Positions 1-64,000 of a DNA stretch of 64,000 bases are shown here, piece after piece. Each line of letters starts with the position of its first letter. The first letter of the stretch is position 1. A program made the position numbers and the translations under genes. The notes under the pieces were generated by a model. The model searched no databases. It had not been told where the DNA came from and saw only the letters and a program-made list of their open reading frames with translations. The stretch is from NCBI GenBank assembly GCA_963727705.1, contig CAVSHK010000042.1, positions 7,552 to 71,551 of the forward strand. The letters are read 5' to 3'. This DNA is from an uncultured Bacteroidota bacterium (GTDB lineage Bacteria; Bacteroidota; Bacteroidia; 2-12-FULL-35-15).

Positions 1-1
1 C

Positions 2-391
2 AAAAACGGCTGGCTGTTTAACTGGAAGAATGAACTTGGACTACCTGACAAAGAAGTTTATAAACTGACCATAATAAACAATACAAATATCGTTCAAGGC
101 ATTGTTAGCTTGACCGTAAAACCAGACCATGTTTTTATACACCTTATAGAAAATGCCCCATTCAATAAAGTGAAGGGAAAAGTATATGAGGGTGTTGCAG
201 GAAATTTAGTTGCATTTGCTTGTAGACTTTCATTTCAAAGGGGAAGCGACGGTTTTGTTTCCTTCCATGCAAAGACAAAATTAATTGACCATTACATTAA
301 GACACTTGAAGCATCTCATTACGGCAATCACTTAATGGTTGTAGACACTAGGGCTACACTCAAGTTAGTAGACAAATATTTTAAATCATAA
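2..391 (+). CDS. 5'-truncated hypothetical protein, GNAT/acetyltransferase-like fold suspected
   Basis: Frame is open from position 2 (KNGWLFNWKNEL...QGIVSL..HVFIHLIENAPFN..YEGVAGNLVAFACRLSF..GFVSFHAKTKLIDHY). The pattern resembles GNAT-type proteins; the start lies outside the window. Confidence 0.6.
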   Translation, partial: KNGWLFNWKNELGLPDKEVYKLTIINNTNIVQGIVSLTVKPDHVFIHLIENAPFNKVKGKVYEGVAGNLVAFACRLSFQRGSDGFVSFHAKTKLIDHYIKTLEASHYGNHLMVVDTRATLKLVDKYFKS

Positions 392-395
392 TAAA

Positions 396-539
396 ATGAA
401 AAAGAAAACAGAAGAACTTGATGTTGACTTTATACAAAGCAGACCCTTGACAAAAGACGAGGAGCAAAAGTTAAGTGAGTACATCAAAAAACTTAAAGAA
501 AAAAACGCTAAGGCGGACCACCATAAAAAAGCTGCGTAG
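396..539 (+). CDS. small 47-aa charged protein (MKKKTEELDVDFIQSRPLTKDEEQKLSEYIKKLKEKNAKADHHKKAA), possible antitoxin-like partner
   Basis: ATG at 396, 4 nt after the upstream stop; TAG at 537-539; below the ORF-track cutoff. Confidence 0.6.
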   Translation: MKKKTEELDVDFIQSRPLTKDEEQKLSEYIKKLKEKNAKADHHKKAA

Positions 540-681
540 AAAAATGCCACTTACCCATAACACGGGTTCTCCTATGTAAACAGGCGGTAGTTCGTGCAAG
601 TTGCGGCTTGAAGTTTAAACCACTCAAACAATAAATTAAAAGTAGCTTTTTTTGTTGCAGCAGCCTCAGTAGGCGCTAAGC

Positions 682-830
682 CAATGTCATTAAGTTAAGA
701 AGCCCTCGCACATATTTCGACAGGCTCAATATGACTATCGCGCGCAGTCAGTCTGAGACTTCGGCATGAGCTCAGTCGAACGCTTGTCGAAGACTTTGGG
801 CGGAAGAACATCCTTAACTTAATGACATTG
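682..830. mobile_element. MITE (149 bp), IS4-family-like ends, carrying REP-like palindromes
   Basis: Perfect 18-bp TIR CAATGTCATTAAGTTAAG (682-699) / CTTAACTTAATGACATTG (813-830), flanked by an exact 10-bp direct repeat GGCGCTAAGC (672-681, 831-840). Confidence 0.9.
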
Positions 831-881
831 GGCGCTAAGCTGTCGGGTAGCAAGTGTGAATGGGCTTAGTGCCAATTTTAA

Positions 882-2048
<1,167 letters not shown>

Positions 2049-2053
2049 AGGAA

Positions 2054-2422
2054 ATGAATATAGCACTTTGGATAATACAATCACTACTTGCTGTTATGTT
2101 TTTTATGGCGGGCTACGGAAAAATTACCGGCACCAAACAACAGCATATAACAGACGGACATATAAAACCCGAAGCTTCTGTAATTCCTATTCGGATACTT
2201 GGTGTTCTTGAATGGCTTGGTTGTATTGGCATTATAGTTCCCTGGCTCACCAATATTTTTTCTGTACTTACTCCAATAGCAGCAGGTTGTTTTTGTCTGA
2301 TTATGGTAGCTGGTATATTCGTTCATACACAAAAGAAAGAATACAAAATGTTGCCATTACTGACCGCAATTTTTATTTTTAGTTTTGTTGTAGCATTCGT
2401 TAGATTTAAACAGCTGAATTGA
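2054..2422 (+). CDS. DoxX-family membrane protein
   Basis: Four hydrophobic segments; MNIALWIIQSLLA..F..AG..K and LGVLE.LG..G...P..LTP.AA motifs. Confidence 0.8.
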   Translation: MNIALWIIQSLLAVMFFMAGYGKITGTKQQHITDGHIKPEASVIPIRILGVLEWLGCIGIIVPWLTNIFSVLTPIAAGCFCLIMVAGIFVHTQKKEYKMLPLLTAIFIFSFVVAFVRFKQLN

Positions 2423-2446
2423 ATACACAGAAAAGAAAAAATGTGT

Positions 2447-2480
2447 ACCCAGTTCGCCGTAGCGTGTAAAAATGAATAAA
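2447..2480 (+). repeat. 34-bp direct repeat, copy 1
   Basis: ACCCAGTTCGCCGTAGCGTGTAAAAATGAATAAA; copy 2 at 4363-4396 differs by 1 nt. Confidence 0.9.
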
Positions 2481-2531
2481 CAGGGAAGTGCTTTTAAAAC
2501 CACACTTTTATTAGCTGCCAACCGATAGCCA

Positions 2532-3083
2532 ATGGTTAATTTAAACATAGGTCATAGTATGAATACAGCACAATATCAAGATCCGGTTTTTATTAATAAT
2601 GCAGGGCTAATTATATTGGCACCCTTTCTGGCCAACCTGTTTGAAAAATGTGGATTAACCAGTAACAATGAATTTATTAATGAACAAAGTAAAAACAAAG
2701 CAATACATCTTTTAGATTATGCCGCAACAGGAAATACAACTAATAATGAACATCAATTAATAATTAATAAGTTGTTGTGCGGAATGTCGGTTTCAGATCC
2801 AATAATGGATAATATTAATTTAAGTAACGAAGACAAAGAAATTGTGGATGGCTTATTAATAGCTGTTTTACAACAATGGACGGTACTAAAAAACACTTCA
2901 ATTGAAGGATTAAGAAATTCCTTTTTACAAAGAGACGGAAGGCTTGAAGAAGGGGAAGAACAATATTGTTTAAAAGTAAGCTCCAAAGCATTCGACATAC
3001 TATTGGATCAACTTCCGTGGAGTATTAGTAACATTAAATTGTACTTCATGAAAAAACCTTTTTTAGTAGAATGGAGATCCTAA
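2532..3083 (+). CDS. stand-alone C-terminal domain of contractile injection system tape-measure protein (CIS_TMP/Afp14-like)
   Basis: INNAGLIILAPFL..LF, NKLLCG, W..LKNTSIEGLR..FLQRDGRL, DILLDQLPWSIS.IKL..M...VEW motifs; the start may be the Met at 2559. Confidence 0.75.
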   Translation: MVNLNIGHSMNTAQYQDPVFINNAGLIILAPFLANLFEKCGLTSNNEFINEQSKNKAIHLLDYAATGNTTNNEHQLIINKLLCGMSVSDPIMDNINLSNEDKEIVDGLLIAVLQQWTVLKNTSIEGLRNSFLQRDGRLEEGEEQYCLKVSSKAFDILLDQLPWSISNIKLYFMKKPFLVEWRS

Positions 3084-3162
3084 TTAAAGTAAAAATTTGA
3101 GTTGGATAAACGAACTAAGAAACAATCATACAAACCACATAACTATTTAAACAACTAACAAA

Positions 3163-3735
3163 ATGAGAAAACTGGTATTTTTTATGCACACTTCACTTGA
3201 CGGTTTTGTGGCAGGACCTAAGGGAGAAATGAACTGGATAAACATAAACGAAACAATGTTTGACTTTATTGCTACAATGACCGACAAAGCCGACACGGCG
3301 CTTTATGGACGGGTAACGTATGAAATGATGCAAAATTATTGGCCAAACGCCGGAGAACAACCAAACGCATCAAAACACGACAAAGAACATTCGGCCTGGT
3401 ACAACAACGTTTCAAAAGTGGTTTTGTCAAAAACAATTACTGAAAAAGGGCTTAACAATACCAAAGTTATTAGCGACCAACTTGCTGATAACATAACTAA
3501 AATAAAAAAACAAGCGGGAAAAGATATTCTGATTTTCGGAAGCCCAACCGCTTCTCATTCATTATTAAGTGAGGGGTTAATTGATGAGTTTTGGTTATTT
3601 GTTAATCCGGTTATACTCGGACAGGGCATACGGCTATTTAAAGGTGCAACAGAAACAACTAAACTGAAACTTATAGAAACGAAAACATTTTCCTGCGGAG
3701 TAATTGCGCTTCATTACGAAACAATACGCAATTAA
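3163..3735 (+). CDS. dihydrofolate reductase / RibD C-terminal family protein
   Basis: MRKLV..MHTSLDGFVAGP, GR.TYE, GKDILIFGS, GLIDE..LFVNPVILG.G. Confidence 0.88.
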   Translation: MRKLVFFMHTSLDGFVAGPKGEMNWININETMFDFIATMTDKADTALYGRVTYEMMQNYWPNAGEQPNASKHDKEHSAWYNNVSKVVLSKTITEKGLNNTKVISDQLADNITKIKKQAGKDILIFGSPTASHSLLSEGLIDEFWLFVNPVILGQGIRLFKGATETTKLKLIETKTFSCGVIALHYETIRN

Positions 3736-3771
3736 TAGTTGTTACCAACCCGAAAAGAAACATCTACCAAA

Positions 3772-4356
3772 ATGACAAAAAAGAAAATTTTAATCATAAC
3801 AGGACATCCTGACAAAGAAAGTTTCAACTTTGGTATTGCTGAAGCATATAAAAAAGGAGCAATTTCATCAGGGGCAGACGTTAAAGAAATTGTAGTTTGT
3901 GATTTGAATTTTAACCCGAACTTGCAATTTGGTTATCGTAAAAGAACTGACCTTGAACCGGACTTAGTTGACGCACAGAATAAAATTAAATGGGCGGAAC
4001 ATTTGGTTTGGATTTATCCGGTTTGGTGGGGTTCTGTTCCTGCTATTTTGAAAGGATTTATTGACAGGGTTTTTCTGCCGGGTTTTGCATTTCAAAAAAA
4101 AGAAAATTCAGTTTGGTGGGACAAACTACTCAAAAATAAATCGGCAAGAATAATTTCCACTCTCGACCAGCCCGCTTGGTATTACTGGCTTGTTTACAAA
4201 CAACCAAGCAACAATGCAATGAAAAAACTGACGTTGCAATTTAGCGGGGTAAATCCTGTAAATGTAACAACTATTGGTCCGATACGACTTTCAAAAGAAA
4301 CTTACAGGCATAATTTGCTTAAAAAAATTGAAAGACTGGGACAGCAAAATAAATAA
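3772..4356 (+). CDS. NAD(P)H-dependent oxidoreductase, flavodoxin-like (MdaB/KefF family)
   Basis: ILIITGHPD..SFN, YPVWWGSVPAILKGFIDRVF; ATG at 3772 preferred over TTG at 3739. Confidence 0.88.
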   Translation: MTKKKILIITGHPDKESFNFGIAEAYKKGAISSGADVKEIVVCDLNFNPNLQFGYRKRTDLEPDLVDAQNKIKWAEHLVWIYPVWWGSVPAILKGFIDRVFLPGFAFQKKENSVWWDKLLKNKSARIISTLDQPAWYYWLVYKQPSNNAMKKLTLQFSGVNPVNVTTIGPIRLSKETYRHNLLKKIERLGQQNK

Positions 4357-4362
4357 CAAACA

Positions 4363-4396
4363 ACCCAGTTCGCTGTAGCGTGTAAAAATGAATAAA
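4363..4396 (+). repeat. 34-bp direct repeat, copy 2
   Basis: ACCCAGTTCGCTGTAGCGTGTAAAAATGAATAAA. Confidence 0.9.
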
Positions 4397-4582
4397 TAAC
4401 ACAGCAGGATTGCCCCTAAAGGACGTTAGACATTAAGTATTATTCATAATATGATAAAGCTCCCGGAAAGTCCAAAAACATTATTAGAATAGCTACTTAT
4501 AAATAGCACATTGCTTTTAAACTCTCAGAGAAGAGTTGAAATGATGTGAAAAAAGCAAAACAATTTTGATTTCACTGCATTA

Positions 4583-5350
4583 TTAAGCAGCAGACCAACC
4601 GCCGTCCATTGGTATAGCAGAACCGGTAATCATAGAAGCGTGTCCCGAAGCAAGAAACAATGCTAATGCCCCTATTGATTCGGCACTCACAAATTCTTTA
4701 ATGGGGTGCTTTGCAAGCATAATTTTATTAATTACTTCTGCTTCCGGAATATTATGTGATTTCGCTTGCTCGGTGATTTGTTTTTCAACCAATGGTGTTT
4801 TAACATAACCCGGACAAATAGCGTTTGCTGTTATTCCCAATGTAGCCCCTTCAAGTGCCAATACTTTTGTTAAGCCAATGATGCCATGCTTTGCAGCTAC
4901 ATATGCCGATTTGAATTCGGAAGCAACCAGTCCATGAACGGAAGAAATATTGATGATTCTGCCCGACTTGTTTTCTTTCATGCCTTTCCACACCGCTTTG
5001 GACGTATGAAATGCAGATGATAAGTTAATGCCAATAATGTCATTCCATTTTTCTGTTGGAAAATCTTCAATGGGTGAAACAAATTGAATTCCCGCATTGT
5101 TTATCAATACATCAATACTTCCCATTTTAGCAATTCCTTCATCAACCATTTTTATTATTTCAGCAGGTTGAAGCATATTAGCTGCAGAATACATTGTTTC
5201 TACATTGTATTGTTTACTAATATCTTTTGCTATTTCAGGCCCTTCTTTTTCTAGTCCGTTAAAAACAATATTATATCCTGATTTAGCAAATTCCTTTGCA
5301 ATACCCAATCCCACACCACTTGTACTTCCTGTTATTAAAACGGTCTTCAT
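4583..5350 (-). CDS. bdhA: D-3-hydroxybutyrate dehydrogenase (SDR)
   Basis: TGSTSGVG, NNAGIQFVSPIEDFP.EKW, SVHGLVAS.FKSAYVAAKHG, CPGYV.TPLV.KQI, DGGW. Confidence 0.9.
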   Translation of the reverse strand: MKTVLITGSTSGVGLGIAKEFAKSGYNIVFNGLEKEGPEIAKDISKQYNVETMYSAANMLQPAEIIKMVDEGIAKMGSIDVLINNAGIQFVSPIEDFPTEKWNDIIGINLSSAFHTSKAVWKGMKENKSGRIINISSVHGLVASEFKSAYVAAKHGIIGLTKVLALEGATLGITANAICPGYVKTPLVEKQITEQAKSHNIPEAEVINKIMLAKHPIKEFVSAESIGALALFLASGHASMITGSAIPMDGGWSAA

Positions 5351-5363
5351 AATTTTAATTTTA

Positions 5364-6164
5364 TTAATGCTCTATAAATTCAGTTATCAATTTTGTAATT
5401 TGAGGAATTGCTTCCAAATTAAGCGTATGGCCAACTCCTGCTACCACCTCCAAAGTGCTTCCCGGTATTGCATCAGCAACCTCCTGTGCCATGTGTACCG
5501 GAAACAACACATCTTTTTCTCCCTGAATAACCAGTGTTGGATTTTGTATTCCTTTTAATTTTGGACGATAATCAGGTCGTTGTGCAGTGGCAGTCATTAA
5601 TTTTCTGAGAGCCGTTACATCCGTATTTTGAGTTTGTTTGGCGGATTTAAGCGTATCAATAGGAATGAGCGGATTTGAAAAATACATTTCGCCTAATACA
5701 GTAGGTAACATTACATCAAACATATGTGCATAACCTCCCATGTTTAAAGAGTTAAGCCAGGCCACAGAAATTGCTTCAGTATAAGGGGTTTTATGAGCAA
5801 ATGTGGATAGCAATATCAATTTATTTATTTTATCGGGATAATTAACAGCCATGTTTTGCGCAACCAAACTTCCGTAAGATAATCCTGCCACATTTATTTT
5901 TTTAATAGTTAAGGCTTCTATCAAGCCTATTATATCCGCTGCGTGTTGGTCAAAATCGCGCACATCTCCGGTTTTGTCGGACTGTCCCTGAAAGATAAAA
6001 TCACATAAAACTATTTTATACTCTTTAGCAAAAGCAGGCAGCATAAAATACCAGGCGGCTGTAGATTGGGATAATCCATTTAAAAAAATAACAGATCTAT
6101 CCGATTGAAGATTGCCATGCACCTCATAATATAAATTTCGGTTGTCAGCAGTTGTATGAAACAT
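5364..6164 (-). CDS. alpha/beta hydrolase (candidate 3HB-oligomer hydrolase / intracellular PHA depolymerase)
   Basis: GLSYG nucleophile elbow, GEKD acid, GH base; located between phaB and bdhA. Confidence 0.75.
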   Translation of the reverse strand: MFHTTADNRNLYYEVHGNLQSDRSVIFLNGLSQSTAAWYFMLPAFAKEYKIVLCDFIFQGQSDKTGDVRDFDQHAADIIGLIEALTIKKINVAGLSYGSLVAQNMAVNYPDKINKLILLSTFAHKTPYTEAISVAWLNSLNMGGYAHMFDVMLPTVLGEMYFSNPLIPIDTLKSAKQTQNTDVTALRKLMTATAQRPDYRPKLKGIQNPTLVIQGEKDVLFPVHMAQEVADAIPGSTLEVVAGVGHTLNLEAIPQITKLITEFIEH

Positions 6165-6205
6165 AATTGATGTGCTAAATTAAGCTTTATAATTCGTTAA
6201 AAGTA

Positions 6206-6973
6206 TTAAAACATATGTTGTCCGCCATTAATAGCGATATTGGCTCCTGTAATAAAATCAGCATCTGTTGACGCTAAGTAAGCAACAGCACCTGCAATTT
6301 CAGCAGGATGTCCTAAACGCCCTACAGGAATTTGTTCAATAATTTTATTACGTATTTCTTCTTTTACGGCCATTACCATAGCAGTGGCTGTATATCCGGG
6401 AGAAACGGTATTTACAGTAATTCCTTTTTTTGCCACCTCTAAGGCCAGCGATTTTGAAAAACCGTACATCGCTGCTTTTGTTGCTGCATAATTCGTTTGT
6501 CCGAATTGTCCCTTTTGCCCGTTAATGGAAGATATATTGATTACGCGCCCCCACCCTTTTGCAATCATGCCTTCTATTACCAAACGGGTACAAATAAATA
6601 CACTGTTAAGATTGGTATCTATTACTTCGTACCATTGTTGAGGAGTCATTTTATGAAGAGCTGAATCCCTTGTAATTCCGGCATTATTTACCAAAATATC
6701 CACCGTTCCTATTTCTTCTGTTATCTGCTTTATCATTTTTTCAGCAGATTTAAAGTTAGAAATATCACCTGAAACAATTTTCAAATCAAAACCCATTTTT
6801 AGTTGGTCATCTCGCCAAGCCTTTGCTTCTTCCCTCCATTTCATGGCATTGGTAAAGTTTCTGTAATTGGCAACAACGGTGTATCCATCCTTATATAAAC
6901 GCTCGCAAATAGCCGTTCCTATTCCACCCGTTCCGCCTGTAATTAAAGCTACCTTATTGTTTTTTTGTATCAT
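6206..6973 (-). CDS. phaB: acetoacetyl-CoA reductase
   Basis: TGGTGGIGTAIC.RL, NNAGITRD, INISSINGQKGQFGQTNYAATKA, SPGY..T.MV, NGGQHM. Confidence 0.93.
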   Translation of the reverse strand: MIQKNNKVALITGGTGGIGTAICERLYKDGYTVVANYRNFTNAMKWREEAKAWRDDQLKMGFDLKIVSGDISNFKSAEKMIKQITEEIGTVDILVNNAGITRDSALHKMTPQQWYEVIDTNLNSVFICTRLVIEGMIAKGWGRVINISSINGQKGQFGQTNYAATKAAMYGFSKSLALEVAKKGITVNTVSPGYTATAMVMAVKEEIRNKIIEQIPVGRLGHPAEIAGAVAYLASTDADFITGANIAINGGQHMF

Positions 6974-6992
6974 AAAATTATTTTTAGCGTGC

Positions 6993-8816
6993 TTATTTTT
7001 TTACAACGGAGGTGTTTTCATTTGGCATATACACGATCGATTTTTCTTTTACATATCTTCCCGGAGCAGGTTCAATCACTTTATATTTAGCATTGCCTAG
7101 TGTTTTAGCCGGAGCAATTTTTTTTCCTGATTTTTTGATCAAACGTTCGCTCCAAGGTGTCCACCAACTTCCATTATGAAACTTTGCCGTTTTTTGCCAA
7201 GCCTCAAATCCATTGTCTAATTCTCCATCAAGATAATAACCGTATTTTTTAGTTGTCGGAGCATTCGTTACTCCAATCACATGACCTGAACCTCCAAGTA
7301 TAAACTCAACGGGACCGCTCACCAATTCAGTAGTGGTGAACGTAGTATGTGCAGGTGATATATGGTCGTCACGCATACCTATAACGTAAACCGGAATTTC
7401 TATCTTACCAATATCTATTTGGGTATTACATATCCTCAAGGCATTTTTCCTGCTTAGTTTGTTTTCTAAAATCATATTCCTTAAATAATAAAGGTATGCG
7501 TTTGCAGGAAGGTTGGTATTATCGTTTGTCCAATATAAAACATCAAAAACAGGAGCTTGTTTTCCTTTTAAATAATTATTGACCACACAACTCCATATTA
7601 AGTCGTTTGCTCTTATTAAATTAAAAGCTGTTTCCATATCACGTCCTCGCATAACTCCCATTTGTGAAAGTTCTCCTCGCTCTAATTTTTTCACCAATGC
7701 ATTGTCAATTACACCGCCCATTGGACCAATATCAGAGAAATCAAGCATAGATGCAAGAAATGTGGCCGTATTCACCGGATTTTCCTCTTTACTTTTACGC
7801 TTAGCAAGTATTGCAAGTGTTACGCTTACAATTGTTCCTCCCAAACAATTGCCCAATACATTTATTTTTTGGGCCTTTGTTATGGCTTGTATCACCTCTA
7901 TAGCTTTTAATGTACCTTTTTCTATATAGTCATCAAAAGCTGTTATTCCCATATCGGCGGTAGAATTTTTCCAGGAGATCATAAACGTAGTGAATCCCTG
8001 ATCAACCGAAAATTTTGCCAACGAATTTTCAGGGCGTAAATCAAGTAAATAAAATTTATTAATTAAGGCCGGTACCATTAGCAATGGTATTTCATAAACC
8101 GTTTTTGTAGAAGGCGAATATTGGATTAACTGCATTAATTCATTTTCAAAAATAACCGCACCCTCAGTAATTGCAAGATTAACGCCCACTTCAAACTTCG
8201 ATTCATCCGTTTGACTTATTTTTCCTCTTTGAATATCTTCTAATAAATTTTTATATCCATCCATCAAACTTTGCCCATTTGTTTGTTGTGCTAATTTAAG
8301 AGCTTCAGGATTGGTAATAACAAAATTAGAAGGTGATAAGGCATCAATATATTGTTTAGTATAAAAGTTCAATTTTTTCTTTGTGTCATAGTCCATATCT
8401 ACAACATCAATTATTTCTGTCATCAGTTGCGACACCAGTAAATAACTCTGTTTAACAAAATCAAAATAATAAGGCGCTTCGTCCCATTCAGGAGCCCTAA
8501 AGCGCTTGTCATTGGCTGCCGGCGTAATAACAGGCTTATATTCCTTCGTAACATTTAACTGACGCTCGGTAATTCGTTTCCATAATTCCTGCTGATCACT
8601 AATAAATTTTTTAAAAAGCGGATGAACCTTCGAAAGCTGATCAGGTTCAATCATTAATTTGGTAGTTAAATCACTATAGGTATCAGCAATATCTCTATTA
8701 TCATGCTCATAACCCGATTTATTTTCAAGATAATTTTGAATTATTTTTTGACTTGCTTTTGTAATATTATCAGCCAGTTCCTTTAAATTTTCTACCCCTT
8801 TATTTTCCATAGTCAT
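6993..8816 (-). CDS. phaC: class I polyhydroxyalkanoate synthase
   Basis: DKRF..PEW, ALSPSNF..TNPE, F.VGVNLA.T.G.V.FENELMQLIQY, INKFY.LDL.PENS, lipase box GNCLGG, catalytic Asp (DDHI) and His (SGH), GSWW..W, APGRYV; 607 aa. Confidence 0.95.
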   Translation of the reverse strand: MTMENKGVENLKELADNITKASQKIIQNYLENKSGYEHDNRDIADTYSDLTTKLMIEPDQLSKVHPLFKKFISDQQELWKRITERQLNVTKEYKPVITPAANDKRFRAPEWDEAPYYFDFVKQSYLLVSQLMTEIIDVVDMDYDTKKKLNFYTKQYIDALSPSNFVITNPEALKLAQQTNGQSLMDGYKNLLEDIQRGKISQTDESKFEVGVNLAITEGAVIFENELMQLIQYSPSTKTVYEIPLLMVPALINKFYLLDLRPENSLAKFSVDQGFTTFMISWKNSTADMGITAFDDYIEKGTLKAIEVIQAITKAQKINVLGNCLGGTIVSVTLAILAKRKSKEENPVNTATFLASMLDFSDIGPMGGVIDNALVKKLERGELSQMGVMRGRDMETAFNLIRANDLIWSCVVNNYLKGKQAPVFDVLYWTNDNTNLPANAYLYYLRNMILENKLSRKNALRICNTQIDIGKIEIPVYVIGMRDDHISPAHTTFTTTELVSGPVEFILGGSGHVIGVTNAPTTKKYGYYLDGELDNGFEAWQKTAKFHNGSWWTPWSERLIKKSGKKIAPAKTLGNAKYKVIEPAPGRYVKEKSIVYMPNENTSVVKK

Positions 8817-8883
8817 TAATTGGCTTGCGTATGAATATTTTCAAATGTAATTGTGTATTTCCGTGTAATTCGTGTACAATAAT

Positions 8884-8926
8884 AAAAAAAATAACCCCGC
8901 AGATTCATTAAAATCTGCAAGATTAT
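8884..8926 (-). terminator. intrinsic terminator between the phasin-like genes and phaC
   Basis: Minus strand ATAATCTTGCAGATT-loop-AATCTGCGGGGTTAT (15-bp stem with G-U pairs) followed by a T run. Confidence 0.65.
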
Positions 8927-9009
8927 GATATAAATTTAATTTATGAAATAAACTTTTAAAATTGGCAAATTAAATATTGCTACTTTTCACGAAGTTCATT
9001 TATAAACAT

Positions 9010-9606
9010 TTATTTTTTCGCTTTCGCATCTTCTTTCCACCATTCAGATGCCCATCCTGCAAACTTTTCCAAACCTTTACCTTGTATTTTAAACAACGAT
9101 TCTATTTGAGAATTAATATTTTCCCCGAATTTTTGGTTAAAATTCACAGCAAGATTGGTGTGTTTGTTATAGAAATCTAATATTTCCTTTGTGTTTTCAG
9201 TTGTTAGTTTATGAGACGCTTCAAAATTTTCACGTATCAATTCCAACACTTTTTCAGGATGCTCTGTTTTAGATTCCTTTAATGCATCTACTAACTTCGT
9301 ATTAAAGTCCACATTCATTTCCATTTGTCTGGTATACGAATTGATTATGCTGTCAAGTGCATCTTCAGCAAGCTCAACCGATTTTCCGAATGCTTCTTTA
9401 ACATTATCGGTAATCGCATCATCTACTTCACCCTGATTAAATTTAGCTTTTATTGAATCTACAATTTTTTTGTTAGAGTCTATAGCCTCTCCAACGTGTT
9501 TTTTGTTTGAATCAATAAATTCTTTTATCGTGTCTTTCGATTTTTCAGCAGATCCCTTTATCGTGTTTTTTATTTTTTCAGCCTTGTCATTTAGTGTTGT
9601 GTCCAT
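9010..9606 (-). CDS. hypothetical all-helical protein, putative phasin
   Basis: 198 aa, no Cys, amphipathic helical periodicity, Trp-rich basic C-tail; directly upstream of phaC. Confidence 0.6.
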   Translation of the reverse strand: MDTTLNDKAEKIKNTIKGSAEKSKDTIKEFIDSNKKHVGEAIDSNKKIVDSIKAKFNQGEVDDAITDNVKEAFGKSVELAEDALDSIINSYTRQMEMNVDFNTKLVDALKESKTEHPEKVLELIRENFEASHKLTTENTKEILDFYNKHTNLAVNFNQKFGENINSQIESLFKIQGKGLEKFAGWASEWWKEDAKAKK

Positions 9607-9655
9607 ATCCTAAGATTTTTTAAAACATCAATAATTATTTATTAATACGCTTATT

Positions 9656-10396
9656 TTAGTTGGAGCCAACACCTTGTTTTTTTGTAGTTAAACTACCATT
9701 TAAACTTGCTTTTGCCGGCTCATTAACACTTTGTTCGGTTTCTTTGGTTGCAACAGGTATACTCAATAAATCTTTCCATGCTTTAATGTTAGCAGTAATT
9801 CCTGCATTCACCTGAACAATTAATTTATCCAATATTTCCTTGTTAGCTTCAACTGCTGATACAGCAAAATCAGCATACGATTTAGTGATCGCTTCAATGG
9901 ACTGTTTCGATGAATCAAGATTAGCATCTAATTCTTTTTTAAAATTTCCTGTTAAAGGAGAAAAGGACGATTTAGTAATATCAAATTGTTTAACAATGGT
10001 ATCGAACGATTGCTGATTAAGCTTGGTCAATTCCTCCACTTGTTTGTTATAAACATCAAACACTTCCTTTACATCTTTTGAAACAGCTCCCATATCGCCT
10101 TGTTTACCAAGTTCTGCAATTTTTTTCATTGCTGCTTTTGATATGTTCGATAAAGTTTCTGCATTTTTTTGCATTTCATCAATGATCGTTTTTCCTGAAA
10201 CGCCAAAATCTACATTGGCTTTTCCATCAGCTTGTATTGAATTAATCGCTTTGTTATAAAGCTCATTCGCTACTTTTATTTGTTTGTTTTGAGTTTCAAT
10301 AAATGCAGCATTCGCATTTTGAAACCATTTGATGCCCTTGTCTACATTCTCTTTGAATGTTTCGGCAACTGCTGAAGTTGTTTTGTCTGTTGTCAT
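9656..10396 (-). CDS. hypothetical all-helical protein, putative phasin
   Basis: 246 aa, A/K/N/Q-rich amphipathic helices, low-complexity tail; first gene of the pha unit. Confidence 0.55.
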   Translation of the reverse strand: MTTDKTTSAVAETFKENVDKGIKWFQNANAAFIETQNKQIKVANELYNKAINSIQADGKANVDFGVSGKTIIDEMQKNAETLSNISKAAMKKIAELGKQGDMGAVSKDVKEVFDVYNKQVEELTKLNQQSFDTIVKQFDITKSSFSPLTGNFKKELDANLDSSKQSIEAITKSYADFAVSAVEANKEILDKLIVQVNAGITANIKAWKDLLSIPVATKETEQSVNEPAKASLNGSLTTKKQGVGSN

Positions 10397-10929
10397 TGTT
10401 TTTTTGATTTTAGATTAATACTATTATATACCGGACTAATTAATATACAAATTCAATAAAATTGCTAAGCGAATTGTTTCCTCAAAAGTAATACAATTAC
10501 AATCGCAAACACACAAATTGTTAATAACTTTATTGTAAAAATTGTTAATTTAATTTCAATTATCATTTTTATTTATTTAAAATCCGAGCATTTTTATTTT
10601 ATGCTTGTTTCCTTATTTTTGGAGTTTCCATTCTACAAAATCTCATCCTGTTTTATTTGGATTTTTCAGAATTATAAATGAACGAAACATATATGAACAC
10701 AGTATTACGCGTATATCAATAAACTATTAAATGATGTGATCACAAATAAAACAAAGAACGTTTTACCAATTTTATTTTATAATTATTTATTAATTTGCAA
10801 ACTAAAATATTATTAAGGTATTTACACTATGCAAATCAGGTTTGAATAAAAAAAACAAAAACAAGCAATTTTCATATAAAAACCTGCTTTTGCGGTATCA
10901 AATGTATATCAATATGGTTTAAATTTTAA

Positions 10930-10966
10930 TGATATTAATCATCTTCATGACGTGATTTGCATCACA
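10930..10966. promoter_or_regulatory. tandem CRP/FNR-type boxes upstream of the patatin gene
   Basis: TGAT-ATTA-ATCA (10930-10941) and TGAT-TTGC-ATCA (10953-10964, within CGTGA-N6-TCACA); -7-like TACCTTTA at 11023-11030. Confidence 0.55.
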
Positions 10967-11080
10967 ACTCATCTCATTAACAAAAATTAAAGATTAAATA
11001 TTAACCTTTCGTTCAAAAAAAATACCTTTACGCTCGTCAAATAATCATAACAATTCAATAAACCTCTTTAAATTTTTATT

Positions 11081-12091
11081 ATGCAGAAAAAAAAAATAGC
11101 ATTGGCATTGCAAGGTGGAGGGTCGCACGGAGCTTATACCTGGGGAATTTTGGAACGTTTATTAGAAGAGGATAAATTTGACATCAGAGGCATTTGTGGG
11201 ACAAGTGCCGGAGCCATGAATGGCGCTATTGCCACCTACGGGTTACACACCAGCGGTAAACAAGGTGCTATTGATTTGCTGGAAAAATTTTGGAAACGAA
11301 TAGCCCAAAGTGGAGCTTTTTCACCTATGAAATCAAGCTGGATGGATCACAGTCTCCACCCTGGAGGGCTTGATTACTCGCCCGGATACCAGTTTTTCAA
11401 CTATTTAACATCGGTTTTTTCACCTTATGATTTAAATCCATTGGATATAAATCCAATCAAAGACATTTTACTGGAGTTAATTGATTTTAACGAGTTAAAA
11501 AAAAGTGACACACAATTATTTGTAAGTGCTACGAATGTTAAAACCTGCAAACCAAAGGTATTTAATCTTTCAGAAATGAATGTTGATGCATTGCTTGCTT
11601 CCAGTTGTTTGCCATTAATGTTTAAGGCTGTTGAAATTAACGGTGAATTTTACTGGGATGGAGGATATATGGGTAACCCTCCTATATATCCACTTATTGA
11701 TGTGAACAATGCCGATGACATTTTAATTATTCAAGTAAATACGATGAATATAAATGAAGTACCAAAAACGATAAAGGATATTAACGACCGTATTAATGAA
11801 ATTAGTTTTAATAATAGTTTAATGGCCGAAATGCGTATGGTTTACTTTAAAGAAAAAATATTGAATATTGGTTATGACTTAAGAGGACGCTTACGCAAAA
11901 TATATTTTCATAGAATCAGTGCTGATACCATTTTAGATGATTTAACACTGTCCAGCAAATTTAATGTTGCATGGCACTTTTTAAATGATTTGCGCCAGAG
12001 AGGCAGAACTGTTGCAGAAAAATGGCTTGCAGAAGAATCACATCATGTCGGACACAAATCTTCATTTGATATCAAAAAGGTTTTCTTATAG
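11081..12091 (+). CDS. patatin-like phospholipase family protein (candidate PHA depolymerase)
   Basis: GGGSHG oxyanion loop, GTSAG nucleophile, YWDGGY.GNP. Confidence 0.88.
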   Translation: MQKKKIALALQGGGSHGAYTWGILERLLEEDKFDIRGICGTSAGAMNGAIATYGLHTSGKQGAIDLLEKFWKRIAQSGAFSPMKSSWMDHSLHPGGLDYSPGYQFFNYLTSVFSPYDLNPLDINPIKDILLELIDFNELKKSDTQLFVSATNVKTCKPKVFNLSEMNVDALLASSCLPLMFKAVEINGEFYWDGGYMGNPPIYPLIDVNNADDILIIQVNTMNINEVPKTIKDINDRINEISFNNSLMAEMRMVYFKEKILNIGYDLRGRLRKIYFHRISADTILDDLTLSSKFNVAWHFLNDLRQRGRTVAEKWLAEESHHVGHKSSFDIKKVFL

Positions 12092-12154
12092 AAGTTTATT
12101 TGTTGGGTACTATTATAGATAAATGGAATAATTCCTATATTAAATATTACAACA

Positions 12155-12202
12155 GATGCTGAATTATACTTCGACAAGCTCAGTACTGGCGTTCAGTATG
12201 AC
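12155..12202. repeat. REP-like palindromic element (nested)
   Basis: GATGCTGAA...TTCAGTATGAC shell with an inner ACTTCGACAAGCTCAGT; related to 715-792 and 30314-30336. Confidence 0.55.
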
Positions 12203-12258
12203 GACCTATTTAATCGTTTAGATAGCGGTTTATTATAAGATAAACATAGGTAAGATAC

Positions 12259-12302
12259 AAAAGAAAAAGCCCTTCCAAATTTAAGGAAGGGCTTTTTCTT
12301 TT
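12259..12302. terminator. bidirectional intrinsic terminator
   Basis: AAAAGAAAAAGCCCTTCC-loop-GGAAGGGCTTTTTCTTTT between convergent genes. Confidence 0.85.
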
Positions 12303-12313
12303 TACTCTTTTAA

Positions 12314-14107
12314 TTAAAAACAATATTTGTTTTCTTTGATCAATAAATCAGCAACAACTCTGCGAGCAACTTTAGTATTTAAAGGAGATGTTTTAGTGAA
12401 ACGTTTTAATCCACTTAACATTCCCATGCGCTCATCACCTTCTGCAAAGCTATTGATTGCATCTCTTCCTGCTTTTGCAATTTTATCTGCTGCATCATAA
12501 ATATAAACACGCATCATTTCCAATTGCTCTTTGCAAGCTTCTTCTCCACGTTGGCTTACTAATTTTTCTACACGCAATTGAAGAGACTCTGCAACATACG
12601 TTTCAATGTACATATCAGCTATGTTAATTAATATCTCTTGCTCTTCACCTAATTTTTGCATGAATTTTTGTACAGCAGCACCACTTACCATCAATATCGC
12701 TTTTTTGAATTTCTTAAGAGCTTCTTTTTGTTCTGAGAACAATGTTGGTTCTGATGTATCAAAATCAGGAATGCCCATGATTTCTTTAGCTACAGCCATC
12801 GAAGGAGTCATTAAATCAAGTTCTCCTTTCATCGCTTTTTTCATCATCATATCGATGATTAACATACGGTTGATTTCGTTTGTACCTTCAAAAATACGGT
12901 TGATACGAGAATCGCGGTAAGCTCTTTCCATTGGTGCTTCTGCACTATAGCCCATACCACCATATACTTGTAATCCTTCGTCAGTAACAAAATCTAACAC
13001 TTCAGAAGCATGTACTTTTAAAATCGCAGCTTCTACTGCAAATTCTTCAACACCTTTTAATTTAGCTTGTAATTCATCCATTCCACCTGCAATGTATGCT
13101 TTAGTAGCTTCTTCCATATTCATACTTGCTCTGTATGTAGCAGCCTCACTAGCATAAATACGAATAGCAGCCTCAGCCAATTTTTGTTTGATAGCTCCAA
13201 ATTCTGAAAGTGATTTGTTAAATTGTTTACGTTCGTTAGAATAGTTAATTGCATGGCTCAATACTATTTTAGAACCACCCAATACGCCACCGGCAAGTTT
13301 AATACGACCAAGGTTAAGGATGTTAACAGCTATTTTAAATCCATCGCCTCTGTTTGCTAATAAATTTTCAACCGGAACTTTGCAGTTTTCTAAAAACACC
13401 TGACGAGTAGAGCTTCCTTTGATACCCATTTTTTTCTCTTCAGCATTTAAAGTAACTCCACCAAAGTTTTTTTCAACGATAAATGCACTTAAGTTTTTGT
13501 CATCGTCTATTTTAGCGAATACCGTGAAAATGTCAGCAAAACCGGCATTGGTAATCCACATTTTTTGTCCGTTAAGGATGTAATGTTTACCATCAGCCGA
13601 AAGAGTTGCTTTTGTTTTTCCTGAGTTAGCGTCGGAACCTGCACTTGGCTCAGTTAAGCAGTAGCATGCTTTCCACTCACCGCTTGCCATTTTAGGAATG
13701 TATTTTGCTTTTTGCTCTTTGTTACCATAGTAAAGTGTTGGCAACATACCAATACCTGTGTGAGCACCTAAAGCGATGCCAAATGATCCGCCACCACCCA
13801 ATTTTTCGGTAACAAGCATTGATGTTGTAAAATCTTTACCGTATCCACCGTACTCTTCAGGTACTGAAATACCTAATAACCCAAGCCCTGCTGCTTTGTC
13901 TAATAGTGATGGCATCAATCCTTCTTCCAAGGTATCAATACGATCCATAATAGGAGCAACTTCTGAAGATATAAAATTAGAACAGGTTTCCCCAATCATA
14001 ACTTGCTCTTCGCTCCAGTTTTCAGGAATAAATATATCCTGTGCGTCTGTTTCTTTAATAAGGAACTCTCCTCCTTTTAAAGTTAAATTTGTTGTTGTTG
14101 TTGACAT
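12314..14107 (-). CDS. acyl-CoA dehydrogenase (FadE/VLCAD-like)
   Basis: YCLTEPSAGSDA, NGQKMWITNA, EKKMGIKGSST, YGGMGYSAE, RDSRINRIFEGTNEI. Confidence 0.93.
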   Translation of the reverse strand: MSTTTTNLTLKGGEFLIKETDAQDIFIPENWSEEQVMIGETCSNFISSEVAPIMDRIDTLEEGLMPSLLDKAAGLGLLGISVPEEYGGYGKDFTTSMLVTEKLGGGGSFGIALGAHTGIGMLPTLYYGNKEQKAKYIPKMASGEWKACYCLTEPSAGSDANSGKTKATLSADGKHYILNGQKMWITNAGFADIFTVFAKIDDDKNLSAFIVEKNFGGVTLNAEEKKMGIKGSSTRQVFLENCKVPVENLLANRGDGFKIAVNILNLGRIKLAGGVLGGSKIVLSHAINYSNERKQFNKSLSEFGAIKQKLAEAAIRIYASEAATYRASMNMEEATKAYIAGGMDELQAKLKGVEEFAVEAAILKVHASEVLDFVTDEGLQVYGGMGYSAEAPMERAYRDSRINRIFEGTNEINRMLIIDMMMKKAMKGELDLMTPSMAVAKEIMGIPDFDTSEPTLFSEQKEALKKFKKAILMVSGAAVQKFMQKLGEEQEILINIADMYIETYVAESLQLRVEKLVSQRGEEACKEQLEMMRVYIYDAADKIAKAGRDAINSFAEGDERMGMLSGLKRFTKTSPLNTKVARRVVADLLIKENKYCF

Positions 14108-14135
14108 TTTTTTAGTTTTTAGTTCACATTTAACC

Positions 14136-14205
14136 GTTCGCTGAGGCTCTCGAAGCGAACATTATATATTCTTTATCCCAGGTAGTTTCGAGAACCTCAA
14201 CCACC
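14136..14205. repeat. inverted pair of REP-like hairpins
   Basis: GTTCGCTGAGGCTCTCGAAGCGAAC (14136-14160) and GGTAGTTTCGAGAACCTCAACCACC (14181-14205). Confidence 0.6.
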
Positions 14206-14217
14206 TTTTGCTATAAT

Positions 14218-15397
14218 TTAGTTTAATAATTCAAAAATACCTGTAGCACCTTGTCCTGTACCAACGCACATTGTAACCATTCCGTACTTTTGTTTTCTTC
14301 TGCGCATTTCATTTAACAGCTGAACGGTTAATTTAGCACCTGTACAACCCAATGGATGTCCTAATGATATTGCACCACCGTTTACATTTACTTTCTCAGG
14401 ATTAATGCCTAATTCTCTAATAATAGCTACTGATTGAGATGCAAATGCTTCATTCAATTCAATTTGGTCAATTTGATCCAATGTCATTCCCGCTTGTTTC
14501 AATGCTTTTGGAATTGAATAAATTGGTCCGATACCCATGATACGAGGAGGAACACCTGCAACGGCATATGTTACTAAACGCGCAATTGGTTTTAAGTTAT
14601 GTGCCTCTAAGAATTTTTTGTTGCAAATCATTACAAATGCAGCACCGTCGGATGTTTGCGAAGAATTACCCGCAGTAACACTACCTCCTTGGGCAAACAC
14701 CGGTTTTAGTTTTGCCAAAGCGTCTAATGTTGTACCTGCTCTTGGTCCTTCATCGGTATCAAAAACGAACTCTCTTGTTTTTTTCTTTTCGTTTTCATCT
14801 AAGTATGTTTCTGTAACAGTTATGGGAGCAATATCGTCCTTAAATGTACCGTCAGCAATAGCTTTTAACGATTTTTCATGCGACTTCACTGCAAATGCAT
14901 CTTGCTCCTCGCGAGAAACTTTATACTCACTTGCAACAGCCTCTGCTGTTAAACCCATGCTCCAATACTCGGTTCTGTCAGATTTTGCAATATTCAGGAT
15001 CCGGTGCAACTTTCCATCCGCTGAATGGAAGTAAACTCATTGACTCAACTCCACCGGCTATGATACAATCAGCCATTCCTGAGTTGATTTTTGCCGAAGC
15101 AATGGCGATGGTATCTAAACCGGAAGAACAAAAACGGTTAACGGTTTCACCCGGAACTTTATCCACTCCTAAGCCTTGAAGGGCAAGGTGTCTTCCCATG
15201 TTTAAGCCTTGTTCAGCTTCTGGATTAGAACAACCAACAATTAGGTCGTCAATTTCCTCCGGTTTAACATTTGGAACATTTTTCATTAAATGTTTAATTA
15301 CCTGAGCTCCCAACTCTGTAGGAAAGGTGCTCTTAAGAGAGCCTTTTCCGGCTTTTCCTATCGCACTTCTGTAACCTGCTACTATATATGCATCCAT
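14218..15397 (-). CDS. fadA: acetyl-CoA C-acyltransferase (thiolase), split by a +1 frameshift near 14992
   Basis: N-half has NRFCSSGL and AGGVESMS; C-half has [17 protein letters not shown] and TMCVGTGQG. Removing one base at GAA-T-ATT joins the two ORFs. Confidence 0.9.
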
Positions 15398-15412
15398 GTT
15401 TATCTTTTTTTT

Positions 15413-15515
15413 GCCCCTCCAACCTCCCCTGAAGGGGAGGCTCTTGAGCGATTAATATTCCTTAAATTAATAGTTTAATAATTTTATAAAATGCTCCCCT
15501 TTAGGGGTTGGGGGC
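15413..15515. repeat. inverted pair of GC-rich REP-like palindromes
   Basis: GCCCCTCCAACCTCCCCTGAAGGGGAGGC and GCTCCCCTTTAGGGGTTGGGGGC. Confidence 0.65.
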
Positions 15516-17891
15516 TTAGTTTCTCAACACTTTACCTTTTGTAAGCATGCTTTGGATACGCTCAAGCGTTTTTCTTTCTGCACACAGTTGTACAAATGCC
15601 TCACGCTCTAAATCCAACAAATATCTCTCACTTACTTCAGTTGGTGCGGATAAATCTCCACCACTTAACACATAACCCAATTTCTCAGTCATTTTTTTGT
15701 CGTGCTCACTAATGAAGTTTGCATCTTTAAAAGAAGCAGCTCCCATATACGCCAGACCTAAAGACTGGTTGCCTAGTACGTGAATATCTTTACGTGGTAT
15801 TGGTTGTGTATATCCGGCATCTGCTAATGCAAGACATGTACGCTTAGCTTCCGATAACAATAAATCACGATTAACAACAACTCTGTCACGTCCTCTTTTT
15901 AAGAATCCCAGTTCAAAAGCTTCTTCTGCAGATGTTGATACTTTTGCTTGTCCAATAGTAACGAATGCTTCCTGAAAATCATTTAGTTCTAAATCGCCTG
16001 ATTTTCTGTTATCAGAAATACGCAATGCCATTTCTTTAATACCGCCACCAGCTGGTATTAATCCTACTCCAAATTCTACCAATCCCATATAGGTTTCAGC
16101 ATGAGCTACTACAGCATCGGCATGTAGGTTAATTTCACAACCACCACCTAAAGCCATATTATGGGGAGCTGTTACAACAGGTATTGAAGAGTAACGAACA
16201 CGCATCATTGCAGTTTGAAATTGTCTGACAGATATGTTAATATCATCGTATTCTTGCTCTGCAGCCAACATAAATACTTGACCCAAGTTAGCACCAGCAC
16301 AGAAGTTTTCTCCTTCATTTGATACAACCAGACCTTTGTAGTTTTTTTCAGCCATTGCAATTGCTGTGATAAGACCTTCAACAGCATGATTGTTCAATGA
16401 GTTCATTTTGGTATGGAACTCAAGGTTAAGAATGCCATCTCCAATATCGAAAATAGTAGCACCTTCATTTTTCCATACCACTTTAGTTTCGCGTATGTCA
16501 TCTAAAGCAATTGCAGCTTCAGTACCCGGAATAACTTTATACGATTTAGAAGGTATATCGTAGTATTTGCGTTGTTCGTTTTCTACTTTGTAGAATGTTT
16601 TGTTGCCACCGGCTATCATGTCGGTTACCCATTGAGCAGGTTTTAATCCCGCAGCTTCCATTAGCTTAATACCCTCTTCTACTCCAATAGCATCCCAAAT
16701 TTCAAACGTTCCGATTTGCCATGCGTATCCGGCACACATTGCCTGATCAATTTTATAGAATTCATCAGTAATTTCAGGTACGCGGTTGCTAGCATATGCA
16801 AAACCTTTCGTAAGCACTTCTCTGTAAAAATCGGCAGCCTTATCGGTACCTTTTACCAGTACTTTAAATCTGTCTCTTAAATTTTCTACCTTTTTAGCCT
16901 TGCCAAGAGTGTCAAACTGAGGTTTAGTGGCAGGTTTGTATTCTAATGTTTTAAGGTCTAAACTTAAAATTTCTTTTTTGCCATCAGCAGATTTTACTTG
17001 TTTGTAAAAGCCTTGTCCGGTTTTGCTTCCCAACCATTTGTTCTCCAACATTTTTTTAACATACTCAGGAGTTTCAGCAGTGCTAAGTACTTCATCGTTA
17101 GGGCAAGCAGCTACCAATGATTTAGTAACTAAATCGTGTGTATCCATACCAACAATATCAAGCGTACGGAAGGTTGCAGATTTTGCTTTTCCAAATACAG
17201 TTCCTGTTAAAGCATCAACTTCATCTACTGTGAAATCAAACTTTTTAATTGTTTTTTGCAGGTTTATTCCATTACCAACCCCAATTCTGTTAGCAATAAA
17301 ACCTGGAGTATCTTTACATAAAACAGTAGTTTTGCCTAAAAATCTACGGCCGTAATTCATTAAGAAATCAATGATCGCCGGATCTGTTTTAGGTCCCGGT
17401 ATGATTTCCAATAATTTTAAGTAACGAGGAGGATTAAAGAAGTGGGTTCCGCAGAAATGTTTTTGAAAATCTTCGCTGCGTCCTTCGCTCATTAATTTCA
17501 TAGGAATACCTGAAGTATTTGAGGTTACAAGAGTTCCTTGTTTACGGAATTTTTCAACGTTAGCATATACTTGTTGCTTAATATCTAAACGCTCAACAAC
17601 AACCTCTACAACCCAATCACAAGTTGCAATGTCTTTCATGTTGTCATCAAAATTACCTGTAGTAATTCTGCTGGCAAACTTTTTAGAATAAATTGGTGAT
17701 GGTTTTGATTTTAATGCAAAATCAAGCGCATCATTAACAATTTTGTTCCTGCTTTTTTTGTCTGTTCCTGCATCTTTAGGAACAATGTCGAGTAATAATA
17801 CTTCAACTCCAATGTTGGCAAAGTGGCATGCGATACGGCTTCCCATAACACCTGATCCCAAAATGGCAACCTTTCTAATAGCTCTGTTCAT
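15516..17891 (-). CDS. 3-hydroxyacyl-CoA dehydrogenase / enoyl-CoA hydratase (FadN-like)
   Basis: GSGVMG, SNTSGIP, HFFNPPRY, GFIANRIG; C-terminal crotonase motifs GGGCE and LVEFGVGLIPAGGG. Confidence 0.93.
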   Translation of the reverse strand: MNRAIRKVAILGSGVMGSRIACHFANIGVEVLLLDIVPKDAGTDKKSRNKIVNDALDFALKSKPSPIYSKKFASRITTGNFDDNMKDIATCDWVVEVVVERLDIKQQVYANVEKFRKQGTLVTSNTSGIPMKLMSEGRSEDFQKHFCGTHFFNPPRYLKLLEIIPGPKTDPAIIDFLMNYGRRFLGKTTVLCKDTPGFIANRIGVGNGINLQKTIKKFDFTVDEVDALTGTVFGKAKSATFRTLDIVGMDTHDLVTKSLVAACPNDEVLSTAETPEYVKKMLENKWLGSKTGQGFYKQVKSADGKKEILSLDLKTLEYKPATKPQFDTLGKAKKVENLRDRFKVLVKGTDKAADFYREVLTKGFAYASNRVPEITDEFYKIDQAMCAGYAWQIGTFEIWDAIGVEEGIKLMEAAGLKPAQWVTDMIAGGNKTFYKVENEQRKYYDIPSKSYKVIPGTEAAIALDDIRETKVVWKNEGATIFDIGDGILNLEFHTKMNSLNNHAVEGLITAIAMAEKNYKGLVVSNEGENFCAGANLGQVFMLAAEQEYDDINISVRQFQTAMMRVRYSSIPVVTAPHNMALGGGCEINLHADAVVAHAETYMGLVEFGVGLIPAGGGIKEMALRISDNRKSGDLELNDFQEAFVTIGQAKVSTSAEEAFELGFLKRGRDRVVVNRDLLLSEAKRTCLALADAGYTQPIPRKDIHVLGNQSLGLAYMGAASFKDANFISEHDKKMTEKLGYVLSGGDLSAPTEVSERYLLDLEREAFVQLCAERKTLERIQSMLTKGKVLRN

Positions 17892-17923
17892 GTTATTATT
17901 AGTTTTAATTTATATATAAATCT

Positions 17924-18376
17924 TTATATTTGTTTTAATTCTTTTAAACGCTCTTCAGCCATATCCGAAATTTCGTTAAGAATAACCATCATTTCATCTT
18001 TACGTTTTGTTCCGATTTTTTTTTCAAGCATTTCATTAAAGTTACGTACAATGCTTTTTGCAGATTCTTTTTTCTTTTGCCCTTTTTCGGTAAGCGTTAT
18101 TTTTACTTTTCGTTTGTCAACCGTTTCTGCTTTTCTAACAATCAATCCTGCATCTTCCAGTGTTTTAATCATTCGTGATAAAGACGAACTTTCCATTCCC
18201 ATCATGGGAGCGATATCCGAAGCATAAGATCCTTCTTTACTATTTATATTTAATAAAAAATAAATTCCGGCAATGGTATCGCCATATTTTGCAGCTTCAG
18301 CAAAATACATCCTACCTATAAGCTGCCATGTTGATTTAAGCTTTGAATCTATTGTTTCGTTATGTATTTTTTTCAT
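17924..18376 (-). CDS. MarR-family transcriptional regulator
   Basis: SSLSRMIKTLE..GLI.R...DKR...I.LTEKG; ATG at 18376. Confidence 0.88.
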   Translation of the reverse strand: MKKIHNETIDSKLKSTWQLIGRMYFAEAAKYGDTIAGIYFLLNINSKEGSYASDIAPMMGMESSSLSRMIKTLEDAGLIVRKAETVDKRKVKITLTEKGQKKKESAKSIVRNFNEMLEKKIGTKRKDEMMVILNEISDMAEERLKELKQI

Positions 18377-18399
18377 GCAAATTAAAAAGTAAAGCGACA

Positions 18400-18425
18400 A
18401 ATTTATTATGCAAACATAATAAATT
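18400..18425. promoter_or_regulatory. palindromic operator, likely MarR site
   Basis: AATTTATTATG-CAAA-CATAATAAATT with perfect 11-bp arms, about 24 nt upstream of marR. Confidence 0.65.
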
Positions 18426-18540
18426 CAAAACGAAGGTACAATAAATTTTGAGTTGAAAAAGATTCGATGTAAAAATTTAGACGATTGGTTAATATTTCTT
18501 TTTTTTAATGAAAATTTCATCCTTTTTAGTTTGACTTCAG

Positions 18541-19251
18541 CTACTCCTCCACTTTATGATGTAATGATTCTTCAGCAGTTTTAACAATCACTTTATGAGC
18601 AGTTTCTTCTCCTAAATAATTATCTACCATTTTGTGCCCAATGTAAATTAAAGGGGTTAAAACAATTGCTATGATCAATTTAAAGGTATATCCGGTTAAA
18701 GCCGCGTTGATAAATACTTCGGTGGTCATTTTGCCGGGTAACCAAAAGGCAATTCCCAACACTACAAATGTATCCACCAATTGCGAAATAACGGTTGAAC
18801 CGGTACTTCTGAGCCAAATCATTTTGCCACCTGTTTTATCACGTAAAAGCCAAAATATAAATACATCAATAAATTGTGACGTTAAAAAAGCAACAATACT
18901 TCCTACAATTATCCACAAACTTTGTCCGAACACTGCAAAAAACTGTTCGTCGGTAACTACTGAAATACCAATAGCTGCAGGAACTTTGATAGCAAAATAT
19001 AAAACAACAAAGGCATAAGCAATTAATGAAGCGGTAAGAATGGACAACTTCCTCACTCCCACCCTACCATAATATTCATTAATTAAATCGGTAGTTAAAA
19101 AAACGATGGGCCAGGGAATAATACCAATGCTCATTACAAACGGTCCCATTTGTATTAACTTAGCACCAATTAATTCTGCTACAACAGCATTAGTAATAAA
19201 CAAGCCGGCAAGTACAGTAAATACGGTATTTCGTTTATCGGAAAATATCAT
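18541..19251 (-). CDS. queuosine precursor transporter (YhhQ/VUT family)
   Basis: TD.INEYYG, GSIVAFL.SQF.DV, WLR..GST..SQLVDT. Confidence 0.88.
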   Translation of the reverse strand: MIFSDKRNTVFTVLAGLFITNAVVAELIGAKLIQMGPFVMSIGIIPWPIVFLTTDLINEYYGRVGVRKLSILTASLIAYAFVVLYFAIKVPAAIGISVVTDEQFFAVFGQSLWIIVGSIVAFLTSQFIDVFIFWLLRDKTGGKMIWLRSTGSTVISQLVDTFVVLGIAFWLPGKMTTEVFINAALTGYTFKLIIAIVLTPLIYIGHKMVDNYLGEETAHKVIVKTAEESLHHKVEE

Positions 19252-19391
19252 TTGATTGAAATATTAGAAGATTGAAACATTGAATTGCAATTAGTTTTAC
19301 AAACTTAATTCAAGTATTTGTAATTTGTAAATAATTCGTAATTCGTAGTTATATAACTTTTTAACTTTGCACCCTACAACTTTAACCTTTC

Positions 19392-19898
19392 ATGAACATA
19401 CTTACCATTAGTGGATCAGCCCAACGAGATTCGTCAAACGATAAACTCCTAAAGAGCTTTTCCAATCTGTTTAAACAACACCGCTTTACACATATTGGTG
19501 AATTGATGAATTTTCCATTATTCACTCCCGAAGGAGACAAACATCCTCCTGAAATTGTTTTGTCCTTCAAAGAAAAAATCCGAAATGCTGATTTGGTCAT
19601 TATATCCTTACCGGAATATATTCACAACATAACCGCTGTTTTAAAAAACGCTCTGGAGTGGATTACTTCTTCGGGTGAATTGTATGATAAAAAAGTAATT
19701 GCCATCACTTACACACCACAAGCCCCACGAGGCGAAAAGGCAATGCAATCGCTACTTTTTTCATTACAGGCATTGAGCGCAAAAGTAATAACCGAATTAC
19801 CTTTGTACAAATCGGAACTAACAATTACTAAAGATGGTAAGTTATTAGGAGAACCCTCTGTTGAAGCAATTAAAGCGGTGCTTGATTTTGTTGAATAA
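19392..19898 (+). CDS. NADPH-dependent FMN reductase
   Basis: ISGS...S.N, PEY.H.I..VLKNALEW; TAACTTTG -7 box at 19362-19369. Confidence 0.85.
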   Translation: MNILTISGSAQRDSSNDKLLKSFSNLFKQHRFTHIGELMNFPLFTPEGDKHPPEIVLSFKEKIRNADLVIISLPEYIHNITAVLKNALEWITSSGELYDKKVIAITYTPQAPRGEKAMQSLLFSLQALSAKVITELPLYKSELTITKDGKLLGEPSVEAIKAVLDFVE

Positions 19899-19947
19899 GT
19901 TCAAAAAATAAATATACAGTTACGCCGTTAAATTTTTTTCAAATAAA

Positions 19948-21213
19948 TTATCCCAAAAATTCTTCGATAGCATTATAAATGCAATTCAAATCTTCATTGC
20001 TGATGCAATACGGAGGCAGTATATACACAATGTTTCCAAGTGGACGAAGGATGATTCCTCTGGCAATAAAAAATTCGGAAATGTGTTCGGCAAGTGAATT
20101 CAGGTAATTGGTGTGTTCGTTTGTTTTTATTTCAAAGGCAATGATAGTACCCAATTGACGAACTTCAATTAATGATGGATGTGCTTGTATCTTTTGTAAA
20201 AACTGTTGGTGCTGTTGTACAATTCTGTTGATGTTTTCAGCTGTTTCGGGCAAATCAAAAATATCTAAACTGGCCAATGCTGCTGAACAGGCTGTGGGAT
20301 TAGCAGTATAGGAGTGTCCGTGAAAAAATGTTTTCAGTTTATCATCACTCAAAAATGCATCGTAAATAAATTGAGTGCAAGAAGTAACACCTAATGGCAT
20401 TACACCACCTGTCAATCCTTTACTCAAACAAATAATATCAGGCTTGTTTTTCAAATAATCACTTGCGAAAAACAGACCTGTACGCCCAAAGCCAGTCATT
20501 ACTTCGTCGGCAATGGTAATCACATTATTGGCTTTACAAAAAGCAATAAGTTCATCCAACACTTCCTTGGAATACATTACCATACCACCTGCGCCTTGCA
20601 CCAAAGGTTCAAAAACAAATGATGCTATACCGTTTTGTTGCAATGCAGCTTTCATTGCATTCATTGCTTCTGCTTCTTTACCTTTTACAGGAACGGGAAT
20701 ATGAATAACATCAAACAACAACTTAGCAAAAGGGTTGTTAAAGGCATTGCGTGCGCCCACGGACATGCCTCCAAACGTGTCGCCATGATAAGCATTTTCA
20801 AAGGCAATGACTTTTGTTTTGGGTAACTCTAAATTACTCCAATATTGGAAAGCCATTTTCAATGCCACTTCCACAGAAGTAGAACCGTTATCCGAATAAA
20901 ATATTTTCGATTGATTATCCGGCAATCGTTTTAATAAACGTTCGGCAAGTTGAACTGCGGGTTCATGGGTAAAGCCTGAAAATATAGCATGTTCAAGGGT
21001 TTGTAATTGTTCTGCTATTTTTTTTGCCAAGTACGGATGACTATGTCCGTGTACATTTACCCACCACGATGCAATGCCATCAATATAACGTTTGCCTTTA
21101 TCGTCGTAAAAATAAGTACCTTCTCCTTTTACAATAGCAATGGGTAAAGGAGCCGTTTTAAGTTGAGTAAACGGATGCCATATTACTTTGCTGTCTCTGT
21201 TTGATAAATCCAT
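19948..21213 (-). CDS. bioA: adenosylmethionine-8-amino-7-oxononanoate aminotransferase
   Basis: IWHPFTQ, SWWVN.HGH, YHGDTFG, DEVMTGFGRTG, SKGLTGG, HGHSYTANP. Confidence 0.95.
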   Translation of the reverse strand: MDLSNRDSKVIWHPFTQLKTAPLPIAIVKGEGTYFYDDKGKRYIDGIASWWVNVHGHSHPYLAKKIAEQLQTLEHAIFSGFTHEPAVQLAERLLKRLPDNQSKIFYSDNGSTSVEVALKMAFQYWSNLELPKTKVIAFENAYHGDTFGGMSVGARNAFNNPFAKLLFDVIHIPVPVKGKEAEAMNAMKAALQQNGIASFVFEPLVQGAGGMVMYSKEVLDELIAFCKANNVITIADEVMTGFGRTGLFFASDYLKNKPDIICLSKGLTGGVMPLGVTSCTQFIYDAFLSDDKLKTFFHGHSYTANPTACSAALASLDIFDLPETAENINRIVQQHQQFLQKIQAHPSLIEVRQLGTIIAFEIKTNEHTNYLNSLAEHISEFFIARGIILRPLGNIVYILPPYCISNEDLNCIYNAIEEFLG

Positions 21214-21214
21214 G

Positions 21215-21252
21215 AGCCTCACCCCTTGCCCCTCTCCTAAAAGAGAGAGGAG
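21215..21252. repeat. REP-like element
   Basis: AGCCTCACCCCTTGCCCCTCTCCTAAAAGAGAGAGGAG; sibling at 22411-22448. Confidence 0.7.
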
Positions 21253-21267
21253 TTAAGTATGTTTGTG

Positions 21268-22407
21268 TTAGTTGCTGAGTAATGTATTAATTGTTGTACA
21301 AAGTTGTTCTATTTCTTCTTTGGTATTAAACGCATGAATACAAATACGCAAACGCTCTTTACCAACAGGAACGGTAGGACTTACAATGGGTCTTACGTCA
21401 AAACCGGCTTGCTGAATTTGTAATGCTATGTTTTTAACGGCGTCGTTACCGCTAATTATTATTGATTGTATAGGACTCTTATTTTCTAAAGTCACCAGTT
21501 TTTTATTAATTGCCACATGTGTTTTAAAATGTGCGATTAGTTCATGTAGTTTTTTTATTTGTGCATCGCTGTTATGCAATAGCTCATAGGCTTGGTGAAT
21601 GGCAATTAAGTTTTTAAGCGGTAATGCCGTAGTGTAAATAAACGAACGTGAAAAGTTGATTAAGAAATTACGCAGTAACTCACTTCCAAGCACAATGGCA
21701 CCGTGGCAACCAAGACCTTTACCAAAGGTGTGTACTCGCGCAAAAACTTTATCTTCTATATTTAACTCCTGCACTTTGCCTTTACCACCATTAATGGTGA
21801 CTCCTGTTGCATGAGCTTCATCCACAATTAAGTTGGCGTTATATTTAACACATATATCCGCTATTTCTTTCAGATGTGCGCTTTCTCCATCCATTGAATA
21901 GATGGATTCTACAGCCACATAAACAATTCCTGATGTGTTTTTTAGTTTAGTTTCTAAATCAACAACATCATTATGATTAAAGGAAATTGTTTCTGCCGTT
22001 GACATTTTCATTCCATCGTGTACCGATGCGTGTATCAACTCATCATACAGCATGGTGTGCCCTTTACGCGCTAATGCTGAAAACAAACCCACATTGGCAT
22101 CGTAGCCCGAATTAAAAATCAATCCCGCAGAAGCGTTATGAATGAGTGTTATCTTCTTTTCAAGATATTCAACATACTCAGAATTGCCCGACAATAAACG
22201 CGAACCGCCAGAGCCATTTTTTGATTGTGTATGTAAATCAAATTCTTTGTTGATGTTGTTCTTTAGTTCTTCCGAACGCGCAAACCCCAAATAATCATTA
22301 CTGCAAAAATCAATGAGGTTAGCATTGTTCGTCAGCTTACGAAAGGTGTTTTGTTCCTTACGTTTATGAAGAGCTTCTGTTAAAAATGTATCTGCAGAGA
22401 ATGTCAT
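21268..22407 (-). CDS. bioF: 8-amino-7-oxononanoate synthase
   Basis: FCSNDYLG, GSGGSRLLSG, HAS..DG, ES.YSMDG, VDEAHATG, TFGK. Confidence 0.93.
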   Translation of the reverse strand: MTFSADTFLTEALHKRKEQNTFRKLTNNANLIDFCSNDYLGFARSEELKNNINKEFDLHTQSKNGSGGSRLLSGNSEYVEYLEKKITLIHNASAGLIFNSGYDANVGLFSALARKGHTMLYDELIHASVHDGMKMSTAETISFNHNDVVDLETKLKNTSGIVYVAVESIYSMDGESAHLKEIADICVKYNANLIVDEAHATGVTINGGKGKVQELNIEDKVFARVHTFGKGLGCHGAIVLGSELLRNFLINFSRSFIYTTALPLKNLIAIHQAYELLHNSDAQIKKLHELIAHFKTHVAINKKLVTLENKSPIQSIIISGNDAVKNIALQIQQAGFDVRPIVSPTVPVGKERLRICIHAFNTKEEIEQLCTTINTLLSN

Positions 22408-22410
22408 ATA

Positions 22411-22448
22411 AGCCTCACTCCCTTCCCATCTCCAAAGGAGATGGGGAG
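22411..22448. repeat. REP-like element
   Basis: AGCCTCACTCCCTTCCCATCTCCAAAGGAGATGGGGAG. Confidence 0.7.
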
Positions 22449-22458
22449 AGCTCTGTAA

Positions 22459-23526
22459 TTAATAAGTTTGTAAATTCAATTTTTTTGATAACGCTACTGC
22501 CTGATGAAGTTTTTGTTGCAATAGTTTTTTGCTAGGCAGTTCAGTTAAATACTTGGCGACTTTAATTCCTGAGTTATTCAATTCAAGCAATTCAATTTGT
22601 TCGTTATTTCCTTCGGCACACAATATTAAACCTATTGGAAGTTCTTCGCCACGCTGCATTTCATTTTTCTCTAACCAGCGTAAGTATAGTTCCATCTGGG
22701 ATTTGTAGGATGCTTTGAACTTTCCTAATTTTAATTCTATTGCAACGAGCCGTTTTAATGTACGATAAAAAAAGCGCAAATCTAATTTAAAGTCTTCTCC
22801 ATCAATTGTCATTCGCTTTTGTCGCGCTACAAACGTAAATCCTTGTCCTAATTCTAAAACAAAACTTTCAAGTTCGTTTAATATAGCGTCTTCTAAGTGT
22901 TTTTCACTATATGTGTCTTTTAGTCCTAAAAAGTCAAGAATGTAAGGATCTCTAAAAACTAAATCGGGCGTTATATCACTTTCCCTAAGTTGTTTTAACT
23001 CTTGTTTAATGAGTTGTTTTGGCTTTTTACTAATAGCAGTACGCTCATACAACATGCCATCTATTTTCTGGCGTAATGTTCTCACACTCCAGTTTTCAAC
23101 TCTACACATTTCTGCGTAAAACTCTCGCTGTAAGGGCTCTTTAAGAGGAAGTAGTAACGTAAAGTGAGTCCAGCTTAATTGTCGCATCAGTGATGCGACA
23201 ATTCGTTCATTTGAAAAAACACTTGCAAATTGCATCATACGGCGGGTGTTTTTTTCCTCAAATCCTTTACCGTATGAGGTTTGTAATTGTCGCGTCACTG
23301 ATGCGACAATTTGCTCTCCGTATTGAGATCGTTTATATTTAAGAATATCAGCGTTAATTCTTTTGCCTATTTTCCAATATAAAAGGGTTAAAGTTGAACT
23401 AACAGTTTGCGCTACCTGATTTTTACTCTCTTCAATTAAAACTTTAATATCACTAAAAAGAAGCTTTTCTACAGCTTTTTTTTTAGGAGCTAGAATCATT
23501 TTGTTGTTTGGGGCTAACTTTACCAT
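22459..23526 (-). CDS. YhcG / DUF1016 PD-(D/E)XK nuclease domain protein
   Basis: LLYWKIG, LSWTHF, REFY......WSVRTL, RDPYILDFLGL, LELG.GF.FVARQ, AIELK.G.F, PIGLILC; the start may be 23499. Confidence 0.92.
   Translation of the reverse strand: MVKLAPNNKMILAPKKKAVEKLLFSDIKVLIEESKNQVAQTVSSTLTLLYWKIGKRINADILKYKRSQYGEQIVASVTRQLQTSYGKGFEEKNTRRMMQFASVFSNERIVASLMRQLSWTHFTLLLPLKEPLQREFYAEMCRVENWSVRTLRQKIDGMLYERTAISKKPKQLIKQELKQLRESDITPDLVFRDPYILDFLGLKDTYSEKHLEDAILNELESFVLELGQGFTFVARQKRMTIDGEDFKLDLRFFYRTLKRLVAIELKLGKFKASYKSQMELYLRWLEKNEMQRGEELPIGLILCAEGNNEQIELLELNNSGIKVAKYLTELPSKKLLQQKLHQAVALSKKLNLQTY
23177..23311. repeat. two 27-bp near-perfect palindromes inside the yhcG-like CDS
   Basis: AATTGTCGCATCA-G-TGATGCGACAATT (23177-23203) and AATTGTCGCGTCA-C-TGATGCGACAATT (23285-23311), 108-bp spacing. 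Confidence 0.9.
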
Positions 23527-23530
23527 TTAA

Positions 23531-24538
23531 TCAGGCTTTAACCTCAGCAATCTTTTCTTTCACTTCAGGTTGAGTTGTTCCTTTAAAAGGTTTACGAGGT
23601 GTTAATCCGAAAATTTTGAACATTTCCATATCCGAATTAAAATCAGGATTTGGAGTGGTTAACAATTTATCTCCGGCAAATATGGAGTTGGCTCCGGCAA
23701 GGAAACAAAGTGCCTGACCTTCTAAACTCATTTGCGTACGTCCCGCAGAAAGACGAACTACGGTTTTAGGTATTACAATGCGTGTGGTTGCAATCATTCG
23801 CACCATGTCCCAAATAGGCACCATTGGTTGATTTTCTAAAGGTGTACCGGCAACAGCAACCAATGCATTTATCGGAACCGACTCAGGATGCACTTCCATT
23901 GAAGACAATGTTTTTAACATTTTTACGCGGTCTTCAACAGTTTCGCCTAACCCAATAATTCCGCCAGAACATACGCTTACTTTTGCTTTACGCACATTGC
24001 TGATGGTATCCAAACGGTCGTCATACGAACGAGTTGTGATGATTTTTTTATAGCTTTCTTCTGATGTATCTAAGTTATGATTGTATGCATACAATCCTGC
24101 ATCCGCCAGTTTTTGTGCCTGACTTTCGGTGAGCATACCCAATGTACAGCATACTTCCATGCCTTTTTCATTTACTCCTTTTACCATTTCTAACACACGG
24201 TCAAAGTCCCTGTTGTCACGTACTTCTCTCCATGCTGCACCCATACATAAGCGTGATGCTCCACCCTCTTTTGCTTTGTCGGCAGCTTCCATCACTTCAT
24301 TTACGGTCATTAATTTATGTACTTCAACACCTGTGTTGTAACGTGCTGCTTGAGGGCAATAACCGCAATCTTCAGCGCAACCTCCTGTTTTAATTGAAAG
24401 TAATGAACTTACCTGCACCTCATTGGCATCGTTAAATTCACGATGAATGGTTTGTGCCTGATATACCAGTTCCAACAAAGGCATATTGTATATATCAAGT
24501 ATTTCTTGAACTGTCCAGTCATGTCTGATTTTTGTCAT
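23531..24538 (-). CDS. bioB: biotin synthase
   Basis: [14 protein letters not shown] radical SAM motif, [33 protein letters not shown]; -7 box TATCTTTG at 24566-24573 (minus). Confidence 0.97.
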
Positions 24539-24794
24539 AGTTATCTGTTTTTTTCAATTGATTCGCAAAGATAAACTATTAAATAGTACAGGCAATCGAA
24601 TTGAATATTAATTGGTTTATTTTTTACAGCTCTTTTCACTTTAAATTAGGTTTTACTTTCAACAAATGATATAAAAACAATTATTTTTGAAAGAATATTT
24701 GTTTTATATTGCAATTACTTAATTTCGCCGCATAAAACAATATACTGAATCCTATTTTAAATCAAGTTGTTTCCTATTAATAAAAAATTGTCCG

Positions 24795-25481
24795 ATGAAA
24801 AACACCAAACTGAAAGTTACCATTTTTTATACTGTGTTTATAGTCTTTTGCGGTTATTCCCAAGACTCAATAAGCAATCAACAAGCCTTTGCCAATCAAG
24901 CACCAATAAAAACTTCAGGATTATTAATAGAGATCAACCAACAACCTATCTCCATTTTAAGCCAAAGCAAATACAATATCTTAGTTAATGGAATGCCGTA
25001 TTACTTTGCAAAAAAAAGTTATTTCCATTTCCTTACCGCTTTCCGTCTTTATGACAACCAAAATAGAAAGCAAGCACTTGCAGTTAAAAACCATTATTAC
25101 AGATGGATGAACCGTTATAAAATTGTTCGCTCAGATAATACTGAAATAGAATGGGAAACGGTGGAACTGATTAAAAGACATCATAGATGTGTCGTGAATA
25201 ATGATACTTATGATATTTATGGTCATAAGGAAAGGAAATTTTCCATTTACAAAAATAATGTTCAAATAGCATGGTGGGATAAAAACATGGTGTCATTTTT
25301 TGCAGGAGATCAGTACAAAATAATTGCTAATAGTGATTGTGATAAGGAATTGATTACAACCTTTTGTTTAATAATAGATCAGTTTAAGGATGACAATAAA
25401 AAAGGTGAGCTAAACTTAGATATAGGTAATTTAATTTTACCTGAAGCAAGACCATTCAATCCTGCGTGGCAACCAAAATAA
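24795..25481 (+). CDS. exported hypothetical protein, possible LURP-one/scramblase-like beta domain
   Basis: N-terminal signal-like segment; beta-rich body ending in a buried-helix-like ITTFCLIID. Confidence 0.5.
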   Translation: MKNTKLKVTIFYTVFIVFCGYSQDSISNQQAFANQAPIKTSGLLIEINQQPISILSQSKYNILVNGMPYYFAKKSYFHFLTAFRLYDNQNRKQALAVKNHYYRWMNRYKIVRSDNTEIEWETVELIKRHHRCVVNNDTYDIYGHKERKFSIYKNNVQIAWWDKNMVSFFAGDQYKIIANSDCDKELITTFCLIIDQFKDDNKKGELNLDIGNLILPEARPFNPAWQPK

Positions 25482-25533
25482 GTCACATAACAATATGTTT
25501 TAATGCGCAGCAAAAATCAATATCTTTGCAACT

Positions 25534-26208
25534 ATGCGTATAGATATTATTACGGTTTTACCACAGTTGCTAGAAAGTCCTTTCCAGCATAGTATTTTAA
25601 AGCGAGCCATTGACAAAGGCATTGTTGAGGTTAATTTAATTAATCTTCGTGATTATTCCACTCATAAACAAAAAAGTGTTGATGATTATGCTTTTGGCGG
25701 AGGAGCAGGTATGGTAATGACCATTGAGCCAATTGCAAATTGTATCAATGCCTTGAAGGCCGAACGTACCTATGATGAAATTATATATACCAGTCCGGAT
25801 GGTAAAACGCTGAACCAACAAATGGCAAATGGATTATCCACCCTAAAAAATATTATTATCCTTTGCGGACATTATAAAGGCGTTGATGAACGTGTACGCG
25901 AACATTTTATCACCAAAGAAATTTCTATTGGCGATTATGTACTTTCGGGTGGAGAGTTAGCTGCTGCTGTTATATGCGATAGCATTATCAGAATTATACC
26001 GGGTGCCATTTCTGATGAAACATCTGCATTAACAGATTCTTTTCAGGATAATTTGTTGGCTCCTCCGGTTTACACTCGCCCTGCGGAATACAACGGATGG
26101 AAGGTTCCTGATATTTTACTTTCAGGACATACTCAAAAAATTGATGATTGGAGACACGAAAAAAGTATTGAGCGCACCAAACAACGCCGACCGGATTTGT
26201 TGAAATAA
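25534..26208 (+). CDS. trmD: tRNA (guanine37-N1)-methyltransferase
   Basis: [38 protein letters not shown]; -7 box TATCTTTG at 25521-25528. Confidence 0.97.
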
Positions 26209-26229
26209 AATAGTTTAAAGCGCTTAACA

Positions 26230-28176
26230 ATGAAGGAAATAGTAAGAAACAAAAAACAAGCTTCCGGCAATTCTTCTGTTAATAATACGAAATCATTCTT
26301 TCTTTATTCTACTCTCATTATTTCAATTTTAACCATCGGTATTTATTACAAATCATTGAACAATAAATTTGTTACCCAGTGGGACGACAATGGTTATATC
26401 ACTGCAAACAAAGCCATAGCAGCTACTGATTCAACAAAACACATTGACATCAAAAATATTTTTACCGAGTTCGTCGCCGGCAATTATCACCCACTTACCA
26501 TGCTCTCATTTAATCTGGAGTATCGACTATTCAAACTCAATCCAAAACCTTATCATATTACCAACCTGCTTGTACATATTTTAAATTCCTTACTGGTAAT
26601 GTATTTTGTTTGGCTACTTACTAAACAGCAATGGGTGGCATTTGCAACGGCTTTACTGTTTGCAATACATCCTATGCATGTGGAATCGGTAGTCTGGGTA
26701 TCGGAACGAAAAGATGTGCTTTATACCTTTTTTTATTTAGCGGCATTATGCGCATATCTAAAATATATTGAAGAGCAAAATAAAAGCAAACTTTACTATC
26801 TTTTAACAATCGTTTTGTTTGCATGTTCATGCTTGGCAAAGGCAATGGCGATTTCCCTATTTCCTGTTTTATTTCTTATTGATTTTTACATGGGCAGGAA
26901 AATTTCCATAAAAACACTACTTGAAAAAACACCCTTTTTAGTAATAGCAATAAGCATTGGAGTAGTGGCGATTTTGGCTCAACAATCTGTACAGGCATTA
27001 AACATTATAAACTACAGTTATTTCCATCGCATATTATTTTCAAGCTATGGTTTGTTAATCTATATTTTAAAATTATTTATACCCATTAATTTGGTAGTGC
27101 TTTATCATTACCCTATTAAAATAAATGACCACTATTCGGCTATCATTTACTTTTCTCCTGTTATTGTGTGTAGCTTGTTGTTATTGATTTATTATTTTAA
27201 GTCGTTTCGCAAACAACTTATTTTTGGATTGGGATTTTTCATTGCCACTATCCTATTGGTTTTACAATTGTTTCCTGTAGGAGGTTCATTAATTTTCGAA
27301 CGCTATTCATACGTTCCATACATAGGCTTGTTTTTTATAGTAGCAAACGCGGGCTACACTATTTTAAATGACAACAACCCTAAAAATGTTTTGATAAAAA
27401 AAACAATCGTTCCTGTATTCATTATTGCAATTGGTGTTTATAGTTATTTAAGTTTTAAACGAACAATGGTTTGGCGCGATAATATAAGTTTGTTCACCGA
27501 TTTTATTGAAAAAACAAATGGAAAAATGTCCGAACCTTTTCATACCAGAGGCAGTGCTTACGCCGAGATTAAAAATTACCCAAAAGCCATTGCTGATTTT
27601 GACATGGCTTTACAGCTAGCTCCTACAGCTACTCAAATTTATTTTGAACGAGGAATGGCACACGGGTATCTTGGCAATTACTCAACTGCCATTAACGACT
27701 TTACAAGCGCCTTAACATACGATGCTAAAATGGTTGATGCGTATTATAACAGAGGTAATTCGTATTTCAACACCCAACAATACAATACTGCTATTAATGA
27801 TTTTAGTGAGGCTATAAAACTAAATTCCAATGAAAAAAACTTTTACATCAACAGAGGTTTAGCTTATGCAAGCGTAAACGATTTTGGAAAAGCTATTAAC
27901 GATTATCAAAAAGCCATTGTATTAAAAAAAGATGATGCCGATATTTATTGTAAACTAGGAATAGCCTATTACAATTTGGGGAATTATGATGATGCAATTA
28001 TTGCGTACAATAATTCTATAAGGCTTAATCCTTCAATAGGATTTGTTTATTACAACAGAGCCATTACCTATTACAATAAAAAAGAATACAAACTAGCTTT
28101 GCAAGATGCCTTAAAAGCAAAGAAGATAAATTACCCTGTTGGGGAGGATTTAATACAAGTGTTACAAAACGATTAA
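26230..28176 (+). CDS. membrane GT-C glycosyltransferase-like protein with C-terminal TPRs (TMTC-like)
   Basis: WDD..YI, YHPLT.LS, HPMHVESV.WVSERKD, ERY.Y.P, multiple TM helices, then YYNRG-type TPRs. Confidence 0.8.
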   Translation: MKEIVRNKKQASGNSSVNNTKSFFLYSTLIISILTIGIYYKSLNNKFVTQWDDNGYITANKAIAATDSTKHIDIKNIFTEFVAGNYHPLTMLSFNLEYRLFKLNPKPYHITNLLVHILNSLLVMYFVWLLTKQQWVAFATALLFAIHPMHVESVVWVSERKDVLYTFFYLAALCAYLKYIEEQNKSKLYYLLTIVLFACSCLAKAMAISLFPVLFLIDFYMGRKISIKTLLEKTPFLVIAISIGVVAILAQQSVQALNIINYSYFHRILFSSYGLLIYILKLFIPINLVVLYHYPIKINDHYSAIIYFSPVIVCSLLLLIYYFKSFRKQLIFGLGFFIATILLVLQLFPVGGSLIFERYSYVPYIGLFFIVANAGYTILNDNNPKNVLIKKTIVPVFIIAIGVYSYLSFKRTMVWRDNISLFTDFIEKTNGKMSEPFHTRGSAYAEIKNYPKAIADFDMALQLAPTATQIYFERGMAHGYLGNYSTAINDFTSALTYDAKMVDAYYNRGNSYFNTQQYNTAINDFSEAIKLNSNEKNFYINRGLAYASVNDFGKAINDYQKAIVLKKDDADIYCKLGIAYYNLGNYDDAIIAYNNSIRLNPSIGFVYYNRAITYYNKKEYKLALQDALKAKKINYPVGEDLIQVLQND

Positions 28177-28200
28177 GGAATTTTTTCTTTTAAAAACGCC

Positions 28201-30250
28201 ATGAGTAAAACAATTAACTCTTCTGCTAAAGCAAAAACAAATCACTCATCACGATTACCAATTCAGCGTTTTTTTATTTTATCTACGCTTATTATAACAC
28301 TTATTACAACTGCCATTTATTACAAGTCGTTAAACAATCAATTCACCCGGTGGGATGATGACCTGTACGTTACCGATAACGCTGATATTACAACATTATC
28401 AACAGATGTTACCGGTACATTAAAAAAAACATTTACCAGTTATGTGAACGGGAATTATCACCCCATTACTATGCTTAGCTTTTGTGTGGAGTATGCTACG
28501 TTTAAACTTGAACCTAAACCATATCACAGTGTTAATCTGATATTGCACATTTTAAATAGTTTATTGGTGTTGTTATTTATATGGCTGCTCACACGACAGC
28601 AATGGGTAGCGTTTATAACAGCATTATTATTTGCGATTCATCCCATGCATGTGGAGTCGGTAGCCTGGGTTTCGGAACGAAAAGATTTATTGTATGCATT
28701 CTTTTTTATTTCGGCGCTATGTGCTTATTTGATGTATTTAAAAACAGACAGAAACAAAATACTGCTTTACATCCTCACCTTTCTGCTTTTCGTTTTGTCA
28801 TGTCTGTCAAAGGCAATGGCGGTATGCTTACCCATTGTGTTATTTCTTATTGATTACTATAATGACAGAAAACTTTCAAAGAAAACAATTCTTGAAAAAG
28901 TTCCTTTCCTAATTGTAGCATTAATACTCGGTATTGTAGCTATACAGGCACAAAAAGCTGTAGGAGCAATAGAATCCTGATATGAATTACAATTTTTTTG
29001 ACAGAATATTATTCAGTTGTTACGGACTTGTAATGTATATCTGGAAATTGTTTGTTCCCCTGCATAACTCTTGTTTTTATAATTATCCGGTGAAACAAAA
29101 CGGACATTATCCTTTTGTTTTTTACGTTGCTCCTTTTATTGTTGCAGCTATTGTTTATGCCATTTTAAAAGTTAAACAACACAAAAAAGAAATCATTTTT
29201 GCGTTTGGGTTCTTCATTATTACTGTTGTATTGGTGTTGCAACTACTTCCTGTAGGTGCTGCTATTATTGCGGAGCGATATACCTATTTACCTTACATTG
29301 GTATATTCTTTTTCCTCGCACTTGGGTTTAACAAACTTATCGAAACAAAAAAAGAAGTATTAAATTTATTTATTGCCAGTCTTGCTTTAATTATAATCGC
29401 ATTAAGTGTACTGTCATACAAAGCAAGCATGTTATGGAAAGACGGACTCACCTTATTGAGTCATGCGTCTGAATCAGAAAACTATGACGTGTGTGGCTTG
29501 CATCATAAAAATTTAGCAATTGCTTATTTCTACAACGGGCAATATGAAAAGGCGATAGAGCATTATTCCAGCGCTATTACTAAAACAAAAGACAATGCAA
29601 GTTTATATGGTGACAGAGGTGTTAGCTTTTATAAAATGGGGGAACGGGAAAAAGCAATTGACGATTTAACTTATGCTATAAAAAAGGACAGTACTGATTT
29701 AAATGCCTACCATTACAGAGGCGTAGCTTATTTTGAACTGAACAAATATCCCGAAGCCATACATGATTTAAGCAAAGCTATTGAACTTAATCCCGCATTT
29801 GTTGACCATTTTTATATGCGAGGTTTAGCCTATTACATTATTGGTAATTATACCGAAGGGTTGAAAGATTACGATTATCTGGTCAATAAAAACAGCGTGA
29901 GTACTGAAGTTTACAATAACAGAGGATTGATTCATCTTAAAATGAAACAGTACGATTTAGCATTAATTGATTTTGAAAATGCTATTAAATACAACATTAA
30001 AAACAGCAATGCGTATTTTAATAAAGGATTGGCGTACGATGAAACAGGTAAGATAAATGAGGCGATTGACAGCTATACCAAAGCAATAGCATACAATCCT
30101 AGTTATTTATATTCATATAAAAACAGAGGGGCCGATTATATAAAATTAAAGCAGTACAAATTGGCGTTAGCAGATGTTTTAAAAACACAAGAGCTGGGAC
30201 TTAATGTTGACGCAGGTTTTGTAGAAATGCTGAAACAAAACAGTAACTAG
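28201..30250 (+). CDS. second TMTC-like GT-C/TPR paralog, split by a +1 frameshift near 28978
   Basis: Same motifs (WDD, YHPIT, HPMHVESVAWVSERKD, AERYTY); ORFs 28201-28980 and 28982-30250 join if one base is removed. Confidence 0.78.
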
Positions 30251-30360
30251 TGCTATGTTAAATTTGTTTTGTCATACTTGTTCATTCCGAACTTGATTTG
30301 GAATCTTTTAAAACGCTGAATCAAGTTCAGCATGACTATCATTTTACATTTAACATAACA
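30251..30360. repeat. MITE-like unit containing a REP pair
   Basis: Ends TGCTATGTTAAAT / ATTTAACATAACA (12/13 inverted match); internal TCATTCCGAACTTGATTTGGAATC and GCTGAATCAAGTTCAGCATGAC. Confidence 0.5.
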
Positions 30361-30369
30361 AAAAAAATA

Positions 30370-30750
30370 TTAATGCCCGATAAGTGCTTTATAATCCGCA
30401 GCGCTTAATAATTTTTCAGTTTCCGATTTGTCTTTTATGGAAATTTTAATCATCCAGCCTTCGCCGTAAGGATCTTTATTAACGTTTTCAGGTTTAGAAG
30501 TAATTGCAGGATTCAACTCTATTATCTTGCCTGAAAGCGGCATAAACAAATCAGATACCGTTTTAACAGCTTCTACAGTTCCAAATATTTCTTCTTGAGC
30601 CAATTCTTCACCAAGTGTTTCTATTTCAACATATACAATATCACCCAATTCACTTTGGGCAAAATCAGTAATGCCAATGTATGCCTCGTTACCTTCAACA
30701 CGAATCCATTCATGGTCTTTGGTGTACTTTAAATTTTCAGGAAAATTCAT
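30370..30750 (-). CDS. gcvH: glycine cleavage system H protein
   Basis: YTKDHEW, GITDFAQ.ELGDIVYV, lipoyl-Lys motif EAVKTVSD, DPYG.GW. Confidence 0.96.
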   Translation of the reverse strand: MNFPENLKYTKDHEWIRVEGNEAYIGITDFAQSELGDIVYVEIETLGEELAQEEIFGTVEAVKTVSDLFMPLSGKIIELNPAITSKPENVNKDPYGEGWMIKISIKDKSETEKLLSAADYKALIGH

Positions 30751-30831
30751 CTTAATGTTTTATTATTGATTCTTATTAATTGCGCAAATTTAAATTATTA
30801 TTGAATAGTAAAATGATTTTAATGAATGATT

Positions 30832-33800
30832 TTAACCGGAAAGTGATAAACGCAAACTTATGCCGGCATTTGTATTGGATGTTGGAAATGCATTAGAAAT
30901 GAGTGGCTTGTTAATAATTCGGTCGTAATACAAACGAATGGTTAGCCTTTGACTAATGGTGTAATCGGCAGATAATTTAATTGAAATGATATTTGTTCCA
31001 GCCGTTATTTGACTAACGTCTTCATCAATCCGCCTGATGGAAGTCTGGTTTCTGCGAACAGATATATTACCGATTAAATTCACATCACTTTTTATTGGTT
31101 TACCGGCAATTTTCAACTTGCCTAAAGGAACGTCTTTTATACGATATCCGGTTCCAATTATAATCTCATTGCCTAGTATTTCGGAAATGGTTTTACTCGT
31201 TAAACCTAATGAAATGGTGCGATCTTTATTAAAAGTAATATTTGCAAGCATACTATTGTGAAGGGTTACATCTACCTTCATTAAAGGTGCCCATTGTTCT
31301 ATAATGGAAACCGTAGAAATAATATTTTTAGATAAAAAATTAGGGTTTGCAGGGATTGTAGAAGTGGTATCTATTTTATTAGCATTACCCTTTGCATCCT
31401 GCTGATACAACAAGTTGGAGGAATAACCGCCAATACCATAAGTTGATTTATAAGAATTGGATAATGTAATGGTCTTAAATAGTTTTTGCATCAGCGCAAT
31501 TTTAGACAATCCGTCATAGGTTACCCTCCAGTTAGGTTTAGGAATTTTAGGGAAATTATCCAAAGTAACCTTACTAGAGTTTTGCCCGGAATAGGCGGCA
31601 ATGAATGCCGGAATTAATACATCTTGTGATAGTGCATTATACCCTTTAGCGTATCCACCTATTGTTGCAGTAGAGTTGGAATTTTCGGCACCTAAACGTG
31701 TTGATACCTGTTGCCTGTCGGCCAAAAACTTTTCAAATACCGTATTCCCGTTTGCAAATGAAGTTCCAAGCGACATAAAAGACATACTAAAATTACCTGT
31801 TTGCACTGTTGATTGATGAACGTATTGGGCAGAATCTCTATTCCATCTGAAAAATTCATTTAAACTTTGTGATTTGGTCCAGGTTTCGGTTATTTCTATT
31901 TTAAGATGTGGTATAGGTTCAATTGTTGATCGGGCATTAAAACTTTGAGTATTTGTATTTACATAAGGGGTATTAATGGATTGGGTCTTCACAAGCCAAT
32001 CTTTGTTAATGGCGGTTTGCCGAATGTCCTTTTGACTACCAAAAATAAAGCCTGGAGTAGGACCTTCAAAGTTCTGATCCATTCCCATCATATTAGTAAA
32101 TTGTTTGTAGCCGGGTAATATTGTACCTCTATTAACGGAATAAGTTCCCCCAACATTTTTTACCCCCATCAATACACGCATAAAATAAGATACGGGAGCC
32201 GAAGGATTAAATTTCCTTTTTTTAGTAGAATCACTTGGTGTTTTACCTTTAGAAAGATTCAAAGGATTATTTGGCGGTTTGGCTTTGTTATTTTTATTAG
32301 ACTTGGCGGGTGGATTCAGTGCCTTTTTTAAAAATGGAACCTTATTGTAAAGTGTAACCAAGTTTAAATCTCCTGTCCACGCTACAACTTGAGAATTTTG
32401 TATCGTATTTCCCAATGAGTCGGCATTAAATGGCGCCCTCACCCAGCCATATGTTCCTGTATACTTTACTGAAGCTTTAGTGAAATCAAGTAACGGAAGT
32501 TTATTAATTGGTATGTTATAATTAGCATTAAACTGAGAATTATATTGGGTAGTCTTCCCTAAATTTTTAAAATTATTGATAATTGTGTCTTGTTTTGCTT
32601 TTGTATTGATTAGACCAATAGGTTCCAGTACCCTTGCCAGATTTGCGGCAGTAAAATCCACTTTCAGATCTTTGGTAATCGGGTATCCTAAATTATAATC
32701 TCTGGTCCAGTTAATTGTTTTATTATACAATGGGGTCATGATCAAATCGCCTCCGGTAACATCCCTGTATTGGTAGGAACTGAAAGCCCTGACGGCATTG
32801 GTTGAAAAACCATATTGACTTGGATAAGGATAGAAATTAATGTCCTTTATTAATTTTAAACTATTGGATTGTAAAAATTTGATTTTTGAAAACGGACTAA
32901 TATTTTTGGGAGATGCGGTATAAGAATATACTAATCCGCCTTTTATATTTTTTATAATATTATATTGAACATTTATACTATGCTTTAACGTCTGGCTATA
33001 TGCATAAGAAGCCGACCAGTTTTCAATGTCATAGATATGGCTTTTTTTCGCATCCTTACCTTTATTTTTTTTAACATTCGAAAAATTAATGCTTTTTTGC
33101 TGCGTATAATCTATTGTTATGTTTTTGATACTATCCTGCTTTACTTTTGAATACGATTTAAGTTCTGGTTTTAAAAGTAAATCAGGGTTAAGAGGATCAT
33201 ATTGAGGAGTTATAAACGTTTCTCCATATCCAACATACATAGGTACTTTTATATTGGAACGTACAGGTAAAAATTTACCCAGCTCCACACTTGATGTTAA
33301 ATTATATTGCAACAAACTCTGTCGCTGTCGTGCACTCACCTTATCTTCAATACTTCCCCATCCCGGCGTGTACATACTACCCGACAGTGAAACAGAACCA
33401 AAATCGGCTAACTGAGCCGTTATATTTGTATTTGCTGCACCTCCTCCATTTAGTATGAAATCCGTTAGGCGCAATTCATCCATCCATACGGATGCGCACT
33501 TTGGTTGTCCGTCATCACTATTATCGCTCCCGGTTTTTTGAGGATTTCTTACACCCAGCATCATTACTTTTACTGCAGCTAAATTAGGATTTCCTTTTAC
33601 CGTTATTTTTCTATTTCCGTCGGCAGGTACGGTATAAAGCGTTGTGCTATTATTTCCGATTGTTAAATTACGCTGCTGCTTGGCAGCTTCTAACTCTGCA
33701 AACGTAACAACCATGTTATTTGCAGCAGGCCAAACGATTGCTTGTTGATTAGCGTTGGTTCCGTCATAACTACCCGGCGGTGTTAGGTCCAATGGTAATT

Positions 33801-36800
33801 CATACTCATAGTAATTATCAGCATAATCTGTTCCCAACCTTATAAATACAGTTAAGTCGCCATTTTTGAGTTTATATCCCGGAGTGGAAGTAGCTTCGCC
33901 ATGAACAAACATTTGTAATTTTTTGTACGAACGAAAATCTAAGCTGGCACTTTTAAAAGCTGCTCTAGAATCACCATCTTTCAAATCACAAACACTTAAT
34001 GCCAGCGACTGTTCATTTAGTAAAATGGTGTTAGTTGTTCCATATCCTACCTGACGTTGAATGCCCGGAGGTAATACATAATTTACAGGTTGTTTTGCTC
34101 CGTTTTCCTGAAGGTTAACAGCACCTATATTAAAAAAAGTGTTATTCACATCATTAGGAACATAAAGTCCCGGCTGTTCTAAATCAGAAGCATATGCTCT
34201 CCAATCTTCACGTAAAAGCTCTAAACGTGCAAACCTCAAAACTATTGGTTTATCAGCCCCCTTAACAAACATACGCATAAACCGAATGGATTGAAAATTA
34301 TCAATTCCACCCACTACTTTTTCAGGAGAAAAAATTGGTATTTTAAATTGATACCATTTTATTGGTTTTGTTGTCCCATCCTTAATATTAGCTCCTGTAG
34401 TACTCAACACACTGGTAATGTAATTATTGCCAACACCGGCTGCAAAATCACTTGGCTTTAAACTAATATGATATTGAAAATAATTTTCTGCTGTATTTAA
34501 ATTGTTATCTCCGTTTATATCCTCAACATTAGGATTTTGAGAAGAAGAAGGGATCAATCCACTTGAATTTTGAATAACGGTTGAATTGTTTTCCGTACCT
34601 TGAAACTGCTTGTAGCGATCTACGATATTAGATGGTGCAGGCAAATTGTCATAATTATTTCCTCTGAAGTAAACAAAATCATCGTGCGAGGGATCGGAAG
34701 CAAAAGAGGAATAAACAGCCGAAGAAACAATACTTTGCACTGAATTTAAATAACTGCTAAAAAAAGTTTGTTCCGTAGGTTCACCGCTTAATGACGAAGA
34801 GTTGGTACTGCCTGCTAATCCATCCAAACCAATATCCTGATAGGGACGTTCCGTTGTATTTGTATTAAACGTATTTAATAAAGGCTGAACGTTAGGCACC
34901 TGCCCCCATGCAGTTGTATTTGTGACAGCCGGCGTACTTGGGGTTGGCAACCCATTTTCTGAAGCTCTTTGTCCATCATTTAATATATCTTCGGAAACAT
35001 TACCAAGGTTAAAATATAAATCGCCTGTAGTACTAGGGTTCACATTATCTGAATTCCATGGATCCATTACCCAAAACTGTATATATTGAATATTACTTGC
35101 CTGAAAATCATTGGTTGCAAGAGATCGCATCATACCTCCCCATCTTGATGTTGGACTTTTAAGCGTTCCGTCTGAATTTAAACCTGCCGAAATTCCGGAA
35201 ACACCTTTTGTATCATAATTATATGGCCCAATTTCACTCGGATAATATGCTAAATCAAACATAGAGATGTTTGGCGGAACCCCATTAGAAAGTTGTTCTG
35301 TAGGAAACACCTCTGTTTCCAATACTTCCCGGGCAAAATTGTTTGACATAGATGCATTGGTAACATTTGCTGGTGTTATCCCAGGTTGTGGAATTATCAT
35401 TTCCTGAGATAATGTGTACCACGATAATTTTGCACGGTTGTATCCGAATTTCAAACTATCAAGATAGGTTGCTTCAGGAAATAAATTAGGTTGTCCTTGC
35501 GGTGTACTTGCAAGCGACCACATGGTTGGAGCATCGCAAATCGATAGTTGATTGTGTTGATTCAAAGTCATCCACGTATGAATTTCCATTATTACCAATC
35601 CCCTTATTAAATCCAGGAATAAGATAGGCATATTCCCCCGTAGCTGTTATAAAACTAGGTGCTTTTGTATCAATAAATGGTATTTTGTCTACTAATCGGG
35701 TTAAGAAAGGCGCTTCGGTTTTAAAATTAGCATCTAAGCCCAATACTGTATTAGAAACTGGCTCCATACCAATATTTACTTTTGCATTCATTGGTCTTTC
35801 GGTTAGGTTCATTGCAGTCCCCCCTACCGTAAAATCTTTATTAATTCTATAATCCAAATGTGTACCTAACACCCTTTTTTGCTGCGTATTAAAAAGAGCA
35901 TTGCTCCCCGATGACACTTTAATAGGTGTACCCGAATTTAGAACCCCATCATTAATAATTTTAACCCGACCTAATGTGTAATCAACCGTATAATCGGTAT
36001 TTTCAGTAAGAACAACACCTCCAGCCGTAACTTTTACAGATCCTTTAGCAACATTGGGCGAACCTAAATTTATTTCAGAACTGGCGGAAGATTGATACTG
36101 TCCCTTTAGTTTAAAACGATCCAATTGAGGAAAAAACTGCTTGGCAATCGTTTGTGTTGAATCATATAATTGAGGAAATGCGTATCCAACGGCTTCTCCT
36201 GACGAACAATCGGTTGAAAATTTACTGCTTAAAAAAGCTCCGAAAGGATCAATGGTTGGAAAAATCACTAACCCTTTACTACTATTTATGGTGGCCCCTT
36301 CTATAAAATCAAAAAGCCCATCGGGCTGAACGTCATTTTGCTGATCTAATCTGTCTAAGCGTAACACCTGTATTAATGGTCTTGACTTTATTGCAGATTG
36401 ACAATCGCTAACCGGCAAATAATTGATATCTGTACCCGTTTTTTTATTGGTGTACATTACATCTAATCTGAAATTTTGTTGCTGTATTTGATAGCCTCCA
36501 ATAGAATAAACATTTTTCATCATCAAGTCCCATATAGGCAATGCGGTATTAACGGCGGTACTTTTTAGCATTTTTGTATATAAAGCCTGAGGTGCGCTTA
36601 TACCTCCATTGGAAAATTCCCCAACCTGATACACCTGTCCGTTATAGGTATATTGATATGCTACGCATAATGCCTGAGTAGGTAATAACTGCTGACTTAG
36701 CGATATATAACCTAATAAAGGCTGAAAGGTATATTCTGATGGAGCTAACAATCTGGCACTGGATACCAATTCAAAATTATATTGCTGCTGCATTTCACTA

Positions 36801-38111
36801 TTTGATATTTTGCTGAGTCCTGAAACGGTTGTAGCCGGATTTCTGATAACTGTAGAATCGGCAAGCAATAAGTCATACAAATTATTTTGATTGTTAAAGG
36901 GGAAAGCCGTAGGACTTTTATCTGTTATATAACTTTGATTTTTAGGAACGTGAACAAGATCTTCAGCTAATTCCGATAAACCAACAACACTTCGTATATT
37001 ATTTGTAGAGGTATTGGTATTGGTAACCCATACTTCTAACCGAGTAATATTTACCTGAGAATTAACAAAAGGCAATCCTGCCAAGGCATTGTCAAATTGA
37101 TCTCTGAAATACTGAGCAAGAAAATAGTGACGGTTTACGTCATAAGAATCTGCTTGTAAAATAAAAGGGGTTGATTGTGATCCTCCGGCTACTTCAACTG
37201 TTGATGTTTTACCTTTTTCTTGACCCGCAATACTTGTAACCGTCAATCTACCAAATTGGAGCTGAGTTTTTACTCCGAACAATGTTTGACTTCCGCCTAT
37301 CAGCGTACCTTTCAATGGAAATGTAACGTTTCCGGCTTCAATTTTTTTTATTATTTCATCATCATAACCAGTATAATCCAATTTCATTTGATTTTCAAAA
37401 TCAAAGGTTGCTTGCGTATTATAACTGGTTGTGATTTTTAATTTATCACCTATTTTTCCAATAACATTTAACTGAATTTTCTCATCAAAATTCATGGATT
37501 CCTACTTTTCGTTGTTTTTGCGGTACAGCAGGATTCGCAGTTTTATTAACAATATAACCTAAATCCAATTGAGCAGAACCGTTAGGTACTATATTTACAC
37601 TGTTACCCCCAAAAATACGGTCAAAAATTTCACCGCCAACTTTTAGCTTAGGAAGTTTAGGTGAACTTGATGCTGTAGGTGTTTTAGAATCGGCATGAGT
37701 ACGGGCACTCCAATAGTCTTTTTCCTGTTTTTTAAAAATATACTTTTGGTATTCGTCGCTAGTCATATAAGTAGGAGGACGATAATCTATGCCACCTATT
37801 TTTTGAGTAACAATGTATTTTCCAGAAACAGGATCAAACTCAACATTAGTTACAACGTTTGATGGATCATTAAGCGTTACACCTCCAGAAGAGGGATTAG
37901 CCATTGGCACCTCATCCGAATTGTCTTTAAATTTATAACGTAACGGTTTGACAGGTTGCGGTTTTGGAGTATCTGCAGGTGCAGAAGCAAATTGTGGTTT
38001 ATCATATACGCGTCTGAACGGGCGCACCCTTGCATTGGAGCTTGCAATAAGCGAAAGTAAAGCAATAGAACTTGCTCCTACAAATAGATATTTTACTAAT
38101 GAGCTGGACAA
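30832..38111 (-). CDS. sprA: T9SS outer-membrane translocon SprA/Sov, split by two +1 frameshifts (about 37496 and 35538)
   Basis: About 2400 aa in total; FDRIFGG, FDFENQ.KL.Y.G..DEIIKKIEAGNV, WDLMMKNVY, RWGGMMR, SIRFMRMF, W.DELRL; colinear with gcvH and ruvA. Confidence 0.92.
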
Positions 38112-38264
38112 AAAACTTAAACTATTATATTTTCTTTCTCTTTTCAGTTAAATCTGACAAGCAGAATAACGAATAATAATTCTATACTTCGCTATACTAT
38201 TTATCAGAATTCTTAAAAGTAAAATTGCTTCATATAATAGTTTTTAAGTTAAACATTAGTAAGT

Positions 38265-38855
38265 TTAAAAATTCTTAAGTGCAGCTTTAATAAGCTGTTC
38301 AACTGTTTGACCTGTACCTTCTGTTTTAATAATTTTATCCAGTACTTTTTCGGCAGCAGCTTTATTAAAACCTAGCATCACAAGCGCAGACAACGCTTCA
38401 ACTTTTAAAATATTGTTTGAGGTAGGGATTGCAAAATCACTCACGGCAATGCCTTTACCTATTTTATCTTTTAAATCAACAATTATGCGCTGGGCCGTTT
38501 TTTCTCCTATACCTTTAACGCCCTTTAACAGAGCCACATTTCCGGTAGCAATGGCATTTTGTATTTCGCCGGCGCTTAACGATGATAACATTAAAACGGC
38601 ACTTGTTCCACCAACACCCGAAACGGAAATAAGCTGACGAAAAAGATGACGCTCTTCCACATCGTAAAACCCATAATGTTTGGGCATATCATCTCTTACA
38701 TAAAGCGGTTCAACAAACAATTTACATTTTTCTGAATCACCTATTTTTGCCGATGTATTCAACGATATTTGCAAAATGTAACCAATACCACCAGCTTCCA
38801 CAACCGCATAGGTCGGCGTTTTTTCTACCAGCTTGCCTTCTATATGATGAATCAT
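38265..38855 (-). CDS. ruvA: Holliday junction branch migration protein RuvA
   Basis: GGIGY, LISVSGVG, GIGEKTAQRIIVDLKDK, EALSAL..LGF. Confidence 0.95.
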   Translation of the reverse strand: MIHHIEGKLVEKTPTYAVVEAGGIGYILQISLNTSAKIGDSEKCKLFVEPLYVRDDMPKHYGFYDVEERHLFRQLISVSGVGGTSAVLMLSSLSAGEIQNAIATGNVALLKGVKGIGEKTAQRIIVDLKDKIGKGIAVSDFAIPTSNNILKVEALSALVMLGFNKAAAEKVLDKIIKTEGTGQTVEQLIKAALKNF

Positions 38856-38865
38856 TTAAACCAAG

Positions 38866-41193
38866 TTATTTGCTTGTTGCTACTTCTTTGGCAGCCGTTT
38901 TTTCGTTTGTTGTTTTGTCTCTGTTTGCTTGTGCTTGTGCATCAATAACAGCTATAACAACCATGTTTACTATTTCCGTTACTGAACTGCCCAATTGTAA
39001 TATATGAACAGGTTTTTTCATTCCAATAAGGATAGGACCAATTGCTTCTACTTTACCTAATTCCTGCATTAGCTTGTAAGCAATGTTTCCCGATTCAAGA
39101 TTTGGAAATATTAACGTATTTACTTTTTTATCAACCAAATCGGAGAAGGAAAACTGTTCTTTTAATAAATCGTTATTAATGGCGAAGTTTGCCTGCATCT
39201 CTCCATCCACAATCATTCCCGGATAATCTCTATGAAGAATGGCTGTTGCTTCACGCATCTTATTAGGTACCTCTCCATCCACCGAGCCAAAATTGGAATA
39301 TGACAACAATGCAATGCGCGGAACAATGTTAAATTCCTTTACACTGTTGGCTGTTAATACAGTTATGTCCACCAAATCCTGAACAGTTGGATTTTTATTC
39401 ATAGTTGTATCAGCAAAGAAAAATGGTCCTTGCTTAGTATTTAAAATATACATACCTGCAACACGGTTAGTACCTTTTCTTACTCCAATGGTTTTTAATG
39501 CAGCTTTTATTGGGCTGGCATATTTGCGTGTTAAGCCCGATATAAGTGCGTCTGCAGCTCCTGTTTCAAGCATCATTCCGCCAAAATAATTGCGCTCAAG
39601 CATTAACTTGCGAGATTCATACAGATTATATCCTTTTCGTTTGTGTTTTTTAAAGAACAAATCACCAAACAATCTTCTTCTCTCATATTCCGTGTCACTT
39701 CTTGGATCAATAATTTGAATACCGCTTAAATCCAACTTATGTTCTTCTATTAATGCTTTAATGTCCTCTTCATTACCTAACAAAATTGGCTTGGCAATAC
39801 CTTCATCGGCCACTTGCTGTGCGGCTTTTAATATTTTATAATTATCGGCTTCGGCAAATACAACACGCTTAGGATTTTGTTTTGCTTTAATGGTAAGATT
39901 TCTGATAAGTTTGCTATCAAGCCCTAAACGATTTATCAATTCTTGTCTATAACCCTCCCAATCGGTAATTTTACGCTGTGCAACACCCGATTCAATAGCC
40001 GCTTTTGCAACGGCAGGAGCTACTGTATAAATCAAACGTAAATCAATTGGTTTTGGAATAATATACTCAGGTCCGAAACTCAAATTTTTGCTTCCATAAG
40101 CTAAATTTACCGAATCCGGCACCGGCTCTTTTGCAAGTTGAGCTATGGCGTATACAGCAGCCAATTTCATTGCTTCGTTAATTTGAGTAGCTCTTACATC
40201 CAATGCTCCTCTAAAAATAAATGGGAAACCAAGCACATTGTTCACTTGATTAGGATGATCACTGCGACCTGTAGCCATTATTATATCAGGACGTGCAGCT
40301 ATAGCATCTTCATATGGAATTTCAGGATTAGGATTGGCAAGAGCAAATACGATTGGCATATCCGCCATAGAGCGTATCATGTCCTGACTTAATACATTTC
40401 CTTTTGAAAGACCAACAAATACATCTGCACCTTTTACAGCGTCCTCCAGTGTATGTACATTTTTTCTTTTGGTACAGAATGATTTTTTTTGTTCATCCAA
40501 ATCGTCCCTATCTTCGCACAACACACCTTTGCTGTCGAGCATAATGATGTTTTCTTTTTTGGCACCTACCGAAATGTAAAGCTTGGTACACGATATGGCC
40601 GAAGCGCCTGCTCCGTTCACTACAATTTTAACTTCACTTAATTTTTTCTGCGCTACTTCGCAAGCATTAAGCAATGCAGCCGATGAAATGATGGCTGTTC
40701 CATGCTGATCATCATGCATTAACGGAATATTCAACTCTTCCTTTAGGCGACGCTCAATTTCAAAGCACTCCGGCGCCTTTATGTCTTCTAAATTAATACC
40801 TCCAAATGTAGGAGCTATTGCCTTAACAGTATTTACAAATGTATCAACATCGGCAGCATCCACTTCAATATCAAACACATCAATGTCTGCAAATATTTTA
40901 AATAATAATCCTTTCCCTTCCATTACAGGTTTTGAAGCCAATGCTCCAATATTTCCAAGCCCCAGAACGGCTGTACCGTTTGATATTACCGCAACCAGAT
41001 TTCCTTTTGCCGTATATTTATAAGCGTCTTCCGGATTTTTTTCAATTTCTAAACAAGGTTCAGCAACTCCCGGTGAATAAGCTAATGATAAGTCGTGTTG
41101 TGTGCTGTAAGGTTTGGTCGGCGTTACTTGTATTTTTCCGGGTCTTCCTCCCGAGTGATAATCTAACGCTTCTTGCTTTCTGAGTTTTGACAT
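38866..41193 (-). CDS. maeB: NADP-dependent malic enzyme with PTA-like C-terminal domain
   Basis: [57 protein letters not shown]. Confidence 0.95.
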
Positions 41194-41360
41194 TTTAATG
41201 AATTTTTAATAGGCTGCGAATATAATAAAATCAACCGAAATAGTAACCGTTCATCTTTTCATTCTTTAAAGCGTACCTCAAATAATACTAATCTTTGACT
41301 AAATTTTCACAAAAGTCGGACAAATTATGTAATTTCATGTATTTTTAATATTATAGAAAT

Positions 41361-42056
41361 ATGAAACCGAAATTGGTAGTCCTAACCGGTGCGGGAATAA
41401 GTGCTGAGAGTGGAATCAAGACATTCAGAGACAGTAATGGATTATGGGAAGAATATAACATAAATGAAGTTGCCACTCCTGAGGGCTGGGCTAAAAACAA
41501 AGCTTTGGTATTGGAATTTTATAACAAAAGACGAAAACAGGCAAAGGAAGCACAACCCAATAAAGCACATTACGCATTGGCAGAATTGGAAGAAAAGTTT
41601 GATGTACATATTATCACACAAAACGTAGATGATTTGCATGAACGAGCCGGTTCAACAAAAGTACTTCACTTACATGGTGAACTTATGAAAAGCCGTAGTA
41701 CACTTTATCCTAAACTTATATATGATATAAAAGGCTACGAACTGAATTTAGGTGACACTTGCGAGATGGGAGCACAACTTCGCCCACACATTGTATGGTT
41801 CGGAGAATTGGTTCCCGAGATGACGAATGCTTATTTAATAGCCCAACAGGCAGATATATTTATGGTAATCGGAACTTCCATGATGGTGTATCCGGCAGCA
41901 AGCTTAATAGATTATGTGCACAGCCACATACCAAAATACCTGATAGATCCTAATGATGTAAGCGTAAGTGGAGTTGACAACATCACAGTTATTAAAGAAA
42001 AAGCAACTGTTGGGGTACCCAAAATAGCAGAACAGTTAACCGGATTAAAAAAGTAA
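41361..42056 (+). CDS. cobB: NAD-dependent protein deacylase (sirtuin)
   Basis: TGAGISAESGI.TFR, TQNVDDLHERAG, HLHG, RPHIVWFGE, IGTS..VYPAA. Confidence 0.93.
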   Translation: MKPKLVVLTGAGISAESGIKTFRDSNGLWEEYNINEVATPEGWAKNKALVLEFYNKRRKQAKEAQPNKAHYALAELEEKFDVHIITQNVDDLHERAGSTKVLHLHGELMKSRSTLYPKLIYDIKGYELNLGDTCEMGAQLRPHIVWFGELVPEMTNAYLIAQQADIFMVIGTSMMVYPAASLIDYVHSHIPKYLIDPNDVSVSGVDNITVIKEKATVGVPKIAEQLTGLKK

Positions 42057-42278
42057 AAAAATACAATTAGGAAAATTGCATGTAAATTATTTTCAAAGTT
42101 GTTTATTAATATTTTTTATGGAAATCACATATTTCAAATGTCTCTATTGGTCTCTATTTGAGCTTTATCGTAATCATATGGTGATGATTTAAAAAATCAA
42201 ATAACATAAAAAATGTATTTTTTTAAATTATATAATTAATGAAAAATAAAAAAGTATATATTTGCGCCGTCAAAAAAT

Positions 42279-42353
42279 GGTGGCCATAGTTCAGTTGGTT
42301 AGAATATCGGTTTGTGGTACCGAGGGTCGTGGGTTCGAGCCCCATTGGCCACC
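42279..42353 (+). tRNA. tRNA-His (GTG)
   Basis: G-1 plus GTGGCCA/TGGCCAC acceptor stem; anticodon arm TCGGT-TTGTGGT-ACCGA; GGTTCGAGCCC T-arm; CCA not encoded; -7 box TATATTTG at 42257-42264. Confidence 0.96.
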
Positions 42354-42399
42354 CTTTCAAAGCTTAAAACCCCTGTAAACACAGGGGTTTTTATTTTTT
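42346..42399 (+). repeat. att-like direct repeat copy 1 (tRNA-His 3' end plus terminator)
   Basis: 54 bp, 51/54 identical to 45105-45158; includes the hairpin AAAACCCCTGT-AA-ACACAGGGGTTTT. Confidence 0.88.
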
Positions 42400-42731
42400 G
42401 TGTAGCGAAATCAAAGGGGGCAGGTTAAAAAAAGTCACTAGCAATCAGTGGATCAGGTTAAAAAGTGGGTGAGCATAGGATTCTTTGGTGATACTTTTTA
42501 TCTAAAAATAGTAGCTGTACAAATAAATTACAATCTAAAATTTTTTTTTAAAAGTTAAACTACAATGTTTTTCGACTCAAGAGCATGCTGTTTTCTTGCA
42601 TAATATGCACAGAGGGGGGCAACGATGAGGATAACAAAGTGGAAAATGTGGGCACACTAACTTAACAGATACAATTGTAATGATTAATAAATAATTATAT
42701 TTATCCTCAAAGCTTCAGATAATTTAAAAAA

Positions 42732-43358
42732 ATGAAACAACATTTAAAAAAAACAGGTTTAGTAGCAATTCTTTTCGTTAGCATTGTTATTTTTACTACT
42801 TGTAAAAAAACGGAAGAACACCCTGCGGTTCAACCAGTTCAGCCTTCCCAACCTATCCCCATTTCATCAACCGATTTTTTTAGTATTTATTTCGTTAATG
42901 GTTATAGTAATATGGTTCCAATTTCAAAAGACGACTCCACGAAAGACGGCAATAGGATTTTTCATGTAAATTGGAACAATAATAATGCTCCTACTTGTAC
43001 TGGTCAAAGTTCAATTAATCTATTTATCTATTTCCCTTACCTACAACCAACTTTATCAGAAGGACCTTATATAATAGGATCACCTTCTTCCACATCAACT
43101 CCAGGAAATCCGTATATAAAATATTCTGATAAATACTCTTGTGATATGAATGGAGGTACGGATAATGGAGTTTCGATTAGTGGAAAAATTAATGTAATTA
43201 AGCTTAATAATGGACACTTTCGTATTGTATTTGATAGCGTCAAGATAATTCGCAATTGGACTACTAGCGACTTTAGTGACTCTGATCCTCTTCATGAAGG
43301 CTACACTAATAAATCAGGAACCGATACAGTAAAGGCTTCCGGAGACCTCACATATTAA
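42732..43358 (+). CDS. putative lipoprotein of unknown function
   Basis: Signal peptide ending FTTC-KK, Pro/Gln linker, beta-rich domain. Confidence 0.75.
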   Translation: MKQHLKKTGLVAILFVSIVIFTTCKKTEEHPAVQPVQPSQPIPISSTDFFSIYFVNGYSNMVPISKDDSTKDGNRIFHVNWNNNNAPTCTGQSSINLFIYFPYLQPTLSEGPYIIGSPSSTSTPGNPYIKYSDKYSCDMNGGTDNGVSISGKINVIKLNNGHFRIVFDSVKIIRNWTTSDFSDSDPLHEGYTNKSGTDTVKASGDLTY

Positions 43359-43526
43359 TGACAATTCTATTAAATTCAATATTAGATCAACTGCGAAACA
43401 ATTAATTTTTCTACTTTTTGCTTCTACTTAGATAAACATGAGCCAATACGCCTGTAATCACTATAAATGGATTGCGACCTAAAAGCCTATGCCAATTCCT
43501 CAAAACTTCAGATGATTAAAAAAAAC

Positions 43527-44098
43527 GGAACAATATTTAAAAAAACAGGTTTAGTAGCAATTCTTTTCACTGGCATTATTTTTTTTTTACTACTTGTAAA
43601 AAAACAACCACCTCTTTCCAACCGAGCCCTATTTTATCAACAGACCATTTTACTTTGAAAACGCCAAATGTTGACAGTATAATACCAACTTCAAAAAGCA
43701 GCTTTACAAAAGGTAATAATTGAGTACTTTATACAAAACAAGATGGTACTTTTTCTATGATTAGGGATACGGCCAAACTATGTATTTATTTTTCTTCAAA
43801 TAATCTATCATTATCTGAGGGCATTTATGCTTTACAACCTTCTCCTTTTGGATTAACAACGGGAAAAGCTTATATAGAATTTTCCTGTCTTTTCTATGGT
43901 TCTAATTATGGGAGAACATATAATGGGGCCTCTATTGATGGAAAACTTTACGTAACAAAACTTAGTAATGAGCATATCCGTATCGTGTTTGATAGTGTTA
44001 ATGTAACTCGACATTATACTTATTACGATGGGGAATTCCCGTTAAATGATAAAACAGGACTGGATACATCAAAAGTGTCAGGGGGCATTACATATTAA
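43527..44098 (+). pseudogene. degraded paralog of the 42732 lipoprotein
   Basis: Leader and signal DNA nearly identical to 42706-42810, but ATG is ACG, with frameshifts and an internal stop. The C-terminus (GASIDGKLYVTKL.N.HIRIVFDSV...G.DT.K.SG..TY) aligns with the intact copy. Confidence 0.75.
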
Positions 44099-44143
44099 AT
44101 CCGATTGAATTTTCTGCGTTGTCAAAAATAAAGTGTAGTCTTA

Positions 44144-45005
44144 GAAGCTGTTCAAAATTTATTCAAATTAATTTTTAAAGCCGCCAAATGAATGGCCGCT
44201 TCACTGTTTTCAGGTAAGAATTCATAATCCTTGCTAAGCCTTCTGTATCCATTGAGCCACGCAAATGTTCGTTCAACTACCCATCTTTTTGGTAAAATCT
44301 TAAATCCTTTGTTTACATCTGTTCTCAATACAATCTCCATATCAAGGTCATGCTTGAGTTTAAGTGTTTCAATTAACTTTCCTCTATAACCGCCATCAGC
44401 AACTATTTTTTTCGCCCTAAAAAACACTTCTCGAAATCTTCTCACAACAAGCTCTGCCATTGCGGTATCATGAAGATGTGCTGCATGAACTACTACTGAC
44501 AATACATTGCCTAAAGTATCAACAATTACATGACGCTTACGTCCTGTAATTTTTTTATTGCCATCGAAACCTCTGATGCCTCCTCCCGGAGTGGTCTTTA
44601 CACTTTGACAATCTATTATAACCATACTTGGCTGTGCTTGTTTTCCTGCTTTCATTCGTACTATTTCATTAACCCGATGCATTATATCTTCTATCACTCC
44701 CATCTCAACCCACTTTGTAAAATAATAATAAACAGTCTTCCATTTTGGAAAATCTTTAGGTAGCATACGCCATTGGCAACCTGTTTTGTTCCAATAGAGA
44801 ATACCATTCCATATGGTTCTTAATTCATTTTTACGTTTTCGTTCATTCTGTGGAATCAATTTTTTTATACCTTGCCATTGGGCATCAGTGAGATTGCTTG
44901 TGTACATATTGGTTCTTGGATTTGGTCATCCTCTAACCAACTATTTTATTCAACTTCAATCTGATGCCTCTTATTTTTATTACTCACAAAATTTTGAACA
45001 GCTTC
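44144..45005 (-). mobile_element. IS5-family insertion sequence (IS1031-like group)
   Basis: TIR GAAGCTGTTCAAAATTT / AAATTTTGAACAGCTTC; flanking triplets TTA and TGA. Confidence 0.9.
44152..44907 (-). CDS. IS5-family transposase
   Basis: Y.SNLTD.QW, TGCQWRMLP.DFP.W.TVY, IDCQSVK, GRKRH..VDT.G, AD.GY, RWVVERTFAWL..YRRL.KDYE. Confidence 0.95.
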   Translation of the reverse strand: MYTSNLTDAQWQGIKKLIPQNERKRKNELRTIWNGILYWNKTGCQWRMLPKDFPKWKTVYYYFTKWVEMGVIEDIMHRVNEIVRMKAGKQAQPSMVIIDCQSVKTTPGGGIRGFDGNKKITGRKRHVIVDTLGNVLSVVVHAAHLHDTAMAELVVRRFREVFFRAKKIVADGGYRGKLIETLKLKHDLDMEIVLRTDVNKGFKILPKRWVVERTFAWLNGYRRLSKDYEFLPENSEAAIHLAALKINLNKF

Positions 45006-45043
45006 TGAGTTTTTTTTAACTTCTTCTTTCATTGTTTAAACTT

Positions 45044-45092
45044 ATGATTCGAAGGTTCAAAGTATAGCTAAATCATCCATAAATTGTTTCGT
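45044..45092 (+). repeat. island-end motif copy 1
   Basis: ATGATTC..TTCAAAGTATAGCT....CATCCATAAATTGTTTCGT; second copy at 47180-47228. Confidence 0.75.
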
Positions 45093-45104
45093 TGTTTTTA
45101 CAGA

Positions 45105-45158
45105 TGGCCACCCTTTTAAAGCTTAAAACCACTGTAAACACCGGGGTTTTTATTTTTT
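45105..45158 (+). repeat. att-like direct repeat copy 2
   Basis: TGGCCACCCTTTTAAAGCTTAAAACCACTGTAAACACCGGGGTTTTTATTTTTT duplicates the tRNA-His 3' end and terminator. Confidence 0.88.
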
Positions 45159-45192
45159 CACCACGGAAGCTAATCCGAAATATCTATTCAAA

Positions 45193-46824
45193 TTATTTAA
45201 TAATAAACTTACCCATAAAATCAACCCCTCTTTTTTTTCTTGTAGAAGAGAAGTCTACGGTATAAATATCATTATTTAAAATGAGAAGATTTTCCTGAAG
45301 AAATTCTTTTTTTTCCTTTTCAATTGTTTCTTTTATACTTAGTTCAGAAAACGCTTTCTTATAATTACCATTAGTATAATCGAAAATAGCATAATAAATC
45401 CCTTTGTCAATTTTATATGGGTTGTCAATGTCAATTTTTTCAGAAGAACCAAAACAAACATAAAACTTATTATTTCTGCTTATTACCTTCAAGTCCTGTA
45501 CATTCCAACCAGGATACACAGCAGTGCGATCCAAATTAGACATCCAATCTATTTGTCCATTTTCTTTAATTTTTATGGCGCAGATGTTCGCTTTAATACT
45601 ACGTTTTAACAGATAACGATTTGTTGCTCCATTTGAACCGGTATAGGATCGTTCTTCTGAATAATTACCAGTATTACAGCAAAAAAGCACCAAGTTGTCA
45701 TTATCTAAAGAGTGAATGCTTTCAATATTAAATTCTTCAGATGAAATATATGGTTCAATCACCCTTTTCTTTTTACCAAATGAAAATACAAGATCGTTTT
45801 TTACTGAATCCAACACGTTAGAGAATAATATACTTAACTGCTCCTTAGTAAAATAATTAAACCTCAAATCCTCTTTAAAATTAAATGTTTTTGAATCAAT
45901 AATACCATAAAAAAAACCGTCAATATTTATCCCTTTTTTGTCCTTATTTAAATCAGAGAAAAAACCTAAAATTTTTACAGAATTACTATCTTCTATAAAA
46001 TTACAATTGAATACATTTCTATTGTCAAACTTCATATTAAACGTTTTTACAGCTCCTGTAATCGTATTTATTATTGAATAAATCGGGAAGTAATCGTTTT
46101 GCCCCTTCTTCAAATCTTCACTTTGTTCCTTATTGATTTTTAAATTGCACTTAATGTGTAAATTTCCATCATTACCTAATTTATAATCACATGAAAGTTT
46201 ATTAGATTTAGCGATAACAATAATGGGCAACGTTATATTATTGTTTTCAGCAATAGCAGACAAGTTAGCATCAAAAATTTTAAATTCTATCTTAAGCCTT
46301 TCGCCTTTTTCTGTAGACTTTTCAGCTCCTATTATTATTTTTTCGTTTTTTATATTCTCTTCTATAAAAATTTCCGCCTTCTTTTCTTTACCTTTTTCAC
46401 TGGCAATCTCATATATTTTTTTAAAATCAAAAATCAGGTTTAAATTATTATCATAGCAAGCAGCATATAACTCATCCATTTTTCTTGATTCCTTATACCA
46501 TAAAACAAAAATAGAGTTCTCAAAAACGATCGTTTTATACCAACCGTAATCACCCATTTTTTTATTTGCTGTTCTTTTGTCCCAAACAACAACTTCATTT
46601 ACCTTGTCAAGAGTGTTTTTATCATATGCAATTAATTTATACTTTTTGTCACTTTCAAATTTGACATACAATTTTTTTGAATTCGCGCCCTTTTGACCTG
46701 CAAGTCTACCTAATTCATTATCAAATGGTATTGGAGCCGACCATTTAATATCCAAAGTTTGAGCATTGAGTTTTACCCCATTAAACAATATAATTATCGT
46801 AAAAAATAAAATTACTTTTTTCAT
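45193..46824 (-). CDS. secreted hypothetical protein (beta-rich, low GC)
   Basis: Signal peptide ending LNA-Q; 543 aa; no motif recognised. Confidence 0.7.
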   Translation of the reverse strand: MKKVILFFTIIILFNGVKLNAQTLDIKWSAPIPFDNELGRLAGQKGANSKKLYVKFESDKKYKLIAYDKNTLDKVNEVVVWDKRTANKKMGDYGWYKTIVFENSIFVLWYKESRKMDELYAACYDNNLNLIFDFKKIYEIASEKGKEKKAEIFIEENIKNEKIIIGAEKSTEKGERLKIEFKIFDANLSAIAENNNITLPIIVIAKSNKLSCDYKLGNDGNLHIKCNLKINKEQSEDLKKGQNDYFPIYSIINTITGAVKTFNMKFDNRNVFNCNFIEDSNSVKILGFFSDLNKDKKGINIDGFFYGIIDSKTFNFKEDLRFNYFTKEQLSILFSNVLDSVKNDLVFSFGKKKRVIEPYISSEEFNIESIHSLDNDNLVLFCCNTGNYSEERSYTGSNGATNRYLLKRSIKANICAIKIKENGQIDWMSNLDRTAVYPGWNVQDLKVISRNNKFYVCFGSSEKIDIDNPYKIDKGIYYAIFDYTNGNYKKAFSELSIKETIEKEKKEFLQENLLILNNDIYTVDFSSTRKKRGVDFMGKFIIK

Positions 46825-47179
46825 CCTTTCTTTCCTTTAAGATTGTTTCTAAAAAATTGTTTCAAGAGTGTTGAATACAAATTGCAGTGTCCCTAAAACA
46901 ATTTTTCAAAGCTCTTTCTCAAAAATACAATATCTTTTCATACAACGTTGTTTTCTATCAATAAAATCCAACTGGCACATTCTTACAAAGTCTTACAATT
47001 AGTTAGTGCTTAAATTAATTTCAGGTTATGTTTATATGATTGATCAAAGTTAAAAAACTAGTTTTTATTATTACTATTGCATCAGCAACATGGAAAAATC
47101 CAGTACCTATAATAAAATAAGAAGTTCATACAAAATAACATATTGAGGAAAATGTGCTATCGCAATTATTTATGCGCAA

Positions 47180-47228
47180 ATGATTCCTACTTCAAAAGTA
47201 TAGCTGAGGCATCCATAAATTGTTTCGT
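47180..47228 (+). repeat. island-end motif copy 2
   Basis: Shares GTATAGCT and CATCCATAAATTGTTTCGT with 45044-45092. Confidence 0.7.
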
Positions 47229-47287
47229 AATTTTATTAATTAGTTTCTGCAAAACGATTAGCTTACCAGCTATAATCTTTAATTTTT

Positions 47288-48472
47288 ATGATAAAAGAAC
47301 GAAAGCTAAACATCTTGTTTCTGTCGAGTTGGTATCCGAATAGAGTGGCTCCCACCCTTGGCAATTTTGTTCAGAGACATGCTGAGGCTGCTGCATTAAA
47401 ATGCAATGTAGTTGCACTATTTGTATGCGCAGACGCTTCATGCAAACAAAATTTTGAAATTACAGAGCAAATAATAAACAATGTTTACACAATAAATGTT
47501 TACTACAAAAAAGTTGAATCTTCCGTTCCCATACTGTCAACGGCTCAAAAGCTTTTTCGATTTATGCGTGGTTATTATCAAGCCATTATAACTGCAAAAA
47601 AAAGAATGAAAAAAATCGATTTGGTGCATCACAATGTATTGTACCCCGTTGGGATTATTGCATTATTTCTAAAATATGTTATGGGTATTCCTTACATTGT
47701 TTCGGAACACTGGACAGGATACTTACCTGTTTCCAATAATTATAAAGGTTTTTTAAAAAAAATGATAACCAAAACAATTGCTAACAATGCAAGTTGTTTA
47801 ATTCCTGTTTCTAAAAACTTACAAATAGCAATGAAAAACCATGGTTTTAAATACAACTATGCAATAGTTCCTAATGTAGTTGATATCAAATTATTTTATC
47901 CACGGTTAACAAAATCAAAAGACGGAAAAATAAAACTGCTCCATGTTTCAACATTAAATGATGAGCAAAAAAACATCTCGGGAATCCTACGAACTATCTC
48001 CGTATTAACGGAGCTACGAAGTGATTTTGAAATTTTGTTTATTAGTGATGGTGATATTATAACGCATATTAAAAAAGCAAAGGAATTGGGTATTTACCAA
48101 ACAATCGCTTTTTTTGATGGCACAAAAACAACCATTGAAATTGCAGAATTGATGCGCAATGCCGACTGTTTGGTTCTTTTCAGTAATTATGAAAATTTAC
48201 CCTGTGTAACATTAGAAGCCATGGCGTGCGGCATCCCCATTGTTTCATCTGAAGTAGGAGAAATACCGGAACACATCAACGATACATTTGGAATACTTAT
48301 AAAACCAATGGACGAAGAGGCATTATTAAATTCATTAAACAAAATGATTGAAAACATTAAAGCAAAAAAATACAATGCACAAAAGTTGAGCGATTATGCA
48401 AAAACACATTTTAGCTACGAAAAAGTGAGTGAACAATTCCTTTCTCTTTACAAAAAGAACATTAACGAATAA
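47288..48472 (+). CDS. glycosyltransferase family 4
   Basis: SWYP....G.FV..HA, SEHW, VPNVVD, SNYENLPCV.LEAMACG.P.VSS.VG. Confidence 0.9.
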   Translation: MIKERKLNILFLSSWYPNRVAPTLGNFVQRHAEAAALKCNVVALFVCADASCKQNFEITEQIINNVYTINVYYKKVESSVPILSTAQKLFRFMRGYYQAIITAKKRMKKIDLVHHNVLYPVGIIALFLKYVMGIPYIVSEHWTGYLPVSNNYKGFLKKMITKTIANNASCLIPVSKNLQIAMKNHGFKYNYAIVPNVVDIKLFYPRLTKSKDGKIKLLHVSTLNDEQKNISGILRTISVLTELRSDFEILFISDGDIITHIKKAKELGIYQTIAFFDGTKTTIEIAELMRNADCLVLFSNYENLPCVTLEAMACGIPIVSSEVGEIPEHINDTFGILIKPMDEEALLNSLNKMIENIKAKKYNAQKLSDYAKTHFSYEKVSEQFLSLYKKNINE

Positions 48473-48523
48473 CAACTATTCAGATTTGCTACATAAATAT
48501 TCACCAACTCAATAGACAATACA

Positions 48524-49248
48524 ATGAATACTTCTAAGTTCTACGACAATTTTATTCCTTATCAATTAAACTCAGGAATAAACGAACGCATCTTTCATCT
48601 CTATAAAAGAGTATGTAAATCAGGTTTAGCATCAACCGACAAGGTGTTAGAAATAGGTTGTGGTATTGGCATTTTAACCTATTTGTTAAGTATAAAAATT
48701 AAAAAGGGTGAAATAGAAGTTGTTGACATTAGCAAAAAGTCCATTGAATTTGCAAAAAAACATTTAAAAAAAGCCAATGTTCAATTTACGGTATCCAGCA
48801 TTTTACAATACAAAACCAAACTTTTACATTTTGATAAAATTTTGTTATTCGACACATTAGAACATATACCAGAAGAAAATCATTTGGAACTATTTACCAA
48901 TATCGGAAAGTGGCTGAGCAATGATGGGATAATATTTATCAATATCCCTAATCCTAATTATATTTTATACAAATCAAAAAAATCGATCCCGAAGCACTTC
49001 AGGAAATTGACCAACCTGTTTTTATTGATGAGCTGGCAACCGTTTTATCCAAGGCTTCTTTGGAGCTTGAATATTTTGAAACATACAGCATTTGGGTGAA
49101 AAATGATTATCAATTTTTGAAAGTAAAAAAGAAAGTTGAATTCAAAAAAACAATAATAAGCACTGAACGAAATTTGACAAAGAAAATTAATGCGAAAATA
49201 AACAGAATGTTAAGAACCTTTATTTATAGTTACCCACCCAAAAAGTAG
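48524..49248 (+). CDS. class I SAM-dependent methyltransferase, frameshifted near 48971-48982
   Basis: VLEIGCGIG, VDIS, D.LEHIP; the other frame continues DPEALQEIDQP... to the stop at 49248. Confidence 0.78.
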
Positions 49249-49423
49249 CCGCTTAATTATTTGTTGCTGTTTAACCAGAATAAATTTCAACATGTATTTC
49301 ATACCAAGGATAACTCTCCAGCATGTTATTTCAATAACTGTGGTACATGCATACCTTGCGTTTTTTTATCAATTCTCTAAGTATGCTAATACTTATTTAA
49401 TAATTTCAACTCCATAGTGTGAT

Positions 49424-50615
49424 CAGGTTTCACGCATTAAAATTTAAAAGTGTTTTTAAGTATTTCTTATCATAATTAGCCCTTAGCTTCTTGTGAGTCA
49501 TTGAGAGTTTTGATTTTTTTTCTTGATTTAGCAGATTGATAGCTATTTTATTCGTAAGAATAAAATTCTGCGCGGTGTATCCTTTTCTTTTTCTACTCTT
49601 GTCTTCATCAAAGTTTACATCTAATATCCAATGTAATGAATTTTCTATCCCCCAATGCTTTCGGATAAGCCTATTGAACACTTTTGCTGTTTGATTTAAT
49701 GAGCTGATATAATAGCGTGTTTGCTCTTGTTGTTCGTTGTTAACCCATCGCTTTGTTTCTATTTGTACAATTGACTTTACTCCTTCCCATTCTTTTTTTT
49801 GTTCTATCATTTTCAAGTTATTAATCACAGTGCATTTGCGCAACTCCACTCTGCCGCTATTTTTTTCTGTTTGCTCATCGGTGCTTTCTGGTTTTATAAT
49901 AGTAAAACTACTGGTTATATCTTTTCTTAATTGTTCTTGATTATCTTTTACTGCAAGAATATAATCCGCTTCTTTATCCACAATTTGTAAGGCTATTTCT
50001 TTTTGGCAGCCCAAGGCATCAATGGTTATAATCTTATCTTTTAGATCCAACATTTTTAACAAGTTTTTGATTCCTATTATTTCATGTCCTTTGCCTTGTG
50101 TTTTAAATTGACCAAGTACCAACTTGTTTTCACTTGCCCACGCATTGACTAAATACAATGGTTCTTGGTTCTTTTTTTTATCATTGCTATTGCGGGCAAC
50201 TTTGCCGTCTATTGCAATAAGTTCTTTTTTGTTTTCACTCAATGCTTTCGTCCATGTTATAAAACAAGCGTGAAAATCATCAGGATTTATCAAGCTGTAT
50301 ACCCTTTCAATAGTATCGTGAGAAGGTACGCCATTACTAAAATCAATAAGGTCAGACAATTCTTTTTGTCGCAACCGTCCAAACATTGCAATGTGTTCCC
50401 AACTTCTTATTCCGCATAAAACGGCAACAATTGTTAAACTGAAAACGGTATCTAAACTATGAAGTTTTTTCCTCTCAATGCGAGGGTCTGAAATGGTTCT
50501 AAAGTACTTCCTGATTTGCATTTTTATTGCAAAGCAATGCATCATTCGTATTCAGTTTCTAAAATAATAACTTTTCATTCAACTATATCTTGTTGATTTT
50601 AATGCGTGAAACCTG
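49424..50615 (-). mobile_element. ISAs1-family insertion sequence
   Basis: Perfect 20-bp TIR CAGGTTTCACGCATTAAAAT (49424-49443 / 50596-50615); 8-bp TSD AGTGTGAT (49416-49423, 50616-50623). Confidence 0.95.
49430..50545 (-). CDS. ISAs1-family (H-repeat) transposase
   Basis: DPR, PSHDT, IAIDGK, ITIDA.GCQ, DY.LAVK.NQ, R.HW.IEN.LHW.LDV.F.ED. Confidence 0.95.
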   Translation of the reverse strand: MMHCFAIKMQIRKYFRTISDPRIERKKLHSLDTVFSLTIVAVLCGIRSWEHIAMFGRLRQKELSDLIDFSNGVPSHDTIERVYSLINPDDFHACFITWTKALSENKKELIAIDGKVARNSNDKKKNQEPLYLVNAWASENKLVLGQFKTQGKGHEIIGIKNLLKMLDLKDKIITIDALGCQKEIALQIVDKEADYILAVKDNQEQLRKDITSSFTIIKPESTDEQTEKNSGRVELRKCTVINNLKMIEQKKEWEGVKSIVQIETKRWVNNEQQEQTRYYISSLNQTAKVFNRLIRKHWGIENSLHWILDVNFDEDKSRKRKGYTAQNFILTNKIAINLLNQEKKSKLSMTHKKLRANYDKKYLKTLLNFNA

Positions 50616-50721
50616 AGTGTGATGGATTAATACAAAAATTGTGTTTTTTTAACAAATATCCACCCATCTTTTTAATATCTTTATTCGTAACCAACCATTA
50701 ATATTTACTAATGGAATCATT

Positions 50722-53700
50722 ATGACTAAAAGTATTTTAAAAGGATTAAATATTCCGGAATTTATAAATGAGGAATCATTAGCAAGTATTTTCAGGGAAT
50801 CAGCGAAGAAAAGAAGAACGGCAACTGCTTTAACTTTTCACAAAAAGTCAATAACCTATGAGGAATTAGATGAATGGAGTGATTCAATTGCTGCATTTTT
50901 ATCAAACAATAATATTGGAAGCGGTAATTATATTGGAGTATGGTTACCTCGTGGGCTTGAACTTCATGTAACTATACTGGGCATAACAAAATCAGGTGCA
51001 ACTTATGTCCCTATGGATTACGAAATTCCTACTGAAAGAGTGCACACAATACTTGATGAAGTGGGTGCTTCTGCAATTTTTACCGACAAACCTATTAACC
51101 TTCCATGCTCAGTTTATGCTCCATTACAGCAACATTACCCGTTTGACAAAAACAAAGTACCTTCTTTATTGAGCTCTGATGATTTTGCATATGTATTATA
51201 TACTTCTGGAAGTACAGGTAAACCTAAAGGAATTCCAATTACTCAAAAACAAATTTGTCATCTTATAAGGGCAGAACAAAGTATTTTTAATATTAAACCT
51301 GATGATAAAGTGTATCAGGGATTTTCTGTTTCATTTGATATGTGGTGCGAAGAGACCTGGCTATCTTATTTAGCAGGTGCATCATTATGGGTAGCTGATA
51401 CAATAACGGCAAAATCTATTGATGAGTTAACGGATGTATTAGAACGGGAGAAAATAACGATTTTTCATGCTGTACCAAGTCTTTTAGCAGCAATGCCTAA
51501 AGATGCTGTTACCGTAAGATTGGTTAATGCAGGTGGGGAAGCTTGTACTCCTAAAGCTTTAAAAAAATGGGCGAATGCAAATCGTCTCTTTTATAATAGT
51601 TATGGGCCTACAGAAACAACTGTTACTGCCACCATGGCAAAACTAAACAAAGATGATAAGATAACGATTGGAAATGTTTTACCTAATTATTCTTTAGCTA
51701 TTGTTGATGAACAATATAACCCTGTTGATATTGGAACTGAGGGTGAGCTTATTATTTCAGGTATAGGAGTAGCGAAAGGTTATATTAAAAATCCGGAATT
51801 AACTAAGGAGAAATTTATAGATAAACCAGAATCACTAGCGTCATTATATGGTGAAAAAATATATAGAACAGGAGACTTAGCTATATTAAACGATGCAAGA
51901 AATATTGAGTTTATTGGCAGAATTGATGACCAAATTAAATTACACGGGTACCGTATTGAACTTGGAGAAATAGAATCGAAATTAGCCTTTATAAATGGCA
52001 TTAAAGAGGCTGCATGTAAAATAATAAAAGATGCTAATGCTCAGGAATACCTTGTAGCATTTATAACTGTAGGAGCATTATTTCAATTAAACGAGTCATT
52101 CATAAAAAATGAATTAGCAAAGTCGCTTCCAAAGTATATGATTCCTTCTAGTATAGTTATTATAGACAAAATACCAAGACTGGCAAGTGGTAAAATAAAC
52201 AGGAAGGAATTATTAGTGCCGGAATTTAAAAATCAAAAAACAGCAACTTCGGAAATTGATAGCTCCGCTATGGGAGAAACTGTTTCGGAGAAAGTGGTAT
52301 ACATCCTAAAGAAAATTATGCCCAATACAGATATTTCATTAGAATATGATTTCTTTGATAAAATAGGAGGCGACTCTTTTACTACAGCCGTATTTGTATC
52401 GGAACTAAGAGATCATGCAGGAATACCCAATGCTTCTATTAAAGATGTTTATACTCACAGACCTCTTATTAAGTTAGTAGAGTTCTGGGAGAAAGATACC
52501 GAGAAACAAAGCAAACAAGCGGATCTAAACAAAGAGCAAAACGAAAAATTTAATGAGGCAAACAAATGGAATTATTTCACATGCGGTATTGCACAATCAG
52601 TTTCATTGCTATTTATATGTGCATTATTTGCTATGCAATTATTTCTTCCTTATTTGGGTTACAGCTATGTTTTCTCTTTGCTAAAAAGTCACACTTATGC
52701 TATAATAACTGCATTTTCATTGTACTGTATAAACACACCATTGTTTTACTTCATTAGTATTTTTCTTAAATGGGTAATTATCGGAAAAATGAAAGAAGGC
52801 GACTATCCATTATGGGGATCTTATTATTTCAGGTGGTGGTTTGTAAAGAGTATCCAAAAACTGGTAAATGTGCAGTTATTGAGTGATACCCCTCTTTACT
52901 CGATTTATATGAAATGGTTGGGAGTTAAAATTGGAAATGATGCACAGCTATCTGTTTTGAAAATTGGTGCGGAAGATTTAGTAACGATGGGAAAAGATGT
53001 AAGCATCAGTTCTAATGTAGTTTTAGATAATGCCTTTATTGAAAACGGATGGTTGAAATTAAGGAAAATAGAAATAGGAGACCATGCATATATAGGTAGT
53101 AGTGCTGTAGTTGGGCCTAACACTAAAATGGAAGATTGGTCAGAACTACAAGACTTAAGTGCTCTTTTACCAAATCAGATAATTAAATCAAAAGAAGTAT
53201 GGGAAGGAAGTCCTGCAAAAAAATTAAGACTAAAAACTACAGATGAACTGCCAGAACCTCTCCATGTCTCTTTTTACACAAAAGCAAATTATAGTTTTCT
53301 TTACGGGATAATTATTATGCATTTCCCTCTAGCCATGATTATTCCTATTTTACCAACAATTATTGTTTTAAATGAGAACAATCACAATATGTATGGGAGA
53401 GATTTTAGTTACCTTGTTCTAACACCTATTCTTGCATTTTTATACATAATAATCTTTTTGATTCAAACTATTGTTTGCAGTCGTATACTTCAATATAATA
53501 TAAAACCGGGCGTTTATAAGGTGTATAGTTCTTTATATTTACGAAAGTGGTTATCAGACCAGTTTATGAGTCTTTCCTTAAATGTATTGCACCCAATATA
53601 TGCAACAATTTATATCTCATCAATGTTTCGTGCATTTGGAGCAAAAATTGGTAAGAAAACAGAAATTTCAACAGCTAGTGGAATTACTCATCCGCTTTTA

Positions 53701-54702
53701 GAAATTGGTGAAGGAGGCTTTATTGCAGATGCAGCAACATTGGGAGAAGCTGATATAAGAGGCTTACGTTTTACTTTAAAAAAAACCACCATTAAAAACA
53801 TGAGCTTTGTTGGAAACGCTGCTGTTATTCCACAAGGTTATGAATTAGATAGCAATATGCTGATTGGTGTATTATCAACCCCGCCTTCAAGCGAACAAAT
53901 AAAACAATCAAAGGCAAGAGACTGGTTTGGTTCACCGGCAATGGCATTGCCTCGTCGTCAATCAAATCAAACCTTTCCTGATAATCTCACTATCAACCCA
54001 AGTAGGAAAAGAATAGTAATACGAGGTATTGTGGAATTTATTCGCATTCTTCTTCCTACAACTGTGATTACGTTGTGCTGTATATTGTTTCTTTCTTTCG
54101 GGCACGACCTGATTGTTGGACATACCGTGATAGAAACTATTCTGCTTTTCCCTTTTTATTATTTGGCGTTAATAGGTATTCCATGTTTTTTGTTTACAGT
54201 TATGTTAAAATGGATTATTATAGGTAAGTATCATACACAGCAATTTCCTATGTGGACTTGGAATGTTTGGAAAAGCGAAGCAATAACAACAACATACGAA
54301 GCGTTAGCCATTCCTTTTTTATTAGAGTTTTTGGCAGGAACATTTTGGTTACCAATAGCTCTTAGAATGCTTGGTGTTAAAATTGGAAAAAGAGTTTTTA
54401 TGAACACCACTGATATAACAGAATACGATGTTGTAAGCATTGGTGACGATTCTATCTTAAATGAAGATTGTGGCCCACAAACACATTTATTTGAGGATCG
54501 TATTATGAAAATTGGAAGTGTATCTATAGGCAAGCGCTGCACAATTGGCGCACGTACCATCATTTTATATGATAGCAAAATAGAAGATGATGCGAATATA
54601 CTTCCACTTTCTTTGGTAATGAAAGGAGAAACAATTTCGGGACACAAAAATTGGGTAGGCAGCCCGGTAAGACTAAAAGAAAATGATAACGTTATTTTAT
54701 AA
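50722..54702 (+). CDS. Pls/PosA-family membrane-bound single-module NRPS-like poly(amino acid) synthetase
   Basis: A domain (YTSGSTGKPKG, FDMW, NSYGPTE, YRTGDL, GRIDDQIK..GYRIELGEIE) and T domain (GGDS), then three TM plus hexapeptide-like repeats (G.YP.W..YY.RWW, LG.KIG, QTHLFEDR.MK, W.GSP). Confidence 0.92.
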   Translation: MTKSILKGLNIPEFINEESLASIFRESAKKRRTATALTFHKKSITYEELDEWSDSIAAFLSNNNIGSGNYIGVWLPRGLELHVTILGITKSGATYVPMDYEIPTERVHTILDEVGASAIFTDKPINLPCSVYAPLQQHYPFDKNKVPSLLSSDDFAYVLYTSGSTGKPKGIPITQKQICHLIRAEQSIFNIKPDDKVYQGFSVSFDMWCEETWLSYLAGASLWVADTITAKSIDELTDVLEREKITIFHAVPSLLAAMPKDAVTVRLVNAGGEACTPKALKKWANANRLFYNSYGPTETTVTATMAKLNKDDKITIGNVLPNYSLAIVDEQYNPVDIGTEGELIISGIGVAKGYIKNPELTKEKFIDKPESLASLYGEKIYRTGDLAILNDARNIEFIGRIDDQIKLHGYRIELGEIESKLAFINGIKEAACKIIKDANAQEYLVAFITVGALFQLNESFIKNELAKSLPKYMIPSSIVIIDKIPRLASGKINRKELLVPEFKNQKTATSEIDSSAMGETVSEKVVYILKKIMPNTDISLEYDFFDKIGGDSFTTAVFVSELRDHAGIPNASIKDVYTHRPLIKLVEFWEKDTEKQSKQADLNKEQNEKFNEANKWNYFTCGIAQSVSLLFICALFAMQLFLPYLGYSYVFSLLKSHTYAIITAFSLYCINTPLFYFISIFLKWVIIGKMKEGDYPLWGSYYFRWWFVKSIQKLVNVQLLSDTPLYSIYMKWLGVKIGNDAQLSVLKIGAEDLVTMGKDVSISSNVVLDNAFIENGWLKLRKIEIGDHAYIGSSAVVGPNTKMEDWSELQDLSALLPNQIIKSKEVWEGSPAKKLRLKTTDELPEPLHVSFYTKANYSFLYGIIIMHFPLAMIIPILPTIIVLNENNHNMYGRDFSYLVLTPILAFLYIIIFLIQTIVCSRILQYNIKPGVYKVYSSLYLRKWLSDQFMSLSLNVLHPIYATIYISSMFRAFGAKIGKKTEISTASGITHPLLEIGEGGFIADAATLGEADIRGLRFTLKKTTIKNMSFVGNAAVIPQGYELDSNMLIGVLSTPPSSEQIKQSKARDWFGSPAMALPRRQSNQTFPDNLTINPSRKRIVIRGIVEFIRILLPTTVITLCCILFLSFGHDLIVGHTVIETILLFPFYYLALIGIPCFLFTVMLKWIIIGKYHTQQFPMWTWNVWKSEAITTTYEALAIPFLLEFLAGTFWLPIALRMLGVKIGKRVFMNTTDITEYDVVSIGDDSILNEDCGPQTHLFEDRIMKIGSVSIGKRCTIGARTIILYDSKIEDDANILPLSLVMKGETISGHKNWVGSPVRLKENDNVIL

Positions 54703-54765
54703 ACTTAGACCTTATGTTTATCATTAAAATTAATTTAGTTTGTGCAAGTTGTTAGAACATCTATT

Positions 54766-55703
54766 TTGAAAAAGAAACTTCTGAATATTAATATCCTTTT
54801 GCTCTGCCTTATTGTAAGTTCCGCATCTTTTGCTCAGAGAGGAAGTAAAAAGATTGAAAAAAAAAAGAATGGAGCAAAACCGCTTTTGATTCAATTGTTA
54901 ATATTATTGACTCGGTAAAAGAAACGATACCTAATTTGGAAGTTGCAATGGATGCGGCAAATAAAGCTGTATTTTGGGGTAGAACATTTGGATTAAATCA
55001 ATATAGTGCCGAACCGTCTTTGGTATTTAATACCGGAAAAGGATTATACTTTTATAATACAAACTATTATTGGAGCAAGGATGCATCGCCTAATGCAATT
55101 GCAAAATCCGATTTTGGAATTGGTTATGAAAAAAATTTAACTTCGAATTTAAGTGGAAGCTTAAGCTATGAAAAATGGTTATACTATAATGGTGATAATT
55201 ATGTAAAACATGCCATCCAAAATTCTATAGAGTCGCAGGTTATATATGAATTTGATTGGTTTAATCTGGAATCATCTATTTATTATATGTTCGGGAATAT
55301 TAATATTTTTGAAACAGACTTTAATATTAGTCAGGAGTTTTTTTTACACTCATTTTCTAAATACTCTGCCCTCTATTTTTTTCCTGAGTTTACAAGCATA
55401 TTTGCAAACAAAAACTTTTTACCAATTTATAGTGCAATACCTTCTAACTTCTTAAACAATACTAATTTCAGACTGATTGATCTGGAACTTAATCTTCCAT
55501 TGCGATTACAAATAAAGAACATAGCAATAGAACCTGATTTTCATTATAATATACCGATACAAGAACCTAATGAAAACGTGCATCCATTTAACTACTATTC
55601 ATTAAAGTTAACTTACAATATTTATTTTGATAAGGAAATCAAAATAAAAAAACGTTATGAAAAACTGGGAAAATTGCAAACAATACCCAAAACTTCTGAT
55701 TAG
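54766..55703 (+). CDS. putative outer-membrane beta-barrel protein; signal peptide out of frame at an A10 tract (54857-54866)
   Basis: The TTG-started leader LKKKLLNINILLLCLIVSSASFA-Q joins ORF 54936-55703 if the tract were 11 or 8 A; alternating aromatic beta-strands. Confidence 0.6.
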
Positions 55704-55750
55704 GTAGCTATTTAAAACCGAATGTAGAAAATTCAAGTAACACTAATCAT

Positions 55751-58438
55751 CTACGCCAATTGTTTTTTCCTTTTCTTCACACCAAAGTCCAAAATCCGAT
55801 CAATAAAATCATACGGTTTGTAACCATCAATGGCACATTGATGAAAGATGCAAGTTGCCGGAGTCATACCCGGCAAGGAGTTTACTTCAATAAAAATCAC
55901 TTCCACTTTATCAGGATTGTAAATTCTTACAAATGCATCAATACGTGAGTAACCATTTATGTTTAACAGTTTAGCAGCAGCGCCCAATGTTTGTTTTACA
56001 TTGTCTGAAATTTTCTGACGCTCTATAGCATTGCTTGAATAACGAGCCGGTGTTATGTTTTGACCTTGTCCTGCTAAAAATTTTTCTTCCAACGAAAGCA
56101 CTTCTCCTTCACTCAATGCTTCCGATGCTTCAAATACTTCATAATTTACAGTTCCATTTTCATCATATTGGGTGAGCATTCCACCTGTTATTTCCAAAAA
56201 ATGTTTGGCATCTCTTTTAGAAATAAGCTCTTCCACCAATATGACTCGCTTTTGAGGAAACTCTTCTTTTTCTTTAATATTCAGCAATTGAGCCGCAATT
56301 TTATCCAATGTTTCAGTAGTTCTGAAAATAAGTTTGGCAAACGCTTCAAATTCTTGTGGTGTTTTTATTTTTTTTACTGCGGAACTACAACCATCGTCCA
56401 CAGGCTTGGCAATAAATGGATAGTGGATGGTTGACTGAAGTTTTGCTAATACACTGTTTTTATCAGCATTCCATGCTTCTTCGGTAACCAGCAAATGTTC
56501 TGCAACCAAAAAACCATTTTGTTTTAAAATTTCGTTAGTACGATATTTATCAATAGTGATTTGTGAACTCTCCACACCAGAACCATTGTAAGGCAATCCA
56601 ACTCTTTCAAGATTTGCTTGCACTGCACCATCTTCACCCGGGCGACCATGAAGCGCTATAAACACTTCATCTACCATCTTCGCCAAGTCCTCATAACTTA
56701 CACGTTCAGGTTTAGCCAAATTATCTTTGCTTGAATATTTGTTAGTAATAGCGCTAGTTTCCTTAATTATAGACTTCACCATATCGTGAATTTTATAATT
56801 CTCTATTTTATCTTTTATATCATCGGCATTGTCCTTCAACAAAATATTGATAGGTATTTTGTACATGATGTGCTCATCAGCACTCCCTGTTAAAAAAACA
56901 GGAATAGGCTCGTACTTGGCTGATGAGGCCAGTTTTTCGTAAATGTTTCTGCCGCTTTCTACGGAAATATGACGTTCGGAAGAATAACCGCCTAAAATCA
57001 CTGCTACTTTTATTTTGTTTGTTGAACTGTTCTTGTCCTTTTTAATTGAAGAATCTAATTGTTTCAATAACTTCTCAAAACCAATGTTATTGACGGATTT
57101 CAAAAGTCGCTGATGAAGAGACGTTCGAATGATATATGTTAAAAACTGAGAAGGATTCAAACCTATTTCGGCAGCCTGATGAAAGAAAAATGAGGATGGC
57201 ATCATACCAGATGTAGTATTTGGATCATTCAAAAATATTTTACCCTCGGTAGAAAGAAAGCCATCAATACGTGCATATACATCAAAATGCAAAGCATAAA
57301 ATAATCGTTCGCACTCTTTACGGATTACAAGAATGTCTTCATTGGGAACATCAATAGGAGTTATTTTTCGCGATAAGCCCGGTAAGTATTTAGAACGATA
57401 ATCAAACAATTCTTTTCCCTTTCTGATTTCCGTTGGAGGCAGCGCAATGGCCTTTCCATTTTCATCTTGCACCACAATACATGAAAACTCCTTACCTGAA
57501 ATAAAGCCTTCAACCAAAACTTTTGATTCGCTATCCAGAGCTTCAAGTACTAAATCAGTTGTTTGTGAGTTAAAATATTCCTTCACATACTCCAACAAAT
57601 CCGCCGGATGATAAAATTTGTTAGCACCGATTCGCACAGGCATTCCTATACCTTCGCGAATATCGGCGAGATTGCGTATGTATATTAATTTTTCATTATC
57701 ATTAAGACTATTCCAAATAATGGCTTTTATTCTTTTTATAAACAAGGCTTTTTCAATAGCTTCTTCAAAAGAAATGTCGCTATCTTCATTCATAATGGTT
57801 ACGCCTATTGACGAACCTTGATTGGCGGGTTTTATGACCACAGGAAAACCTATTTCATTTTTTACTCTTTCAAAAAACAAAACACTTTTTCGTTTTAAAT
57901 AACTTTCTCTATCGATAGTAAAAAAAGTGGGACTATTAAAACCTGCATTTACCATCAGTTGTTTTTGAACACCTTTATCAATACCAATTGCGGAAGGCAA
58001 AATACCCGAACCGGAATATGGAATATTAAGGTATTCAAATAACCCTTGTATTTTACCATCTTCTCCGGAAGGACCATGCAAACATAAAAAAGCAAAATCA
58101 AACTGCTTTTTTAAATTCCCGGGCTCTATTTTCTTCCCGATTTTCTTTATCATTTCAGCCTGTTGCTTAAAAGATAGTTTACCAATTTGCTCGGCGTATA
58201 TTTGAAAATCTCCTGCTTTTTCCGGAATAAATTCAACCGGTGGGTAAAAATCGCGGATGCTACCTTTGTAAACAAACTCCCAGTTTAGCAACACAAAATT
58301 TCCGAAACTATCAACAAATATGGGCACTGCATCAAACAGCGATTTATTCAAATTATCATAAACGGTTCTTCCGCCAGCAAAGGACACTTCTCTCTCTTTT
58401 GAAAAACCTCCGAAAATAATTCCTATTTTAGTTTTCAT
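55751..58438 (-). CDS. tandem double-domain D-alanine--D-alanine ligase family protein
   Basis: Two ATP-grasp units: GG.S.ERE.S/LHG..GEDG/KP...GSSIG/RIDGF and GG.SSER.IS/LHG..GEDG/RIDAF/EVNSLPGMT. Confidence 0.9.
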   Translation of the reverse strand: MKTKIGIIFGGFSKEREVSFAGGRTVYDNLNKSLFDAVPIFVDSFGNFVLLNWEFVYKGSIRDFYPPVEFIPEKAGDFQIYAEQIGKLSFKQQAEMIKKIGKKIEPGNLKKQFDFAFLCLHGPSGEDGKIQGLFEYLNIPYSGSGILPSAIGIDKGVQKQLMVNAGFNSPTFFTIDRESYLKRKSVLFFERVKNEIGFPVVIKPANQGSSIGVTIMNEDSDISFEEAIEKALFIKRIKAIIWNSLNDNEKLIYIRNLADIREGIGMPVRIGANKFYHPADLLEYVKEYFNSQTTDLVLEALDSESKVLVEGFISGKEFSCIVVQDENGKAIALPPTEIRKGKELFDYRSKYLPGLSRKITPIDVPNEDILVIRKECERLFYALHFDVYARIDGFLSTEGKIFLNDPNTTSGMMPSSFFFHQAAEIGLNPSQFLTYIIRTSLHQRLLKSVNNIGFEKLLKQLDSSIKKDKNSSTNKIKVAVILGGYSSERHISVESGRNIYEKLASSAKYEPIPVFLTGSADEHIMYKIPINILLKDNADDIKDKIENYKIHDMVKSIIKETSAITNKYSSKDNLAKPERVSYEDLAKMVDEVFIALHGRPGEDGAVQANLERVGLPYNGSGVESSQITIDKYRTNEILKQNGFLVAEHLLVTEEAWNADKNSVLAKLQSTIHYPFIAKPVDDGCSSAVKKIKTPQEFEAFAKLIFRTTETLDKIAAQLLNIKEKEEFPQKRVILVEELISKRDAKHFLEITGGMLTQYDENGTVNYEVFEASEALSEGEVLSLEEKFLAGQGQNITPARYSSNAIERQKISDNVKQTLGAAAKLLNINGYSRIDAFVRIYNPDKVEVIFIEVNSLPGMTPATCIFHQCAIDGYKPYDFIDRILDFGVKKRKKQLA

Positions 58439-58705
58439 ACATATATTATATTGTTACCACAACTGATTTTCAGTTGAGTATATGTGACTAATTTATTAAG
58501 AGCAACTGAAATCAAACTCTCACACAAAAATAACCTTTACGCGCAAGTTAAGTAGGCTGTTTGCTTCAACTATTCAACAGGGTTATTAACTAAAACAGAT
58601 TTATAGTTGAGGAGAACGGCATCTCTGATAATTTACTTGAATAGATGGTGAATATTAATTTATGTCCTCTGCTAAAAGCCGTTACCATTTATCAGATAAA
58701 AACAA

Positions 58706-59710
58706 TTATAGGTTAAGTAGAATTGCTTCTTCCAACAGTTGTTTTTTATTAATAGGGACTACCCCTACTTTTTCACAAACCAAACCTCCGGCAAGATTTG
58801 CCAATGTAGCTGTTAATTCAGAAGAAAGGTGCAATGCCAAACAAAGTGCCGCAACACTCACCACGGTATCGCCGGCCCCTGAAACATCTGATATGTTACG
58901 AACATGAGCCGGAATAAGCTTTTTTGTTTTAGCGCTATGTGTATAAATTCCTTTCTCAGAAAGGGTAATGAGTAAGGTATTAATGTTTTGCTTTTTGATA
59001 AATTGAGCGGCCGCCTTTTCTATTGCAGCAAAGTCGTTGGTATTAAAATCCGTTTTTAATCCTTCTTTCAGTTCCTTCAAATTGGGCTTAAACAGAGTAA
59101 CACCTAAATAGTTCAAAAAGTTTTTCTTTTTTGGATCTACAACAGTTGGTATATTTTTTTTCTTGGCAAATGCAATTATTTCTTTTATTAAATCAACCGT
59201 TACCGCACCTTTATCATAATCTTCAAAAATAATCACATCCACTTTTTCACTTACCAAAAGCGCTTTAATCGTTTCGATTAACGCATTATTGGTTTCGGAA
59301 TTCAAATCTGTTTCAATTTCTTCATCCACACGTAACATCTGATGATTACCAGCAATTATGCGCGTTTTAACGGTAGTCATCCTTTTTTTATCTTTCAAAA
59401 TTCCTTTGGAAGATAATTTTTGTTTTTTTAATAAATCTAAAAATAATTTACTGTTGCTATCGTCCCCAATTACAGAACAAAGAATAGGTTTTGCTCCCAT
59501 TGCCTGAATATTTAAGGCAACATTAGCGGCTCCTCCCAAACGGTTTTCTTTTTTGGTGATAGAAACAACCGGAACAGGAGCTTCAGGCGAAATACGACTT
59601 ACATTACCCCATGTATAAGCATCCATCATTACATCTCCAATAATCAGCACGTTGAGATCATTAAATGAATCAAAGATTTTTTTTATTGATGGATTTTGTC
59701 CTAAGTCCAA
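58706..59710 (-). CDS. D-glycero-beta-D-manno-heptose-7-phosphate kinase (RfaE1/HldE kinase domain)
   Basis: GDVMMD.Y..G.V.RISPEAPVPV, GGAANVA, DY.KG, VDPK, DVSGAGDTV. Confidence 0.9.
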   Translation of the reverse strand: MDLGQNPSIKKIFDSFNDLNVLIIGDVMMDAYTWGNVSRISPEAPVPVVSITKKENRLGGAANVALNIQAMGAKPILCSVIGDDSNSKLFLDLLKKQKLSSKGILKDKKRMTTVKTRIIAGNHQMLRVDEEIETDLNSETNNALIETIKALLVSEKVDVIIFEDYDKGAVTVDLIKEIIAFAKKKNIPTVVDPKKKNFLNYLGVTLFKPNLKELKEGLKTDFNTNDFAAIEKAAAQFIKKQNINTLLITLSEKGIYTHSAKTKKLIPAHVRNISDVSGAGDTVVSVAALCLALHLSSELTATLANLAGGLVCEKVGVVPINKKQLLEEAILLNL

Positions 59711-59745
59711 AGTAGGAAAGTTTAAAGTTTATTGTAATACTACAC

Positions 59746-59783
59746 TAAAAACCTGACAAATCAATTAGACTTGTCAGGTTTTT
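59746..59783. terminator. intrinsic terminator-like hairpin
   Basis: TAAAAACCTGACAA-loop-TTGTCAGGTTTTTA. Confidence 0.7.
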
Positions 59784-59859
59784 ATTTATTGTGGTTTCAA
59801 AGCTCAACCACGTATTCTTTTTAATCGTACAATTAATATTTGTCAATAAAATGATCCCA

Positions 59860-61059
59860 TTAATTTAACTTCGCCAACGCTTCTTTCATACGTTTGCAGG
59901 CCTCAACCAATTGGCTTTCGGCAGCAGCGTATGATAAACGGATGCAATTGTCATTACCAAATGCAGAACCTGCAACGGTTGCAATATTGCCTTCTTCAAG
60001 CAAAAACATACTTAAATCAGTTGAATCTTTTATTTTACTTCCATTAAACGATTTTCCAAAATATGAAGAAACATCAGGAAACAAATAAAATGCACCTTCG
60101 GGAGTATTTGTTTTTACTCCTGGTATTTCTTTTAACAAACCTATAACAATATCTCTTCTTTTTTTGAAGGTATCACGCATTTCGTGAGTTACTGATGGAT
60201 CAGCTTTAACTGCTGCTAATGCAGCCATTTGCGAAATAGACGATGCCCCTGAAGTAAATTGCCCTTGCAATTTATCACAAGCTTTTGCAATCCATACAGG
60301 AGCGCCAATGTAACCAATACGCCATCCGGTCATTGCAGCCCCCTTAGATACACCATTAATGGTAATCACCTGATTATAAATCGCATCAAACTGAGCGATA
60401 CTTTCGTGTTTGCCAACAAAGTTTATGTGCTCATAAATTTCGTCAGATATTACAAATACCTTAGGATGTTTTTCGATTACAGCCGCTAATCCTTTTAACT
60501 CTTCTTTACTGTACATTGCTCCACTTGGATTACAAGGAGAACTGAATATTATCAATTTTGTTTTAGGAGTAATTGCCTTTTCTAGTTGCTCCGGAGTAAT
60601 TTTGAAATTGCTTTCTATACCGGCATTCACAATCACTGATTTACCCTCAGCCAATTTCACACATTCCAAATAGCTTACCCAATATGGGGCAGGAATAATC
60701 ACCTCATCTCCGGGATTTACCAAACACAACACTACATTTATTATAGATTGTTTTGCGCCTGTAGAAACTACAATTTGTTCTGGAGCATAAGTCAAGTTAT
60801 TATCTCTTTTAAATTTTTCTGAAATAGCTTTACAAAGCTCTGCTATACCTGATACAGGAGTGTAGCGGGTAATATTATCATCTATCGATTTTTTAGCGGC
60901 ATCCTTAATAAAATCAGGTGTATTGAAGTCTGGTTCACCCACACTTAAATTGATTATTTTTTTCCCCTGAGCCTGTAACTCGCGGCTTTTTTTAGACATT
61001 GCAATGGTTTGCGATTCTTCTAAATTGTTGATTCTGTCGGATAATAATTGGTTGCTCAT
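59860..61059 (-). CDS. aspC: aspartate aminotransferase (class I PLP)
   Basis: GEPDF.TP, GAKQS, PYWVSY, P.NPSG, SDEIYE, SK..AMTGWRIGY. Confidence 0.9.
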   Translation of the reverse strand: MSNQLLSDRINNLEESQTIAMSKKSRELQAQGKKIINLSVGEPDFNTPDFIKDAAKKSIDDNITRYTPVSGIAELCKAISEKFKRDNNLTYAPEQIVVSTGAKQSIINVVLCLVNPGDEVIIPAPYWVSYLECVKLAEGKSVIVNAGIESNFKITPEQLEKAITPKTKLIIFSSPCNPSGAMYSKEELKGLAAVIEKHPKVFVISDEIYEHINFVGKHESIAQFDAIYNQVITINGVSKGAAMTGWRIGYIGAPVWIAKACDKLQGQFTSGASSISQMAALAAVKADPSVTHEMRDTFKKRRDIVIGLLKEIPGVKTNTPEGAFYLFPDVSSYFGKSFNGSKIKDSTDLSMFLLEEGNIATVAGSAFGNDNCIRLSYAAAESQLVEACKRMKEALAKLN

Positions 61060-61159
61060 TTTATTGATTAGTAAATAGTAATTAGTAAATAGTGTTTTTA
61101 TTGTTTTGAGTGACTAGGTTATAAATTTTTCAATCTCTCAATTTGTAATCTGCAATTCA

Positions 61160-61720
61160 TTACTTCACTCTTTCGGAGTAGCTGGCAGTACGTGTATCCA
61201 CCTTTATTTTTTCGCCTTGATTAATAAATAAAGGAACATTAACCACAGCACCTGTTTCGAGAGTAGCAGGTTTCAATGTATTAGTTGCAGTATCACCTTT
61301 CACACCCGGTTCGGTATAAGTAATTTCTAATTCAACAAAAACGGGAGGTTCAGCCATAATTGGTTCATCACCTTCAAACGACACTTTTACTTCCATCCCT
61401 TCCTTCAAGAATTTAATACTATCACCCAATAAAATAGATGGTATGTATATTTGTTCGTAGGTATCATTGTCCATCAATACAATAAAGTCGCCCTCAGGGT
61501 AAATAAACTGCATCTGCTTGTATTCAACACGCACAACTTCAACAGCTTCACCTGCTCTGAAACGGTTTTCCACAATTTTTCCGTTTTTTAAATTGCGCAT
61601 TCTAGCCTGATAAAATGCTCTTAAATTGCCCGGTGTACGGTGCATGTATTCTTCTATTCTACAAAGTTCACCGTTAAAACGAATTACCGTTCCTACATTG
61701 ATATCGCCTGAGTTTGCCAT
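61160..61720 (-). CDS. efp: elongation factor P
   Basis: HRTPGNLRAF loop, PGVKGDTA, KPATLETG..V.VPLFI..GE.I.VDTR. Confidence 0.95.
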   Translation of the reverse strand: MANSGDINVGTVIRFNGELCRIEEYMHRTPGNLRAFYQARMRNLKNGKIVENRFRAGEAVEVVRVEYKQMQFIYPEGDFIVLMDNDTYEQIYIPSILLGDSIKFLKEGMEVKVSFEGDEPIMAEPPVFVELEITYTEPGVKGDTATNTLKPATLETGAVVNVPLFINQGEKIKVDTRTASYSERVK

Positions 61721-61854
61721 TAGCTTTTACTTTTTGTAATAAGTTGTTTTTTTTATTGAGGGGCAAATATAGCATAAATTACTTTTTTAAAAAGAACATT
61801 TCATTAAAAAATCAATAGTTTTGCCACATAATTAACAAGTCATAGAGCGCATTA

Positions 61855-63033
61855 ATGAATAAGGATTTAGGTAAACCGGATATGTTTCTTTTGTTGGGTT
61901 CAAAAATTACATTGAATGACACAGAATTCAATGATTTTGAGCAATTAATTAAAGATATTGATGACTGGGCTGCTATTTTCAAAAAAGCCGTTTCATTAAA
62001 TGTTGCCTCCTTACTTTATAAAAACTGCATTAAATCAAAAAATCGCGATGTAATACCTGCAAATGTTTTGGATGACTTCAAAAAAATGTACATCAAAACG
62101 CTTCTGCGAAATACAAAAATGAATGCAGGCTTTAAAGCACTCATGCAATTGCTTATCGGCAATAACATTGATTTTATTCCACTTAAAGGCGCATATTTAA
62201 ATCTTAAAGTATATGAAGATATAGGACTGCGCTTGATGGGGGATATTGATCTGTTGATAAAACAAGATACTATTGAAAAGACTAAAATTATAATGCTGGA
62301 AAACGGTTGGAAAATAAACCGGAATTCATACAGAACCAAAGTACATGACGAAATAGATAAAATTGTATCGCATCACCCCTACATTTTGGAGAAGGATCAA
62401 ACAATTGTTGAATTACATGCCGGCATTCATCCTACATATAAATCTTACCAAGTTAACATAAGCGATTATTGGCAGCGAAGCCAAAAAAGTACCTTAATGA
62501 ATTTGAAAAGTTCAAGTTTAAACAAAACAGATACTTTGCAACATCTATGTTTACATACTTACAATGATTTACTTGGAAGAAAATACAGCCTTAAATTGTT
62601 TGTTGATATTTGTGAATTTTTAATAAAATTTGAACAGGAAATAGATTGGAACTTACTTCAAACAACTTGTACAAAGTACAAATCATTATATCAGGTGCAA
62701 CAAACATTAAAAATATGTAAGATTTATTTTAATGCACCAGTTAACGTTGAATTCTTGAATTACAAAACTACTCAATCGGGAAAAAAAGTTAATTTGGAAT
62801 ATTTGTTTTTAAACATTTTCAAAAAAAACGCATATGCTATTTTATTTAATGTTGTGTACGGGCAATACGTGAAACTATATATATATCGGGAAATAAAAGG
62901 GTTTAAATCAATCATTATTTTTTTAATAGGATATATTTTCCCGTCTGCTGAATTTGTAAACGATAGATTTATAAAACAAAACAGACTCAAAACTCATTTT
63001 CAAATTTATCGCTTTTTAAAATTGATTCACTAA
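61855..63033 (+). CDS. nucleotidyltransferase family protein (NTP_transf_5-like)
   Basis: PLKG..L...Y.....R..GDIDLLI, VELH, HL..H, DW motifs. Confidence 0.8.
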   Translation: MNKDLGKPDMFLLLGSKITLNDTEFNDFEQLIKDIDDWAAIFKKAVSLNVASLLYKNCIKSKNRDVIPANVLDDFKKMYIKTLLRNTKMNAGFKALMQLLIGNNIDFIPLKGAYLNLKVYEDIGLRLMGDIDLLIKQDTIEKTKIIMLENGWKINRNSYRTKVHDEIDKIVSHHPYILEKDQTIVELHAGIHPTYKSYQVNISDYWQRSQKSTLMNLKSSSLNKTDTLQHLCLHTYNDLLGRKYSLKLFVDICEFLIKFEQEIDWNLLQTTCTKYKSLYQVQQTLKICKIYFNAPVNVEFLNYKTTQSGKKVNLEYLFLNIFKKNAYAILFNVVYGQYVKLYIYREIKGFKSIIIFLIGYIFPSAEFVNDRFIKQNRLKTHFQIYRFLKLIH

Positions 63034-63045
63034 AACCCAAAAAGC

Positions 63046-64000
63046 TTGTTAACGAGATATAAAAAAATATTTCAAATTTTAGAAAAAAGTGAACGAAGGT
63101 TTTTAAAACTTTTATTTGCAATGATGTTAGTGATGGGCTTTTTTGAAGCCGTAAGTGCAGCTTCAATTTTACCATTTATTTATGTTGTTTCAAATCCGGC
63201 AATAATAACCGACAATGTACATTTACATCACCTATTTATTTTTTTAAATTTTTCCTCAATAGATAACTTCATCATATTTGTAGGTGTTGTTGTGTTTTTT
63301 CTTGTTGTTATTGGTTTTACGTTCAGGGCATTTACCAATTATTTAATTTCAAGATTTTCCCACATGAGCAGTTACTCCATCAGCAAGCGACTGTTGAGTA
63401 CCTATCTTTCGCATCCATACAGCTGGTTTTTGAATCGTCACAGTGCAAGTATGGAAAAAACAATATTAACGGAGACTTATAAATTTTCTGTTTTAGTAAT
63501 TGCTCCAGCAATTTATATAATTGCTAACAGCACGGTTTCTGTTTTTTATATCTCGCTACTTGTTTTGATGAACCCTTTAATTGCATTATCGGCAGTTGTA
63601 TTAATCGGAGGTTCTTATTTTATAATTTATAAAATCTTCAGCAAAAAAAGGGCTGAAGCCGGAAAAGAAAGGAGTAATGCACAGGAGGCTACTTTTAAAC
63701 TGGTAAAAGAAACGTTCGCCGGAATTAAAGAAATTAAGATTTTCGGGATGGAAAAAATTCAGCTTGAACATTTTGAAAAACCTGCAAAAAAACTCTCTGA
63801 AAAGCACGCTAATATTCAAATCATTTCTGAAATTCCTCAATTCATTTTTCAAGCCATTGCATTTGGTGGAATCATCGCTTTGCTAATACTTTTAAAAATC
63901 ATTAAGCATCAGGAAATCACGACTATACTCCCACTTCTTGGTTTATATGCATTTTCAGGATTCAGACTAATACCCTCGTTTCAACGCATCTATAGCAGTT
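63046..64000 (+). CDS. 3'-truncated ABC exporter permease/ATPase (PglK/HetA-like glycan flippase)
   Basis: Open frame from TTG 63046 to the window end: ASILPFI, SKRLLSTYL..PY.WFL.RHS, GIKEIKI, RLIPS.QRIYS. Confidence 0.8.
   Translation, partial: MLTRYKKIFQILEKSERRFLKLLFAMMLVMGFFEAVSAASILPFIYVVSNPAIITDNVHLHHLFIFLNFSSIDNFIIFVGVVVFFLVVIGFTFRAFTNYLISRFSHMSSYSISKRLLSTYLSHPYSWFLNRHSASMEKTILTETYKFSVLVIAPAIYIIANSTVSVFYISLLVLMNPLIALSAVVLIGGSYFIIYKIFSKKRAEAGKERSNAQEATFKLVKETFAGIKEIKIFGMEKIQLEHFEKPAKKLSEKHANIQIISEIPQFIFQAIAFGGIIALLILLKIIKHQEITTILPLLGLYAFSGFRLIPSFQRIYSS

What the first reader, a model, noticed from the sequence alone, without database searches (positions are those of the whole stretch)
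4583..12091. Self-contained PHA (PHB) synthesis-and-mobilisation locus in a Bacteroidota chromosome
Seen: a class I PhaC with intact Cys/Asp/His catalytic motifs, then PhaB, a serine hydrolase and 3HB dehydrogenase, all co-oriented with 13-41 nt gaps. Two helical ORFs lie upstream and a patatin is divergent. The host markers (sprA, TAnnTTTG promoters) indicate Bacteroidota. Known: class I phaC/phaB is typical of Proteobacteria, and PHA storage is poorly documented in Bacteroidota. Inference: this is a complete carbon-storage cycle with a non-canonical gene set (no phaA, phaR or recognisable phaP/phaZ). Its AT content resembles the host, suggesting long residence. This is the best candidate for an undescribed system in the window.
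Basis: partly seen in the sequence, partly recalled or inferred. Interest (0 to 1): 0.88.

Follow-up and report, generated by a model that had tools for sequence, protein, structure and literature searches.

The report
PHB storage operon in uncultured Bacteroidia
This is a real, conserved gene cluster for making and re-using the storage polyester PHB in an uncultured Bacteroidia lineage, a phylum where such genes are rare, and it carries two unannotated accessory protein families; it is not a self-contained pathway or a new kind of system.

Summary
On the minus strand: two helical ORFs, class I PhaC, PhaB, an alpha/beta hydrolase and 3-hydroxybutyrate dehydrogenase. A patatin gene is divergent. 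PhaC, PhaB and BdhA pass NCBIfam cut-offs, and the PhaC Cys324/Asp484/His512 triad is invariant in 20 relatives.

It is not a chimera. Composition matches the contig, SprA lies on the same contig, and 48 Bacteroidota MAG loci carry related PhaCs that separate from Pseudomonadota.

In the window's 68-species genus, PhaC occurs in 22 of 67 other species. The 198-aa helical protein occurs in all 22 and in 1 of 45 without PhaC. The hydrolase (16) and BdhA (17) occur only in PhaC-positive genomes, mostly adjacent to each other. None of 400 other sampled Bacteroidota genomes has class I PhaC.

I read the helical ORFs as a lineage-specific phasin-like family; they fail Pfam Phasin_2. I read the hydrolase as the 3HB-releasing enzyme, by context only.

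"Self-contained" is wrong: intact thiolases, CoA-transferase, a second phaC locus and a third phasin-like/hydrolase locus lie elsewhere. The patatin is not a conserved component (1 of 67).

Verdict: new variant of a known kind, moderate interest.

The parts
9656..10396 (-). hel246: 246-aa amphipathic all-helical protein, a phasin-like candidate and a divergent member of the same superfamily as hel198
   Evidence: ORF. The hydrophobic moment has z=6.9 against shuffles and there is no TM segment. 15 of 17 family members give sub-threshold Pfam Phasin_2 hits, best E 5.7e-5. hhalign to the hel198 family gives prob 97.7%, E 2.4e-12. A copy lies upstream of phaC in 12 of the 20 related clade A/basal loci.
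9010..9606 (-). hel198: 198-aa highly conserved three-helix amphipathic protein; candidate PHA-granule-associated (phasin-like) protein of an unannotated family
   Evidence: Orthologues are 62-80% identical in 12 of the 14 aligned (41-42% in two distant loci). 268 clusters were found; every source name shown is 'hypothetical protein' or a generic automatic label, and only 2 of the 120 listed carry any Pfam hit. AF2 model: pLDDT 81.3, helices 5-56, 64-112 and 117-197. Moment z=6.8. It lies upstream of phaC in 17 of 18 loci that have upstream sequence. It is present in 22 of 22 PhaC+ and 1 of 45 PhaC- congeners.
8891..8926 (-). Terminator-like hairpin (16 pairs, then a T run) in the 193-nt spacer between hel198 and phaC
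   Evidence: That it separates or attenuates two transcription units is an inference.
8842..8849 (-). TACATTTG, a possible Bacteroidota -7 promoter element 26-33 nt upstream of the phaC ATG
   Evidence: The motif occurs at chance frequency in the window, so this is position-only evidence.
6993..8816 (-). phaC: class I poly(R)-hydroxyalkanoate synthase, 607 aa
   Evidence: TIGR01838 scores 636.8 against 622.65; PhaC_N E 5.6e-65. It aligns to the full-length solved PHA synthase 9knj at E 2.2e-119. Cys324, Asp484 and His512 are invariant.
6206..6973 (-). phaB: acetoacetyl-CoA reductase (SDR), 255 aa
   Evidence: TIGR01829 scores 361.8 against 302.1. It has GGTGGIG and YAATK motifs. It lies downstream of phaC in 19 of 20 related loci at 71-87% identity.
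5364..6164 (-). abH: cytoplasmic alpha/beta-fold serine hydrolase, 266 aa; candidate PHB depolymerase or 3HB-oligomer hydrolase
   Evidence: Abhydrolase_1. Motifs GLSYG (Ser96) and GH (His246). It passes no curated family: pcaD 116.6 against 255.85, i_nPHAscl 84.4 against 300. It is present in 16 of 22 PhaC+ and 0 of 45 PhaC- congeners, and is adjacent to bdhA in 13 of those 16.
4583..5350 (-). bdhA: (R)-3-hydroxybutyrate dehydrogenase, 255 aa
   Evidence: TIGR01963 scores 349 against 307.05. It has the YVAAK motif. It is present in 17 of 22 PhaC+ and 0 of 45 PhaC- congeners.
4459..4479 (-). Terminator-like hairpin about 100 nt after bdhA; likely end of the operon
11081..12091 (+). Patatin-like lipase/esterase, divergent; an optional neighbour, not a conserved part of the system
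   Evidence: PF01734 E 1e-22. Motifs GGGSHG, GTSAG (Ser42) and DGG (Asp193). It is found in 1 of 67 congeners. It is adjacent to pha genes in L032, and next to bdhA in L039, which lacks abH.
14218..15397 (-). Thiolase (fadA-like) in a fadB-fadA-fadE beta-oxidation row, broken by one frameshift near 14980-15010
   Evidence: The neighbours are FadB-like 15516-17891 and FadE 12314-14107. This adjacency is not conserved in related loci.

Best explanation
The locus encodes a working poly(3-hydroxybutyrate) storage module of an uncultured Bacteroidia bacterium. It is organised as two co-oriented units.

Unit 1 (hel246-hel198) makes two amphipathic helical proteins. I infer that they coat the PHB granule like phasins.

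Unit 2 (phaC-phaB-abH-bdhA) couples synthesis to mobilisation:
- PhaB reduces acetoacetyl-CoA to (R)-3HB-CoA.
- PhaC (Cys324 nucleophile, His512, Asp484) polymerises it.
- On starvation, the serine hydrolase abH (Ser96) releases 3HB from polymer or oligomers.
- BdhA oxidises 3HB to acetoacetate.

The steps that open and close the cycle are encoded elsewhere in the genome. These are a thiolase making acetoacetyl-CoA, and a 3-oxoacid CoA-transferase plus thiolase returning acetoacetate to acetyl-CoA.

Shown here: the family membership of PhaC, PhaB and BdhA, the catalytic motifs, conserved synteny, and co-occurrence. Inferred: the granule binding of the helical proteins, the substrate of abH, the operon boundaries, and actual PHB accumulation.
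For: HMM scores above curated cut-offs for PhaC, PhaB and BdhA.

PhaC aligns over residues 91-592 with the solved synthase 9knj. Its triad is invariant in 20 sequences.

Synteny in independent MAG assemblies:
- hel198 upstream in 17 of 18 loci.
- phaB downstream in 19 of 20.
- abH in 8 of 20.
- bdhA after abH in 5.

Co-occurrence within one 68-species genus where phaC is patchy:
- PhaC in 22 of 67 other species.
- hel198 in 22 of 22 PhaC+ and 1 of 45 PhaC- genomes.
- abH in 16 of 22 and 0 of 45.
- bdhA in 17 of 22 and 0 of 45.
- abH and bdhA stay adjacent in 13 of 16 genomes, including G465, where the pair lies 221 kb from phaC on the same contig.

The hel proteins:
- Strongly amphipathic, z 6.8 and 6.9 against -0.2 for controls.
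- All-helical.
- Related to each other, and to the ORF upstream of the second phaC: hhalign 97.7% and 99.7%.
- The nearest named language-model clusters are PhaP_Bmeg, PHA_synth_III_E and PHB_acc at 0.88-0.80; these are leads only.

The genome holds three full-length thiolases and a CoA-transferase A subunit scoring 249.7 against 128.5.

Host-like composition and SprA on the same contig.
Against: No experiment, no RNA data and no cultured member; PHB accumulation is unproven.

The hel families fail Phasin_2. The best individual scores are sub-threshold, and hhalign to an ad hoc Phasin_2 alignment gives about 1% probability. PDB profile and fold searches gave nothing significant.

abH passes no curated depolymerase model (84.4 against 300), and its best sequence neighbours are generic esterases and PcaD-like enzymes.

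6 of 22 PhaC+ congeners lack abH, and 11 of 20 clade A/basal loci lack it nearby, so it is dispensable or replaceable.

Another hydrolase on contig C23 scores slightly better for the depolymerase model (98.9 bits).

No PhaR and no canonical PhaZ were found, in an 88.6%-complete genome.

Related genomes are not independent, so the co-occurrence counts overstate the support.

The assembly carries frameshifts (thiolases, sprA), so its base-level accuracy is imperfect.
Confidence: 0.7

Rival explanations
1. Synthesis is as described, but abH is not the polymer depolymerase. It would be a 3HB-oligomer or dimer hydrolase, a thioesterase-like esterase, or an unrelated esterase that merely travels with bdhA. 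Polymer hydrolysis would be done by another enzyme, such as the C23 hydrolase or, in a few genomes, the patatin.
For: abH fails the curated depolymerase models. L137:1152-2093, next to phasin-like paralogues, has i_nPHAscl as its best NCBIfam hit, aligned full-length at 98.9 bits. 6 of 22 PhaC+ congeners lack abH. In L039 a patatin sits next to bdhA where abH is missing. A patatin-like PHA depolymerase is known in Haloferax mediterranei (passages of PMC4823750).
Against: abH co-occurs strictly with PhaC (0 of 45 PhaC- genomes) and keeps its adjacency to bdhA (13 of 16). That fits any 3HB-releasing role and does not discriminate polymer from oligomer. The C23 hydrolase also fails its cut-off (98.9 against 300).
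Confidence: 0.25
2. The helical proteins are not passive phasins. They would be a synthase partner or regulator (PhaM-, PhaE- or PhaR-like), which would explain why hel198 is as conserved as the enzymes.
For: hel198 orthologues are 62-80% identical in 12 of the 14 aligned (41-42% in two distant loci), similar to PhaC itself at 53-70%. That is unusually high for a phasin by my own knowledge of phasin variability, not by any search. No PhaR was found in the genome. Atlas neighbours include PHA_synth_III_E and PHB_acc (leads only).
Against: No DNA-binding or other domain was detected. Class I synthases act without a partner in the known cases (established knowledge). The protein is amphipathic along its whole length, as phasins are.
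Confidence: 0.2
3. The locus is an assembly or binning artefact: proteobacterial pha genes joined to a Bacteroidota contig.
For: Class I phaC-phaB is typical of Pseudomonadota, and the nearest non-Bacteroidota PhaCs are from Rhodocyclaceae/Zoogloeaceae at 41-46% identity. The assembly has frameshifts.
Against: GC, GC3 and tetranucleotide usage match the rest of the window. The same gene order recurs in about 20 independently assembled Bacteroidota MAG contigs up to 511 kb long. The 46 Bacteroidota PhaCs separate from 32 Pseudomonadota rows with SH-aLRT 100. SprA lies 22 kb away on the same contig. One public-run contig identical to the window bridges the phaB-phaC junction; it may come from the source sample.
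Confidence: 0.03
4. The genes are intact but PHB is not a bulk store here. PhaC would make only low-molecular-weight or complexed PHB, or the operon would be silent.
For: There is no phenotype for any member. Bacteroidetes isolates commonly give false-positive Nile red signals, and few show granules (passages of PMC7464897).
Against: Bulk storage best explains three features together: dedicated amphipathic coat-protein genes in several copies, two PhaC paralogues, and a linked mobilisation pair.
Confidence: 0.07

Closest known systems
Cupriavidus necator-type class I PHB system (phaCAB with PhaP phasins, PhaR, PhaZ)
   Same: Single-subunit class I PhaC with an N-terminal domain and a Cys-Asp-His triad, aligning to solved class I structures 9knj, 5hz2 and 5t6o at E 1e-109 to 1e-119. 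NADPH-type acetoacetyl-CoA reductase next to phaC. Small amphipathic helical proteins encoded nearby.
   Different: There is no phaA in the operon. No PhaR (TIGR01848) or PhaZ (TIGR01849) was found in the genome. The helical proteins fail Phasin_2. A hydrolase and bdhA are fused into the synthesis operon. The gene order of C. necator is recalled, not taken from a call.
Rhodocyclaceae/Zoogloeaceae (Thauera, Azoarcus) phaC-phaB-phaB clusters
   Same: These are the nearest non-Bacteroidota PhaCs, at 41-46% identity, with phaB directly downstream of phaC.
   Different: They carry a second phaB copy in place of abH-bdhA, and no hel198/hel246 homologues upstream. Their genomes hold bona fide Phasin_2 proteins. 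The PhaCs fall on the other side of an SH-aLRT 100 branch.
Bacillus-type intracellular scl-PHA depolymerase (NCBIfam NF050089; PDB 8ynv/8ynw 'poly(3-hydroxybutyrate) depolymerase')
   Same: A roughly 270-310 aa cytoplasmic alpha/beta hydrolase with a G-x-S-x-G nucleophile. There is a weak sequence match: 84.4 bits, and E 8.9e-14 to 8ynv over residues 7-123.
   Different: The score is far below the family cut-off of 300. abH is equally or more similar to PcaD-like lactonases and metagenomic esterases. Its activity is unknown.
Haloferax mediterranei PhaZh1, a patatin-like PHA depolymerase
   Same: A patatin-domain protein with a Ser-Asp dyad is encoded next to pha genes in the window, L032 and L039. 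PhaZh1 hydrolyses native granules to 3HB in vitro (passages of PMC4823750).
   Different: The patatin is present in only 1 of 67 congeners. The PhaZh1 knockout had no effect on mobilisation in vivo (same passages).

Membership tests
Class I PHA synthase (TIGR01838) | Whole-protein HMM score at or above the curated cut-off, and higher than for classes II and III | tested here: met
   636.8 against 622.65. Class II scores 396.5 against 855.4 and class III 114.9 against 365.3. The margin over the cut-off is small.
Class I PHA synthase (TIGR01838) | PhaC_N domain followed by an alpha/beta-hydrolase catalytic domain | tested here: met
   PF07167 covers residues 102-269 at E 5.6e-65; PF00561 covers 245-514.
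Class I PHA synthase (TIGR01838) | Lipase-box Cys plus catalytic Asp and His | tested here: met
   GNCLGG (Cys324), Asp484 and His512. They align with the corresponding stretches of 9knj and are invariant in 20 sequences.
Class I PHA synthase (TIGR01838) | Polymerises short-chain (R)-3-hydroxyacyl-CoA as a single-subunit enzyme | not testable with these tools
   Inferred from the adjacent phaB and bdhA. It needs expression and GC-MS.
Acetoacetyl-CoA reductase PhaB (TIGR01829) | HMM score above the cut-off, with the SDR glycine motif and Tyr-x3-Lys | tested here: met
   361.8 against 302.1. GGTGGIG at residue 13 and YAATK at 162. The stricter equivalog NF042966 is not met (192.7 against 436).
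3-hydroxybutyrate dehydrogenase (TIGR01963) | HMM score above the cut-off, with SDR motifs | tested here: met
   349 against 307.05; NF009093 scores 333.6 against 258. YVAAK at residue 150.
Phasin (Pfam PF09361 Phasin_2; TIGR01985, TIGR02809) | HMM score above the family threshold | tested here: not met
   hel198: TIGR01985 20.3 against 99.7; PF09361 15.1 against 24.9. hel246: TIGR02809 20.4 against 65.85; PF09361 16.0 against 24.9. Sub-threshold hits recur in 15 of 17, 7 of 15 and 8 of 51 members.
Phasin (Pfam PF09361 Phasin_2; TIGR01985, TIGR02809) | Profile-profile homology to bona fide Phasin_2 proteins | tested here: not met
   hhalign against an alignment of 14 Phasin_2 proteins from five Pseudomonadota genomes gave prob 1.0%, 0.5% and 0.8%. 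That reference alignment is heterogeneous (28% mean identity), so the test is weak.
Phasin (functional class) | Small, non-enzymatic, amphipathic alpha-helical protein encoded beside pha genes | tested here: met
   Three long helices. Moment z 6.8 and 6.9, with no TM segment. Position upstream of phaC in 17 of 18 loci.
Phasin (functional class) | Binds the PHA granule surface and affects granule number or size | not testable with these tools
   Needs localisation or binding assays.
Intracellular scl-PHA depolymerase, alpha/beta-hydrolase type (NF050089) | HMM score above the curated cut-off | tested here: not met
   84.4 against 300. TIGR02240 (mcl depolymerase) scores 42.3 against 250.6.
Intracellular scl-PHA depolymerase, alpha/beta-hydrolase type (NF050089) | G-x-S-x-G nucleophile and catalytic His in a cytoplasmic protein | tested here: met
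   GLSYG (Ser96) and His246. There is no hydrophobic N-terminus (sequence; maximum KD window 1.29). The catalytic Asp was not assigned.
Canonical intracellular PhaZ (TIGR01849) and regulator PhaR (TIGR01848) | Presence of a family member in the genome | tested here: not met
   No match in the 88.6%-complete genome, while the control genome Caulobacter scored.
Patatin-like PHA depolymerase (PhaZh1-like) | Patatin domain with a Ser-Asp dyad, consistently linked to pha genes | tested here: inconclusive
   The domain and dyad are present. Linkage is seen in the window, L032 and L039 only, and in 1 of 67 congeners. No comparison with PhaZh1 itself was made.

The most novel reading that the evidence does not exclude
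An uncultured freshwater, soil and groundwater Bacteroidia lineage stores PHB using its own toolkit. This consists of:
- a monophyletic pair of class I PhaC paralogues;
- a previously unannotated superfamily of amphipathic three-helix granule proteins (hel198, hel246, orf222) that replaces the Phasin_2 proteins found in the five Pseudomonadota genomes searched, of which the highly conserved hel198 may be a specific PhaC partner;
- a new family of intracellular PHB or 3HB-oligomer hydrolase (abH), hard-wired to 3HB dehydrogenase.
Probability: 0.45. Interest if true: 0.6.

Novelty: new variant of a known kind. Interest (0 to 1): 0.5.

Why it matters
PHA storage shapes survival under feast-famine conditions, and it is usually attributed to Pseudomonadota, Bacillota and haloarchaea. 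In a sample of 400 other Bacteroidota genomes, none had a class I synthase.

If this operon works, a set of uncultured Bacteroidia from lakes, soils, sediments and groundwater are overlooked PHB accumulators. The habitats are taken from the isolate names in the record titles.

The locus also supplies two experimentally tractable, unannotated protein families:
- a conserved phasin-like family (268 clusters for hel198; 261 representatives for hel246);
- a hydrolase that databases label 'alpha/beta hydrolase' or '3-oxoadipate enol-lactonase'. The second name is probably wrong, given its strict association with phaC and bdhA.

The chemistry of the pathway itself is textbook.

Tried and rejected
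Complex prediction of PhaC (alignment A4) with hel198 (A1): verdict 'no answer', score 0.00 in two runs, controls not folded. This is neither for nor against binding.

Expression: no RNA holder was listed for window 3501-13000.

Read laying: two runs with small word shares (0.08 and 0.07).
- X1 (freshwater sediment) gave four short contigs identical to the window inside abH, phaB and phaC, one of them spanning the phaB-phaC junction. It may be the source sample.
- X2 gave only short pieces at 90-97% likeness.
- There was no cover over most of the stretch, so no direct test of the 4.4 and 12.3 kb borders was possible.

Homology of hel198 and hel246 to known structures:
- The A1 PDB profile search gave nothing better than E 0.02.
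- The A2 profile matched designed helical bundles, a MotA/TolQ/ExbB-domain chain and apolipoproteins down to E 2.4e-6, which I read as shared amphipathic-helix composition.
- Foldseek on the hel198 model: best E 0.089 (BAR domains, TM 0.28-0.48), none at or below 1e-3.

Homology to Phasin_2 by hhalign was rejected at about 1% probability. The reference alignment was made ad hoc and is poor.

Acetoacetyl-CoA synthetase: no match over the cut-off in the genome (240 against 520.9).

abH against solved structures gave only generic alpha/beta hydrolases. I did not fold abH because that result would not discriminate.

Beta-oxidation-fed PHA, suggested by the adjacent fadB-fadA-fadE row, was considered. 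It was set aside because that adjacency is not conserved in related loci and the thiolase is frameshifted.

Supplementary files of papers were closed. MAG gene tables in the supplements of the papers listed could already list phaC in Bacteroidota bins; I could not see them.

Literature: 7 searches, with passages read in 6 papers. These showed no description of a Bacteroidia class I pha operon or its phasins. The nearest item is a class II clone 'probably' from Salinibacter (passages of bioRxiv 10.1101/042705).

Full report
**What is there.** The window is G000:C42:7552-71551, from a 3.48-Mb, 45-contig MAG that is 88.6% complete. The minus strand carries six co-oriented ORFs between 4583 and 10396, and a patatin ORF lies divergently at 11081-12091.

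| Gene | Best model | Score vs cut-off |
|---|---|---|
| phaC | class I synthase TIGR01838 | 636.8 vs 622.65 |
| phaB | acetoacetyl-CoA reductase TIGR01829 | 361.8 vs 302.1 |
| bdhA | 3-hydroxybutyrate dehydrogenase TIGR01963 | 349 vs 307 |

- The fourth enzyme, abH, is an alpha/beta-fold serine hydrolase that passes no curated model. Its best hits are pcaD at 116.6 vs 255.85 and the intracellular scl-PHA depolymerase model NF050089 at 84.4 vs 300.
- PhaC aligns over residues 91-592 with the solved full-length synthase 9knj (E 2.2e-119).
- Cys324 (GNCLGG), Asp484 and His512 are present and invariant in 20 Bacteroidota homologues.
- The gaps are 13, 41 and 19 nt within phaC-phaB-abH-bdhA.
- The 193-nt spacer before phaC holds a 16-pair hairpin with a T run (8926-8891). 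A second hairpin follows bdhA (4479-4459).
- I therefore infer two transcription units.

**Not an artefact.**
- GC is 0.350 in the cluster and 0.346 in the window. GC3 is 0.25-0.29, like the neighbouring genes.
- The cluster's tetranucleotide distance to the window is lower than all but 3 of 21 equal-sized chunks.
- SprA_N, a gliding/type IX secretion marker of Bacteroidota, lies at 30832-37495 on the same contig.
- A scan of one genome per species found 174 relatives. Of the best 80 loci, 48 are labelled Bacteroidota/Bacteroidia/Flavobacteriales, all of them MAGs, at 49-72% identity. The other 32 are Pseudomonadota at 40-46%.
- In a quick maximum-likelihood tree of 78 rows, the 46 Bacteroidota rows form one side of a branch with SH-aLRT 100. 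Three of the 80 loci (L043, L057, L064) gave no ORF hit of 480 aligned residues and were left out.
- Within the Bacteroidota side there is a clade A of 19 rows, which includes the window, a clade B of 25 rows, and two basal rows (L036, L062). The tree is unrooted and limited to the best hits, so it cannot name a donor.
- The TAnnTTTG motif is not enriched (107 matches vs 108 expected) and is no evidence of host.

**Synteny.** All counts are.
- Clade A plus two basal loci (20 loci besides the window):
  - A hel198 homologue lies upstream on the same strand in 17 of the 18 loci with at least 600 bp of upstream sequence.
  - phaB follows phaC in 19 of 20.
  - abH follows in 8 of 20. Eleven lack it despite at least 2.1 kb downstream, and one locus is too short to tell.
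  - bdhA follows abH in 5. In two more the contig ends inside abH, and in one bdhA is absent.
- Clade B (25 loci) has no adjacent phaB. Instead:
  - A hel246-like ORF (orf222) lies upstream in 18 of 25. L039 carries a hel198-like ORF there instead.
  - An ADP-forming acyl-CoA ligase lies downstream in 5 of 25.

**Distribution and co-occurrence.**
- Class I PhaC (E <= 1e-50) was found in 0 of 400 other Bacteroidota genomes drawn evenly from the phylum.
- The window's GTDB order, as held here, is a single genus of 68 species. PhaC is in 22 of the other 67.
- hel198 is in 23 of 67: all 22 PhaC-positive genomes plus G448, which is 82% complete.
- abH is in 16 of 67 and bdhA in 17 of 67, every one PhaC-positive.
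- All 16 abH-positive genomes also have bdhA. The two genes are adjacent in 13 of them, on different contigs of fragmented assemblies in 2, and 4.8 kb apart in 1.
- In G465 the abH-bdhA pair lies 221 kb from phaC on the same contig. In five other genomes it is on a different contig from phaC.
- So abH-bdhA is a module of its own that tracks phaC. These genomes are kin, so the counts are not independent events.
- The patatin is in 1 of 67.

**The helical proteins.**
- hel198 is well conserved. Of its 14 aligned orthologues, 12 are 61-80% identical and two distant loci are 41-42%.
- It has 268 database clusters. Every source name shown is 'hypothetical protein' or a generic automatic label. Only 2 of the 120 listed carry any Pfam hit (PF19915).
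- It folds in silico into three long helices (pLDDT 81.3).
- hel198 and hel246 are hydrophilic and lack TM segments. Their helical hydrophobic moments are far above shuffles (z 6.8 and 6.9, against -0.2 for PhaB and abH).
- The two families are homologous to each other (hhalign 97.7%, E 2.4e-12).
- The ORF upstream of the second phaC is homologous to the hel246 family (99.7%, E 1.5e-25).
- The genome holds further paralogues on C23.
- A profile of the hel246 family finds 261 representatives among 1.84 billion proteins.
- Phasin_2 is the most recurrent weak Pfam hit, in 15 of 17, 7 of 15 and 8 of 51 members. It never passes threshold.
- hhalign against 14 true Phasin_2 proteins from five Pseudomonadota genomes gives about 1% probability.
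- I therefore do not file these proteins in Phasin_2. I call them phasin-like by architecture, position and co-occurrence.

**The rest of the pathway lies elsewhere.**
- Next to the cluster is a fadB-fadA-fadE row. Its thiolase (14218-15397) is split by a single frameshift.
- Full-length thiolases are on C26, C35 and C28. A 3-oxoacid CoA-transferase A subunit is on C28.
- No PhaR, canonical PhaZ or acetoacetyl-CoA synthetase was found.
- A second phaC of clade B type is cut by the ends of contigs C11 and C35.
  - Before it lie orf222 and an SDR.
  - After it lie an ADP-forming acyl-CoA ligase, DUF4399, a SpoIIAA-like protein, a MaoC dehydratase (PhaJ-like), a FabI-like reductase and an acetyl-CoA acetyltransferase-like thiolase.
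- A third locus on C23 joins two phasin-like paralogues, an SCP-x-type thiolase and a 313-aa hydrolase. The hydrolase's best NCBIfam hit is the depolymerase model, at 98.9 vs 300.
- The finding's locus is thus one of three PHA-related loci and is not self-contained.

**Mechanism and verdict.**
- Most likely (0.7): acetoacetyl-CoA made by a thiolase encoded elsewhere is reduced by PhaB and polymerised by PhaC.
- Granules are coated by hel198 and hel246.
- abH releases 3HB, BdhA oxidises it, and the CoA-transferase and thiolase return it to acetyl-CoA.
- Enzyme identities, motifs, synteny and co-occurrence are shown. Granule binding, the substrate of abH and PHB accumulation itself are inferred.
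- Seven literature searches found no description of this operon. Supplements were closed.
- This is a new variant of a known kind, of moderate interest.

Noticed in passing
window 14218-15397 (-); G000:C32:26345-27587; window 30832-37495 (-): Three long genes are each split into two overlapping or adjacent ORFs by a frame change: the fadA-like thiolase, a second thiolase on C32 broken at a similar relative position, and sprA (669 + 1599 aa). These are either indel errors of the assembly or real pseudogenes. The pha genes themselves are intact.
   Followed up: partly
L136 (G000:C11:36000-43989) and L135 (G000:C35:31000-42263): A second phaC of clade B type is cut by two contig ends. It is preceded by a hel246-like ORF (orf222) and an SDR. 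It is followed by a 725-aa ADP-forming acyl-CoA ligase (4-hydroxybutyrate-CoA ligase-like, 699.6 vs 1300), a MaoC/PhaJ-like dehydratase and an intact acetyl-CoA acetyltransferase-like thiolase. The ligase directly after phaC recurs in 5 of 25 clade B loci and might re-activate free 3HB.
   Followed up: partly
L137 (G000:C23:38000-47000): A third PHA-related locus holds a hel198-like ORF (211 aa), a hel246 paralogue (61% identical), an SCP-x-type thiolase, a 303-aa coiled-coil protein and a 313-aa alpha/beta hydrolase. The hydrolase's best NCBIfam hit is the intracellular scl-PHA depolymerase model, at 98.9 bits and below the cut-off.
   Followed up: partly
L039:4490-7564: In another Bacteroidia MAG a patatin gene (53% identical to the window's) lies directly after bdhA, beside a hel198-like gene and a clade B phaC, with no abH in the fetched locus. 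The patatin may take the place of abH next to bdhA.
   Followed up: no
proteins P0139, P0161 and about 10 other 359-aa clusters: Some abH orthologues (65-70% identical) carry an extra C-terminal extension of about 93 aa and unknown function. Open frames of 362-377 aa are seen in G002, G450, G463 and G464.
   Followed up: partly
window 12259-12302: A strong 18-pair hairpin flanked by A and T runs lies between the convergent patatin and fadE genes. It is probably a bidirectional terminator.
   Followed up: no
window 55751-58438 (-) and 50722-54702 (+): An 895-aa ORF carries two D-Ala-D-Ala ligase units in tandem. A 1326-aa ORF joins an AMP-binding adenylation domain to hexapeptide-repeat transferase motifs. 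Neither was examined further.
   Followed up: no
G000 relatives G030:C71:139604-141334 and G017:C126:129-1841: Two PhaC homologues in related genomes carry one in-frame stop each (TAA and TGA), so they are possible pseudogenes or sequencing errors. Several hel198 paralogues in congeners also carry single in-frame stops.
   Followed up: no

Follow-up and report, generated by a model that had tools for sequence, protein, structure and literature searches.

Do two unannotated genes in front of a PHA synthase gene of an uncultured Bacteroidota bacterium encode granule-associated proteins that work like phasins, and how do these proteins relate to the phasins already known? Phasins are major proteins of the PHA granule surface and change granule number and size, and their expression is coupled to PHA accumulation, often via PhaR. 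Little work has been done on how Bacteroidota store PHA, and full-text literature searches, conducted mostly outside the subscription journals, turned up no report on a phasin of Bacteroidota or Bacteroidetes. Likewise, the word Bacteroidetes is absent from a 2017 phasin review (PMC5658603). In the following, the window is the whole stretch of DNA that was analysed, with a length of 64,000 nucleotides; the 198-aa protein is referred to as SHORT and the 246-aa protein as LONG.

Gene order and expression signals of the pha unit

Both open reading frames of the original prediction are present on the minus strand of the window, SHORT at positions 9010..9606 and LONG at positions 9656..10396, and the pair is located, as had been proposed, directly upstream of phaC, which is of class I. 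The phaC gene (6993..8816, minus strand) encodes a synthase of 607 aa, which scores 636.8 bits with TIGR01838 (cut-off 622.65) and 218.7 bits with PF07167. It is followed on the same strand by phaB, encoding an acetoacetyl-CoA reductase (6206..6973; TIGR01829, 361.8 bits, cut-off 302.1), by the gene of an alpha/beta hydrolase (5364..6164; PF00561) and by the gene of a 3-hydroxybutyrate dehydrogenase (4583..5350; TIGR01963, 349 bits, cut-off 307.05). The transcription order on the minus strand is therefore LONG, SHORT, phaC, phaB, alpha/beta hydrolase and 3-hydroxybutyrate dehydrogenase, with spacers of 49 nt between LONG and SHORT and of 193 nt between SHORT and phaC. The alpha/beta hydrolase is weakly similar to the model of intracellular scl-PHA depolymerases (NF050089; 84.4 bits, cut-off 300) but is not a member of this family. 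On the other side of the pair, a spacer of 684 nt, containing one stretch at 22.6% G+C, separates LONG from a divergently oriented gene for a patatin-like hydrolase (11081..12091, plus strand; PF01734, 81.7 bits). This gene possibly belongs to the PHA unit, and patatin-like homologs adjoin SHORT copies at two other loci (L029 and L044).

An intrinsic terminator separating the pair from phaC had been predicted, and the spacer indeed contains a terminator-like hairpin on the minus strand (8881..8926) with a stem of 16 pairs (8926..8891) and a T-run; it folds with -18.9 kcal/mol (z -6.69), an energy reached by 0 of 200 shuffled sequences. At the corresponding position elsewhere, a hairpin with a folding energy of at most -13 kcal/mol and a T-run was found at 10 of 19 other SHORT-phaC loci, the sequences of the stems being unrelated. 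Of the remaining nine loci, three have just 27-33 nt between SHORT and phaC, and six contain nothing convincing. Moreover, two candidate -7 promoter boxes can be put forward on the minus strand following the motif TAnnTTTG, which we take to be the Bacteroidetes -7 consensus. The first putative box, TACTTTTG (10483..10490), ends 86 nt before the start codon of LONG, and the second, TACATTTG (8842..8849), lies downstream of the terminator and ends 25 nt before phaC starts. Measured against a background rate of 0.84 per kb per strand, the motif ends 84-91 nt upstream of LONG at 4 of 10 loci and occurs in the SHORT-phaC spacer at 3 of 10 loci, the window included, and in the LONG-SHORT spacer at 0 of 10.

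Finally, the codon usage of the two genes resembles that of ribosomal-protein genes. Among 2823 crude ORFs, the percentile rank is 93 for LONG, 88 for SHORT, 45 for phaC and 47 for phaB; genes were called crudely as the longest ORFs, the reference consists of 20 ORFs from one ribosomal-protein cluster, and the bias of SHORT and LONG amounts to only about one standard deviation above the genome mean. Taken as sequence signals, the terminator, the -7 boxes and the codon usage modestly fit an expression of LONG and SHORT above that of the synthase. Under such an arrangement, LONG and SHORT would be co-transcribed from a promoter upstream of LONG, termination after SHORT would keep both proteins in excess over PhaC, and phaC would use start signals of its own, separate from those of LONG and SHORT.

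A pair of paralogous helical proteins

The description of the two proteins as soluble, free of cysteine and built of amphipathic helices was borne out. Neither protein contains a cysteine residue, and their isoelectric points are acidic to neutral (SHORT 5.55, LONG 6.45). GRAVY values are -0.82 for SHORT and -0.44 for LONG, and neither protein has a membrane segment, since the maximum Kyte-Doolittle mean over 19 residues reaches only 0.25 (SHORT) and 0.87 (LONG). The mean helical hydrophobic moment, calculated in windows of 18 aa at 100 degrees, is 0.383 for SHORT and 0.345 for LONG, compared with 0.210+-0.026 (z 6.6) and 0.198+-0.022 (z 6.7) in 500 shuffled controls each, and in both proteins the angular spectrum of the moment has its maximum at 100 degrees. 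AlphaFold2 predicts both proteins to be all-helical: SHORT with three long amphipathic helices (residues 2-57, 63-111 and 117-196) in a model of low confidence (pLDDT 67.4), and LONG with five amphipathic helices and a variable low-confidence C-terminal tail (residues 214-246; pLDDT 56.4). In agreement with the predicted lack of a catalytic motif, no catalytic family of Pfam or NCBIfam was matched at cut-off by SHORT or LONG. Both proteins are thus small, non-enzymatic and, by prediction, amphipathic and alpha-helical, as is characteristic of the phasin class. A Foldseek search of the PDB with the low-confidence SHORT model (pLDDT 67) returned nothing at E<=0.001, all weaker matches being designed proteins, BAR-like folds or helical bundles of a generic kind, and a search of the PDB sequences with both family profiles gave no relevant match.

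The original prediction treated the two proteins as candidates for a new family. The family is indeed unnamed, but the two proteins are not separate inventions; they are paralogs of one family. Pairwise BLASTP gave a marginal alignment only (23% over 102 residues), and a first comparison of narrow alignments by hhalign reached a probability of only 38%. This result was superseded by the comparison of alignments of diverse members from related genomes, A4 with 38 SHORT sequences and A3 with 27 LONG sequences, which aligned with a probability of 98.6% (E 9.4e-16) over 183 columns, i.e., over nearly the full length. In the genome searches, furthermore, the SHORT and the LONG profile each match genes of the other type. 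A first database search resulted in 268 proteins homologous to SHORT at E<=0.001, the best 120 of which have identities of 69-100%, and in 8 homologs of LONG at the same threshold. When 1.84 billion cluster representatives were searched with the LONG profile, the matches numbered 253 at E<=1e-3; of these, 168 reached E<=1e-10 and 49 reached E<=1e-30. Because of these 268 database homologs and 253 cluster representatives, SHORT and LONG are more than chance ORFs; where the homologs are named in their sources, they are called 'hypothetical protein' or carry automatic names that contradict one another.

The two paralogs are conserved to different degrees. Over eight loci, the identity to the window proteins is 39-71% for SHORT, 48-69% for PhaC and 22-41% for LONG. 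The near-invariant motifs of SHORT include FYNKHTNLA.NFN and the C-terminal WASEWWK, in which W189 and W190 are nearly invariant (alignments A2 and A4). SHORT is about as conserved as PhaC; coat proteins are not usually conserved to this degree, and this counts against such a function. The tails of LONG are conserved neither in sequence nor in length (5-82 aa), and in 90% of 122 homologs they are net positive (mean +2.5), with an acidic helical body (mean -2.9).

These tails bear on the proposal that one of the two proteins, most plausibly LONG, is a regulator or a granule-nucleoid tether similar to PhaR, PhaF or PhaM and not a structural coat. Next to the positive charge of most tails, this proposal draws on the finding that the N-terminal domain of PhaR (PF07879) is not matched in the source genome (88.64% complete), leaving the regulatory role unfilled. 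However, no DNA-binding domain was detected in SHORT or LONG in the Pfam and NCBIfam scans, on which ground a reading of the two proteins as regulators was rejected. As regards tethering, the PhaF tail is repeat-rich and strongly basic, whereas the tail of the window LONG has a net charge of only +1 and is far weaker; the source genome has no match to PF05597, and the variability of the tails in sequence and length speaks against a tether as well. We regard a regulator or tether as very improbable.

Linkage of the family to PHA synthase genes

If the pair acts on PHA granules, its homologs should occur together with PHA synthase, and the original prediction had named their occurrence mostly in genomes without phaC as the outcome that would speak against it. 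The opposite distribution was found. In a sample of 301 genomes of the same class as the source, PF07167 was matched in 63. A class I PhaC, recognised by a full-length match at E<1e-40 in frames of about 600 aa, is present in 30 of these 63, and in the other 33 only profile positions ~116-171 were matched, in frames of about 350 aa (class III-like). The one of these 33 genomes that was checked (G120) encodes a class III PhaC beside PhaE (PF09712, 75.3 bits). The SHORT profile detected 24 of the 301 genomes, all of which belong to the 30 with a full-length class I PhaC, and the narrow LONG profile detected 18, all of them among the 24 SHORT genomes. The broad family profile A5, built from 125 diverse LONG representatives, matched 32 genomes at E<=1e-3 and 30 at E<=1e-5, and each of the latter 30 encodes a PHA synthase (29 of class I and one class III PhaEC). 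This set of 30 consists of the 24 SHORT genomes, of five further class I genomes having only stand-alone mini homologs of 87-100 aa located elsewhere than phaC, and of G120. The two matches above 1e-5 (E 8e-4 and 2.4e-4), in frames of 469 and 516 aa of synthase-free genomes, look spurious.

Viewed from the synthase, a family member is present in 29 of the 30 class I PhaC genomes of the class sample, the exception being a genome of 90% completeness without an A5 match (G233), and 32 of the 33 genomes with a class III-like partial match are without one. The association also holds inside genera of mixed presence (g1, 3 of 9 genomes; g5, 4 of 6; g8, 6 of 8): in these three genera, SHORT and PhaC are both present in 13 genomes and both absent from 10, and discordant genomes number 0. 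Among 240 other genomes sampled from the phylum, neither the family (at E<=1e-5) nor a class I PhaC was found (0/240 each). All of these counts are counts of samples in which related genomes are not independent.

The phyletic pattern weighs on a further explanation, in which SHORT and LONG are general amphipathic-helix proteins, comparable to apolipoproteins or perilipins, that serve hydrophobic surfaces or membrane stress, coating neutral-lipid bodies or membranes, and have only a loose link to PHA. The exchangeable apolipoproteins and perilipins (PF01442 and PF17316) are likewise amphipathic-helix coats of hydrophobic bodies, and they appear as recurrent weak matches: PF01442 was matched by LONG with 26.3 bits as well as by 11 of the 27 and 12 of the 125 members, and Perilipin_2 by 1 of the 125 LONG representatives. 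The generic helical bundles and BAR-like folds retrieved with the SHORT model point in the same direction. However, these matches lie far below the cut-off, the scores for Apolipoprotein A1/A4/E (PF01442) being 26.3 (LONG) and 14.7 bits against 90. Since the apolipoprotein and perilipin families are eukaryotic, the likeness is a matter of helix periodicity. The family tracks PHA synthase genome by genome, also inside the three genera, it was not found in the 240 phylum genomes without class I PhaC, and those copies in the source genome whose context is readable all adjoin genes of the PHB pathway. A general coat function is, in our view, highly unlikely.

The linkage extends to gene order. In 20 of the 24 SHORT genomes, a SHORT copy immediately precedes phaC on the same strand; in the other four, the two genes are 2.4 kb (G262) or 5 kb (G179) apart or lie on separate contigs (G241 and G199). 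The order LONG-SHORT-phaC is found in 11 genomes, and SHORT-LONG-SHORT precedes phaC in four more. Moreover, the family is multi-copy, with full-length members at six places in G179 and at eight in G198. The source genome itself contains further copies: a thiolase-LONG-SHORT cluster on contig C23 (LONG of 225 aa, SHORT of 211 aa), a LONG gene (222 aa) followed by SDR and phaC2 at the end of contig C11, and a fragment of a LONG gene where contig C2 ends. By gene position as well as by phyletic distribution, the family is thus closely tied to PHA synthase genes, and in this it displays the co-occurrence and linkage that characterize the phasin class.

In the main alternative explanation, SHORT serves the class I synthase of the Bacteroidia as a specific partner or activator, with a PhaM-like function or as a PhaE-like quasi-subunit, and LONG alone forms the coat. 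A PhaE/PhaM-like partner had been offered in the original prediction as the second interpretation. The place of SHORT just ahead of phaC in 20 of the 24 genomes, its conservation in step with PhaC, which LONG does not share, and its nearly invariant C-terminal Trp motif speak for this idea, and in the ESM Atlas the cluster PHA_synth_III_E is found at 0.85, which serves as a lead only. In their place beside the synthase gene and in the parallel conservation of SHORT and PhaC, the window proteins do resemble PhaE (PF09712) and PhaM. However, PhaE pairs with class III PhaC of about 350 aa, whereas the synthase here has 607 aa and scores as class I, and to our knowledge class I synthases require no second subunit. 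Among the matches listed at E<=1, PF09712 appears for neither SHORT nor LONG, whereas the true PhaE of the related genome scores 75.3 bits; for PhaM, we know of no model in the Pfam and NCBIfam libraries. Furthermore, SHORT occurs in up to eight copies per genome, many of them away from phaC, which suits a coat better than a stoichiometric partner, and five class I genomes have only a mini homolog of 87-100 aa placed elsewhere. A predicted complex of PhaC and SHORT scored 0.00, which has no bearing either way. The PhaE/PhaM-like alternative of the original prediction found no support, and we consider a role of SHORT as partner or activator unlikely.

A phasin-like family and its relation to known granule proteins

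The explanation that we consider probable is that SHORT and LONG are paralogs that associate with PHA (PHB) granules and act in the manner of phasins, SHORT being a conserved core component and LONG a fast-evolving coat. The genes are real, and they encode helical, amphipathic paralogs linked to the synthase; from this we infer granule binding and high abundance as well as the roles of the Trp motif and of the LONG tail. In the proposed mechanism, the two cytoplasmic, non-enzymatic proteins, built from long amphipathic helices, would lay their hydrophobic helix faces against the growing polyester granule that the adjacent class I synthase would produce, and by binding to its surface they may control granule number, size and surface. 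SHORT would contribute the conserved core with its Trp-rich end and LONG a fast-evolving part with a variable and mildly basic tail. The original interpretation as lineage-specific phasins gains support from the co-occurrence in the sampled genomes, and SHORT and LONG are most likely the missing phasins of this Bacteroidota group.

A more elaborate division of labour can be imagined, in which the pair is a two-part granule organiser and not a set of redundant coats. SHORT, conserved in parallel with PhaC and carrying the invariant Trp motif at its end, would then be devoted to priming, activating or anchoring the Bacteroidia class I synthase at the granule surface, and LONG would supply the bulk coat and a tether, its basic disordered tail attaching the granules to the nucleoid or to the membrane. 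If true, this would be a new solution to the tasks of PhaM, PhaP and PhaF in Proteobacteria, achieved with one duplicated helical module lacking demonstrable homology to these three proteins. We see only an outside chance for such an organiser.

With the phasin-like reading, the family would fill the phasin gap in the Bacteroidota, and 268 and 253 database entries, hundreds of 'hypothetical proteins', could be given a name. Moreover, it would mark PHA-storing Bacteroidota in metagenomes of freshwater, soil and wastewater, and PHA biotechnology would gain new surfactant proteins and amphipathic tags.

How the family relates to the known phasins depends on weak but recurrent similarities. The claim of a new family stands insofar as SHORT and LONG match no model of Pfam or NCBIfam at the curated cut-off, and it is qualified by the phasin models returning as weak matches. 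In NCBIfam, both proteins have a phasin model as their best match (TIGR01985, E 6e-4; TIGR02809, E 5.8e-4), the score with TIGR01985 being 20.3 bits against a cut-off of 99.7. In the ESM Atlas, which provides leads only, both proteins are nearest to two unnamed Bacteroidota clusters; a cluster automatically named 'Phasin family protein' is found at 0.90, and of the named clusters, PhaP_Bmeg (0.88), PHA_synth_III_E (0.85) and PHB_acc (0.80) come closest. At E<=0.1, PF09361 is the top family among the LONG members (19 of 27) and the second among the SHORT members (19 of 38), in which the irrelevant family VitK2_biosynth is the commonest weak Pfam match (22 of 38). Among the diverse LONG representatives, 15 of 125 match PF09361 at E<=1e-3, 12 match Apolipoprotein and each other family is matched by one. 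When 20 LONG homologs were scanned singly, one exceeded the PF09361 cut-off (29.9 against 24.9 bits) and one came near to it (23.7), and in the class sample PF09361 was matched above cut-off in 1 of 301 genomes, by a LONG gene.

The positions of these matches do not follow a common register. The PF09361-matched stretches (residues 31-129, 53-139, 65-149, 18-96, 12-94 and 66-141) correspond to overlapping spans of the profile and move by 20-50 residues between orthologs, which fits a periodic amphipathic likeness better than homology. Moreover, hhalign comparison with 27 Cupriavidus PhaP2-type phasins (A6), an alignment of limited sensitivity given that it is narrow (template Neff 2.5) and Ala-rich, resulted in probabilities of 1.8% for A3, 0.6% for A5 and 0.2% for A4. 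Since the registers shift and the probabilities against PhaP2 are near zero, the likeness to phasins is read as one of helix periodicity. Judged by its sequences, the family is an unnamed, lineage-restricted and duplicated phasin-like family, whose putative homology to the known phasins would be remote.

According to the 2017 review, Pfam holds four phasin families, PF09361, PF09602, PF05597 and PF09650, all of them predicted to be helical and amphipathic (PMC5658603). PhaP_Bmeg (PF09602), which is also the nearest named cluster in the ESM Atlas, PhaF/PhaI (PF05597) and PHA_gran_rgn (PF09650) are of the same functional kind as SHORT and LONG, and none of the three is matched in the source genome (88.64% complete) at E<=0.01; with regard to PhaF/PhaI, the weak charge of the window LONG tail is a further difference. 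PF09361 is likewise not matched in this genome. With the canonical phasin models unmatched, the niche of a phasin is vacant in the source genome for the SHORT/LONG family.

Phasin_2 (PF09361/TIGR01841), with PhaP2 of Cupriavidus necator H16 as an example, is among the closest parallels. The window proteins remain below its cut-offs, with 15.1 (SHORT) and 16.0 bits (LONG) against 24.9 for PF09361 and with 14.2 (SHORT) and 13.8 bits (LONG) against 30.2 for TIGR01841, and the motifs FYNKHTNLA.NFN and WASEWWK have no counterpart in the PhaP2 alignment. Nevertheless, Phasin_2 is the most recurrent weak Pfam match among the LONG homologs, with one homolog above cut-off, and its members are, like SHORT and LONG, small, non-enzymatic, helical and amphipathic proteins that are encoded in multiple copies near pha genes. 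Phasins are phylogenetically heterogeneous. As this heterogeneity is already known, the SHORT/LONG family overturns nothing and is no surprise in kind; next to Phasin_2 and the other phasin families, it would offer a useful annotation and a target for experiments.

Class III PhaEC and putative minimal family members in Bacteroidia

Besides class I PhaC, a second synthase type is found in the class. A protein of approximately 350 residues, matching only the last third of PhaC_N (PF07167), is encoded by 33 of the 301 sampled genomes. In one of these, G120, the protein is a PhaC of class III, with a 477-aa PhaE encoded upstream of it (contig C3, locus L079:2114-4688; PF09712, 75.3 bits), and in two further genomes (G038 and G082) a 451-aa frame with a weak match to Phasin_2 (PF09361) adjoins the PhaC_N-matching protein. 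Therefore, class III PhaEC seems to be widespread in Bacteroidia. A homolog of LONG, the longer of the two phasin-like paralogs of the window, is present in only one of these 33 genomes, i.e., in G120.

Five genomes with a class I PhaC encode neither LONG nor its shorter paralog SHORT and contain a stand-alone protein of 87–100 residues matching the family profiles of both, with scores of 27–47 bits (L073:3774-4076, L074:4057-4320, L075:3747-4010, L076:3661-3924 and L077:376-669). This protein, which is not encoded adjacent to phaC, appears to be a minimal form of the LONG/SHORT family with only one module; sub-threshold Phasin_2 matches were obtained for two of the three mini homologs scanned.

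Additional copies and assembly quality in the window's genome

The genome from which the window derives carries additional paralogs, i.e., LONG/SHORT on contig C23 (41847-43313; L068) and LONG on C11 (41530-42198; L070) and a LONG fragment at the end of contig C2 (76943-77670; L069). The C11 copy lies upstream of an SDR gene and a second phaC, the latter truncated by the contig end. Genome searches revealed in-frame stop codons inside some of the matches to LONG/SHORT in this genome, and the extra copies may represent pseudogenes or strain variants or may result from errors of the assembly.

A thiolase of the window (14218-15397, minus strand) is encoded by two overlapping ORFs instead of one, an N-terminal part of 139 aa (14978-15397) and a C-terminal part of 263 aa (14218-15009), and this split is due either to a frameshift or to an indel in the assembly. 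Moreover, in the ribosomal-protein cluster on contig C38 of the same genome, EF-G is split and a secY-like ORF is fragmented; this suggests that indel errors are present in this assembly.

Spacers and the divergent patatin-like gene

The spacer between SHORT and phaC varies: in genome G198 (contig C50, L048:2122-2500) it comprises 379 nt and appears to hold a small extra reading frame instead of a terminator. On the upstream side of the unit, LONG is separated by 684 nt (10397-11080), with 22.6% G+C over a 500-nt stretch, from a divergently oriented gene for a patatin-like hydrolase (11081-12091, plus strand). The length of this spacer exceeds what is usual for a promoter region, and a candidate -7 box lies within it at 10483-10490.

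Patatin-like homologs also adjoin SHORT copies in two other genomes (L029:2916-3587 and L044:1-240, both minus strand). Due to this proximity to LONG/SHORT, and because a granule-associated patatin-like PHA depolymerase is reported from Haloferax according to a 2015 title within the reference list of PMC7137286, the patatin-like gene of the window is a candidate for an intracellular depolymerase.
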